Position numbers and translations under genes: made by a program
Part shown: piece by piece, positions 1 through 64,000 of the stretch
How positions within the stretch are numbered: position 1 is the stretch's first letter
How the letters are laid out: every line of letters begins with the position of its first letter
The notes under the pieces: model-generated
The model's database searches: none
What the model was told of the DNA's origin: nothing
Seen by the model: only the letters and a program-made list of their open reading frames with translations
NCBI GenBank assembly: GCA_015680685.1
Contig: MNCI01002242.1
Coordinates: 62,001-126,000, forward strand
Reading direction: 5' to 3'
Length of the DNA: 64,000 nt
From: Gnetum montanum
Lineage: Eukaryota; Plantae; Gnetophyta

Positions 1-3000
1 GTTCTATAACTTCCTTTGTGCTAAGATGCAAGGTAGTCTCTTGATACCACACTCCAAATCTGATGCTAAGTTTCAGTTCGAAATTATACACTAGGATGGA
101 AAAGAATACATTCCATTGCCTTATGACAAATCCTCCTCACTAACTTTTATGCACAAATCCTCATTCAACTCATAGAGGTTGATAAGTTTAGTAAGGAAAT
201 TAGCTTGGAGGATTGCCAATAAGAGTGCGATGCATTTGAGGGTAAACCAAAGCCAAACACCTTTCTTGGGAGTCTTTTCCAATGTTTTCCTCCCCAAAAA
301 ATTGCTTCCATCTCCATGTCTCTTACCTCATTAGTGGGATAGGTCCCTTAGCCTAATTCCCCTCCTATACATCATACCATGTTTGAGTCTATGCCCATTA
401 TTACTACACACCAAGCCTAGCATGTTCTCCAATAAGCCTCCTGGTTCTCATCGATGCACTTTGACATACAACCTTATTCCATTCACCCATTGTTGATGAT
501 GTCTACCTAACCATCTCCCTTTGTCATGCTAGTGAGGCCCTCATTGGGACCCCAAGCAACACAAGCCTCTTGTAGTCCCTTTGCTTCCTTCATATTACAA
601 GTTCTAACTCAAACCTATTTCTCCTTATTTAACCCACCTATGACAGTGGTTACACAGACTCTTCCCTTTATGCCAACATTAATTGTACAACCTTAATCCT
701 CAAAGCTTCCTCATCAACTATTAATACAAGCACCGTAGTCCATAGGGATGTCCTAAGGTTAGATCAAGCATTCCAAATGATCCAACACCTTACCAAAGAG
801 CTACAAAAACACAAGGCTAGTACAACTTAGATGGTCAATGTTCTAGACTTTTACCAAGATGATCCTATAAGCTCTATAGTGCCTCAAATAACCTTACTTG
901 CAAGCTTTCCTATTCCAAACTTTACCAAATACAATGATGAAGGAGATCCCAACACACATCTAGTCAAATTTCAATCTAAGTGCCTTTTTTTTACAAGCTT
1001 GGCCACATACAATACCGAGGATTTTCTCTATGTCCCTCAAAGGTAAGCCTCTAGAATGGTACTAAACCTTGCTTAGAAGTTCCCTCTCTTTCCTTGAGGG
1101 CTTAATAGGCCAATTTTTCAACCACTTCAAATACAACTTGAAGTTGGATGTCACCTTAGATCAACTGATGAAGGTGAAGCATGGGCCACTTGAACCAGTC
1201 AAAAGGTTCATTCAAAGATGAAATTCAACACTTAACAAGATTCTAGAGCCTATCTTTGAAACCCACATCTTGGCCATCTTCATGGGAGGAATAAATGACT
1301 TCATCAAGTTAAAGCTCTACTACATAGAATCCCAATCATTAATCTAAGCCTACTTACAAACTAAAAACATTGAGGAGCTAGTTAAGGCAAGCAACAATCC
1401 TACCTATGTGGCCTATTAAAACCAACATGTAAGGAGGGATAGGGATAAAACTAAGAAAAAACATACAACCATGGATATAGTGACAAAAGAGTCAAAACAA
1501 GGAGAAAGACAAGGATTACTACCACTCAACACATCCTAAGACTCATTGCAACCATCCACTTCTTATGCCTCAAATCAACTAAGATCAAAATTTGGGTGGA
1601 AGGATAGGTCTAAGTACACAAGATTGCCTATGAAGCCCTTTAAGCTTTTAGAACAATTTCTTAAAGAAAACCGTATACAACATAAGAAATTGTCTAAGGA
1701 TGGTCGTAAGAGAAACGATCATTTTTGTGATATAGCTAGAGATCCAACAACAGCAACCAAAGATAATCTAAAGCTATCAAAATATTTCAGACTAGATAGG
1801 TACTATCATTATCATCAAATGGTTGGTCATGACATTAATTTTTTCCTATCATTGAAGGATTACCTCTAGAAGATGATCAACCTTGGAGAGTTGGTGTTGA
1901 ATGACTGTACCTCTTCAAGAACCAACAACAACTCTTACACTATAGTCTCATTCACAAAAATCAAATGATCTAATCCTCCTAGAAAACCATTTGTCATTAA
2001 GATGCCACCGTAGCCCTAAAACACAAATCCTAGAGAGCCCTTCATCATACTGGTACCACCTCCCTCCAAACCATTAGAAGCCTTTCATCATATGTATCCC
2101 ACCTTCCATGGCATCAACATCACAACCAAGGCCATGAGATACTAATTCTCCAAAGCCTAGGAAACCATATGTTATCTAGATTTCTCCATTTTTAACAAGT
2201 AAAATCATGACAATCCATGATAAAAGCCCATATATAGTGGTCCAAAACTCAAAGGTTAGCACAAAATCATCACTACAATAGTGGAAAAAATAACATATCA
2301 CCAAGCCAACAACAAAGCCCACTAAAGATAACAAATGATAAAAGGATTTGAAGTAAGTTGACCAACCTAGATTTACATAAAGACTAGCTACATCCACTGA
2401 CAAGTGGCCAAAGGCACATACATCAAAACCTAAGTCACAAACTCTAGGAAGGATGGAAAAATTTAAAACCACTAAGGCAAAGAGTTTTCTTGCAATAATG
2501 GAACAAGCCAAATAGTCCCTAAAATAAAAGAACATGTCACTGAACTTGTACAACTTGTTCATGACTTCTCTTGCTCATAGGGACGTACTAGCTCAAGTGT
2601 TAACTTCTATCCCTATGAGCAAAGACATGCTGGACAATAAGGAATCAATCCACTTTATCATTGAGCAAACTTCACTTAGGAAAGACACATGCATGAACCA
2701 TGCTTAACTTTCATGATAGTGTCACTTAGGAAAGACAAGACTGACTCTCTAAATGGAGAAGTATTATCTACTTCTCTCCTAATTACTATACGTGTTGGTA
2801 GGTACAAAGTTCATTATGTCCATGTGGATGATGGGGAAACAACTAATGTATTACAATTTTCCATTGTTGAAAAGCTAGGATTAACCAAGAACATCCAAGA
2901 AACCACCACCTCAGCACTCAAGTCATTCAATGTATCACAAGGATCGGTGTAAGGTTCCAGCTCCTTGGATTTCATAGTCAGGGAGAAATTCCCTACATCC

Positions 3001-3403
3001 TCCAACTTCCTAGTGGTTGAAGAGACACTTGGCTTCATCTTGATCTTAGGAAGGCCATGGTTATCTAAGCTTCATGCAATATCATCCCCTATACATTAAG
3101 AGATTCACTTGCCCTATGAGGGAGGAAAAACTAGCATTCATGGAGACAACATGTTGCTACCTTTAGTTAACTATTTCAACATCGACCAAGGGTCAAAGGT
3201 GGAGTTTGAAGAGGAAATTCTTGAAACTCAGACTAGGGACAACAACAATGAGAACAACAATGATGTGAATAACACCAATCTTGTGACATTTAATTACAAA
3301 TGAAAATGCATGTATCTTGCCATGCTAAACAAGAGAGATGGTATGCATAAGATTTTGTCAAAAGGATTACTTGATCTCTCAAAGATCAAACAACAAGTTC
3401 ATT
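1..3403 (+). pseudogene. gag-protease pseudogene of Tat copy 1
   Basis: Gag motif FPIPNFTKYNDEGDPNTHLVKF (831-1046), His/Cys motif YYHYHQMVGHDI, and aspartic protease VHVDDGETTNVL...LILGRPWL (~2800-3070). Many C>T-type stops. Confidence 0.85.
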
Positions 3404-4011
3404 GTAAAAATCTTGTCCATTCTTTTGTCAACTGTTTCTTCACCTTTGCAACATTGTATCATGTTTCATTGTTGATTCTATCCTTGTATGCTCTTTTGAG
3501 ATCATCCCATACTTGCTAGAAAAATATACACCATGATCTACTAAGGCCTAAAACTAGTAATATCATGGTCCACTAAGGCCTAAATCTAACAACATTATTT
3601 CCTACCTAGGCTTAAAATTGGTGAAGCCATAATGACCTCTTATTATCATCCCTAGACCAACATTGTAGCCAATCTACCTCATAGTGTCATTTGCAAGTCT
3701 TACTTATATCCTACTCTATAATTACCATTATCAAATATTTTTATTTACCTATTTCATTTTATAGCCTTATTACATATACTATTCATGTTTATAAAATCAA
3801 GATATAGCTGAAGTCACATTGTGTGATGATAAATCCATATACATACATGAATGTCCAACACCGTGGTTGCATTATGTAACATATGACAACAAAAATAATA
3901 CATGGCTTTCATGACCAATATGGCCAAATAAAATAGATACAAAAATGATGTAGATAAAAGAACTAAACATAACTAGGTCATTAATGATCAAGATAGAGCC
4001 ATAAGAGAGGG

Positions 4012-4042
4012 AAGGGAGAGAGAGAGAGAGAGAGAGAGAGAG
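4012..4042. repeat. (AG)n microsatellite
   Basis: Visible AG run. Confidence 0.9.
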
Positions 4043-4143
4043 CATAATTAGTATTATCACCAACTCCATCACCATTTTAACTTGAGGCCTATAAACAATA
4101 AAGGAGATAACCATTAGTGGTATAAGAATAGAAAACCCTATTA

Positions 4144-4379
4144 GAAGCCAAAAACACACAAAGCACAACTAAGAATTCCAAAAATATGTAAATTACAATG
4201 ATGCTTAGAGCACCTAATGGTGTAACAAGAATTGTTGAAGCAGAGGTGTAGTTTGCAAAATTTGTTATCTTCTCGATGACCATGGTTATCATGCTTGCCC
4301 ATTAGAGTACCTCACATAAATATGAAAAACCTCATTTCCTTGTATCTCTTTTAACTAGTGTGAATTCCTTACGTTTCAT
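4144..4379 (-). pseudogene. NIPA-family magnesium transporter fragment, apparently intronless
   Basis: Translates KRK...[44 protein letters not shown], then after a deletion/frameshift LHIFGILSCALCVFG. This matches plant NIPA [45 protein letters not shown]...LHIFGILGCALCVVG. Confidence 0.85.
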
Positions 4380-4572
4380 CCAAAAATGCATATAGAAAAC
4401 TACAAATTAATTCTCATCATCTAGTAATCCAAATGTGAATAGGATAGACGTCACTTAAAAAAGATCTACAAAACAAACCTCTGGCTGATGTGTGATCTTC
4501 CTGCCTTGGGACTACTTGAAACCAAGATGTGATTCTAACCAAAACTAGAAAAACTTAGTGTATCAATTTAAG

Positions 4573-5685
4573 GAGGAGTGGGAAATCATAATTTCTATTC
4601 CTACACCATTTATTAAGACACTTCTAAAGTGAATGTCCCAACCTTTTGTTGCAACTATTGCTGCTAATAATCTAATGTTAGCAAACATTTTACCATCTGA
4701 TTTAGTGTATAAAACTAAAAAGAAAATGTAGGAAATTAAAGTAAATGTAGCTATCATAGTTGTTGATAATAAACCTAGAGGGATTTTAATCCCAAAATAA
4801 TTTTTGATGCAGGTGGTAGCATTGTCTCTTAACCCTAAATCGATAGCTATAGAAAAGATGATGACACTTAATTGAGAGTGCATAACTATTGACACTCCTA
4901 TTATTGATGCACTACATGTAATGCATGATGGAAAGTTCTCACATTTATCCATAGTAGACAAAGGTGGATTTTTTGTGACATGTATTGATGTATTAGAAAC
5001 AATACATGCAACAATAGCAACAACTAAGATTCATAGTTTGCTATAAGTATCCAACCATATGAACCAATTTGGAAATGCTAGAATTATTAGCTTAGATGAA
5101 GTAAATACTAAGATGTAGAAATTTTGGTATTCAACTTTGACATTAGATCCAATAAATGGCCATGATGATTCACAGATTGATGCTTCAACAAAGTTGAATT
5201 TTGAGGCATCAGAAGTAAGGAAAGCTGCCCTTGCACTATTAGGTGAAGGAAATATATTTAGGTTTAAATTAGAGGATAGGAAAGGTCATGCTCATAGGTT
5301 TAGTTGCAATGTGAAAAATTTGTAGGATCTCATAATGATAATCAAATAGTGGATAGGGGAAGAAGTTAATCCTAGCAGGAAGTCCCAACTTTTGTATAAT
5401 GATGATGAAGGTGACCAAATGTTATTAATAATAGATGGTGACCTTCTTGAAACTATGAATTATGCTAGATCAATTAGTTCAAAGGCATTTAGAGTTCATT
5501 TTGACTATTCAAATGCTTCTTCCATAGAAGAAAAGGAAATTAAGTCATTTACAATTCCTAAACTAGTTGTCTCTAACCACTTGAGCCTAGCACAGACAAA
5601 AAGATGGAAACCTCATATACTATTGTGGCAATTAAAGCTACTATAACTGTAGGAATTAGTGCTTTGGCATTTTTTTTAAAAAAGG
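4573..5685 (+). pseudogene. processed pseudogene fragment of a CBS-CBS-PB1 (CBSCBSPB-type) protein, C-terminal part
   Basis: One frame over 4573-5646 with internal stops: CBS pair (DNKPRGILIPK...IIDALHVMHDGKFSHLSIVDK), KFWYS, and PB1 (FRFKLEDRKGHAHRF...LYNDDEGDQMLL). A frameshifted C-terminal TM segment follows (SYTIVAIKATITVGISALAFFLKK). No introns. Confidence 0.9.
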
Positions 5686-6336
5686 AAAAATATGGGTTAA
5701 TAGCCACCACATGGCCTAAAGGTCTAGGGTTGGCCACCTAGCCACAAAGAGAAGGCACCTTTGCCCTACACTGTATCACTATTGCACCCTGTAGAAACCA
5801 CCACTACATGCCACACTCTCATCTCACATGTAGGTACTGTAGCAATTGCACCATTCCACACACCATGCAAGCTATGTTGTACATCACCATAAACCTCTAC
5901 ATAATACCTACTACTACCTCATCACTATGCACGTGCCATCGTCCCTTACATCCCACTATGTGCCTTCTTGCTTGAACCACTATGCATCTCCCTCTCTTGC
6001 ACCACGAAAGTCTCCTGTGATCCCAAAGACACCACCACATGTCACTCGACACCTAGAGTTGACTACATAGACCTGGCACTGCATCATGTTACCCTAATAT
6101 ATGCCATTAGCTACCTACCTACGCTTCCTTCTATGTCATTGACTGCCTGTGCTATGCTTGCTATTGTCTACCTTCACGTGTAATTGATACTAAAACCACA
6201 CTCTATCTTTCTATATGCTAATGCTACGCATTGATGAAGAAACCATCTTTGTCTAAATAGAAATTACAAAACCCTCATTTATGACAAGAAATCCTTACTA
6301 TCGCCACATGACTACATTCTTTCTTTAGGAAACAAA

Positions 6337-6730
6337 ACACTAAGGGACTACATTGGCTAGCATAGTGCCAAAGAAGTTCCAAAAATGGAACTATGTCAAA
6401 CATTGAGGGACACAGTTTCAAAAAAGGAAATATGCCAAACACTAAGGGACTATACTAGCCATTATAGTCCTGACGTAGTTTCAAAAATAGAAATATGCCA
6501 AACACTAATGGATTACATTGGCCAACATAGTCTCAACGTTGTGGAAAAAACAAAAATATGTCAAACACTAAGGAACTACATTGGAACTAATGAACTACAT
6601 TGGCCAACATAGTCCTGATGTAGTGCCAAAAATAGAAATATTCCAAATGTTGAGGGACTACAGTGGCTAGTGTAGTCTCAATGCAGTGCTAAAAATGTAT
6701 CCATAGCAAATTCCAAGGGACTATGTTGTC
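6337..6730. repeat. 63-bp tandem array (~6 units) with palindromic core GGGACTAC(G)TTGGCCAAC(G)TAGTCC
   Basis: Units start near 6337, 6400 (partial), 6439, 6502, 6565 and 6647. The periodic TLRDY peptide in the ORF track reflects this array. Confidence 0.85.
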
Positions 6731-9241
6731 TAGTTCTTTGAAACCTTCCTCTCCTACCAAAACCATTTTTTCATTGCCTTGTAGTCATCCACCTTGCCTA
6801 CCACATCTTATGTGTTACTAAAACCCTTGCTAGTGTGCATGGCCTTTGTGCCAAACCCTTGCTAGCCATGCCTCTTACCATTGCACACCGTAAAGTTGCA
6901 TGCTTGCTCCCATTCATCAACCACACATCCATATGCTTTGTTGCTGCTTACCAACATTCATCCATCCCTCAAATCCATTACATTTGCCTTGGTGTTGGTC
7001 CTATTGCTTGCAGATGCATGTCTCAGTCCTCCAAATGCTTATTTCTATTCAGTTTAAGTGATTTCTAATTTGTCCTTAACTGTATAAAAAGTATCCTTAA
7101 ATGAAATAGTCATGTTGTATCCAACACAAAGATAATAAAACAATACTTAATCACAAAAGAAAAATTAAAGATGAAAACATACACCTTGCTTTCCTCTTCA
7201 AAAAAGGAAAACACTGAGGAAAATTGGCAAAATATGGCCTTGATTGACTATATTGGACCATATGTCACTTACCTCGCTTTGTTTGGCTTTTTCTAGCCTT
7301 GTTTGCTCTATGTTTTGGCCTTACTTGACCTTATTCCACACTATTGTTCATGCTTAACACATCATTTGGTGTCAGTTAACCCTGATTTTCATCATGTTTG
7401 CATTATTTGGCCCTTTTTTTAATGACAATTCTCCATTATTCGACATCATTTGGACCATGATTGGCTTGATGCCATTTGACATCACTAAAGCATTATTTGA
7501 TCTTATTTCATACCATTTTATGCAATTTTGACCTTCATTTGGCATTTATTTGACTCCATTCCACATCATTTAGCCTTTGTTTCATACTATTTGCTTTAAC
7601 TTACCCCTAATAGCCTTTGTTGAACTATTTTTGTCCTTTGATCTAATGTGTTTTGACTTATATATGCATTATTATTAATGTATTTTACATTGTTTCTACA
7701 TTATTTAACAATTTTATTACATAGGTTCCACTTTATGTGCTTATGTTATCATGTAGAAATGAGCTAGGAGAATAAGGGAGCAAATTTGACTAGCTTTAAA
7801 GCATACATGGACCCCTCTCATGATGTCGTTAGACCAAGTTAACCTAAAATATCCAAGTGCTAAGCCTCAAGATAATTCTATCATACATAATTGACATCCA
7901 AAAGTACCCTAATGATCATTAACCTTGAAGCCAAAAACATCATGGAGGTTCCCTTAGTCAAAGTTTTCATCTAAGACCATGATGGTGAGGAGAAAACACA
8001 TGAAACCAAGTTCCTCACCAAAACTTAACCCTGCTCAAGATAACATCAAACCATTTTTATGCAATATCAAAGCTATCACATAGCCTTGATTACATCTAAC
8101 ACTCACATGTTTTCTTATAGTGTTATTTATCATTGTTGATAGGTTGGGATGAATGACCGATGTTGATGATTTCGATGGTCTACAACACACGAGCTTGCAT
8201 TCTCTCTCTCTCTCTCTCTCTCTCCCCTTGTTTGACACAATGAATGAACTATAGAATGTTGTAAATTTGATGTACATTGCACAAATCCCTCTATCATGTG
8301 ACAATGGTGACCCATTATGACCTAGTCTATTGGTTGACTAGTGTGGTCCTATGTATCATATTATAACAACATGCTTTCTTTGTCTTGTTTTCTTGTCCTC
8401 TTGGAGTTGTGCTTGTACGATGAAGCTTGATATAGCATTGTAGAGGTGAAACTCATTTTGACAACAAGTTACCATGTGACCCTAATGAGTAAGATTTGGT
8501 TAGCTTGTCTTGTCATACCAAGAGTTCTTGTTTCACATCATTTCCATTACTGTTTCTTGAGCTCAATCCCATATCCTAATTATAATCTTTTGTATCATGA
8601 ATGAAAATGATGACCAATGTTCAACACTCATGTGTTATGGCTAGGTGACATCCCCTTTATCATGATCCACCATCAAGTTTGTTGGATGCAACACATCTCA
8701 TTCAATAAAAAACAAAATCAAAGTCAACCTTGGCAATGAAACCCAATGAAGGTTTCACCTCTTAAGAAAAAGAAAAAAATAAATGGAAAAGTAAATTGCT
8801 AAGAAGCCAAAAGATTGATGAAGACCAAAATACAAACTAATGGCTCCAAAAAACAAGGAGAGGAGCCTAACGACCAAAGAAACCTTGGAGTGTGGTGTTG
8901 GTTCCTCAAAAACATTACTGAGTGACCAACACTTTGAAACATGAAGTGTGAAGACCACATCAAATAGCCAATATGTCATTACCATGATATAACCATGATG
9001 TCAACATTGGGAATTCATTGTTAACCTATGTGACCACTCCTTCATGACCAAATATAGCCCTTAACCTATATCATCTCATCATAATACTTAATCCCATCAT
9101 TACAAGCACTCTTTGGCATGGTTCAACAATATTGAATCAAGCATGGAGAGGGAACATTGATGATGGACCTGTGATGGTGTTTTATAATCTTTGTCAATGT
9201 CTCTTGAGTCCATCTTCTAAACATCAACAATGAGGGACCAA

Positions 9242-10509
9242 TGATACACCACTAGGAAAATTCATGTTCCACCCTTCACCATTAAGCGTGAGGCAAGATC
9301 TTATAGTAAATGTAGGACTTGTAGTCCATGAGCTTGAATCTTGCATACTTGAACTTTTGGTGTTGAAAAATGCATCATAAGTGGTTGTAGCCTCACTTCC
9401 CAAGTGGAAAAAGTCACCTCATATCTATATTTGGACTTGGCAAGGTTAAAAATGCCTTGGGAATTGCCAAATTTGGCATTTTCGAAGATTTTTATGGGGG
9501 TATAGCTTCAACTACGTTGGAACCACCTACCCCCAATGCAGATGGTGTTGGAGTTTTATTTTTCTAGCAAAACCCAACATAGTGATCACAAAACCTAGCA
9601 TAGCTACACACATCGACCATCAAAGTTGTTGGGTTTTTTATTTTATCTACAATGACTAGCGTAGATACCATATTTCCTAGCATAGATGTAATAAAAGCCA
9701 AAGTGGATGCAACAAAAGCTAGCATAGATGCAACAAAGCTAGTGTAGTACCAAGAGTCTGTTTACTATTTTTAGCATCTAGTGCAGTTTCAATGGTCTTG
9801 GATGCATCTAAACTTACCATAAATGGAACTACATTGGAGGTAAAAGGCCTACTACACCTACATGTGATTTCAATGTGTCAACAATCATTGCAAAAAAATT
9901 TCAGCAACAAATTGAACACTAGTAGCTTATTTAAACAAAATTCTAACACTTTGAAAGGGATATTTGGCAAATTGGTAATTGGTTGAGCATTGGAGACTCT
10001 CAGTGCATTAATTAGTAGAAAATAGCAAAAATTCAAGCAATTTTCCATCATCTTTACAACCAATGTAGCATATTTAAGCCCAAGAACCAATGAGGAGTTT
10101 TGGAAGTTAGAGCTTAGAAGTACCTAGATAATGCAACCCATTGCAGAACACAACCTAACAATTTCACTAGACTTCAAGCATCACTCAATCAACTCCTTGT
10201 GCATCTAGGCTCACACTTGTACATCTTGGAACTTTTCTCTTGTAACATTTTTATTATTTTAATAAAAATAAATATTTCATTTATTTGTGCAAGTTTATAT
10301 CAAAGTAAAATTTTGTGCTTTTTCTTAGATTAGATTTGCATTTTTTATTTAATTTGTTTGCACCATTTACAATTTCTAGGTTCCTGGGTGATTGACAAGA
10401 GTGTCCAAGATTCTTCAAATCCTATTTTTGGAGGCCCTTGGGATCCAAAGTTAAACTCTTTCACTTGGAATTTTTAGTTTTTTAGTGACCAAATTTTTTA
10501 GGAGTTACA
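9242..10509 (+). repeat. 3' LTR of Tat copy 1
   Basis: Starts TGATACACC after the PPT and ends ...ggagttaCA. The 3' end aligns with 14400-14544 and 53380-53537. Internal ~21-bp CTAGC(A/G)TAGAT repeats at 9595-9750. Confidence 0.7.
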
Positions 10510-10645
10510 TGTCTCATCTTGTTTGTATACGTCTTCCTATAGATATCTATGCCTAAAATAAGACATCTATAACTACTTGTAGACATCATTTTCACCTCAT
10601 AGATGTCTCACCATAGACATCTCTTACTTTCCTAGACATGTCCAT
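10510..10645. repeat. remnant with AGAC(G/A)TCT motif cluster, SIRE-LTR-like
   Basis: Repeated agacatct/agatgtct, as in the SIRE LTRs at 29350-29470 and 56280-56450. Confidence 0.4.
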
Positions 10646-13429
10646 TGTATGGCCAACATTATAACAAACATGTTTCTCTTGGATTTTGGTCCTCCAATTT
10701 ATCTTAAAACATGGTTTTGTTAACACATAATCTTAAAATCCTATTGAATTTTCCATCTTGTTGAATTTCATGTATTCTCTTTTGGATCATTAAGTATTCA
10801 ATATTTCATATGTATGAGTGAGTTTCATTTGGACTAAACAAATATCAATTTTTTATTTTCCTTTGGTCATTATTTAGGATACTTATCTTGTCCTTTTGAT
10901 CTTCTAGAATTTTGGTAAATGCATTGTCTCATATTTTGATTTCACTATTCCTTTCATTGGGATTTTAATTTTTATAACACATTTCTTGGGTAAATGGTTG
11001 TTGCATGATTTGAATGTTGATTCTTAAGTGGTTATTAGTTGTTAGAGATTTTGGTTTTCTTATTATATGAATTAATCAATTTGTTTTGTAAAAGTAATTT
11101 AGTGTCCTTCTTTTTGAATTAATTGGTATCTTTGGAACATTGTTTGGATTGTGTGAAATTCCTTTGAATGTTTTATTTGGTTCCTTGTTGATGATGTAGT
11201 TTCATGTGATTTTTTTTGGCTTAATGGTGCTATATCATTTTTTGAAATTATGTCTTTTTTCAAGATCTCTTTGGCTATGTTACTAGCTCACACCATGAGT
11301 TCGAATATCATGTTTGTATGTTTGTTTGATGCTTGAATGGTAGAGATAGTACAGATTTTCTTTGGCCAATTGAAGATGAGCTTCTTAGAGATTTTTTATG
11401 ATTAGCCTCTATGAGGATGCATCAATGTAACTTTCACTGTAGGCCCCAACCTACATTAGAGGATTATATTATGGTTCTTTGGTTCTTATTGTTCGATGTT
11501 TTCATAACATTAAATGTAAGTCTTGGTAGATGGCTCTAGCATTGGTATATATTTGGAAAATGCATGAAGTGAGTCTTAAAGACATTTATTATTTAGTTTG
11601 AGGCTAATAATAAATTCATGTGTATGGTAGTTTGATATTTGATCTGAATAGATTTTGGTTTTTGAATTTGGTAAAGTACGCATAACAACTTAACAATCAA
11701 TTGACTTTGAGTGTGATAAGTGCTAGCATCCTTGTTTTTGGTGATGATTTAAATTGGTAGATATTAGTTTTGATAATGTTAGATAGTTGGATATTTGGCT
11801 GTACATTTTTTTTCTTATTTAGATGTTCATGTGCTAACATGTTTTGTACGACAACAATGTTCCATCTATCTTTCATAAGATCTATCCTTTCTTTGGTTGG
11901 AGTGGGTGCTAAGATTTCTCATTCAATTGTATACTAATAACTCATTTTTATTATAAGTTAATTAGGTTAGGTGGAGATTCAATATCTTTGATAGTTCGCT
12001 AAATTGTTTCTAATGCAATTTATTATTTTATATTGTTATATTTAAGGTCTGGATATTTATGTATTTGACATTCCAACATTGTATTAGATGTTGTTTCTTC
12101 TTTTCCAACCTCTTGATTTTTGGATTATTTTTGAAATACACCTTTCATATTATGTTTGTTATATATTATGGTTATTTAGATTGAATTTTATTTAATTCCC
12201 TTATTTTTGTGTTGATTTTTAGTAAACATTTTATATTATTTTCCTATCTCGTTATTTTAAGTTTCTAGCATATATTTTTATCATAATTTTATTTATATTT
12301 ATGTATTTCTTTTTTTCCATTAGTTTTATTTCTTTCATTGGTTATAGATTCATGCTAGGTTCCTTTGAAATCTTTTTCTTTTTAACTACACAATTCTTTC
12401 ATTATCTTACTTCTTATGTGACCAATCATTTGTTTGGAGTTTTATCCAACATAATGTTCTCCAACCTAAGGTTTAGGAGTCAAGTTGTTACATTACAAAT
12501 AAGATAAAGCTAATTGACCATTATGCCAATATTGTAGTTTGAAAGATGAAATTTTCACATCTAGAGGTAATGGTATAGGATTTTTAAAAAATTTTACTAA
12601 AAATTTTTGAATTCCCTAATAACCTACCTTTTCTTAAGAAGTGACTCATACCATAGTTTACACTCGTGGACAAAAATAAGTTAGAAAGGTATTCTCTAAA
12701 TCATTTTCATTAAGAGAAACTAGGAGAAATGATGTGTTTAAAATGATGAAAATATGTGCAAAGATCCTTAAGGAAGTTTTTTCAACATGGGTTTCATATG
12801 AAAACTTTTAACATTTGAAAATGTTAGGAATAATTGGATTGCATACTTCATAGTAGTAAGTTTAATAAATTGTAATGTTAGGCTTCCAATTTAACTATAT
12901 GAGGTTATCATCACTACATATTTTTATCATAGAATAGCTAGCAAATTTATTTCATTAATTTTAAGCTTATTGAATGATGCCATTAAAGAATTATATATTT
13001 AAGATTTAAATCAAGTAGTATCATATTCATCTTTTTTTATAATTTGGTAAGAATTCTATTATTAACAACCTCTTTTTGAAAAGTCTTGTGTCAAATCAAG
13101 TCTATAGATAAGATCCATATTATCTATAGGCTTGATGGATTGTCTTCTTAAAATGATGGATTGTTAATTATTTAGAATATCTTAGTTTATTAAAAACTTT
13201 TGTGAAAATTTTGATCCTTCTATTTTTCTTCAAAATTACATTAAACTAATGATTTAAAATATAATAGTAGTGGCTATGATGCTTTCATGAAATGTTATTT
13301 ATTCAAATTCTTAGAGAAATATTCAAATAATTAATTAATGGTAAAAATAGATTCCAAACAAATTTTAATTTTTTAAGAAAAATAATATTGCAATTTGGTC
13401 ATTTGGTAGATTGAGTTATATTTTCTAAG

Positions 13430-14544
13430 GTTTTTTTTTCATGCTAAGTTTCCTAGCATGGAATATCTCCTCCTAGTGTGGAAGATATGTTCCTAACATG
13501 GAAGATCTCTCCCCCCCAGCATGGAAGATCTTCCCCAATCCTGAAAGATCTACCTCCAATGTGGATGCCATCCCCTAGCATAAAAGCTGTCCTCCTAGCA
13601 TGGATGGTGTGCCCTTGTTACTATTTTTAGTAAATAGAATGGCCATGGATGTATGAAACTTACTATATATGGTAACCACCCCACACCCACACCACCCCCC
13701 ACACCNNNNNNNNNNNNNNNNATTTTGGCACCTACCCCACCTAAAATGTAATAGAAGTTTGTAGCCAATTTGTAGTAGTTTTGTAGCCCAATTTTCAGCA
13801 ATTTATAGCTAATTTATAGCAAGATTCAAGGCCTAAAACCTATATAAACCAACCCCAAACACCATTTTCAGGTTTCACACTCTTGACAATTTTCACACTT
13901 GGGCATTTTCAGGTGATCAAGAGCTCTTGCAATCTCACACACTTGTAGTCTCTTGAACCCTAGCATGGAAACCCTTGTGAACCTATAACACCCATTACCC
14001 CTTTGAGATTTATGAGTTTTTAGATTTCTACGTTGCACTCTTGGGATCCCCAACTCCTAGTGCAAAGCATTTTGACAACCCAAATCCGTCACTTTTCTCA
14101 CCTTCAATAGTAGTCAATGTTGCAAATCTAAAGCAATAGCAAAGGAATTTGGATAACATCGAGAGTGGCTAAGCATCCACATCATGGAGTGGATGATATT
14201 GGCTTCAACAAAATCTAAACCCCTAGATCAATGAACCTCTTTTTGCTCTCTCATGGGCATTTCTTGTACACATCCCTTGAACTTATTCTTTATTTTTAAT
14301 AAAGTTTTAAGGTTTTAGTGTTATGTGCAATTCATATTTGCATTTAGTTTTACAGATCTGTAATTTTTTTTTTTACATTTTTATTTTCTCTACCCCCATT
14401 TTGCATTTCATAAATTTCTCGATGATATGCTAGACTCTTCAAGACATCTCAAATTCCATTTTCTAGAGGCCCTCAAGATTTGGAATTAAGGTTGTTGTGA
14501 TAGAGCTTTTGATTTTCCAGTGATCAAATTTTAAGGTTGCAATA
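13430..14544 (+). repeat. 5' LTR (5'-truncated) of Tat copy 2
   Basis: Homologous to 52640-53537. TATA-like cctatataaa at ~13839. Ends ggttgcaata directly before the PBS. ~21-bp CCCAGC(A/G)TGGAAGATCT tandem at 13450-13610. Confidence 0.8.
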
Positions 14545-14567
14545 GTTTTTTAGCACTAGAAGGAGGG
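14545..14567 (+). promoter_or_regulatory. primer binding site (decayed TGGCGCTAGAAGGAGGG type)
   Basis: gttttttagcactagaaggaggg immediately follows the LTR end and resembles a PBS common in Tat-lineage elements. Confidence 0.7.
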
Positions 14568-15337
14568 CCTCCACCATATTTCTATGTCCAATCCTATGTG
14601 CACATGTGGTACACTAATGTGCAAGTTTTAGATCTCTAATTTTCAATTGAAATCTTTGAATCTACACCAAAACCTAACGTTAGCACCCATCCTCCTACCA
14701 TCAAAACCCAACGTGTGTGTTTGGGTTTTGATAAAAAATTTACAACAATTGCTAGAAATTTCAAAACTAGTGTGGGTGTTCCACCCAAAACCTTACCCCT
14801 TTGCTATTAAAAAATTTTCCAACAAAACCAATGTTACTAGCCTACCGAAAAGAACATGCTTTTGGAAAAATCAAAGTTTCCACTTCGGTTTACTTGCCAA
14901 AAGTAAACCCCCTTCCCCAACATTGTGTAGAAAAAGCTTAATATTTTAAACCTTGTCCCCTTTCTTGGCCCTTTTTTCTCTCATCATAGGTGCAACTAGG
15001 AAGCCTAATGTGGGTGGGGTTGATACCATCACTTGCCATATTTAGTAAAGAGGTATATCCCTTTTAGAACCCCCTTACCATTTATAGTAAGTAACTTGTT
15101 TTGGCCATTTTTATCATTTTTGACCTTTTGTGTAGCTAGGAAGCCTAGCCTTGATACCACCCTTTACCATCTTTAGTAAGAGGTTATACCCCCTTTGAAA
15201 ATCACCTTACTATTTAAAGTAAGTGATCCATTTTCATCCATTTTTGTCTCTTTTAGCTATTTTTAAGTTCCACTTGTTGGAATTTGCACTCTTTCCACCT
15301 TTTGCAACCTTTTCAAACCATTTTTATCATCGTAACC

Positions 15338-18300
15338 ATGTCTTTTAGCTAATCAACCATACTATCCCTTAACCTCACAAACATGGTATTTAGCCAAGAT
15401 GCAATTTGTGTTTATAACCCAAAAGACCTGATGGTCATAGAACAAAGGAAATCACTTAGGCATAGGGATAAGAACATGAATTTTACAATTATCAATGAGG
15501 AGTTCTACAACTTTCTCTATCTAAAATGCAAGCTGATCTATTGATACCATGCTCCAAATCTTATGCTAAGTGTTAATTAAAAATTATATGCTAGGATGGG
15601 AAAGAATGCATCCCATCCACCTATGATCAAATCCCCCTCCTCACTTTCTATGCACAAATGCTCATACAACTCATAGAGGTTGATGAGTTTAGTGAGGAAA
15701 TTAGCTTAGAGGATCATCAAGAAGAGGAAGAGAATTTTGAGGTTGAGTAGGAGCTAGACAGCTTCATTGGAAGTCATTTCTAATCTTTGGCTTCCCAAAC
15801 AACCACACGCAACTCCACATGTCTTACCTCATCAATGAAATAGATACCTCAATCCAACTTTCCTCCTATCCATCCTACCATGTTTTGATCCACACCCATC
15901 ATCACCACACACCAAACACAACCTATGTCTTAGTCCACTTCCTTATTCTCATTGGTACCCTTTACCACACAACCTAACTTCATTCACCTAGCCATGGTGA
16001 TGTCTACCCTACCATCTTCCTTTGATATATCATTTGGATCCTCATTGCGACCCCAAGCAACACAAGCATCTCATACCCCATTTTCCCCTTTGTGCCTCAA
16101 GTTCTAGCATAGACATCTTTCTCCTTGTTTATCCCACCTATGATCATCATAACCCAACCTCTCCCTTCGATATTGCAACCTATCACAAGGCCACAAGCCT
16201 CTTAACCAAAAGTCTCATAAATTCTTCCTCAACCATTTATGCAAGCACCATGGCCCACAGTGATGCTCCAAGGCATGGATCAAGCTTTTCAAATTATCTC
16301 AAACCTTAACAAAGAGCTATAAAAACTTAAAGCCAATATAACTCAAATGGTCAAGGTTCTATATTTCCACCAAGATGATCGCCCTATGGTGGCTCAAATA
16401 ACGTTTTCCATAGGCTTTCCCATTCTAAACTTCACAAAATACAATGGTAAAAGAGATCCCAACATACATCTAGTAACCTTTTGATCTGAGTGCCTTTTTT
16501 TGCAAGCTTGGCCTCACTTAATATTACAAATTTCCCCATGTTCCTCAAGGGTAAGGCTTTAGATTGGGGTTGAACCTTGCCTAGGGGTTCTATCTCTTTC
16601 CTTGAGGACTTGATTAACCAATTTTTGAACTACTTTAGATACAAATTAAAGCCAAATTCCACATTGGACCAATTGATGAAGGTGAGGCAGGGGCTACTTA
16701 AACTGGTCAAAGGGTTCTTTTAAAGGTGGAACTCAACACTCAATGAGATCATAGAGACTATTGCTCAAACGCATCTCTTGGCCATCCACAAGGGAGTAGT
16801 AAATGACTTTATTAAGTTAAAGCTATACTACCTAAAGCCCCAGTCACTAAGCCCTTCTAACAAACTAAGAACATTGAGGAGGCAACTAAGGTAAGAAATG
16901 ACCCAGTCTACATGGCCTATAAAAACCAACATGTAAGAAGGAATAGGGATAAAACCAAATAATATTATACAACCATGGCCATAGTAGCAAAAAAGACAAA
17001 ACAAGGAGAGAGAAGCATATCACTACCATGCAACATATCCCTTGACTCATTCCAACCATCCATTTCCTATGCTCCAAATCAACCATGACCAAACTTTGGG
17101 AAAAAGGATAAGTTTAAGTACACTAGGTTGCCTATTAAGCCCTTTGAGCTTCTCGAATAGTTGCTTAAAGATGATGGTATACAATATAAGCAATTGTCTA
17201 AGGAGGCTCGTAAGAGGTACGATTGTCTTTGTGACATAGCTAAAAACCCAACAATAGCTATTAACGATTATCCCAAGCTATTGAGGTACTTCAGGCTAGA
17301 TAGGTATTTTCATTATCATCAAATGGCTGGTCATGACACTGATATTTTCCTAGCATTAAAGGATGGCCTCTAGAAGATGATAATCCATAGAGAGTTGGTA
17401 GTGAATGAGTCTAACTCTCCAAGTGCTAACAATAATTCCTATACTGTAGCCTCGTTCATGGAAACCAAATGATCTAATCTTCCTAGGAAACCATTTATCA
17501 TCAGGCTACCATTGCAATCCCAAGACACAAAGCCAAGAGAGCGCTTAATCATACAAGTGTCACTTCCTCCAATCCCTAAGGAGCCTTTTATCATATGTTT
17601 CTCCTCTTGGCTTCAACATCACAAATGATCAATGAGTTGCTAATACTCCAAAGCCTAAAGAACCATTCATTATTTAAGTTCCTCCACCTTTAACAAGTAA
17701 GCCTATAACAACCCATGACCGAAGCCAACCTATACTTTCCAACATCTTAGAAGTCATCTTCACAAAAATGATGAAAACAACCTCTTGGTAAACCAACAAC
17801 AAAGATCACCTATAATGCCTAATAACTCAAAAGTCATCTTTACAACAACGATGAAAACAACCTATTGCTAAACCAACAACAAAGCCCACTGAAGGTAGCC
17901 AACAACAAAAGACTTTGAAATAGGCTACACTAGACTAGCTACACCCATGGACAAGGGGCCCAAGGCATATAGATCACAATCAAAGCCACAAACCCAAGGG
18001 AGAATGAAGGAGGTTAGAACTACTAAGGCTAAAACATCGCAAGCCAAGGGAAATAATTTTCACATAATCATGGAACAAACCAAATGGTCCCTTAAGAAAA
18101 AGAACACATTAATAAACATGTATGACTTGGTCATAACCTCTCCTTCACATAATGATTCATTGGATGATGTATTGACTTCTATCCTTATGAGTAGATACAT
18201 GTTTGCCAACAAAGAGTTGACTCACTCTATTATTGAGTGAGCTTCGCATAGAAAAAATAAGCATCAACCACTACTTAACCTTCATGATAGTGAAGTGAAA

Positions 18301-18964
18301 ATTGGCTCTAGAAATGGAGAGGTGTGATTTTCTTCTCTCCTCATTATCATTTGTGTTGGTGGATATAAGGTCCATCTTCTTCATGTAGATGATGTGGCGG
18401 CCACAAATTTGATACCATATTCTATTGTTGACAAACTAGGCCTAAGAAAAAACATCAAAATGACCATCACCTTAGCACTTAAGTCATTTAATGGCTTTTG
18501 AGGAGTAGTGCAAGGTTTCATGACTTTGGATTTTGTAGCCAATGAACAATTCCCTACATCCACCAACTTTCTAATAGTCGAAGAAACACCTTGTTTCAAC
18601 TTGATCCTAGGAAGATCATGGTTAGCAAAGCTTCAAGTAGTTTTATCTCCTATACATCAAGAGATTCACTTGCCATACAAATGTGGGAAGATTGTGATCT
18701 ATGGAGATAATTTGTCACTATTTTTAGTTAACTACATCAACATTGACTAAGGTTTGAAGGTGAATTCTCAAGAGGAAACTCTTGACACTCAAATTGGGGC
18801 TAACAATAATGAGAGAAATAACGATGCGAGTAATGCCAACTCTACAACATGAGACAATTAAAAAAAATCCCTACAACTTACCATGTCAAATGAAAGAAAA
18901 TGTTACCATAGAATCATGCCAAAAGGATTCCTTGATCTCCCAAAGATTAAACAACAGGTTCATG
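15338..18964 (+). pseudogene. gag-protease pseudogene of Tat copy 2
   Basis: ATG at 15338 is homologous to ATG 32656. Motifs: FTKYNGKRDPNIHL, YFHYHQMAGHDTDIF, protease LHVDDVAATNL...NLILGRSWL. Confidence 0.85.
17751..17890 (+). repeat. ~79-bp local tandem duplication in gag
   Basis: aagtcatctt...gatgaaaacaacct...aaaccaacaacaaag occurs twice. Confidence 0.75.
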
Positions 18965-21900
18965 GTAAATGTCTCATCCATTCTTTTGTGAATCATTTGT
19001 TTACATTTACAACATTATATCATTTTCAATGTTGTTTCTAGCCTTATGTGCTCTTTTAAGAGCATCCCATAATTTCTAGGCAAGTATGGACCTCAACCCA
19101 CCTAGGCCTAAAAGTGGTAACTTATGACTTACTAGGATCTAAAACTGGAAACTTATGGTCCACCAAGACCTAAAACTAGCATTATGGCCTACCAAGGCCT
19201 AAAAATAGTGAAGAAATGGCCTTTCAAGGCCTAAACCTAGCATCCAAATAACCCTTGGAATGGGTTCCAAGCATTAACCATGACCATAGAACTTTATCAT
19301 CCTTGACATTTTTGGAAGCAGCAATCAACATACATGAATCCTAAACCTTGGTAAGGGGTAAAACCTTCACAAAGCTTGCCATTTTTGGCATCCATGCTAG
19401 GGAAATTCTACCCAACATGGACCCAACATTGACTAAAGGGTGTAACACCTATAATTGCCTCCCAGTATCCATCTAGCCTAAATCTGACCCTTGGAGTAGG
19501 CCCACATCATCTAGAACCCTTCTAGTCATCCCCGATAGCCCCAAAGCCTTACCAAATGTAGTAAAAAGTGTTCAAAATCATAGGATTTTGTGCATCCACA
19601 CTAACAAAGGCCTCTTCCATGTTGGACAATGTGGATATAGCGTGGACAAATGGGATATGATTTAAATTGCTATAATTAACCACATAGTAGCCATTTTTCA
19701 AACCTAACACTCCTTGACAACCTTTAGTAGCCTAATTTTGTCTTAAAATAAGTTGATTTTTCATTCATATCCTTCTCCACATTGGTGACCCCTCTCTCCA
19801 TGTTTCCTAGCATGATGCCAATGTGGAAGCCTAGGGAGTATGCAATAAAACCAAGTTTATAACCAAAAATAGCCTAATAAGCTACCCTTTGATCTCTAGA
19901 CCCTCCTAGAACCTGTCAAAGCCTCCATGTACCTTAAAATTGATAAAAAAAAATGGCACAACACTATCATTTCCCTCTCATCTATGCTAGGGCCATCATG
20001 CCGAGCATGGAAAAGGAGGGATGGTTGCATGAGGTACCTAGGAACCTCAAAACTGGTGGATTTTGACATAATATATTGACAATCGACACTAGAAACCCTA
20101 GACGCTAACATGTATGGTTGATTTGCTATTAAAAGAGCCTAGATTTGACATTTTTGGTTGCTCCATGTTAGGGGAGACCTCATCCACACTAGCTAGCATG
20201 GATATAGCTTGGGAGACTCATGGAGGATCCTAGATACATCAAAACAATACCAAATTACCTTGTACTTGCAGCAAAACCTTGTTAGCCCTTTCAAAATCCA
20301 CCAGACTTCTGGAAATCAATAAAAATCAATACTTTAATGATTCTCAATACTGGGGAGGACGTTATCCACATTGGGTAGCATGGAGCTACCATGGAACCAA
20401 AGGGATGACTTCTAAAACCACTTCGAAACCCTTCAAATTGCCTAATTTTGATACCAAACACTAGCACTTGACCCCTATAGCCCAAAAAGCTTAAAAACCT
20501 TGTCAAATATTATTAAAAGTGGCCAAAATCTTGGATTCAAGTGTATCCACACTAGAGGGGGATCCTATCCATGCTGAGGATCCTAGCCCCACTATGAATG
20601 GAAGGGAGTGAAGCCAAACTAGTGAAATTTGCATGGAAATTGACTTCTAGCAACAATGGAACCCTTCTAGAAGCTACCAAAATTCCATAAGTAAAACAAA
20701 ATAGCTCAAAATTTTCCTACCTAGAGTCTCCATGTGGGGGAGGATCCTATCCATGATGGGTAGCATGGATCTAGTGTGGAACTAGAGGAGTAAGCTCAAG
20801 AACCATCTAAAAACCCTCAAAATTGCTAGATTTTGATCCTAGGATTCAACCATCAACACTAGCAACCTTGAAAATGTGCATGCATGACCAAAACTAATAA
20901 AAATAGCAAAAAATAGGCTTCCTTGGATCTTCCATTCTAGGGATCATGCCATTAATGTTGGTTAGCATGGATCCAGATGGAAACTAGGAGGTAACACCAA
21001 AAATAACTTAAAGACCTACAAACCTACTAAAATTTGGCCTTACACCCTAGCCCTGAACCTCAAAAAATCTGAGAACTAACATGCATGATCAATTATGGTC
21101 AAAACTAGTCTTGATCTAAGATTTTTAATCCATCCATACTGGGGAAAGCCTCTTCCACATTGGACAACATAGAACTAGCTTGGAATAGTTGTCTTTCCAC
21201 TTTTGGTAGCAGATTGACACTCTTGGAGATTAAAAACCTACACGAAAGAAGTGTAAGACCTTTGGTCCTTAAATATCATCAACTCACATCTTCCATAGAG
21301 CAACTTTCTCAGTGTGGATCAAGGAGGATGTAACCTTACATAGCCTCATACATTTTTCAAACATGACCAAAATTAGTTAAAAACTTGGGAAATCATGGTA
21401 TGCAAACCTAGAGGCCGAAAACCCTGGTTGATGTGCTTCCAAGCCACTCAAACATCAAGGAACAAGAACACCCCCATTCTTCCATGCTAGTCCTATCATG
21501 CTTAGGATGGAAAAATGGGAAAACTATCCCAAATTGCTATATACTTTAAACCCTCTAAAATGGGCTCAAAATGTAGCTAGAGGATGCACAACTATCATAC
21601 CTTAGTTTTAGTTTCCCATGCAACCTTGTTTGATCCTATTTCAACACAAATTCAAATTATCCACATTAAGCCCCCTTCTATCCATGGTGGCTAGCATGGA
21701 AATAGGGGGGGGGGGGGGGGGGGGGGGGGCGGTGAAGCTTTAAAGCTTTCTTTTTGATCATTTTGTACCTTCAAAGTGATCAATTTGGATAGATCTGGCC
21801 TTGCGCTATCTTGGGAAGGTCCTAAAACCCTAACTTTGATGCTCTGGATGTCATGCAATACACTTTCCTTTATCTCCATGTTAGCTTCATGCTAGCTAGT

Positions 21901-22806
21901 GTGAAGGATGTTTTCAAGCTTCAAAGAAGGGCTCTTAGGGTTGAAACTACTGCTAAGACTAGTTAATTTCCTTTCCCAGTCAACTACATTGACATGCAAA
22001 CCATTAGAGGTTGAAAAGTAACCAGAATGACCCTAAGAAACTATCTAGATGTTCCATCCACACTAGGATCACCCCTTCCATGTTGGCTAGCTTGGAAACA
22101 GGTGGGGTCCAGTGTGGAAGCCTTAAAAGCCTTACTTCTTCAATTCAAACAGCCCAGAAACAACCTTCGCTGATGCCCAAAGTTATCCAACACCATTGTA
22201 TCCTTAAACCATGTCCCACTAAGGCCTAAAACTAGTAATATCTAATCTTGTTTGATAATAATTAGTCAATCTATATAACATGCATTCCATTTCACTTGAT
22301 TTGACCTTATTTCATGGTGTTTCAAGTTGTTTTTGACATTGTTTTGCATTGTTAACCTTCTTGGCCATTATATGATCACTAATAACTACAGTATCACCAT
22401 ATTCACCTTATTCTCTCCATTATAACCTTTATTGATCGTGTTTAACCTTTTTTTAGCCTTTTATGGGTGTTAGGTTGATGGGGTTTGACCATTCTTGATC
22501 ATCATTTGACACCATGTAGCTATGGCTTACCAAGGCCTTAAATTGGCAACATTTCCTGCTAAGGCCTAAAATTGGAAAAATGTAACCATATTTTACCATG
22601 TTTGACCTTGTATTATCTTGAACTCATGCATTGTAGCCTTGTTTACCCTATTTAGATACTAGTGTGGTCTTTTTTGCAACATGTTTGTCTATCTTATGAA
22701 ATATTACTGTGATATCTTGCATTATTAACATTATTTTATTTATCTTTATCAATTTTAACAATATTATTACATAAGTGTGACTTGATGTTCTTATGTTGTC
22801 ATGTAT
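18965..22806 (+). other. candidate PR-RT intron of copy 2
   Basis: Donor CAT G|GTAAAT at 18965 (alternative CAG|GT at 18958). Decayed acceptor ttatgttgtcatgtat at ~22806. Confidence 0.55.
19390..22110. repeat. array of ~15 palindromic ATCCA(C)GCTGG..CCAGC(G)TGGAT units, ~185-190 bp period
   Basis: Units near 19615, 19797, 19995, 20182, 20363, 20567, 20749, 20950, 21152, 21481, 21680 and 22076. Collinear with 42700-45240. Confidence 0.8.
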
Positions 22807-23509
22807 GAATAAGCTAGAAAGATGAGGAAGCAAACTTGACTAGGATTAAAACCTAAATAAACCCCTCTTGTGATGTTGTTAGAACAAATATCCAAATCTT
22901 AATCACTAAAGAAATTCTATTATATAGCCATAACACCCTAAAGTATCTTGATGACCATTGTACTTAAAGCCAGAAACATCACAGAGGTTCCCTTAGCTAA
23001 AATTCCCATCAAGACCACAATGGTAAGGAGAAAATTCATAGGACCAAGTTCCTCACTAGAACTTAAACATGCTTACGAGCACATCAAACCCTTATTTTAC
23101 AACATTAAAGCCATCATATAGCCCTAGTTATATCTAACACTCACATGTTTGCTTACAGTGTTGTTTATCATTGTTGACAGCTTACAAAAAATGACTAATG
23201 TTGATAACTTTGATGATATATAACAAGTGAGCCTACATGACATCTTTTGGCATAACAAAAGAACATCTTTTGATGATGTTCTATGACCTTAAACTAGCAA
23301 CATGAACTACCAGGGGCTTAAACTAGTACCCTAGCCTACCATGCCCTTAAACTAGCAACTTTGGTATCTTAGTAGCTCTAGCTTGTTTGTCATCTCATCA
23401 TGGTATGTGGCCTATAGGCATTGTAATGTTATAACATGCTCTATTTGCTTGGTCTTCTTATCCTCTTCGAGTTATGTTTGAGACATTGATTTCACTGACT
23501 TGCTTAGAC

Positions 23510-26500
23510 TCATGGAAAGGTTTTAGTTATTGCATGTTGACTAGCTATTTTTTGTTCAGGCCCTCAAGTTTGTAGATCAACATGGCCCTAGAAGGAAAGG
23601 TTTTATAAATGATATAATTCCCTTTCCACAATGTTTGAAACTTAGTTCATTGAGGTACATGTGTGGGGTTCTAGTAGAGGACCTTGTCTCTAGGTTGAAA
23701 TTTCGCTTTTCTTATCCTAAGGTTATGGAATTTTTTGTTGAATGCCTTATGCACTTAATTCAAGGATAGGGCTACTGATTGATTTTCATCTAGCACATGC
23801 AGGTTGATTAATCTTTCATTCTATGCTAGGCTAAGGTCAAGGTCTAAATCACAACTAATTAAAAGTTTACAAAGTTTAAATTGGATAGGTAGAGTTGGTA
23901 ATTTTTTGTACAATAGCTCATAGGAAAAGTAGCCTATAAGAAGTTTCCATGTTGAGTGGTATGCCTAAAGGCCGTTTTTTAGTTTTATGCTCCAATATCT
24001 CCTATATTTTTTAATAGTTCTTGTCAAGATCTTTATGATCTCTCTATTAGTAACTTCTTCTTGATCATTGGCTTGGGGGTGATATGATGTTGTTAGTTTA
24101 TGTTCAACCCCCAAGCATTGCATAAGCTGGCAAAAGGTAGTGCTTGTAAAATGGGTTACATTATCAAAAATTAGTGCACATGACATCCCAAACCTATTTA
24201 CAACATTTTTTTGTACAAACCGTGCAACAGTAGATGATGTACAGTCGATGACGATTGATTTTGTTTCCATTTTATGTAGTAATCAATGGCAATGATTATG
24301 TACATCTCTCCATTTGACATGGGTATGATGGGACCCATGAAGTTGATGCTCCAAATTTTGAATGGTTCTAGTGGTTGGATCGACTATTGAGATTCCTCCA
24401 TTTGCATGGTCATCCCACCATATTATTGGCAATGTTTACAAGATCAAACAAATTGGTGTGCATCCCTAAAGATAGTTGGCCAATAATACCTTGTCATTAG
24501 GATCTTAATGATCGTGCATCTCCTAGCATAGTGGCCCCCATAAGGACCCTCATGAACATCTTAGAGAATGCACAATTGATTAGCATCAGGTACATACCAA
24601 CGAACCAGGCCATTGATGCACACCTTATAAAGATGTCTATTAATTTTCATGAAGCATTTGGTTTGATGAAAAAACTTTTGTTTCTTCCTATAGTCCAAAT
24701 CTTGTGGCATCTCTTAAGTAACAAGATGAGTGAGGATGCCATCATACCATTTGGGTTTTATTGGCACTTGTTCATTTTTTGCAACTATAAAGAGGAGTTC
24801 ATCAGGAAATTGATCAGAGAGTAGGCTCTCCTCTTTGTTATCCCATCATAATTGAGACAAGTGATCAGCAACCACATTCTCAATCTCCTTTTGATCTACC
24901 ATTGTAAGATTGAAATCCTGCAAGATCACTAGCTACCATATGACATGGGGACTCACTATTGGCTTATTCATTAGGAAGTGAACTACATTGTGGTCCATGT
25001 GTACAAAAACTTTGTATCCAAGTACATAGTGCTTGAACTTTTCTAGATCATACACCACCACCATTAATTCTTTCTCCATTGTGGTGTAATTCAATTGTCC
25101 ACCCACAATGCTTCGACTTGCATAGTGTATGTAATATGGACATTTCTTGTCATCCAACTACATAAGCATGGCTTCTAAGGCATAATTTGATGCATTTATC
25201 ATGATATAAAATGATTTGGACTAGTTAGATACTCATAGAATTGGAGTCTCTATGAGCTTCTGCTTGACGCTTTGGAATGCATTTTAGCAATCCTTGGTCC
25301 AAATAAATAAAGCATCTTTCTTTGTAAGCTCGACCAATAGTTTTGAAATCTTAGAGAAGTTCTTTATAAAATGCTAGTAGTAGCTAGTATGTCCAAGAAA
25401 TGAATAGACATCTTTAATGATTTTCAGTTGGTGAGTTATTCCTTGGATGATCCTTATCTTTTCAAGGTTTACCTCATTCCTTACCTCATAAATTTTGCGC
25501 CCTAGTATAATGTCTTCTTGGACCATCAAATGGATCTTCTATTAATTGAGCTGAAGATTCATCTCCACACATCTTTTAAGCACTTACTCAAGGTAGTCCA
25601 AGGCTTTCTCAAATGTGGCACCATAGGTGGAGAAGTCATCCATGAAGACTTCCATCCCATAATAATTTGTTAGTGAAAAATGCTCAAGACCAACTGTTGG
25701 AATGTTACAAGAGCATTATACAAACCAAAAGGAATCTTTTGATATGCAAAAGTCTCCTAGAAACTTATAAATGTTGTTTTGGCCTGATCCTTTGGTGCAA
25801 TCTGGATTTGATTATAGGCACTATAACCATCCAAAAATTTGTAATAGCAATGCCTGAATATACTGTTCAACGCTTGATCCATGAATGGCAATGGAAAGTG
25901 ATCTTTGAATGTTGCCATATTCAACAACTAGAAGTTGACTCAGACCTGCCACTTGCCACCTTTCTTTAGTACAATCATGAGTGGACTAAGCCACTTACTA
26001 TCTGAAATGGGATAAATAAACCCTACCTTGAGGATTTTTTTGATTTCCTCTTTGATGATCTACTTTAATTTTTGGTTCAATCACCATTGTGACTACCCCT
26101 TTGGCTTTATTGCTAGATCAATGTAGATACGATGTTGGCATATCCTAGGATCAATCTCTATGAGTTCAGGATATGACCAAGCAAAGAATGTTGGCCATTT
26201 GTTAACCACCCTCAATAGCATTTGTTTCTATTTAGGAGAAATTTTGGCATTGATGATTACTAGCTTGCCATTTTTCAAAAATGCATACTACATGCTAGTA
26301 GATAAATTTTTCAACTTTAAGGGCTCTTGTTTAAAATTTTGAAGGATTTCCAACTCTCCCCAATTAGTATCATCATTTGCATCATTAGAGAGTTAGTAAT
26401 GAACTTACTCAAGTTCATCCATGCTTTTAACATATGCACATGTTAAGCTCTCAGTAGGTTCCATGCAAAGTGTGCTACTTCCAAAATCAGTTGTTAGCCA

Positions 26501-27720
26501 CTGGGTGTCCTCTTTTTTTGTGGTTGCTACATATAGGTCTCTTTGAATATCTTCCTCATTTGCACACTTCCTATATGTAGATATGAATGCTTTTTTCACA
26601 AACCAAACTTTCTACACACAGTTGCACATTATATCATTGTATGTGATGCATGGAAATCGCTTCTTCTCGATCTTTTTGAATCCATTTTCATTGAAAATTT
26701 CCATGGAAAGATCTCTTATGCCCATTTTCACATCAACAGTGCTCAACCAAGCCCTTTCCATAATGATTGGAAAGTCTCCCTTGCTATTGTCAAGTTTGAT
26801 TACAAGGAAATCGACTGGATAAGACCACCCACAAAAAGTTATCACAATGTCCTCCACTAGTCTCAAAGGAATAGTGATGGACTAATTTGTCAATTCTAAA
26901 TGGATGTTACTCTTCTTAAGAGGAGGAAGCTTTCACATTTTGTATGTTTTATGAGAAATAAAATTAACTCTAGAACCTAAGTTAAGAAGAGCCTTGCATG
27001 GCTCATTCCTAGCAATTTGTAAATAGATGAGAGGACTTCTAAGATTAAATATCTTCCTACAAAGGTTTGAAGAGATCCAATAAAATACAACATGGGTTAA
27101 CATAACTATATAGAGGTTGGGAGGCATTTGGTTTGAAGAGATCTTAAAAAGAATGGATGCATAGGATGAAGGAGATATAGGATGACCAGCTGCATAAATA
27201 ATTAAGGATTTAGTAGGGCTATTGGTTTGAAAGAATGATCTTTTATAAGATCTTGGTTTTGAATGACTCGGCTGAGAAGTCAACTGTAAGTTAATAGGCT
27301 TGGTAGCATTACATTATTGCAGTTGGGATAGAACCTTACCCTACATGGATGAGCAGGTGGTAATTGGTTTGAGGGTGGAGGAGCATATGCTAAAGGATGA
27401 GGAGGATGATAGAGATATGGGGGTTCCCCTCTAGTAGGTGGATAATGAGTTTTGTAATACTCTAGAGGGTAGTAGTGATGTTGAAAAGAAGAATGACTAG
27501 AAGAGTCATGCAAATACATTGATTGCTAAACATAGTATCCATACAAATCTGGCTACTTATAAGGGTACTGTTGCCTTCATGGTGGCATCCCCCACGATTG
27601 TGGATGTCTCCACTACTGATATGATTCATATGGTTGTGGTGGAGCTCCACTTGAATAATAAGCCTATTGTTGTTGGTGGTACTACCTTGGATTGCCTTAA
27701 AGATAAGGTAATCTTTTGGG
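23510..27720 (-). mobile_element. Athila-like Ty3/gypsy pol remnant (PR-RT-RH-INT) with Pro/His-rich gag tail; no LTRs recognised
   Basis: PR ALLNLGSRVNF and YPVDFLVI. RT MEVFMDDFS at 25628-25654. RNase H YASR...NYTTMEKEL...KFKHY. INT HKLTTSYHPQANDQEEVTNREI. Confidence 0.85.
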
Positions 27721-28299
27721 TTCTAACCTTATTCCCAGTCTAGGACTCAATGTATACATCCAAACTCCTACAAGTGTGACATGATAGAGAAACATCCTTT
27801 AGGATGTTCATATCAGTATATGTCACATCCATCATCATCATTTGATTCTAACCCCACAACTTCTTCTATTACAGTAGCTTTTTTCTACCCCTTTGGTAGG
27901 CATGTTCAGCTTCTTTTAGCCTCCTACGATCATAATCACTACTCTACTCTCTTGATTCTTCTATGATTTTTAGAGTAGTTTGGAATTTTATATGAACTAC
28001 TATCATTCTTTTATATATTTTAGTTGCTATCATTGTTACATATTCTTTTAATAAATTTCTTAGCTGTTATTGTTATCCTATCATTTCTAAATTGTGACCA
28101 ATAGGTTAAATTTTTATTTAATTAGTGAAGTTTGTCCCTTCATTTCATTACCATTAATTTATTAAAGTTTACATAATTTCTAATACTATTATGATCATGA
28201 TTTAGATGTAATTCATCTAGTGTGTAGAGGTATTATTGGTAAGATTATAATAAAACAATTTTATAGTAATAGTAGACAAAGTGACTTGTACACCATCAT

Positions 28300-28652
28300 C
28301 TTTTACCAAGAATTTTCTCTTTTGAAAATAATAAAAGCTAATCTAATCACAAGATAACCAATTCATATTCAATATAATGTCATACTCTCCTAGACCTATG
28401 ATGTGTAGGTTGTTAAGTTAAAAGATATCTTGCATCATCAAGGGTTCAAACCTATTGATTTAATTCATAGTAAGCACAATACATCTAATGGTACTAACTA
28501 TATTCCTTTGAACCAAAAATTAATCTTGTAAATGAAATTCAATGACCACCCTTAGATCAATGAAAGAATGATTAGCATCAATATTAAAGAGAATCAAATG
28601 TACAAAATCAATAATTGTATCTTCAATATCCAACATAATATTAGGTTGCACA
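28300..28652 (-). pseudogene. Tekay/Del-like protease remnant (continuation of gag at 56737-57860)
   Basis: LILFNIDANHSFI (LFDSGATHSFI-like) and GEYDIILNMNWLS (DFDVILGMDWLS-like). Confidence 0.7.
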
Positions 28653-29782
28653 TGTTGATTGAGAACTTAGAAGGAAGGTTGAATAAGTTTCCCAATTAAA
28701 ATTGTTGTAGCCATCAAAATTAAAGATAATTTTTACATGGTTCCCCAACTTAGGTACATCCACACTCAGAGGGTAGAATCTTTGCACACCTATAAACTTT
28801 GTTCCTTAAAAAATGTCATTTAGAGGGTAACACAACCTTTACAAGATTTGAGCTCCACTCCAGAGTGTTTCATCACTATGAAACCACTTAATCCCACAAG
28901 GTTCCAATAAGCTTAAAATGTGGTCTAAAGGATCCCACAACCTTTATAATTTTGAGGTCTGCACCAATGTGTTTTGTTGCTACAAAACCACTCAACCCTA
29001 CAAGGTCTTGAGAAGCTCAACATAGCTGCCTTCTTGCAAGAAGCACATCAACTTAGTAGGGCTATAAAGAAAATAGAAAAGAAAGAAAAATAAGGAGAGA
29101 GTATAACCACACTTTAAAATTTCCTTGTGTTTAAGCTCTCATAAACCAACATACAAATGATATACAATGAAGAACATAACTTCTACACAAGATGTATACA
29201 ATGATGATCCAATTGTGTGAACAATGCTAGTTGATTCTCATGAATTCTACTTTGTTTTATACTCTTCAGGTTTGTAAAAACCTTTTCAAATTCATCCAAT
29301 GGCTAGCTAGTGGCTAAATAATAACTAGCAAATATTTCTATCTTTTAGTGGAGACATCTATCTTTCAAAGAATATGTATATCTTTCACTTTCTTCAACTC
29401 AGGAAAGATAAATATCTTGATGTGTAGACATCTACACATAGATATCTATCCTTAGATGTCTATCTCAGGAGGCAAACATATGATTTTATAATGAGATTTC
29501 TACCCTACCAGCACTTTTGAACTTTGAATCTCCCTATGACATTTTAGCATCTTGACAGTCCTACAACACCTTCAATTAGCTCATAGACTTCACTAACATC
29601 CATGTTCTTAACTTGTCCTTTCTAGTCCTCTTTTCATCATTGAGCTTATGTTTGTGAAGTCTTGTCTCTATATTTGAAGACCTTTTCTGATTAACTCTCT
29701 TATGAACCTACAAGATCACAATCACACACACATTCTAAATTCTTCATTTTCTCTAGGATTTTGACATGCCAAAAGATCAACA
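28653..29782 (-). repeat. 3' LTR of SIRE-like element 1
   Basis: Direct repeat of 55602-56731, flanked by a PPT. Contains AGAC(G/A)TCT palindromes and an internal ~106-bp duplication. Confidence 0.9.
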
Positions 29783-31221
29783 ATCTACTCCATTTTGGTA
29801 ATGTTCAAAACTTATGAAAATGGGTTAGCATAATATCATAACATTATAACATTATATGATAAACAATAAAATCTCAAAAGCACAAACATTTGTAGCAAAA
29901 TATAATCTATCAAGAAAATATAACTGTCTCCAAAGATATACCAATTTACCATGCTTGAGACTCTAACTAAAATCTCTCCTCCTTTTTGGACAACGTCCAA
30001 AAAGGAGAGGTACATGAAAGGTACCTACCAAGACATTTCCATAAATTTTTACCATATCTACATACCCTTGAATGATAGTCCCAAATAAATATAAACAATT
30101 AGCTAAGAAAGAAAATGTGATGGAAAAGAATACTCATACTTTAACATAGGTTTCATAGGACTGATTAAGAAAAACCAAATTTCATTAAGAGTGGATCCTT
30201 ATGTATTCATAGACCAAGTTAAGATTAGATAATTAATGAAGCACAACTAATCCAAGTCTTTTAATTGATGTCCATGAGTATTTAAAATGAAAGGCTAAAG
30301 CCCAAATTTTAAGCATTGAGAATCATGTAACCTATCTTTTAAACCAATTATTCCATTAGTAACAAATAAACCAATATCTCATGATTCTATAATCACTTAA
30401 TATTCTACTCCTTTTGAAACATCAACAAAAAGATAATACATAGCAATTCCATGGTAGAAGAGTAAATACATGAATATTTAACTTTTAAGAATTAGATCAA
30501 ATACTCACAAGAAAGGTCAAAGTAGCACAACTTATCATGCTAAATATCTCAAAAGATCAAAAACAACAAATTCTTAATAAGATGTCCATAAAGCAATTTG
30601 TATATAGCTATGTTAATTTTAAATACTAGCACCAAGAAATACATCACAAGGTAAAATATTTAAAGGATATCTTGACCAAACTTAACTCATAATTTTCCCT
30701 TAGATACTTTACCACACTCTAAAATGAATAGTACTTTTCTTACTCAATTTCAATTGTGGGTGTTGGAGTGGGAGGTCTTGTTGGTTCAGTGTCTTTTGGT
30801 AAGACTTTCAAAACACTCCCCTTACACCGGTGGCCTATAAGATGATAATTGTTGATGAGGTATAGGCTTCCCCTACATATATGCTTGTATTTCTTCCTAG
30901 TCTCTTTGGTCATCATGCATCTTTTTTAGAGACATTGGTATTCTTCCCTTGAGCCTTTTAGGATCTTCATGTTGCACAAAAGTTCTAAGATCAAGTGTGG
31001 AGACTAAGGTCTCCCATTAGTGATATTCTTTAAAAACAATGATGAAAATATTTTTAATGTTTATTGTAAGCAATTTCTTCCTAGATAGTTAATAAGAAAC
31101 CCCTTTTGAAAAGAAGGGCATTATGATCAGACATTAAGAATTCAAAAATCATTACAATAATAGTAGTCTCCATCTATTGATTGACTATCTTTTCATGGAT
31201 CACCTTTCCTTTGTAGAGATG

Positions 31222-32156
31222 TGAAACACCATCAAATTTGAATGTTGTAACCTTTGTAACCTCATACCATGAAACTCAAGGCTAGACCTCATTATATATG
31301 TGAAGATTGTAATCCATAAGGTGTAATATCACGTCCTTTATATCTTTAGGGCTAAAAAATGCCTCATAAGTGGCTAAAGCCTCATTTCCCAAGGTAAAAA
31401 AAGTGATACAATGTATATATTTTGGCTTAGGAGGCTAAAAATGCCTTTTGGAATGGCAAAATTAGCATTTTGATGGGTTTTATGGGCGGTATAACATTTT
31501 CTATGATGGAGACATCTACATGGGGGTATGACTTACCTACCCTTAGAATGGAGGAATGTGATAGCATCAATGCCTAGCGTGGAAGGATTTGACATCATCC
31601 ATGCCCAGTGTGGAGGGTATAGCCCTTACCTCCTAGCATTGATACATCATATCTTTAACATTTATTCTCTCTCTCTCTCTCCCAAGTGTCGATCCAACAT
31701 AGCCAAGATCTCAAAACAGTACTAACTCTAGCAAGGATCCTCCACATCAATGTTGCTATTGGATGTCCCAATGTGGGTGGAAAGATCCAACATGGATGAA
31801 ATTTATATTTACTATTTTTAGTAAATGGAATGGAATTTATGCCATGGGGTTATAACACTTACCCCATATGGTGACCCCCCTTGATTTGCATACCCACCAC
31901 ACCAACATGTAGCCAAAAGTTGCAGTAATCAAGTAAAAATTTGTAGCACCAATTTAGCATAATTTGTAGAAGGATTTATGGCCAAAAAACCTATAAAACC
32001 TAAGTTCCTATACCATGAAATGATTCCACACTTTTGGCATTTTGCATACTTTGGCATTTTGGAAACTTGAGAGCTCTTGCAACCTTGCAAAAATGCAAAT
32101 TCTCAAACCCCCAACATGGAACTACTGTAGCCTATTATCCCCCCTTAAGATCTATG
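31222..32156 (+). repeat. 5' LTR of Tat copy 3 (runs into assembly gap)
   Basis: Aligns with 52118-53000 at roughly 85% identity by eye. Confidence 0.9.
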
Positions 32157-32391
32157 NNNNNNNNNNNNNNNNNNNNNNNNNNNNNNNNNNNNNNNNNNNN
32201 NNNNNNNNNNNNNNNNNNNNNNNNNNNNNNNNNNNNNNNNNNNNNNNNNNNNNNNNNNNNNNNNNNNNNNNNNNNNNNNNNNNNNNNNNNNNNNNNNNNN
32301 NNNNNNNNNNNNNNNNNNNNNNNNNNNNNNNNNNNNNNNNNNNNNNNNNNNNNNNNNNNNNNNNNNNNNNNNNNNNNNNNNNNNNNNNNNN
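32157..32391. other. assembly gap (N run)
   Basis: Run of Ns. A smaller gap lies at 13706-13721. Confidence 1.
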
Positions 32392-32655
32392 CACCCTCTC
32401 TTTTCTTTCCCCTTGCTACACCTAGTGTAGATGTGGCTAGAAAGCTCAAAGTGGGTGGAGCTTGATACCACCTTTTGCCATTTTTAGTAAAGGGGTATAC
32501 CCCCTTTGACAACCACCTTAATATTTATAGTAAATAACCTATTTTAAGCTACTTTTATCATTTTTAATTTTTCATCATTTTCACTTGTTGGAATTTGCAC
32601 TTTTACTCATCTATTTACAGCTTGTATTTAGCCTTTTTCTTTTAGCATTTCCACC

Positions 32656-35600
32656 ATGTCATTGGAAAACCAATCATGTCACCCTTTAACTTTGCTAACA
32701 ACGAGTCCAACCAACAAGTTGTGAGGGTCTATGACCCCAAAGACCCTACCATGGTTAAATTTAGGTAATCCTTATAACTTACGGGACAAAGTCCTAGGTT
32801 CTCAATGAGAAATGAAGATCACTATAACTACATTTGTGCCAAAATCCAAGTGGGCATGCTAATTCCATGGATGAAAGTAGAGGCAAAAAGGGAGTATGAG
32901 CTCATACATCAAGATGGGAAGAAGTATGTTCCTTCCCTATATATCCAAATACCCCTTACTAATACCTACTCTTGCATCCTATCTTAGTTGATTAAGATGG
33001 ATGGAGATGATGAGAAGGTTAGCTTGGATGAGCACCAAGAGGAAGAAGAGGATGAGTTTAGGATGGAATATGAACATGGAAACATCCTAGGTGGGTTGTT
33101 TTGACAAGAAAACCCCAACGCCATAGTTCTTGCCTCCACTTCCTTTGTCCCCTCCATAGAACAACTACCATCATCATCCACCCCTTCTTACTTGATCATG
33201 TTTGGGCCCACAACAATCATCACCATGCACCAAACACAATCAGTGCTGCATTCCACTACATTCCACTTTTCCATGCCATTTTCCACCCATCCCCAATCTA
33301 TACAACCTTTGTCAATGGTTGTCACTGCCACTAATCCTCTAACCACTAAGGTGGGATCCACCATGGAACCCTAAGCAATCCAAGTGTCACACACCCCCTT
33401 CATTCTATTTGTGCCCTAGATATTAGCACAACCTTCATTCTGTTTGTTTGGCCCACTGACCACTGCAATAACACAACCTTTCACCTCTGTGTTGCAATTG
33501 ATAGCGAGACCACAAGCCTCCCAACAAATACCATAGCCTTTTTTGTAGACCCCATAGCTGATAGGAGCATCCTAGGACCTAGATCAAGCTTTCTAGATGA
33601 TCCAAGACATGATGGAGAATTTGAATAGGCTTAAGACCTCTACATTTCAAATCGTTAAGGTTATGGACTTTTACCAAGATGATCCCATTAGTTCTATGAT
33701 CCCATCCTTAATGCTTCCTCCTAGTGTCCTCATCCCATAATTCATGAAATACAATTGCAAAGGTGATCCCAATGCTCACCTTATAACCTTTCAATTTGAG
33801 TGCTTGTTGTTGTAGTCATGGTCATACACAATCATGAGGATATTCCCTATGTTCCATATAGGGAAAGCCCTTGACTAGTATCATTCCTTACCTAGAGGAT
33901 CTATATACTCTCTATAAGACCTCATAGTGCATTTCATTAACTACTTCATGTACAACTTAGAGTTTGACACTACGCTTAACCAACTAATGAAGGTTAAGTA
34001 GGGACCACTTGAATTGGTGAAGAAGTTCATCTAATGATGGAATGATCTACTCAATAAGATACTGGAACCTATATCAAAAACCTATGTTTTGACTATGTTT
34101 AAGAGGACAATTAATGATTTTATCAAGTCCAAGCTATATTACCTTGACCTATGATGACTTAGTAAAGCATTCTCTCAAACTAAGAACATAGAGGATGTTG
34201 CAAAGGCTAGTCATGATCCTTCCTACATGGCGTACAAAAACCAACACACATAGAGAGATAGGGATAAAGGTAAATAGAACAACATGGTAGTGGTGATGGT
34301 AGCAATAAAGACGGAAATGACTAACTAGGGGCCAAAAGTCAATCCATCCAAAGTCCCTACTAACAACCAAAATAACCAGCCATCAACTTCTAGGGCCATT
34401 GCATCAACTTCTTCTAGACCTAACTTTGAGTGGAAGAACAAAACTAAATACATTAGGCTACCTTTGAAGCCATCCAAACTCTTGGATCATTTGTTGTAGA
34501 GTGGGAGGATCTAATACAAGAATATGTCTGAAGTTGCTTGTAAAAAGCATGAAAAGATGTTTGAGATAGCCAACGACCCTACTCTCAAGTAACAAAAGAT
34601 GACCCTCAAGTAGCTAAGTACTTTAGGCTTGACCACTTCTGCCACTATCATCAATTTTCTGGTCATGACACTGACTTCTACCTTGCATTAAAGGATGACC
34701 TACAAAAGATGATAGATAAGGAAGAGTTCATCCTAGATGCTTCTAACCCTATCTAACCATAGAACTAGTCTAAAAAGTGTATAAAGATCCATAAAATCCC
34801 AACAATAGTGCATACATTATATCAGTGTTCAACATCAATGACAACTGAAGGCTTATGAGGGAGCCATTCATGATTCAGATACCTCCTCATGATGGAAGGG
34901 GCTCTTTAGCTTCCACTAGATCAAGAACCCATTTTTTTATAAGGATACCATCATAGACATTCCCTAAGGGGCCTTTTGTCATCAGGGTGCCCTAGCCCAA
35001 CACAATCCAACTTGCTCCTACCACTAAATAGTGACCCCCCATGGTAGCTAAGTTATGGCCTCTTCCTATCAAACAAACAATGATTATCAAAGGGCCTTAA
35101 CCAAGCAAAGGAAGAAACCTAAGAAAAATTCCAACAAGGATGACAAGTAGGTTGAGGCATAGAAGAAAGTGGGCCCACCGAAGCCCACTCCCATATCATT
35201 AGTACCCATGACCTTTGCAACTGAGGCTACTTTGACAAGCAAACCATGGAATGAACGTAAGATCCAACAGAAAGTTAAAAAGAAGAAACAACAACAAAAA
35301 TATAAAAATAAGGTGTACATTTTAGGGTGCATGGAGCAAGTTAAGTACAACCAGGGCAACAAGCCAATGGTCAATGAAAAAAACTTCCTAAGTGCGATGG
35401 ACCAAGTCAAGTAGTCTCTTAAACAAAAACACACAACCTTGAGCTTATACGACTTGATCATGACTTCTGCTACACATCATGAAGCACTAGTGAAGATGTT
35501 GACTTCTATCCCTATGAGTGAAGACATTCAAACTAATGAGGAATCCATTCATGTAGTGATGGTTCCTTCTTCACCAAGGAAAAAGTCAACATCGCTATTA

Positions 35601-36288
35601 TTTCATGATAGTAAAATCAAGGCCAATCCCCAAAATAGTAAAGTGACCAAAGCTCCTCTTTTCATAATGATATGAGTGGGGCAATATAAGATGCATCGAG
35701 TGCATGTGAATGATGGGGCTATGATGAATGTCATCCCATGCACCATAGTTGCATATTTAGGCTTAATAGAGTAGATACAACATACTGCAACATTAGCTCT
35801 CAAGTTTTTTAATGGACCGTGGTTTGCTATTAAGGGATATATCTCCTTAGACCTTGCGGTAGGGGAGCAATTTCCCACAAATGCAAATTTCTTGGTTGTA
35901 GAGAAAACACTCAAATTTAACCTTATCCTAGAAAGACCTTGGTTGGCTCAACTACAAACCATATCCTCACAAATCCACCAAGAGGTCCACCTTTCTTACA
36001 AGGGAGGTAAAATAATCATTCATGGTGATAGCACAATTCCCCTAGCTATTAACAATGTAATTATAGAATAATGGTTTGAAGTGGAACTTTAGGATGAAAC
36101 TCCCAGTCACAAAGTTAAGCAACCCAAGAGATGGGGAAAAGCCAAAAATGATAACAATGGGATGTGGGACATGCTATGTAAAGAGGTCCCCTTCAACATC
36201 ATCAATGAAGGGGATGGAAATACAAACTAGTATAAAACAAGTTTTACATGTTTTATAATCTCTCAAAAATTAGGAAGCACTTGCACAA
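32656..36288 (+). pseudogene. gag-protease pseudogene of Tat copy 3
   Basis: FMKYNCKGDPNAHL, FCHYHQFSGHDTDF, and protease VHVNDGAMMNVIP...NLILERPWL. Confidence 0.85.
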
Positions 36289-37089
36289 GTAATGTACACC
36301 CTTGATCCTTCCATCTTATGCCCCTCTGACATTGTAACCAATATGTATTTATAGCCAGTTAGCCTAGATTTCCTTGTTGTCTCTTTACACCTTTCTACTT
36401 GCTTTATTTTAATCTTTTTCCACATGTAGCATAAGGATTTACTTTTTTTGCATTTTTATTTATCAAAGCCTTTTTGTTTCTTTGTTTTCCTTTTCTTAGC
36501 ATGATATAAATTGCAAAAACCTCATAAAAATTATAAAACTAGGAAAACCATAAAAATCTTAAAATATAAAACAAACAAAAATATGTCTCTCCTTACAACT
36601 CGGGCCCACCATGACCTAAAACTGGAAATAACTCATGGCCCACCATGGCCTTAATTTGGCAAAACCCTTTTACAACCACATAACATATGGCCCAACCATG
36701 GCCTAAAACTAGCAAGTATCCCATGGCCTTAACTCACAATTGATATTATAACATATATGCATTCTTAGCCTACAACTTTATAGTCATTTTCATTGTAGCC
36801 AATGTAGCCATCTACAACATAGTTATTTAAAACATTTATAACCTTAAGACCTTAAATAGTAAATCCATAAACATCATATATAGCTAAAATTTAAACTAAA
36901 ACTTAAAACGTAAAACCTTTAAACATACATAGCCATAGCCACATTGTGTGGCACAAATGTCAAAACAATAAACAACTATAAACTGTCTACAACTGAAAAA
37001 TTGGCCAATACTAGCCATACAACATCCATTGAAAATCAAAATGAAACAACAACAACAACAAAAACTATCACAACAGGAATCTAGCAATA

Positions 37090-40000
37090 CTATGTGGCAT
37101 CTAGGGAAGGAGGTAGAAGATCACCATCATTACCATTGCCACTGAGGTAGCCAACATTTCCTAGTGCCTATGACATAATAACATAAGATCAATCAGTAAT
37201 AAAACAATAAAAATGATAACTTAAACAAAACCAAAATGATAAAACTAAAAGCAAGTCGTCAAACCTGCAAGGAATCTAGCTCAATGACTGCTGGGGGTAG
37301 ATGTTGAAGACCAATCCTTAAATGATGGAGAATCTAGTCTTCCATCATGTTGGCCTAGTCAACATCCCTAAAATTAATCCCTATGAGGATGTTTGTGGGG
37401 TCCACCTAGGTCCAATCTAGTGGGTCTTATAACATCATAGCCATAGGAATCTCACCTGTAGCCATAACGATCTTAGGAGTAGGAGATTTGGCAACCATGA
37501 AAGTGCTATCAAAGAATCTGTAAGCACTCTTAGCTTGAATTCTCTAGATGAATAGCTCCATCTTATACCATTCAACCATCTCCTCCTTCAACCACTTTAA
37601 GCATGCCTCTTGATTAGATTTTTACTACCTCTTATGATCCTTTTGTGCTCGGGCCGACTATAAGACCTAGCCACAATAATCCTTCTAGTCCTTGACTTTT
37701 TGGGAGATCAAATTCATTTAAATTATTTGCTCAACCATCTCCCTAGCAAGGGAAACCTTATCATGGATGTTGCGCTAGTAGTAAGCCTAGGTGATCTCTT
37801 TGGTTCATAAGTTCTTTGAGGTAGCCACTTGGGCTTTCACAAAGGCCTTATGATCCTCAAGGTTCCTAATCCTCTCAGCTTGCCCCTTGGTCTCCTCCCT
37901 CAAGGCCACAACTTGCTCCCATAGGGATTCATTAGGCCTTTAGAACTCCCATGAATTTTTTGCACATGAGACTACAAGTTCAGTAGCAATTTCATATAAC
38001 TTTATGGGAACATTTTGAGTGTTAGAGAGGACCTTTGATAAGGAATCAAACTCCATGTCATAGTTCAGGTCCCATGCAAATGATGGCATTGTAAACAAAT
38101 CATGATCATAAATATAACCATAAGCACAATATACAATCTAAAATAGCCATAACATAGATATGACTCATAGCAAACAAATTAAGGCAAATAAAACATAACT
38201 CTTCCTGATCTTGGGTGAAACCAATTGATGATGTCCTTAAAAACTTCACACATGAATTCCATCTTATCTGGAACCTCTAACCAAGGTTTCACATGAAACT
38301 TAGGTATAGAGGTCTTTACCTATGGCTAAGGAACTACAATAAGCATAATAATAATCAAAATGTTAGAGAAAAAAACATAAAATCATAGGATATAATGAGT
38401 AGCATTAAGACACATGCATACATGGCTCCTTCTTTCGGATGATGATGGGGGATGCACCTTGCAATGGCTTACTAAACAAGGCATCTAGTCATCTAGATCA
38501 ATGTTGTCTAATCCTTTAGCCTCATGTTTCTATTAGAGTGTCTACTCTACCTACCTTTGTTCCTCTACAACTACAACAATGGCATGCCTCTATGCCTCCT
38601 CTATTGTGGTAGCTACATGTCTTCGCTCCTCCTCCTTAGTGGTAGCTTGGGCTTCCATGTCTTGACACTTATCTACAATCATAACCTATAAAACAAGTTA
38701 ACATGCATAGCCATAAAACATAGAACATACCATAAATAATCACTAAAACATAGTAAAACTTATTGGTAACTACTTAATTTGACCTATTAAGCTTCAACTT
38801 GATCTTCTTCATGGTGGGTGGTTCCAATGCTGGTGGTGCTTCCTCTATAGGCCATTTTAATTTCTCCCTAGCTACCTCATCAACCTCGGAATGCAACTCT
38901 TGGACCCTCTTGACATTCGTTAGAACTAAAAGGGGGCTCCTCCCCTATGCTGTCAGGGGAAGCACATCGCCTAACATCAAAATTCTTACTAGTAATAGAC
39001 AATGAGTCATCCATCTCCTCTAGTGAACTTTGGACCTACATGGTAGGATAAATATGCTTTATCTAAGGCCTAGAGAGCTGGTTAGGGTCTTGGGCCATAA
39101 AACATGCACCCCTCCTCACCACCAAGAACTCCATAAACCTCTTCAAATAACTTGTAAAAAATGCATAATACATGTAGATTATGGTAGAGGTATATTTGTA
39201 GAGTTTGAGGATCTCCTCTTGAAGCCTTGAAACCAAGGAAGTAGCCCAATTGAATTGCATATCCTCTATTAGAACCTTCTTAAATGTTCATCCCTATGCA
39301 ATACCGATCACCTTCTTTTGTGAAAATAGTTTGGGAAAGGTGCAAGATCAGTACAAAGAATAAGATTCCTTTGCTTTGGAATTCATGAAGCCATCCAAGA
39401 TAAGCCTGGAATGGCCCTTACTAGCATTGGACCACTTCTTAACTTTCTCATGATGGCCAACCTCCTTCACTAGTTTGGTGGCAACATTTATCTTGTCTAC
39501 AGGAATGCCAAAAAAGTCATAGAAGGTCTCATCATTGATAGGAATGTTGATCGATACACCTAGTACTATGGTGCTAAATTGATTTGATCCTACATTGAAG
39601 GAGTTAATGACATTTAGCATCTCTACAACAAGGATGGAGGTGGTAGGTTCCATAAAATCATCAAGCGATCCTACACGTTGAATGTTTACTTGGATGCTTC
39701 TAGGCACCTATCGTCTCAGCTACTTTTATGCTAGCCTTACCTCACCACATTTTAGGATGAACGTATCCTCCAGGCATTCTGAAAGGGGTAGGATGATGTT
39801 AAAACTAGTGGAAGGTCCTATAGGGCAACAAAAAATGCTTAGCATCAACATAGGCACACCTAACAAAACCAAGATATAGTCATAGAAACATTATGTAGAA
39901 TGTGACAAACCATTCTTATTCTCACCTTTCTTCTTCTTGCTCGGGGAAGTTCATGTGGGGGTCCTAGCAACAACACCCTTCTCCCTAACATTCTTGAAAG

Positions 40001-42095
40001 CCACCTACTAGCTATGTGTTGTTTTGGCAACCACACGTTTCTTGTAAACAAGGATAAACATATCAGTGTATTTATCAAAATCCCCTCTTAACTACTCATA
40101 TACAATAGTTCTGATCTTTGGGCCTTTGGTAAATTTAATTAAAGTAGTTTGGCTACTTCCAAGGTTTGATCATTCTTGATCAAGTCCTATTCATTAACCC
40201 TATACCTACAAGATGTTCATAAAACAAACAAGTTAAGAAAAGTGACTAAACTAGTAAAAAGCCAAAAATGTTAGGAAACTATAATAACCATGCTTAGCCC
40301 TGTAGTTGGTACACTCTGCCAAGTGGGTTCTAGAATAGTGTGTGGACTTTGTGTACCACCATTAGAGTACTATTAGCATTATACTGAAAATACTCTAGTG
40401 TGTTCCAGATCTCCAATAAGTAACATGTGTCGATGCTATCCCTAGTCTCCACTGACTCTCCTACTACTAAAGTTTTAGGATCATCAGTTATGAACCTGCG
40501 ATTAGTCTCGTAGACCTAGGTAGCAAGGTCTTCACTATAATCCTCACCACATCTATGGACAAGTATGTCCATATCATCACACTAAAGTTCTATAGGGTGT
40601 AGGTAAGGAATTCCCTTGTCCCTGGTCAAAACCATAGTGAGCCTCATTCCAAAATTAAGTTTAGAAGGGGGATGTAAGCCTTGAGTTGGTTGATATAGCA
40701 TAATATTCCCACCAACTCAACCACTATGAGGATAGGTTTTATTAGTTCCCTACATGAAAAATAAAAATACCATTAGGACCATGTTTCAACACTTAGAATT
40801 TCTTGAACAATTTTACCAAACATCATAGTTGGGGGTAAAATTAGACCCTATAAAAAACTCTAATGTGTTGGCTAAAATTTGTTTATAAATTCAACATCAA
40901 CATTTTTACAACCTTTAAAGGCCTTATACATCATAGCCAAAACTTCATGACCAAAATTATGCCTTAGTTTAAAACAACGTTAACATGAAAACACCCACTA
41001 AAAGCTAGAAAACAACCATAGGAGAATACTTACTAAAAATAGTAAACCTTTTTAGTAACATTGAATCCAAATTTATAACACTGCCAACATCCTTAGGCAT
41101 CTCTAGGGGCATGAGATATTGACAAAGAAAAATTTCCAAGTGTGTTAGCGCTACCCATCCCCAATGGGTAAAACTAATATAGCCACAACAAAGCTTGATT
41201 TATATAGCCTTAATGAAAAATTCATGAAAATCCATTTTAATCTTGATTTCAGTGATTCCACTAAGGAAGGAATCCTAAAATCATAAGCTTTATAGCCATA
41301 ATTAGAAAAATTGAAAATCCATAGCAATCTTTGCATAAAATTTGATCAAACTAACATGACCGTAGCCGTCACTAGAAACCCCCGTTCATGTAGGGTTGGT
41401 AAGAAATTCATCAAAAATTCATTTTAACTCCAAATGGAGTGATTCCTACACTATTTGAAATCCTATATCAAGCCCTATACACCCATGACCTTAAAAAATT
41501 GGAAACCCATGTCATTTCTTCAAAAAAAATTATAAAATTCTATGAAAATTTGAAAACGGCACAAACATCAAGCATGCAACATAACCAAAATGGTCAAATA
41601 TCCCTCATTAAAACTCCAAATTGAACAAGGACATAGCCAATTGAAAGCTTAAATCTAGCTCTAAAAACACAAAACCATAAATTTTAACAATTTCTAACTA
41701 ATTTATTAAAAAAAATTCAAAATTATGATTTCTTTTTTACCAAAACTAGTATAAAACACCAAAAACCTAATTTTAAAACCTAATCAAATGAAGCCAAAAT
41801 AACCAAACGATTGTAGATGCCTTAAAAAACATCAAAATAGGGGATATTATTTTGTCAAATTTCAATTTTAGCACATATAATGGCCTAGTTCTAGAAAAAT
41901 AGCCCTATCCAAAACTAAAGAAAACATTAAAAAAAAAACAATTAGGAAACACACAAAACAGCTAGTAATGGCCTACCTTGGGGTTATAGCATGTAAGCTT
42001 TGCATAACAACAAGCCTAGCTTGGTGTAAGATGCCCTAGGCTACTACATCTACCTCTTCAATCTTTCAATTTTTGCTACTTCCTCCTTTCCTCAT
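37090..42095 (-). pseudogene. antisense multi-exon accessory gene (unknown N-terminal part, retroelement extra-ORF-like domain, coiled-coil C-terminus)
   Basis: Minus-strand GT-AG introns at 40750-41976, 39860-39925, ~38688-38773 and ~38335-38421, plus weaker ones near 40206-40290, 38090-38198 and 37195-37264. Long same-frame exon with INDETFYDFFGIP and QFNWATSLVSRLQEEI. Most stops can be explained by C>T/G>A decay. Confidence 0.7.
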
Positions 42096-42559
42096 GATTT
42101 TTGCCACCAAGACTAAAGAAACTTGAAAGTCTGAAGGATTTGGAGTAGCAACGTTGCCTAGGGAATAAATCTAAGCCAACCATGCTAAAGCTTGATGAGC
42201 CTTGAAGCAAGATTTCTACCAAAGCTCTAATCCAATGTTCTATGTGATGGAAGGAAAATGGTATGTATTATTTTTGGCAAAGCTTAACATAAAACCTAGA
42301 TCCAAAAGCTAAACACCTCTTCTCAGATCCCCTTTACCAATTTTGTGCACTAGGACTCATGGTGCACTAAAGTGTGAAGGGGGAAAAGTCTTATGAATGC
42401 TGGGAGTAGTGGGAGATAGCACAAAGTTTAAATTTTTAAATTTCTTGTGGTGGATCCCATCATATGCCTCCCATGCATGGTGTTCCACACTTGAAAACCT
42501 CACCAACACTAGGCTTTTAACCTCTTTGAATACCTAAAAACTATTTCAACCTTATTCTC

Positions 42560-45240
42560 CACTACATCCATGCTGGGAAGCATGGATCCAATGCTAATTC
42601 CATCTCCTTGGCCGCATGACCTTACCCGTTAACATTATTAGCAAATGTGACTAACATAGACAAATCCCAAACCCCAACAAGTGGTATGATATTGGCAAAG
42701 CTTATTACTTTGGGCATCAACGCTGGGGCTATGTTGTTCAACATGGCTCCAATGTTTCCCAAAGGGGGTAAGATCCATACCCATCCTCTAGTTCCTATCA
42801 AGCCCTAATCTGAGCTCTTGGTGTATCCACATGGTCCCAAACCCCTCCAATCACCCCCAATAGCCTCAAAACCTTGTCAAAACAAGTAGAAAGTGATCAA
42901 AACTTTTAGATATAGTTGATCTATGCTAAGGGAAGGTCCATCCATGCTTCCTATCATGGATCCAATGTGGATGGGTGGGGGTGACCTTAAATTGCTAAAA
43001 TTGACCATCTAGTTACCATGTTTTGACTCTAACACCCCTTATTAGCTGCTGGTAACATAGATTGGCTAAAATAACTTAGTTTTTACATCTAAAAATCCTC
43101 CCCATGTTGATGAACCCTCCATCCATGCTACATAGCATGGATCTAGCATGGGTTCCCTAGGGTATGCCATAAATCACTTTCCACAACTTTAAGCAGCCAT
43201 AAAATGAACTTTGATAGCCTAAATATGCTTCCATGATCTCTATTAGTCAACAGTTGTAAATATTTGAGCTAGTTTTTGCATATGAATCCTTTCCCATGCT
43301 AGTGAACCCCCATCCAAAATACCCAACATGGATCCAACATGGCTACTCTAGGGGTATGCCAAAATATTCTATTTTTGTAGTCAAAATAATCTTAAAACCT
43401 ACCCTAGTAACCTTACAACCCTACCGGAGCCTTCCAAAGCCTTTAGTTTCCACAAAATTTATCAGAGATGTCAAAATCCTATCATCCCCCTCTCATCCAC
43501 ATTGGGGTCATGTTGCCTAGTGTGTATAAAAGGGGGATTATTGCATGAGACACCAAGGAGCCTTCAAACTAGTGGATTTTGAAGCTAAATCTTGACCCTC
43601 TATCCCTATAGCCCCAACAACTTCAAAGCCCTATAAAATCTTGCCAAAAGTGGTCAAAAATTTGAATCCAAGTGGATCCATGCTAGGTAAACCTAATCCA
43701 CACTACCCAGCATGGATGAAGGGTTTATGGTCAAAACTCTCATGATTTGCACTAAAATTGACATGTGCTAGCTTTCTTACCCTCTCAGAGACTTTCATAG
43801 CCAAAACTTAATAAAAATCCACTTCATTTCATGATCACTCTTACTCCCATGTTGGTAACCCCCCTCACCCATCCTAGCCAACGTGGATCTAGCATGGATA
43901 CTAAAGAGGTGACCCATTGGAAGCCCATAAACACCTCAAAATGACACCAGATGGCCTTACATGCACCTTAGAACCCTATTAGCATCTCCCAAAGCTCTTA
44001 GACTATACAAAACTAATCAAAAATAGTCAAAGCTAATCCCCTTGGATTATTTATGTTGGCCAATGTATACCTAACATGGATCTAATGGGGTAACCTCCAA
44101 AACCACTTAGAAACCCTCAAAATGACTAAGTTATGATCTCAAACCCTATCCCTTGATATTGGTGACCCTAGAAGCTAACATGCATGGTCGATTTTCTAAT
44201 AAACAGAACTAGATCTAACATTTTTAATCTATCCACATTAGGGAGGCCTGATCCATACTAGGAAGTGTGAATCCATCATGGATGAGATGCCTTTCCACTT
44301 TTGGTAGCAAACTGACACCCCCAAAGATTAAAAACCTACACTAGCAAAGCCTATAACCTCATAGCCTTGATTTTGTACTAGTTTGACCTCATGTTGGCCT
44401 TAAAACATACCAAGTCCCCTCATCCACATTGGATCCATGCTGCCCAGCATGGATAAGTGGGGATGACCATGCATGACCCTGAATAGCCTTAAAACCTAGC
44501 CATATTTGACTGAAAACTAGAGAAATAACTATTTCTGGCACTAGTAGCCTAAAACGTAGTTGATTTGCTCCTGAAACCTTCTTAGAACCAAAAAGCAAGA
44601 GCACCCCTAGCCATCCATGCTAGCTAGCATGGATCCAGCATGGATACTTTCTTGAACACTATTTAATGTTCAAAACCCTTGTGAAGTGACCTCAAAACTT
44701 GGTTTGGGAGTGCACAACTATAGAAACTTAGTTCTAGCTATAATCCAACCTTGTTTGAACCAATTATAGCTTAGATCTAGATCAGCCTCCTTGAGCCTCC
44801 TTCCATCCTTGTTGGCTAGTGTGGATACAGGGCGTAGAACCTTAAAACCTACTTTTTGGTAATTTTTGACCTCCAAAATGATAAATCTTGGTAGATCTAC
44901 CCTACCCTACCTTGGGAAGGCCCTAGAATTATAATTTTGATCCTTTGAATGGCATGTAATCCATTTTCATTGGTATCCATGTTGGGGCCATGCTGCTCAA
45001 TGTGGGTGGCACTTTTAGACTTCAACAAGGGTTTCCAAGGATTGAAATGGATGTCAAAACTATTCTATTTTCTTCCTTGGTCCACTTTGCTAACATGCAA
45101 GTCACCAAGAGTTGAAAACTAATCAAACAAAGCTTGGGAAACCATCTAAATGTCTCATCCACATTAGGGGTCATCCCATCCATGCTGGCTAGCATAGATC
45201 TAGTGTGGGCCGAGCATGAGTCTAGTGTGGATGCTCCAAA
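42560..45240. repeat. array of ~15 palindromic ATCCA(C)GCTGG..CCAGC(G)TGGAT units, mean period ~187 bp
   Basis: Units near 42566, 42729, 42940, 43121, 43312, 43506, 43696, 43867, 44049, 44251, 44433, 44613, 44805, 44987 and 45178. Confidence 0.85.
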
Positions 45241-45932
45241 AACCTTACTTTTTCAACTCAAACAACATAAGAAAAACCCTAATTAATGCTTGAACTCATC
45301 TAGCATCTTGATAGCCTTAAACCATTACTTGCTAAGGCCTAAAACTGACAAAATATAACCCTTTTTTTTATCAATATTAGCCAATTTTTATCACATTCAT
45401 TCCATTATTCTTGATTTGACCTTATCTCATAGTGTATCAACTTGTTTTTGGCCCTTTTTTCACTATTGACACTCTTGGCCATCATATGGTCCCTATAGGG
45501 CTTTATGTTTCCCTAGATTCATTTTATTCTCTTTATCATGACCTTTGTAAAATCTTGTTTTTCCTTTGATTGGTTTTAAATGGTGGGGTTTGACCTTCCT
45601 TGACCACCATTTCACACAATATAGCCCTAGTATGATAAGGCGAAAAACTAACACTATGGCTTGCCAAGGGCTAAAATAGCAAGATCATGATCTTTGTTGA
45701 CCATTTTTGGCCTTATTTCTCATCCTTCACCTTGTTACACCCTATTGTACCTTTTTTGGCCTTTTTTTAGCCCTTGTTCCATTCTGTTTATTTCTATCTC
45801 CTTATAGCCTTGAATGACCTTGTTTGCATTGTATTTAGCATTAGAATGTTTTTGCATGATTTCATATCTTTTTAACATTATTTATGTATTTTTACCCAAG
45901 TTCCACTTAATATGCTTTTAGTTGACATGTAG

Positions 45933-48900
45933 GATTAAAGTATGAGTACCTAGAAGAAAATTAGTTTGCCTTTATGCCTACATGGATCCCATGGTGATAT
46001 TGAGTAGTGTGTTAACCTTAATTGCCTAGATCTTGAGCTTGAGAGTCTTATCAATCACATAGCCTCTATTAAGAAAACTCTTGAATAGCCTAAAAATCTA
46101 GTTAAGACCCTTGACCTTGAGGCTAAAAACATTACTAAAGACTCTCTAGTTGAGGTTTCCATCATGACACAGTGATGAGTAGAAAACCCTAAAACTAAGT
46201 TTCTCACTAGAATCTCAATAGGATCAAGACATCACCAAGGTCCTACAAGATAACATTAAGGTCTTTTCTTAGTCATATGAAGATATGTTAGGTCTTGAGC
46301 CATGTTTAGTCCAACACAATATCATACTTAACCCTAGATTAGACCTGGTTTGGCCCTAGCAGTCCATGATGAAATCACAAAGTTATACCAAGCTAGTTTC
46401 ATTAGAGCTGTTGATTATGTAAATGGGTATCCAACATAGTGGTAGTTCCTAAGAAAAATGAAAGTATTCACATTTGCATCAATTTCTAAGATCTAAATAA
46501 GGCAACCATCCAAGATGAATTTCCTTTACCTAGTATTAATCAACCTATCAATACCACAGTTGAGCATGCCTTATTGTCCTTCATGGATGGGTTCTTAGGA
46601 TACAACTAGATTAGGATCAACCCAAAACATCAACTTAGCACAACCTTCATGGCCCCTTGGGGTATTTTTTGCTATACAGTGATTCCTTTGGCCTTAAGAA
46701 TGTAGGAGCAACCTACCAAAGAGCCATGACATACATCTTTAGTGATAACATGCTAGGTTTGCTCAACAATTACTTAGTCAATATAGCCATTAAGTCTAAT
46801 CTAGTGAAAAAAAATGCTAATAACCTAGATCTTGTGCTTAAATAATTCCTTAAATATGAGCTTAGGCTCAATCCCAAAAAGTGTGTTTTCAATGTCAAGA
46901 CCAATAGGATGCTTGGCTTTGTAGTATCTAAAGTGGGACTACATGTCAATCTTGATAAGGTTAAGGCCATATCCAACTTGGCAGCACCTACTAACCTTAA
47001 GGTGATTTTGGGACAACAAGGCAAATTATAATTTATTCATAGGTTTATCACTAGGCTTATAGACAAGTTACAACCCATGCAGCACTTGCTTAAGAAAGGG
47101 GTTCACTATGAGTGGATAGCTCCATGCCAAGAGGCCTTTGAAAACCTTAAGCAAGAGTTGGCACAACTACCAATAGTCTATCCTTTGCAAGAGGGTAAAT
47201 CATTTCACATCTACCTTGCTATCTCTAACATGTCTATTGGCTCTCTAGTCTATCAAAAATGAGAAGATGGAGAAACATTAGCTCTATACTACCTTAGCCA
47301 TGCATTAGTTTCCCATGAAACATAATTCACTAAAGTGGAGAAGTATTGTCTGGCACTAGTCTTCTCATTAAAGAAGTGGAGAAACTAGCTCTTTAGAAGC
47401 TAGATCAATGTCATTTACTAAGATAACATGATTAGAGCCATAATGACCAACATTTATGAGAGCAACTATATAGCCTAATGGAAAGCCATAGCAGTGGAGT
47501 TTGGCCTTCATTACATCTCTCAGCTCTTAATGAAAGCTTAAGATATATCTATACAACTCACTATTTTGCTTGTTGATGAATAAGAAACCATAGATCTTGA
47601 GTTCCTTGATGAACATGTTAACACCATTAGCCAAGTTCCTGGGGGCTATGAGGTGGTCATGCACTTTGATAGAGCTTCAATTGCCCATGGAACCAGTGCC
47701 ACTACTATCGTAACATTCCCATCTAGTGAAATCCAACCCTCTGCCTATCATTTTGAATTTCCATTCACCAACAACATCGCGGAGTATGAAGGTTTGATCA
47801 AATGGATGATGGCAGCTCATGACATAGGTATCAAATGTTGAATGATCAAGGATGATTCACAACTTCTGGTCAACCAAGTAACTGAGGTTTATGCATGCAA
47901 GGCTAAATATTTACAACCTTATTGTGACATACGGAAGTAATTATTACAACAATTTAGATAAGTTGACATCCAACATATACCTCAAAACAAAAATGCTATA
48001 GCTAATGCAATTACAATGCTAGCCCTTAGTGTGACACCAAATGTGTCTAGCAAGTTTTCCAACTTGGCCATGAACTGTGTTGTTCCCATCATGTAGAGCA
48101 TTAAGGATACCTTTGTGGCCATAGTTCATACTACTCCTACAAGGGAGTGGTATCTAATATCAGATTTTACCTTATGCACAATGAACCTTCACAAGGCCTA
48201 ACTATTGCTCAAAGGGATGCTGTATGTAAATGATCAAAATAGTATGTCATTGTAGGTGATAATACATTATGTCAATAGTCCTATGATGACATATTTTTAG
48301 TGTTCTTGGGTACAATAGAAGCCCAAATAGTCCTAGAGCAAGTTCATGAAGGTTTCTATGGAGGACATATAGGAGTTAGAGCTATGGCTACTAAGATTAG
48401 ACAATTAGGCTATTACTAGTCCTATATGGAAAGCAACTGTCTAAAGAATGTTAAAACTTGTGATACATGCCAATAACAGAGCAATCTCATACATGTACCA
48501 TCAACTGAGTTTCACACTACTCAAATAACCTAGTCATTTCAACGATGGGTGTTGGATATCATTAGATCAATAACACCTAAGTCCTTTCTAGGACATAGCT
48601 TTATCATGAAAGTAACTGAATATTTCACAAAGTGGGTTGAAGCTATTCCCCTGAAAAAGACTACATCCAAACAATTTTGTATATTCATACTTGACAACAT
48701 AGTAGCCCATTTTGATATACCTATGATGATAGTCACTCATAATGGACTACAATTTAGTAGCTAAGAAACAAGGAATTTCTATCACGACCTCGGCATTAAG
48801 TACTTTTTCTCATCAACATATTACCCTTAGGCCAATGGACAAGCTAAAGCAAGTAATAAGGCCATCATCAACTTTCTCAAAAAGATGTTGAAAAATAGCA

Positions 48901-49388
48901 AACGCAAGTTGCATGAGCAGCTTATCCATGCACTTTGGGCCTATAGAACAATCTATCATACAAGAACCAATGTAACTTCTTATAGCCTAGTTTATGGTTC
49001 TAAAGTTGTTTTATCTCTTGAATTGAAGGTGTCTTCCCTCCAAGTAGCCTTATTTGACTTCATCAATGATGAACAACACAAGAAGCTATAGACCATGGAC
49101 CCCAACTTAGTGGAGGAGCAATGGGTGGGAACACTTGCTCACATTGAGTAGTATCAAGAGAGGTAGAAATAGTAACACAATCATAACTTGACTAAGCGTA
49201 AGATCAAGGAAGGTTACCTAGTCCTCAAATCCATGTGTGAGCATGCAAATAAATCCTCAACCAACTAGGAAGATCCCTTCTTGGTCACTAGAGCCTATGG
49301 CATCAAAGCATTTAAGATCATAGACATGAATGGGAATGAGTTGGTTAATTTGATTAATCATTCCTATCTAAAGTCTTACTACATGTAG
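45933..49388 (+). pseudogene. pol pseudogene (RT-RNaseH-archaeal-type RNaseH-integrase) of Tat copy 3
   Basis: VFS*SYEDMLGL; LSFMDGFLGYN*I; FGLKNVGATYQRAM. aRH MHFDRAS...TNNIAEYEGL...DSQLLVNQV (47650-48030). INT YFTKWVEAIPL...ALWAYRT, ending LKSYYM*. Confidence 0.92.
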
Positions 49389-49419
49389 CTTACTAGAACT
49401 GCTAGCCAATGGTCAACAT

Positions 49420-49570
49420 CGATCACCTGTCGAGGCCTTAAACTAGTAAGATGGCCTGCTAGGACCTAAAACTAATGAAATTATGATATGCTAAGACCTC
49501 AAACTTACACTATGACTTGCCAGGGCCTTAAACTGACATCATGGTTCATCATGACCTTAAATTGGCAACC
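49420..49570 (+). repeat. five ~29-32-bp tandem units, consensus ATGGCC(C/T)GCCANGGCCT(A/T)AAACTGGCA
   Basis: The same unit clusters at 3535-3625, 19095-19245, 22215-22580, 23280-23360, 36600-36735 and 45325-45685. Confidence 0.8.
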
Positions 49571-50048
49571 TTGGTGATCTTGGTAGCTTGTCTTTATTCA
49601 TCATTCTATGTGTCCATATGCATTGTAACATGAAAACGTGTTTTCTTTGTTGTTTTTTCTTGTCCTCTTAGATTTGTGCTTGTAGGATGAAGCCTAGAGT
49701 CATCATTAAGGTGCAACTCATCATGGTAGGAAGTCACCACGTAACCTCAAAGCACAAGATTTAGTGAGTTTGTCCTATTGTTCCAAGAGTGCTTGTCTCA
49801 TTTCCATTCTCACTATCAATTCTTTGAACCCAACCCCATAACCTTATTATAGCCTTACCCTAAATTGCAATGTTAACCTAGCTTTAGCATGCATGCATTA
49901 TGGCCTTAACACATCCCTTTGTCATGCTTCATCATCAAGTCCATTGAACGTAATACATCTCATTCAACTGGAAAACCACTAAGTCCATCAAGTATAACAC
50001 ATCTAATTTGATCAAAAAGCCATTAAGTCTGTTGGAATTAGCACACCT

Positions 50049-51629
50049 TGAAACACCGTAGAAATTGTGAATCGGCCTTAGGCGAAGATTCATGATTCGA
50101 GCAAAGGTTCGCGACAGAAATCCAGAAGACAAAGCAGGGTAAAGAGGTGCGTAGTATCAAGTCTCCAAGTTCCTTATAGATGTCAATCTTATTGAGTTTT
50201 CTTTCTTTACGCTACATTACGCAACATAGCGTAGTGTCGCTCAGCGTGAATTTGTTTAACATAGCCTGATAGCAGAAAGTAACTTACTTCGGCAATTTTG
50301 ATGCAGTTTAAAATTTAAGACTTGTCGCATATTCTGCTAAGTCTTTTGTTCAGGGCTGAGTTTACGCTCCGTTACGTAGAGCAGTATAACGAGCTTCAAG
50401 AAAAATGAAGTCAGAGTCAAAGGAAGCGCGGCAGATTGATTTCTTCTTTTTTTCAGATTGGTAGCTTTACACTCATTACGCTAAGTAGCATAGACAAGCG
50501 TAACTTATTGTAAATTTAACCATTTTTATGCTCTATTACGCTTTGCGGCGTGAATGAGCGTAAAACAGCTTGAATCAACTACTTCCATGCTCTATTACGC
50601 TCTGCCACGCATCTAAGCGTAAATAAGTGTAATACAGCGTAAAGCCGGCTAAAGCAGTATCAGATATGCATCTGCTATCCACACGCACAATACGCTGATG
50701 AGCGTATTATGCGTAATCATGAAGCAGCTTTGGCGGAAGTGGTCGACAGCGTACTTTGCCCCCCTTCCCAAAAACGTGACGCGACATGACCAATTTCAAC
50801 ATAAAGTTTACCAAGTCAATGGTATTTTGAAGGTTCGAGACACGTGTCATCAGGGACGTGCCTTCTCCACATGTTGTCGAACTTATAAATACTCTAGTTG
50901 ACGAAGAAACAAGGGCTGGCATTTTTCGACTTTTGGTAGTTATCATCTTGGAGCAAAGACAGGAGGCATCTTTGAGCATTGGCAGTAGGAGCGATCACTT
51001 CTTTTTGGAAAAAATACAGTTCTCCCCATTAGTGATCATTGGCAGCTTTGAGCAGAGACTACCAAGGGCAAAGGAAATAGATCAGAGATCGAGCGATCAT
51101 CTGGTATGGTTGGCAAGATCGATCGATCAGAAACAGTTGATCGATAAACATCAAGGCTTGACCTTCCTTGCAACCCATCTTTGGCTTACGAGGTTGACCG
51201 AGCTTCATTCTGTACTCCTTGTTGAATAGTTTTCTTGTTATTTTATGTATGTTTCGCATAAGATAATCGGAGTTTTTCCATTGGAACTTTGTATACAATA
51301 TACTCAGTTTTTCGGGTCAAAGCGTAGATCTTGGGATTGCGCATTTTTCTTAAATCCGATTCTCCTTGTCGTGATAATGTTGTCATTATTGCAATTTATC
51401 TACATTTTTTTCTTCTCCTTTGGCGATTCATCGAATTAGATTGTTTCACAGAATATCTATAATATTCGTCGATTTACTGATTGAGTAAGTCCCTGTCTGA
51501 TCGACAAGACCGTTCAGGGCACCGCAGATTCATTTTTTCCAGCATGGCCCTCGCACAGATCCGTGGTTAAGACTGTGTACACAGGTTTCATTCGGTATTT
51601 TCCAGCGGTCGACATTTTCCATCATTACA
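50049..51629 (+). mobile_element. young solo LTR of a related Tat family
   Basis: TGAAACACC...attaCA with perfect 5-bp TSD CACCT (50044-50048, 51630-51634). CpG-rich, with TATA box cttataaata at ~50882. Termini resemble the host LTR. Confidence 0.92.
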
Positions 51630-52117
51630 CACCTCATCTAGTAAGAAAACCATGTTAGAATTAGCCTTGGTAAAGAAACCCAATGAAGGTTTCACCCCAT
51701 AAATGCAAAAGAAATGGAGGAGCAAACTACCAAGAAGTTGAATGATCCATGAAGACCAAATACCTAAACTAGCAGCTCCAAACATGTAAAAGAAGGATCC
51801 TAATGGCCAAAGAAACCTTGAAACAAGGTGCTAGATCTTCAAATGCATTTGCCAAGTTACTAACATCTCAAACCACCAATAGACTAACATGTTGGTGCTA
51901 TAACCATGATGTCAACATTTGGAATGCATTGTTAGCCCTCATAAACATTTCCCTATGACCTTATTACCACTTCCTGATCATACCCTTGTCCCATCATCAA
52001 AAGCACTCTTTGGCATGATTTGACATGATTGAATCAAGCATGGAAAAGGATCGTTAGTGGTGGACCTATAGTGGTGTTTTGTATTCTTTGTCAATGCCTC
52101 TCGAGTTAATCCTCCAA

Positions 52118-53537
52118 TGAAACACCACAAAATTTGCATATAGTAACCTTTGTAACCTCATCCCTTGAAATCTGAGGCTAAACTTCATTGTAAATATGAA
52201 GATTGTAATCCATAAGGTGTAATCTCACATACTTTATACTTTTAGGTCTAAAGAAAATGCCTCATAAGTCACTAAAGCCTCATCCCCCAAGTGAAAAAAG
52301 TCATACAATATCTATATTTAGGCTTAAGAGGGTTAAAATGCCTTTTGGAATGCCAAGATTGGTATTTTGATGGGTTTTATGGGGGGTATAGCATTTTCTA
52401 CACTAGAGACACCTACATGGGGGTATGACTCACCTACCCCCAATGTGGAGGGGTGTGATAGCATTAATGCCAAGCATGGAGTTTGGCATCATTCATGCCC
52501 AGTGTGGAGGGTATAAACCTTACCCCCCAGTGTTGATCCAACATGACCAAGATCTCAACACAGCATCAACTCTAGCGAGGATCTTGTACATCAACATTGT
52601 TGTTGGCAGGTCCAATGTGGATGAAAAGATCCAGCATGGGTGAAATTCTCATTTACTATTTTTAGTAAATGGAATGGTTTTGATGTCATGGGGGTATAAC
52701 ACTTATCCCATATAGTAGCCCCCCTTGATTTTCATACCGAACACACCTGCACGTAGCTAGAATTTTCATCAATCAAGTTAAAATTTGTAGCATCAATTCA
52801 ACATAATTTGCAACAAGATTTATGGCCAAAAACCCTATAAAACTTAAGCCCATGCACCATGAAATGGTTCAATACTTTTGGCATTTTGTATACATTGGCA
52901 TTTTGGACACTTGAGAGCTCTTACAACCTTGTAAAAATGTAGCTTCTCAAACCCCTCAGCATGGAACCCCCATAGCTTGTTATCCCTCCTTGAGATTTGT
53001 GAACCTTTGATATCTATGCTAAGATCCTAGGAACCACAACTCTCAACATTGCTTACTCTAATAGCCTAATTTCCTCACACCTCTCATCCCCCCACATCAA
53101 TAATGCAATAGATCTAATGTGGTAGCAGTGAAGGTTCAAAAGTATTGAAAGTGGAAGGACTTCCAAATCATGGATTTGATGGTAGTAGCTTTATTAGACC
53201 CTGAGCCCCCATGGAAGTGAAACCCCCTTGCTACAATAGGCCATCCTCTACACATTTTCTATACCTTTTTTATTTTTCTAAAATAAAGTTTGCAGTTCCA
53301 TTTGTGTACAAGCTTCATTCATTAGTTTTATTTTGGTGTAATTTTCATTTAGACTTGTATTCCATGTTTGCATTTTTGTTACACCATTTTGCATCTTGTA
53401 AGTCCCTAGGTGATTTGCTAGATCATCCAAGATACCATAGATTTTATTTTTCTTGGGGAGGCTCTAGAGATTTGAGGTCAAAAGCTATGGACACTGGGAG
53501 TTAGTTTCTCCAACAACTAATATTTTCAGTCACAACA
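52118..53537 (+). repeat. 3' LTR of Tat copy 3
   Basis: Direct repeat of 31222-32156. TATA-like cctataaaa at ~52833. The PPT appears deleted relative to copy 1. Confidence 0.9.
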
Positions 53538-54455
53538 AGATTTGTTCTTAAATCTCATGAAATTTTTCTTCATATCAATAAATCTGTAATACCATCAAGA
53601 TCTAGTATGGAGACTTTTGAAACCAAAGCCTTCAATTAGTAGTATCTTATAATAATAGATAAAATTTTAAGATTTTCAATATAGATATCAACATAGGACA
53701 ATAATTTTCCTTTGGATGTTGAACACAAGAATTCTTTTATCATAACTTATCTATTGTGAATAGAATGGTATTCTTACTTTGAGGAGTTTAGGATCAATTA
53801 GCTTCTTGTAGAAATGCATTCATGAATTTCCCAAGATAGAATGCAGTAGCAACTTATGCACTAAGAATCATTTGTAGCACTTCTAAGATCAAGTATGAAG
53901 ACATTTCAAAATCAAAGTCTTCTATTAGTAATATCCATGATTCAAATATATATAGTAGATAATTCACAAGGAAATCCCTTTGAAATGATGCTTTTATTAC
54001 AAGATTCATGAATTACATATAAGGATCCAAACTCAAATGGTCTTATCACCAATAAAAAACCTTTAAAAATGGTTTGAACTTTTATGATAGCATTAGAATC
54101 TAATAAGTAATGTAGATCATAAAGATATGAGTTGTATCACAAGACATATATAATCTATTTAATGACCAAACTTACCTAATATTACCTTCTATATTCTTGG
54201 TTCTTGTTTATTAACCCTTAAGTAAATCAATTTAATGTTCATTAAATTCATTTTTCTTCATCTGTAACTTAATACCTTATAAAAACAAGTGTGGATTTCT
54301 TTAGATAAACAAATATTTATAGTAACATCCATTCAAAAATTTGCTAGCCACTAGTATTTGTAAATATAAACAAATTTTAAAAAATCAACATGTCAACAAA
54401 AATTATAAACCTACTTACCATTACATATCTTGCTTGCATCTAGGAATGATCATGA

Positions 54456-55545
54456 TTAATGGAGTTTAGAATGAAGTCCTCTATTATGGAGTACCTCCTT
54501 AGCATGCATATGATCTTTACCTTTTCTAACATCAAGATGTTTGTTTGAGTCTCTAGCTTCTACCTCTATCTTTCTCACCTTGGGCCTCCAAACCTTTCTA
54601 ACCTACAAGTCATACTTTCTAGGCTTCTTTTGATAAGACCATGTAGTAAATTCATAATGCTTTAACTATAAATAATAATGAGATTACTTATGCCCATATT
54701 TTCCACAAAAATAACACATAGTTTTTTTTTCATTTTGGTTGCATGTACAAACCTAGGTGTGTACCTCCCATTTGATGAAGTGCCTATAGATGTTTCATTG
54801 TGGAAATTATTTCTTAGATCTCTTCCATTATTTTGATCTTCACCTTGTTCCAACATGATTTGTAAAGTATTATTCTCTTGTGTTATCCTTTCTTTGATGA
54901 GCTTCATATCTACAAGATCCTACTCATAGGAAAGGGTTAACTTTTGATTCTTAGCCCTTAGGTCTAAGTTTTTCTTTTCAAGATCTAAGAATTTCTAATT
55001 TAGTTGTGAAATTTCTAGTTCTTTATCTTGTAAGACCTTTTTCATTTTGATACATAAACTTTAAAAGGAAATTATCTCATTAAAAAGTAGCTCATATCTT
55101 TCTTCTAAAGAAGTCTCATCTTCTTCAACTTCATTATCAAAGATTAAATCATTAATGGGTTCTTGATTTGCCAAGGCTATATGTGAACAATATGAATCTT
55201 CAAGTGTATTTCTTGTTTCCTCTTCATCATCCCAACTTATATACATGTTACTTCTTCTCCTTTCTTCACTATACTCTTTCTCTTGTGACTTGAAACATTG
55301 GGGCATTCAAAAGCCATATGGCCTCTTCCACCACATATCCAACATTTCATAGAGAAGGTATAAAAATTTGAAAGTTTATATTGCATACCTCTAGTCTTAC
55401 CTTTGCTGCCCAAAATGTCTCTTTCCAAGATGTATGCACAAACTAAGAACATTATGTACTTAAAGAACTCTTGCATTTGAGTCTTCTAGCATGTAAAGGT
55501 GACCCCATTGAACATTGATGACTTGATGTATGATCCTCTTTCCAT
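54456..55545 (-). pseudogene. shortened Copia/SIRE gag
   Basis: N-terminal MFNGVTFTC*KTQMQEFF (FDGxNYxxWKxRM-like), zinc knuckle CWICGGRGHMAFECP, coiled-coil, second knuckle remnant and VWRPK. Confidence 0.8.
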
Positions 55546-55601
55546 CGTTTACTCCTACATTGCTATGCTCAAAATTAGGAGTACCATGCTCTAATATCGC
55601 T

Positions 55602-56731
55602 TGTGGATTGAGAACTTAGAAGGGGGATTAAATAATTTTTCCAGTTAAAATTACTGTAGCCACCAAAATCAAAGATAATTTTTACATGGTTCCCCAACTT
55701 GGGTATGTCCACACTTGGAGGATAGAATCCTTGCATACCTCTATACTTTGATCCTTTAAAAATGTGGTTTGGAGGGCACAATAACCTTTACAAGCTTTGA
55801 GATTCACTCTGAATTGTTTCATCACTATGAAACCACTCAACCTTGCAAGGTCCCAACAAGTTCAAAATATGGTTTAAAGGATCCCACAACTTTTATAACC
55901 ATCAACTCTATACCAAAGTGTTTTGTTGGTGAAAAATCACTCAACCCCGCAAGATCCTGATAAGCTCAACATAGATTCCTTCTTGCAAGAAGCACATAAA
56001 CCCCACAAGGCTACAAATAAAATAGAAAATAAAGAAAAACAAGAAGAGAGTGTAACTACACTTTATAAGTTTCTTGCATTCAAGCTTTCATAAAACAATA
56101 TACAAATGATATACAATAAAGAACACAAATGCTACATAAGATGTATACAATGATGATCCAATTGTGTGCATAGTGCACTCTAATTCTCATGAATTTTGCT
56201 CTATTTTATACTCTTCAAGTTACTAAAAATCCCTTGGAATTCATCCAACAACTAGCCAGTGGCTAGAGAACATCTAGCAAAGACGTCTATCTTTTAGTGG
56301 AGACATCTATCTTTCAATATAGATGTCTATCTATCAATTTCTTCAACTCAAGAAAGACATCTCCCTTGATGTGCAGATGTCTACACATAGATATCTATCC
56401 TTAGACATCTATCTTAGGAGGTAGACATCTACTGTCAGAATAAGACATCTACCCTGCAAGCACTTTTGAACTTTAAATCTCCCTCTAACATTTTAGCATA
56501 TTGGAAGTCCCTGAACATCTTGAATTGGCTCATAGACTCTGTTAACATCCATGTTCTTAACTTGTCCTCTCTAGTCTTTGTTTCATCATTGAGCTTATAT
56601 TCTTGAAGTCTTGTCTCTCTATTTGAAGTTCTTTGCTAATTAACTTTCTTATGGCCCTACAAGATCACAATCACATACACATTCTACATTCTCCTTTTTC
56701 TCTAAGGTTTTTACATACCAAAATTTCAACA
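55602..56731 (-). repeat. 5' LTR of SIRE-like element 1
   Basis: Pairs with 28653-29782 and is adjacent to the PBS. Intact AGACGTCT palindrome at 56281. Confidence 0.9.
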
Positions 56732-56736
56732 ACACA

Positions 56737-59700
56737 TACATTGGTTAGTCAAGCCATACATACAACCCTACATCCTAGCACTTGCATCCCTTTGATCACC
56801 TACTAGCCTACCTTCTTATTGGAATTTATTGTTCTATAATCTAGTTGATCATAGATCATATAGTTGGGACAATCCCTATGGATGTACCTAACCTTGCTAC
56901 AAAAAAGAAAGTAGGAGAATCACAAGTGGTTCCATTACTTAAATACTACTAATGTTGGACACCTGATCTATACTCTTTTACCCATTTGTATCCATCCAAT
57001 TTTTTCTTTAAAGAGAATTAACCCCACTTTCGGAAACAATCTTCATGCACTACTTTTACCAACTCACTACTCTCTAAATGCATTGCATGAACACATGCAT
57101 CCTCATATTTCTAAAAATGAAGGGAAAATACTGATCCTTGATGGACACATGTCGAGCATAAAAAAACTTATTCATCCAAACTTTTCTGTTTATATGTATG
57201 TGAGGTACATGCATACTTAGCTTAGAAAATTACCATTGTACTTTGTACTAGAATAATTACCCTCATAGAGTTGATAAAACTCATCAACCTTTTCCTTCAT
57301 GTACTCTAAAGGAATATAACACTTAGTGAAAATAAGTAAAATCTCACTTTAATAAACATCACTATCCTCCTAACACCATGTCTTCTCTTGAATAGTCCAC
57401 CAATGTCTAGTTAATTACTTCAGCTAGTAGATTGTCAATTTCATTTGTTGCTTAGAGTATAACCTCTTAGCTTGAAGGCCTTAATGTTCTCCTCCAACCA
57501 CTTAGTAGTAGTAGTAGAATCCCCCTCACCCTTAAAGGTAGTTGATCCTAACTTACGAAATTATTTCATAAGTTCTCACTCCAGGAATTACCTTCCATCA
57601 CTACCACTACGCAAACTAGCATGTGATAAAGGCATGTTCAAGTTCTTCTCCATCTATTAATGAAGGAACTAAGATTAGTGATTAATTTCCACATAGCTAA
57701 TTTTCTCATTCAAAGAAAGATTAACAGATGTAAGAGCCTTCTCCTATGATCCTTTCTTGTACACCTCTAAAGGATTCAAAATAGTTTTAGGAATTAGAGT
57801 TAGGCTACTAAATCCAACATCTACATTCCTACCACACTAATGTCCATGTCCATCACTTGCCATTACTATAAATAATCACAAGACATCAAGGACTTATCAT
57901 GACCTATCTCTAATACTAGCTTGTAACACCCTCACAACTAGCCCTAGTTAAGAGAACATTACATTAGGTATGAATCCCCTAAATGCATGATCATGGCAAT
58001 AACTAATAATGAATCAAATGTGCTAATAAACTATGAAAAGAAAAGTAATAATAATATCAAGAAGCCATGACCAAAAGATACTAACTTGAATCATAATTAA
58101 AGATAATATTCTAAGTATATAAAGAAATACAATAGCTCTATAAATACATATTAAGCATAAATAATCCATCATCCACAAGAAATAAAATACATAATATGCT
58201 CAACACATGAATATTCATTTCATAGTCATATAAAGTATATTTAAAATTAGTTTAATACAAGTCCATCATCTTAAATTATAAATTATCATATATCAATCTA
58301 CCACTAAAAAACAGATAAGCTAAACATATAAAATCATCATCTAAAAAGCCTATGATCCTCCTACACCTCCTAGTCCTGGTAATCTAAAATAAAAAAGGAA
58401 ATCAATAAAACTAGGTGAGAAACTTTAGCACTTTTTCCTAATCAATCAAAGATAAGTATCATGAATGAGGGCTAGGCAAAGGGATATTAACCTTCAAGAA
58501 CATGTTAGTACAACATGCATGTAACATACATACACATCAAACAGAGTAAGTGAGACCACCAAAATAAGACATCATGGTCCACTCCAACCCATCGACTTGC
58601 AAATAAGAGGAGACTAGCATGAACTACTTAGTTTCAAGCATGAGAATCATTTCTATGAATACTCAACCTATCATCAATCAATCATACTATCATATGCATG
58701 GATTTATTAATTAATTCTCAACTAGCATAGTGTTAGTTGAATAGCCTAGTAGAAATAGCATGAATGTATTCCTCTTAACTTCTCCATATTTCTTTTATGT
58801 TGATTAGAGTAGGAAGTATTGGAAATATTTACTTTGATATTGGTAACTTTACTCTGATGTAATAGTTGTTATAAGTATTCTTTGTTTGAAGACAATGGAT
58901 CCTAGATAGTTAGACAATGAGCAAATTACTAAAAAGAGTAAGAAAAGGATAAGAAACTTCATGCATGGCTCATTTTGAAAGAGGTAAAATCCTATACAAA
59001 AAATTATAAATAAGGATGGATTCCTCTCATCATAATTACCTTTCATTGTTGATTTGAAGTGAATAGAAGCTTATCCTTTCTTCAATTCTTACATGCTCTT
59101 GTGTAAGCTTCTATGTGCTTGAGGAAGCTCTTCGAGCTTCTTCCCTTTTTATTTTTTACCTTCTTGTATCATGGTTGTTACATCTTGAAAAGTAAATCCT
59201 CCTTCCATTGATTCTTCTCTCAAGTTTTGACATGCTCTTCTCTCATAATTTCTTTCATTTTGTGCATTCTCATATGTTTCTTACATGCATATTCAAGCTT
59301 CATGTTCTCTTAAGTTTCTAAAGCTAATGAAATGTTCTCTCATGTTTCTAGTGAACTACTGAAGAATGTAAAAGTTATTTTATGACGTATTTTACAAGCT
59401 TTGTTCCCAATTAAAAATTCAAGTTAATTTCTTTCATTTTTCATGTTCATGTTAAAGGGTTTCAATTCCTTTCATATTGATTTCATGTAAAAGCTTATAA
59501 ATCTCTTTGCATGAGCTTTTTCCAAGCTTCTATAGCTTGTAAGATTTACTTCTCCTGTTTATGTTAAGTCTCAAAGATCATTTAAATTCATTTTAGTAAG
59601 GATTCAATGGTTTATGCATGTTTTTATTGGGTTTGTGCATGTTGTAAATAGTTAAAGAATTGGATTTGTTTTTAATGTTTATCTCCTAATTCAAGTTTAT

Positions 59701-60342
59701 CTTAATATGTTTATAGGTTATGGAGAATTTTTTTAGATATTAGTATGAACTATGTGTCTTTGAAATTATCCATAAGTCATTTAAATTTTGTTTTGCAATC
59801 ATTCTTTATTTTCTACAAAACCACTACTTCACCATGAGCAGTCCACAACTCATGGTGAGAATGGTACCATTTCTAAATAACCACAAACCATGATGAGTAA
59901 TTACAATCTCACCATGATCTATGGTGAATGGCTAGAACTTGTGGCCTTTGATTTCAATAGTTCCATGACCCATGGTTCACTTGTAGGATCAAATTTAAAG
60001 TACATAAAGTATCATGTAGGCTAGAATGTTCACCATGAATTGGCCATGACTCATGGCCAACTCATGATTTGCTCAAAATTAATTCTCTTTATTTTGAAAC
60101 ATTAAGACCTATGGAAAGCTCATGATAATGTAGCACAACTTAACCATAACTAATGTTTGGCCACCACATGACTGATGTAGCACCACTTAACCATAACCAT
60201 GTTGCAATTTCTTCAGTCATGGTTAGATACCATGACTGATGAAATTGCAACATGAACACCTTATCACTTATGGTTGCACTTGTCATGGCTGAAATTTACT
60301 ACTTTGAAGAACCTTCCTCAATTACTAGCTTTTGAATCAATT
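56737..60342 (-). mobile_element. Tekay/Del-like chromovirus remnant: gag (56737-57860), PBS (57907-57918), long 5' LTR (57922-60342, interrupted)
   Basis: Decayed knuckle FLFCSKVRYIHRDCP at ~56865-56910. Decayed TGGTATCAGAGC next to a TGTAACACCC LTR terminus. Confidence 0.7.
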
Positions 60343-63300
60343 TGTGGATCCTTCAACTTAGAAGGAGGGATGAATAAGTTCCTAAAATTAAAATTTCTTA
60401 AGACAAAGAACACACTAAATTTAATATGTTTCCTCAACATGGGTAGTCCATACTCATAGGGTAATTTGCAAGCACACCTTTAGACTTTGTTGTTCTCAAA
60501 TATGGTTTCAAGGGTACCACACCTTATACAAGCTCTAAGCTCTGTAATGGAGTGATTCAATGTTACAAATCCACTTAACCCTACAAGGTCCTAACAAGCT
60601 TAAAAAGTGGTTTCTAAAATTCCATAACCTTTACAACTTAAGCTCTACTCCAGAGTGTTGCGGCACTACACTAACACTCAATCCTGCAAGATCCCAACAA
60701 GCTCAATCAATATGCCTTCTTGCAAGAAGCACATCAACCTCACAAGGCAACAAAAGAGAATAAAAATCACAAGGAAAGAAAGCAAATAATTTTATTGATC
60801 CTTGCACTTTGAGGAATAGCTTACTTTGACCAATTACAAATAGATAAATGATTATATAATAAGGAAAAATAATGAAGATAATGATTATTTGATGATTACA
60901 CAATGATAATACAAAAGCTTGCACATTTCCCAATGAGAATTATGTCTTCTTATAGCCACTATGTTTCCTAAATCACCTCAGAGTTTAGATAATAGTTACT
61001 ATAGATGTCTTCTTTATGACTAAGACATCTTTCTACATCTAGCCTCCATTTTAGAAGACGTCTTCTTTTTGGGAAAGACATCTTTCTACAACTAGCCTTC
61101 ATTCTGAAAAGGCATCTTCTTCTGATGAAAGACATCTTTCTGTTAAAAAAGATGTCTACGATTTTGCAGAGACATCTTCTCCTATGCTACCTTCAATTCT
61201 ATTAAGACATATTCTATTTCTTGGAGTTATCTTTATTCACCTTGCTTTGCACTTTGAATTCTTCATTCCTTGTCCAAGTTCTCAAACTTTCTCATATCTT
61301 TCTTGTCTCACTCCAAGGTCTTGATGGTGTCAACTTTTCTTGTAAGTCCTTGCGGTCTATAAAGTCCTTGTTTACACACCTTCCCTACAAACACAATCAA
61401 CCACACAAACATACAAGCATCCTTGTACTACATTTTACTTAACATTTTGACACACCAAAAAGGTCAACAATCTCCTCCTTTTGGGTGATGTTAAAAACTT
61501 AAGAAAATGGGTTAGTAGACATAAAAATATCCAAATATTTCTATAACTATACTCTCGCCCTTTTTGAACAGTAGCAAAAAGGATAAAACATATAAATCTA
61601 TCAAAAAAGAACAATATGCCAAAAGTACTTAATTGTAGCTATAAAATAGTCATAAAAGATATGCATTGAGCACAATCTCTATCTTCAACTACATCACAAA
61701 GCAATTTTATCATCCTTTCATTAATAGATATACAAGTACTTCTTACTTCAATGAAGTCCATATAAACAAGAGAGGCTTAAGTACTTAAGGGAAGATATAT
61801 TCATAGCATGCTAAAATACCAAAGTAGAGAAGTTAGGTGAAAAGACACAAACTTTAAAAAACAAATTTGTATGTTGTCTTCAATTCATTAAGATCTATCC
61901 TTTAGAAAGAACAAGCCACAAAAAATTCAAACATGACTAAAAAATCCTTGTAATTTATGAAAAAGAGAAAATAAACTTGCAAGCCAAATACAAAAGATGA
62001 AGCATCTAGAATCAAGTAACCTATCAACTTGAACCAAATATCTCATTAAAAATTATATCTCAAGATTATATACATATCCCGTAGTACAATTTGCAAAGGG
62101 CTAAAAAAGGTTAAACGAGATAGAAGTTTCCCCTTATTGAAACCCAAATTTTGATGATCAAATAACCTTTTTTTTAACCAATAAACTCATAAGATAGACG
62201 AATATGTCATAATTCTATTAGCACTCAAATCTTATGAAAGCATCATGAAGGTAATTATATGGCAAGAAAGAAAGGATACACTTGTAAGTATAAAATAAAT
62301 TCTCATGAAGAATGACAAATACCAAAATTAAAACAAGCGAATGTTCAAAAGTAACCAAATAGAATCTTAATATGATGTTCAAATACTAACCAAAAGATAG
62401 CACAAGGTAAAATGTCTGTAAGATAACTTAACCAAGATTTAATTCTTCTTTTACCTTAAATACTATACCATACCCTTGCATGACATTAGTCCTTACTCAT
62501 TATGATATATTGTTGTGTGAGTGCTTTTTGGCAGAAGTGTCTAAATACCCCCCAAACATTAATGAACTCCAAGATAGATAATGAGAAACATGCTCCCCCT
62601 ATACATGTGTAGCTCTTCTTGGACTTTTAAGATCATTTTGTAATTGTTGTAAATCAGCAAATCACTACTACTGTAAGTTAACATAAAGGTCAAATGTGGA
62701 GACTAATGTCTCCAAGTAGTAATATGAATAGAATATTCAAAGTTGTGTCTACTTAAAAATCATGACTTATCACAACAATGGCTAAACTATCCCAAAGGGC
62801 ATGAGCTTAGAACCAGATCATCACAATAAGTATAGATCATGTAGGATTAAAAGCAAGACAAAAAACCAACTAAAAATATTACAAGATAAAATCCCAAAGG
62901 AAATCAATACATGTGCTACACTACATATTTTCATAAATTGGATGAATCTTAAAATGGATATAAGAGATACTCTAAATAATCATTTCAACAATTTTCTAAT
63001 CTAAACATGACACAAAAAATTTTGGACTTCTCAAATCATGTACTTATTAACTAGCAAGGAAAGAGATGCAAACTTGCCTTAACTGACCTTACTTATAGGT
63101 GAAAAGAAGATTAATGGAGTTTGAGATGAGGTTCCCTATCATGAAGAACCTCCTCATTCTTAGGTTCTCTTTCATTAGATCATGTATGTGATGTCGCTAT
63201 TTGTTCATGGTCTTTATGAAAGAACCCTTGATCACTTATTGCATCATTTTGAAATTTCCACTTATCTTCATTTTTAGCTACTAGTGCCTACACAATTTCC

Positions 63301-64000
63301 TTACCAAAGCCTTTTTGACAAAACCAAGCATCATTCTTATTTTAATCATCATGAGAATAGTTGAGGGTTTGCTTACTACCATAGTTTTTACACACAAATA
63401 AAGTATTCTCCTCATGAATAATGTTACCAAACTTGATTATGCTAGAGCTTGAATTTTCTTGTGTAACTTTTTCAAAATTCTTTGGCTATTTTTTAAGAGA
63501 CTTCTCTTCTTAAAAAAATTTTGCTATCCTTATTTAAAGAGGTTAGTTGTTGAATCTTAGCTTTTTTGTCTAAGATCTCTTCTTTCACTTTATTGTGAAT
63601 AGCATCTAGCTTAGAAATTATAAATTTCTTTGCCTTCCTAATAAAATAATATAAAAGAAAAATTTCTTCTTTGAGTTCACTATACCTTTCATCCTACTTA
63701 CCACCTTGGTTATCCATATGTGAAGAATTTTCATCTGTAAGTGCCATGCATATGAGATGTGAATCTTTGAAAGAATTGCATGTTTCTTCTTTTCTTTGCT
63801 CACCATCATCCCAACTTTTATAAAAGTTGATCTTTTTCAATTCCTCATCATTGGATCTATTCTTTAGCTATACCCTACTATCACTAGGACATTCAAAGGC
63901 CATATGGCTTCTCCCTCCACAAACCCAACATTCCATAGAAGAGAAATCTAAGTTAGAATTCAAAACATTTTTGCCTTTTTCTCTACCTTTGAATAGATTG
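60343..64000 (-). mobile_element. second SIRE-like gag-only element (3' LTR 60343-61469; gag 63111-64000; continues beyond window)
   Basis: LTR is homologous to 28653-29782 and has a PPT at 61470. Knuckle MECWVCGGRSHMAFECP at ~63886-63936. Same gag C-terminus (SKLH*) as element 1. Confidence 0.85.

What the first reader, a model, noticed from the sequence alone, without database searches (positions are those of the whole stretch)
36289..45932. Candidate trans-factor + target-array module inside a giant retrotransposon intron (possible VANC-like anti-silencing system)
Seen: between PR and RT of copy 3 there is an antisense multi-exon gene, and immediately upstream of it a ~15-unit palindrome array whose motif also recurs in the element's LTRs. 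The non-autonomous copy 2 lacks the gene but keeps the array, as expected for a cis target served in trans. Known: VANC proteins of Arabidopsis VANDAL (Mutator-like) transposons bind short motifs arrayed in their own non-coding DNA and cause sequence-specific loss of silencing. Antisense extra ORFs of Tat elements are usually described 3' of pol, not between PR and RT. Inference: the antisense protein may recognise the CG/CHG-containing motif CCAGCGTGG. I have no direct evidence of binding.
Basis: partly seen in the sequence, partly recalled or inferred. Interest (0 to 1): 0.92.

Follow-up and report, generated by a model that had tools for sequence, protein, structure and literature searches.

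The report
Palindrome array inside a retrotransposon intron
An old plant retrotransposon carries, in a 9.6-kb spacer inside its pol gene, about 15 evenly spaced palindromes whose motif also sits in its LTR promoters and changes in step with them between subfamilies, which points to a dedicated binding factor; the neighbouring 'antisense gene' proposed to encode that factor cannot be verified in this decayed copy.

Summary
Partly confirmed. The window holds three old copies of a Tat (Ogre/Retand-like) Ty3/gypsy element. In copy 3, PR and RT are 9.6 kb apart, bounded by a GT (36289) and an AG (45932) inside sequence blocks shared between copies. The array is real: 15 units of about 187 bp (42566-45199), each with the palindrome ATCCAYRCT-N4-AGYRTGGAT. 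The string CCAGCGTGG never occurs; only CpG-decayed variants do. The half-site is clustered in both LTRs. Copy 2 keeps an orthologous array but lacks 36.15-42.6 kb and also RT-INT.

New here: copy 1 has a different internal palindrome (…AGCGTAGT), and its LTR carries the matching TAG-type half-site. So array and LTR motifs co-vary (8 TAG/0 TGG versus 5 TAG/52 TGG). Palindromes were kept while spacers nearly randomised, which suggests selection on a binding site.

The antisense 'multi-exon gene' is not demonstrable. It consists of broken frames of at most 119 aa, with no Pfam or PDB match and no real homologue, and its statistics match chance. A language-model search placed the longest frame nearest DUF1985 (VANC's domain), but only as a weak lead. 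Nothing links it to the motif.

Unchecked first-stage notes on other DNA of this genome describe the same design.

The parts
31222..32149 (+). 5' LTR of copy 3; it runs into an assembly gap of N at about 32150-32420 that hides the PBS
   Evidence: Self-BLAST matches it to 52118-52996; alignment.
31563..31643 (+). Cluster of three half-sites in the 5' LTR (…TAGCGTGGA, …CAGTGTGGA, …TAGCATTGA), about 30 bp apart; further related motifs lie at about 31745-31800
   Evidence: The same cluster occurs in the 3' LTR.
35775..36255 (+). End of the protease coding region and of the gag-PR frame
   Evidence: Motif FLVVEKTLKFNLILERPWL read by eye. No Pfam hit. Homologous to the PR of copies 1 and 2.
36289..45932 (+). 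PR-RT interval, a putative Ogre-type intron: GT at 36289-36290 and AG at 45931-45932
   Evidence: The donor-like and acceptor-like blocks are shared between copies. Splicing itself was not tested.
36289..42560 (-). Copy-3-specific segment with broken antisense open frames; a possible remnant of an accessory gene, unverified
   Evidence: Absent from copy 2. The - strand ORF sum is 1104 aa against 680±182 in shuffles. No domain on either strand.
39351..39707 (-). Longest antisense open frame (119 aa)
   Evidence: Only spurious hits among 1.84e9 representatives. Atlas neighbours are unnamed plant clusters and DUF1985 at 0.86. AF2 pLDDT is 37.8.
42566..45199 (.). Array of 15 units of about 187 bp, each with the 22-bp palindrome ATCCAYRCT-N4-AGYRTGGAT
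45922..45932 (+). Acceptor-like block TTGTCATGTAG shared by all three copies
46639..49088 (+). RT, RNase H, RNase H-like and integrase remnants of copy 3
   Evidence: RVT_1 weak, RT_RNaseH_2 E 1.9e-7, rve E 5.9e-6. The RNase H-like stretch at 47584-47838 was recognised by eye only.
52118..52996 (+). 3' LTR of copy 3
52460..52537 (+). Half-site cluster in the 3' LTR
19615..22097 (.). Orthologous palindrome array of the non-autonomous copy 2 (about 14 units)
   Evidence: In one search, 13 of 15 copy-3 units align to palindrome-like sequence in copy 2.
13451..13604 (+). 7.6 copies of the 20-bp repeat TCCTAGCATGGAAGATCTCC in the 5' LTR of copy 2; an expanded half-site cluster
   Evidence: TRF. LTR homology of 13597-14056 to copy 3's LTRs. 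Counts.
6330..6700 (.). Copy 1 internal repeat with a different palindrome, ACTACRYT-GGCY-ARYRTAGT (TAG-type)
9596..9745 (+). Copy 1 LTR half-sites TAGCRTAGAT (TAG-type), 4-5 copies

Best explanation
The stretch is the greatly enlarged PR-RT spacer, probably an Ogre-type intron, of an old and dead Tat-lineage Ty3/gypsy LTR retrotransposon.

Its 3' third (42.57-45.2 kb) is an ancient tandem array of about 15 units of roughly 187 bp. The spacers have almost randomised, but each unit keeps a 22-bp palindrome with a decayed CpG at the centre of each arm. The same half-site is multimerised in the U3-like part of the LTRs, and the motif variant changes together in array and LTR between subfamilies. 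I therefore read the palindromes as multimerised binding sites on double-stranded DNA for one sequence-specific, probably dimeric, factor. That factor would act both on the LTR promoter region and on the internal array, as an enhancer, chromatin-opening or anti-silencing platform with about one site per nucleosome repeat. The identity of the factor, host or element-encoded, is unknown.

The 5' two-thirds (36.3-42.56 kb) is a copy-specific segment carrying degraded antisense open frames. It may be the wreck of an accessory antisense gene, but this cannot be shown in this copy.

Shown: the anatomy, the motif enrichment, the co-variation, and the differential conservation. Inferred: DNA-level binding, the regulatory role, and splicing of the interval.
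For: Palindrome enrichment: 11 hits against 0.05 expected. There are 15 phased units.

Conservation: paralogous arms are 0.68-0.75 identical, whereas spacers match at 0.35 (shuffled 0.24). Orthologous units of copies 2 and 3 are about 60% identical, and 13 of 15 palindrome positions are shared. So the units had diverged before the lineages split, while the palindromes persisted.

Shared motif: half-site density is 3-9 per kb in arrays and LTRs, against 0.2-1.1 per kb in the antisense segment and control regions. Type-specific co-variation is 0 TGG/8 TAG in copy 1 against 52 TGG/5 TAG in copies 2 and 3 (sequences). Copy 2's LTR has the half-site amplified 7.6 times. LTR sites are direct half-sites, not hairpins, which favours recognition of sequence on DNA.

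Context: the GT and AG boundary blocks are shared between copies, and Ogre elements are known to have a spliced PR-RT intron (PMC6317226, PMC12786077). Tandem arrays in non-coding parts of Tat elements are known (PMC6317226, PMC11963269).
Against: There is no binding, methylation or expression data. Between the two dead copies, arms are no better conserved than spacers (0.60 vs 0.58), as expected after death but not positive evidence. Units were defined by searching for the palindrome, so the arm-versus-spacer contrast carries ascertainment bias. Co-variation rests on only two motif states in three copies, and could reflect the array having been seeded from the LTR of the same lineage. In copy 3, AGCATGG outnumbers AGTGTGG 17 to 4, so many sites may never have carried CG. 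The U3 assignment and the TATA-like box (CCTATAAAAC, at about 31990) were read by eye only.
Confidence: 0.45

Rival explanations
1. The antisense segment encodes, from an intron-containing gene, a sequence-specific DNA-binding protein, possibly DUF1985/PMD-like as in VANC. This protein binds the palindromes in the array and the LTRs and relieves silencing. Non-autonomous copies that keep the array are served in trans.
For: The cis evidence above applies. Copy 2 keeps the array but lacks the segment. The - strand ORF sum is 2.3 sd above shuffles. The atlas's first hit is 0.91 to a plant cluster. The nearest named families are DUF1985 (0.86), ATHILA (0.80) and PMD (0.79), and 9 of the 10 family-bearing hits share a family or clan with DUF1985. 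VANC carries DUF1985 and DUF287, and its targets form tandem repeats (PMC5735166). The motif type does not follow gag-PR relatedness: copy 2's gag-PR is closer to copy 1 (75%) than to copy 3 (62%). That fits a separate specificity module.
Against: There is no intact frame and no Pfam hit even at E<=10. There is no PDB hit and no real homologue. The 119-aa frame is reached by 8% of shuffles, and stop density is within the null. Atlas scores are below its own 0.9 and 170-feature marks. Sister-copy notes claim a phosphatase-like domain, not a DNA-binding one. Copy 1's slot holds passenger host fragments. Nothing links the protein to the motif.
Confidence: 0.13
2. The palindromes act at the RNA level. 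They would form 9-bp hairpins on the unspliced genomic RNA, and only there, because they lie in the intron. They would mark that RNA for nuclear export or packaging, or regulate splicing of the giant intron, in the way a retroviral packaging signal or CTE/RRE does.
For: The position is inside an interval with shared GT/AG boundary blocks. Ogre elements splice only a subset of transcripts (PMC6317226), yet all three copies keep this interval unspliced, so the spliced RNA is presumably not the template that is copied (inference). Non-autonomous copies retain an array. Export factors for unspliced LTR-element RNA are known, for example Cer1 (PMC12786077). U3 is also present at the 3' end of the genomic RNA.
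Against: The sequence of the arms, not just their pairing, is conserved, and no compensatory changes are visible. The LTR sites are single half-sites that cannot form hairpins. The motif type does not follow gag relatedness. There is no Rfam match. The roughly 187-bp spacing has no obvious meaning for RNA.
Confidence: 0.15
3. This is a neutral by-product. The array is simply an old satellite-like tandem repeat, of the kind common in Tat/Ogre non-coding regions, seeded from LTR sequence of the same lineage. The palindromes persist because hairpin-prone repeats are favoured by slippage or conversion, and the antisense frames are chance.
For: Internal tandem arrays are common in these lineages, and their function is unknown (PMC6317226, PMC11963269). 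Spacers retain faint homology. The antisense statistics are compatible with chance. The slot accepts passenger DNA.
Against: Palindromes were retained at 13 of 15 orthologous positions through a divergence that randomised the paralogous spacers. Half-sites were independently multimerised in three different LTRs. Copy 1 has a structurally different array (39-82-bp units) that still carries the palindrome type matching its own LTR.
Confidence: 0.2

Closest known systems
Ogre elements (Tat lineage, Ty3/gypsy) with a spliced intron between gag-PR and RT-RH-INT (Pisum, Medicago; PMC6317226, PMC12786077)
   Same: The order gag-PR | gap | RT-RH-INT is the same. GT and AG boundaries sit in blocks shared between copies. 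The element is large and has tandem repeats in non-coding parts.
   Different: The gap here is 9.6 kb, against an average of about 274 bp. It contains a structured palindrome array and a 6.3-kb extra segment. No PMD-bearing ORF1 was detected. The LTRs are short (about 0.9 kb). Splicing was not tested.
VANC/VANDAL anti-silencing system of Arabidopsis (PMC5735166, PMC10398659)
   Same: [quoted passage not shown] A weak language-model resemblance links the longest antisense frame to DUF1985, a VANC domain.
   Different: The host element is an LTR retrotransposon, not a Mutator-like DNA transposon. The motif is a 22-bp palindrome at about 187-bp spacing, not a 8-9-bp motif in short repeats. No DUF1985 or DUF287 was detected by Pfam. 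There is no evidence of binding or hypomethylation, and the gene is not demonstrable here.
Antisense additional ORFs of Retand/Grande/RIRE2 (Transposase_28) with tandem repeats between pol and the 3' LTR (PMC7264820, PMC11963269)
   Same: The Tat lineage, the antisense orientation of the candidate gene, and a neighbouring family-specific tandem array are all shared. A regulatory role has likewise been suggested but is unproven.
   Different: The location is between PR and RT, not 3' of pol. No Transposase_28 domain was found. The usual INT-LTR region of copy 3 has no domain. The candidate gene is said to contain introns.
U3 enhancer repeats of retroviruses and LTR retrotransposons
   Same: Direct repeats of a short motif lie upstream of a TATA-like box in the LTR and vary in copy number between copies (3 to 7.6).
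   Different: Here the same motif is also arrayed, in palindromic form, several kb inside the element.

Membership tests
Tat/Ogre-type Ty3/gypsy LTR retrotransposon | Two LTRs flank an internal region ordered gag-PR-RT-RH-INT | tested here: met
   LTR pair. RT_RNaseH_2 and rve in the right order on the + strand. PR and gag were recognised by eye and by homology among copies; they get no Pfam hit.
Tat/Ogre-type Ty3/gypsy LTR retrotransposon | Additional RNase H (aRH) between RH and INT, which marks Ogre/Retand (PMC6317226) | tested here: inconclusive
   The 47584-47838 frame reads …VVMHFDRASIAHGTSATTIV…, which looks RNase H-like by eye, but it has no Pfam hit.
Tat/Ogre-type Ty3/gypsy LTR retrotransposon | Non-coding gap or intron between the gag-PR and RT ORFs, spliced in part of the transcripts (Ogre) | tested here: inconclusive
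   The gap is present, with GT/AG in blocks shared between copies.
Tat/Ogre-type Ty3/gypsy LTR retrotransposon | ORF1 upstream of gag, with a PMD in 57% of Ogre elements | tested here: not met
   No Pfam hit in the upstream sense frames of the three copies. The feature is not universal, and the frames are decayed.
VANC-type anti-silencing module | Element-encoded protein with DUF1985 (and DUF287) domains | tested here: inconclusive
   Pfam finds nothing at E<=10. The atlas places DUF1985 as the nearest named family at 0.86 with 156 shared features, which is lead level only.
VANC-type anti-silencing module | Family-specific short motifs accumulated as tandem repeats in the element's non-coding DNA | tested here: met
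VANC-type anti-silencing module | The protein binds the motif and causes local loss of DNA methylation | not testable with these tools
   This needs EMSA or DAP-seq, ChIP and bisulfite data.
VANC-type anti-silencing module | The protein and its motif co-evolve between related elements | not tested
   Only motif-motif (array versus LTR) co-variation could be shown. Only one copy in the window has the candidate gene.
VANC-type anti-silencing module | Carried by a VANDAL (Mutator-like) DNA transposon | tested here: not met
   The carrier is an LTR retrotransposon.
Retand-type antisense aORF (Transposase_28) | Antisense ORF between pol and the 3' LTR that encodes PF04195 | tested here: not met
   The candidate lies between PR and RT. 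PF04195 is absent from the antisense pieces and from the INT-LTR region.
FCP1/SCP/NIF phosphatase-like antisense gene (claimed for sister copies in scan notes) | NIF domain with the DxDxT catalytic motif | tested here: not met
   No NIF Pfam hit. No PDB phosphatase hit. No DxDxT on either strand of 36289-42600. This copy is decayed, so the claim for other copies is not refuted.
Retrotransposon-internal tandem repeat (satellite precursor) | Head-to-tail, family-specific units in a non-coding part of the element | tested here: met
   Phased units and faint spacer homology. The array is too diverged for TRF. It lies in the PR-RT spacer rather than the usual 3' region.

The most novel reading that the evidence does not exclude
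A family of plant LTR retrotransposons carries, inside its pol intron, a self-contained recognition module. An antisense, intron-containing gene is protected from loss because its introns are not spliced from the sense genomic RNA. Its DUF1985/PMD-like product binds a CpG-bearing palindrome that is arrayed once per nucleosome repeat next to the gene and multimerised in U3. This gives each subfamily its own private anti-silencing or activation code, a retrotransposon counterpart of VANC.
Probability: 0.12. Interest if true: 0.9.

Novelty: new variant of a known kind. Interest (0 to 1): 0.55.

Why it matters
Internal tandem arrays and extra ORFs of Tat/Ogre elements are common, but their function is unknown. 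This window shows something more specific: an internal palindrome array and the LTR's repeated motif are the same sequence, and they switch variant together between subfamilies. That turns a vague 'repeat of unknown function' into a defined candidate binding site of 22 bp, with two natural variants. It can be tested directly by EMSA, DAP-seq or one-hybrid assays, with and without cytosine methylation, and by a genome-wide census of copies. If the factor proves to be element-encoded, this would be the first VANC-like, sequence-specific self-recognition system in an LTR retrotransposon. It could also help explain how such families reach huge copy numbers in giant plant genomes. If the factor is a host protein, the result identifies which regulator these elements have captured.

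Tried and rejected
Exact motif CCAGCGTGG: 0 hits.

Tandem Repeats Finder misses the array because the units are less than 70% alike.

Exhaustive HMMER search of the 119-aa frame gave 3 hits. All are artefacts of a bacterial InlB-type repeat protein matching a 32-aa stretch many times.

The search for homologous proteins was blank for the antisense frame. A bona fide RNase H piece of the same element was also blank, so that blank is uninformative.

Pfam on 42 antisense and 30 sense pieces of the segment gave only noise. The element's own gag and PR pieces also get no Pfam hit, so Pfam excludes conserved host domains only.

The PDB sequence search gave nothing relevant.

The FCP1/NIF lead from sister-copy notes failed here: no domain and no DxDxT. 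My own by-eye match of KTLVVGESVETRDS to the DLDETL motif did not hold up.

Codon-position composition has no power, because the true pol frames look like the null. Stop density per 300 codons is 8 for the antisense frame, 8 for RT and 7 for INT, against a null of 9.1±1.6, so it also has no power.

AlphaFold2 on the single sequence gave pLDDT 37.8, so no fold search was run.

Rfam: no match in the window.

tblastx of the segment against the rest of the window found no second copy.

TSD or terminal-repeat test for an independent insertion: the breakpoints cannot be placed at 60-65% identity, and no flanking inverted or direct repeats were found.

Metagenome scans for the antisense frame and for the palindrome were both empty.

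A joined spliced model of the antisense gene was deliberately not built or searched. Pieces were searched one by one, by reference.
Full report
WHAT THE WINDOW IS. Self-comparison shows three related, old element copies on the + strand: copy 1 (about 1-9530), copy 2 (about 13450-23480) and copy 3 (31222-52996). Copy 3 is bounded by LTR-like repeats at 31222-32151 and 52118-52996 that are roughly 80-88% identical. A run of N (about 32150-32420) follows the 5' LTR and hides the PBS. On the + strand, Pfam recognises RT_RNaseH_2 (47032-47259, E 1.9e-7), an integrase core (48534-48761, E 5.9e-6) and a weak RT tail. The protease end (…NLILERPWL…, 35775-36068) and a second RNase H-like stretch between RH and INT (47584-47838) are recognisable only by eye. 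This order fits the angiosperm Ogre/Retand branch of the Tat lineage as described in PMC6317226. I hold the subclade only loosely, because the second RNase H and any ORF1 got no Pfam support.

THE PR-RT INTERVAL. The gag-PR frame ends by 36255, and RT-related frames resume after about 45.9 kb. The donor-like sequence has a counterpart in copy 2 (GTAAATGT). The acceptor-like block TTGTCATGTAG|GA is shared by all three copies. Ogre elements are known to have a partly spliced intron exactly here, averaging about 274 bp (PMC6317226, PMC12786077). A 9.6-kb version is therefore plausible, but splicing is inferred and not shown.

THE ARRAY IS REAL. The motif as written, CCAGCGTGG, does not occur once in the window. 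One-mismatch variants occur 14 times against 2.7 expected. The actual repeated element is a 22-bp palindrome, ATCCATGCT-N4-AGCATGGAT. With up to 3 mismatches it gives 11 hits against 0.05 expected, 7 in copy 3 and 4 in copy 2. Allowing Y/R at the centre of each arm, copy 3 has 15 units starting at 42566, 42727, 42940, 43121, 43312, 43506, 43696, 43867, 44058, 44251, 44433, 44613, 44805, 44986 and 45178. The mean period is about 187 bp. Copy 2 has about 14 units at 19615-22097. Tandem Repeats Finder misses the array because the units are too diverged.

The centre of each arm reads CG (rarely), TG or CA, which is the spectrum expected if a CpG decayed. In copy 3, however, AGCATGG outnumbers AGTGTGG 17 to 4, so many sites may already have been CATG when the copy inserted. 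The CG form is an inference, not the majority state.

SELECTION ON THE PALINDROME. Among the 15 paralogous units the arms are 0.68 identical (0.75 with the decay positions collapsed). The spacers match at only 0.35, against 0.24 for shuffled spacers, which is faint but significant homology (Mann-Whitney p = 5e-6). The arrays of copies 2 and 3 are orthologous, at about 61% identity, and 13 of 15 copy-3 palindromes align with palindrome-like sequence in copy 2. So the units had diverged from one another long before the two lineages separated, yet the palindromes persisted. That argues for purifying selection while the family was active.

Two caveats apply. The units were found by searching for the palindrome, which is an ascertainment bias. 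And between the two dead copies the arms are no better conserved than the spacers (0.60 vs 0.58), as expected once selection has ceased.

THE LTR LINK AND CO-VARIATION (the most interesting result). Both LTRs of copy 3 carry three half-sites about 30 bp apart (…TAGCGTGGA, …CAGTGTGGA, …TAGCATTGA; 31563-31643 and 52460-52537), with further related motifs about 150 bp downstream. Copy 2's 5' LTR (homology at 13597-14056) has, at the corresponding place, 7.6 copies of a 20-bp repeat containing TAGCATGGA (13451-13604).

Copy 1 has a quite different internal repeat (units of 39-82 bp at 6330-6700), but it too contains a palindrome, ACTACRYT-GGCY-ARYRTAGT. Copy 1's LTR has 4-5 half-sites TAGCRTAGAT (9596-9745).

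Counting AGYRT[A/G]G sites gives 0 TGG-type and 8 TAG-type in copy 1's array plus LTR. Copies 2 and 3 have 52 TGG-type and 5 TAG-type. Densities are 3-9 per kb, against 0.2-1.1 per kb in the antisense segment and two control regions. The internal array and the LTR thus carry the same motif variant within each copy, and the variant differs between subfamilies.

The motif type does not follow gag-PR relatedness. Copy 2's gag-PR is about 75% identical to copy 1's but only about 62% identical to copy 3's, while its array and LTR motif are of the copy-3 type. These parts therefore behave as separate modules.

THE ANTISENSE 'GENE' IS NOT DEMONSTRABLE HERE. Copy 2 matches copy 3 to about 36102 and resumes at about 42606, so about 6.4 kb is specific to copy 3. 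Copy 2 also lacks RT-RH-INT (46259-49483), as does copy 1. At 60-65% identity the breakpoints cannot be placed to the base. No terminal repeats flank the segment, so the test for an independent insertion with its own termini and TSD cannot be done.

On the - strand there are only broken frames, the longest being 119 aa (39351-39707). Eight percent of composition-matched shuffles reach 119 aa. The sum of frames of at least 50 aa is 1104, against 680±182 (z about 2.3), while the + strand gives 562. The stop density of the best antisense frame is 8 per 300 codons. That equals the density in this copy's own decayed RT (8) and INT (7) and lies within the null of 9.1±1.6. Codon-position composition has no power either. 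A gene that died with the element cannot be told from chance in this copy.

Homology searches gave nothing real. Pfam on all 42 antisense and 30 sense pieces found only noise. The PDB sequence search found nothing. The exhaustive HMMER search of 1.84 billion representatives gave three artefactual hits to bacterial repeat proteins. The word-indexed search gave nothing, but a true RNase H piece of the same element also found nothing there, so that blank carries no weight. The metagenome scans were empty.

Pfam's silence is of limited weight too. This element's own gag and PR fragments get no hit, whereas a captured host fragment in copy 1 does (NIPA, E 1.6e-9). Conserved host domains are therefore excluded, but a fast-evolving TE-specific protein is not.

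The language-model atlas gave a first hit of 0.91 to an unnamed plant cluster. Among named clusters the nearest were DUF1985 (0.86, 156 shared features), ATHILA ORF-1 (0.80) and PMD (0.79), with 9 of the 10 best family-bearing hits sharing a family or clan with DUF1985. By the tool's own calibration this is a lead only. It is nonetheless notable that VANC proteins consist of DUF1985 and DUF287 (PMC5735166), and that PMD domains are reported to resemble DUF1985 structurally (bioRxiv 10.1101/2024.09.27.615353). A single-sequence AlphaFold2 model was unusable (pLDDT 37.8).

LEADS FROM THE SCAN'S OWN NOTES. First-stage notes on other pieces of this genome describe the same design many times. Examples are s1-834253, s1-822103 and s1-833461, and for the module idea s1-822320 and s1-828759. 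Two of them claim an FCP1/NIF phosphatase-like domain in the antisense gene (s1-815464 and s1-822132). These notes are unchecked AI notes. In this copy I found no NIF domain, no phosphatase match and no DxDxT motif on either strand. That neither supports nor refutes the claim for better-preserved copies. A phosphatase would, however, not be a VANC-like DNA binder.

Copy 1's equivalent slot holds unrelated host fragments: NIPA antisense at 4092-4301, PB1 at 5350-5643 (E 2e-4), and CBS at 4876-5043 (E 2e-3). This agrees with notes s1-815649 and s1-815550. The PR-RT slot clearly tolerates passenger DNA.

MOST LIKELY MECHANISM. I favour (0.45) the reading that the palindromes are multimerised binding sites on DNA for one sequence-specific, probably dimeric factor. 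The same factor would recognise the half-site repeats in the U3-like part of the LTR, upstream of a TATA-like CCTATAAAAC at about 31990 (by eye). The internal array would offer about one site per nucleosome repeat, as an enhancer, chromatin-opening or anti-silencing platform. The conservation of sequence rather than mere pairing, the non-hairpin half-sites in the LTRs, and the co-variation all point to DNA-level sequence recognition.

Who the factor is remains open. An RNA-level role, with hairpins marking the unspliced genomic RNA for export, packaging or splicing control, gets 0.15. A neutral satellite seeded from LTR sequence gets 0.20.

COMPARISON WITH WHAT IS KNOWN. Known features are the Ogre PR-RT intron; tandem arrays and antisense extra ORFs in Tat elements, which lie 3' of pol and often carry Transposase_28 (PMC7264820, PMC11963269); and VANC with its tandem motifs in VANDAL DNA transposons (PMC5735166). 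I found no description in the held literature of two things: a palindrome array inside the PR-RT interval sharing and co-varying its motif with U3, and a candidate gene at that position. [quoted passage not shown] An intron-containing gene inside the interval would therefore have been missed by design. I rate this a new variant of a known kind. It is not a member of the VANC family: the carrier differs and the defining domain was not detected.

Noticed in passing
window 3600-7700 (copy 1): Copy 1's PR-RT slot holds captured host-gene fragments: a NIPA Mg-transporter piece at 4092-4301 (-) with E 1.6e-9, PB1 at 5350-5643 (+) with E 2e-4, and a weak CBS hit at 4876-5043 (+). The same slot that holds the antisense segment in copy 3 therefore carries unrelated passenger DNA in a sister lineage.
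   Followed up: partly
window 23900-27900, - strand: A different Ty3/gypsy element lies in the opposite orientation: rve at 23968-24282 (E 2e-4), RT_RNaseH at 24936-25157 (E 8e-14), and a protease-like frame at 26615-26881. One frame there has only 3 stops per 300 codons. It abuts the truncated 3' end of copy 2 (about 23480) and has no enlarged PR-RT gap.
   Followed up: partly
window 1-9530 and 15150-23480: Copies 1 and 2 are both non-autonomous. They keep gag-PR, the acceptor-like block and about 330 bp after it, and the 3' region, but both lack RT-RH-INT with similar breakpoints. Copy 2's gag-PR is closer to copy 1 (75%), while its array and LTR motif are of the copy-3 type, which suggests recombination between subfamilies.
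   Followed up: partly
window 28653-29783, 55602-56732, 60355-60779: This is another repeat family, unrelated to the Tat copies: two copies at 82% identity and a third at about 70%. Short tandem repeats lie nearby at 56281-56338 and 61003-61141.
   Followed up: no
window 36602-36715, 19097-19208, 49387-49570, 45336-45351: A short repeat of about 30 bp (GGCCCACCAWGRCCTAAAACTRG…) recurs just after the protease in copies 2 and 3, and again 3' of the integrase in copy 3. Its function is unknown.
   Followed up: no
window 32150-32420 and 21705-21729: An assembly gap (run of N) directly after copy 3's 5' LTR hides the primer-binding site. A 25-nt poly-G run lies inside copy 2's array.
   Followed up: no
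window 35090-35476, - strand: A 129-aa open frame lies antisense to gag/PR of copy 3. It is longer than the 119-aa frame in the candidate gene, which shows that open frames of this size arise here without any sign of being genes.
   Followed up: no
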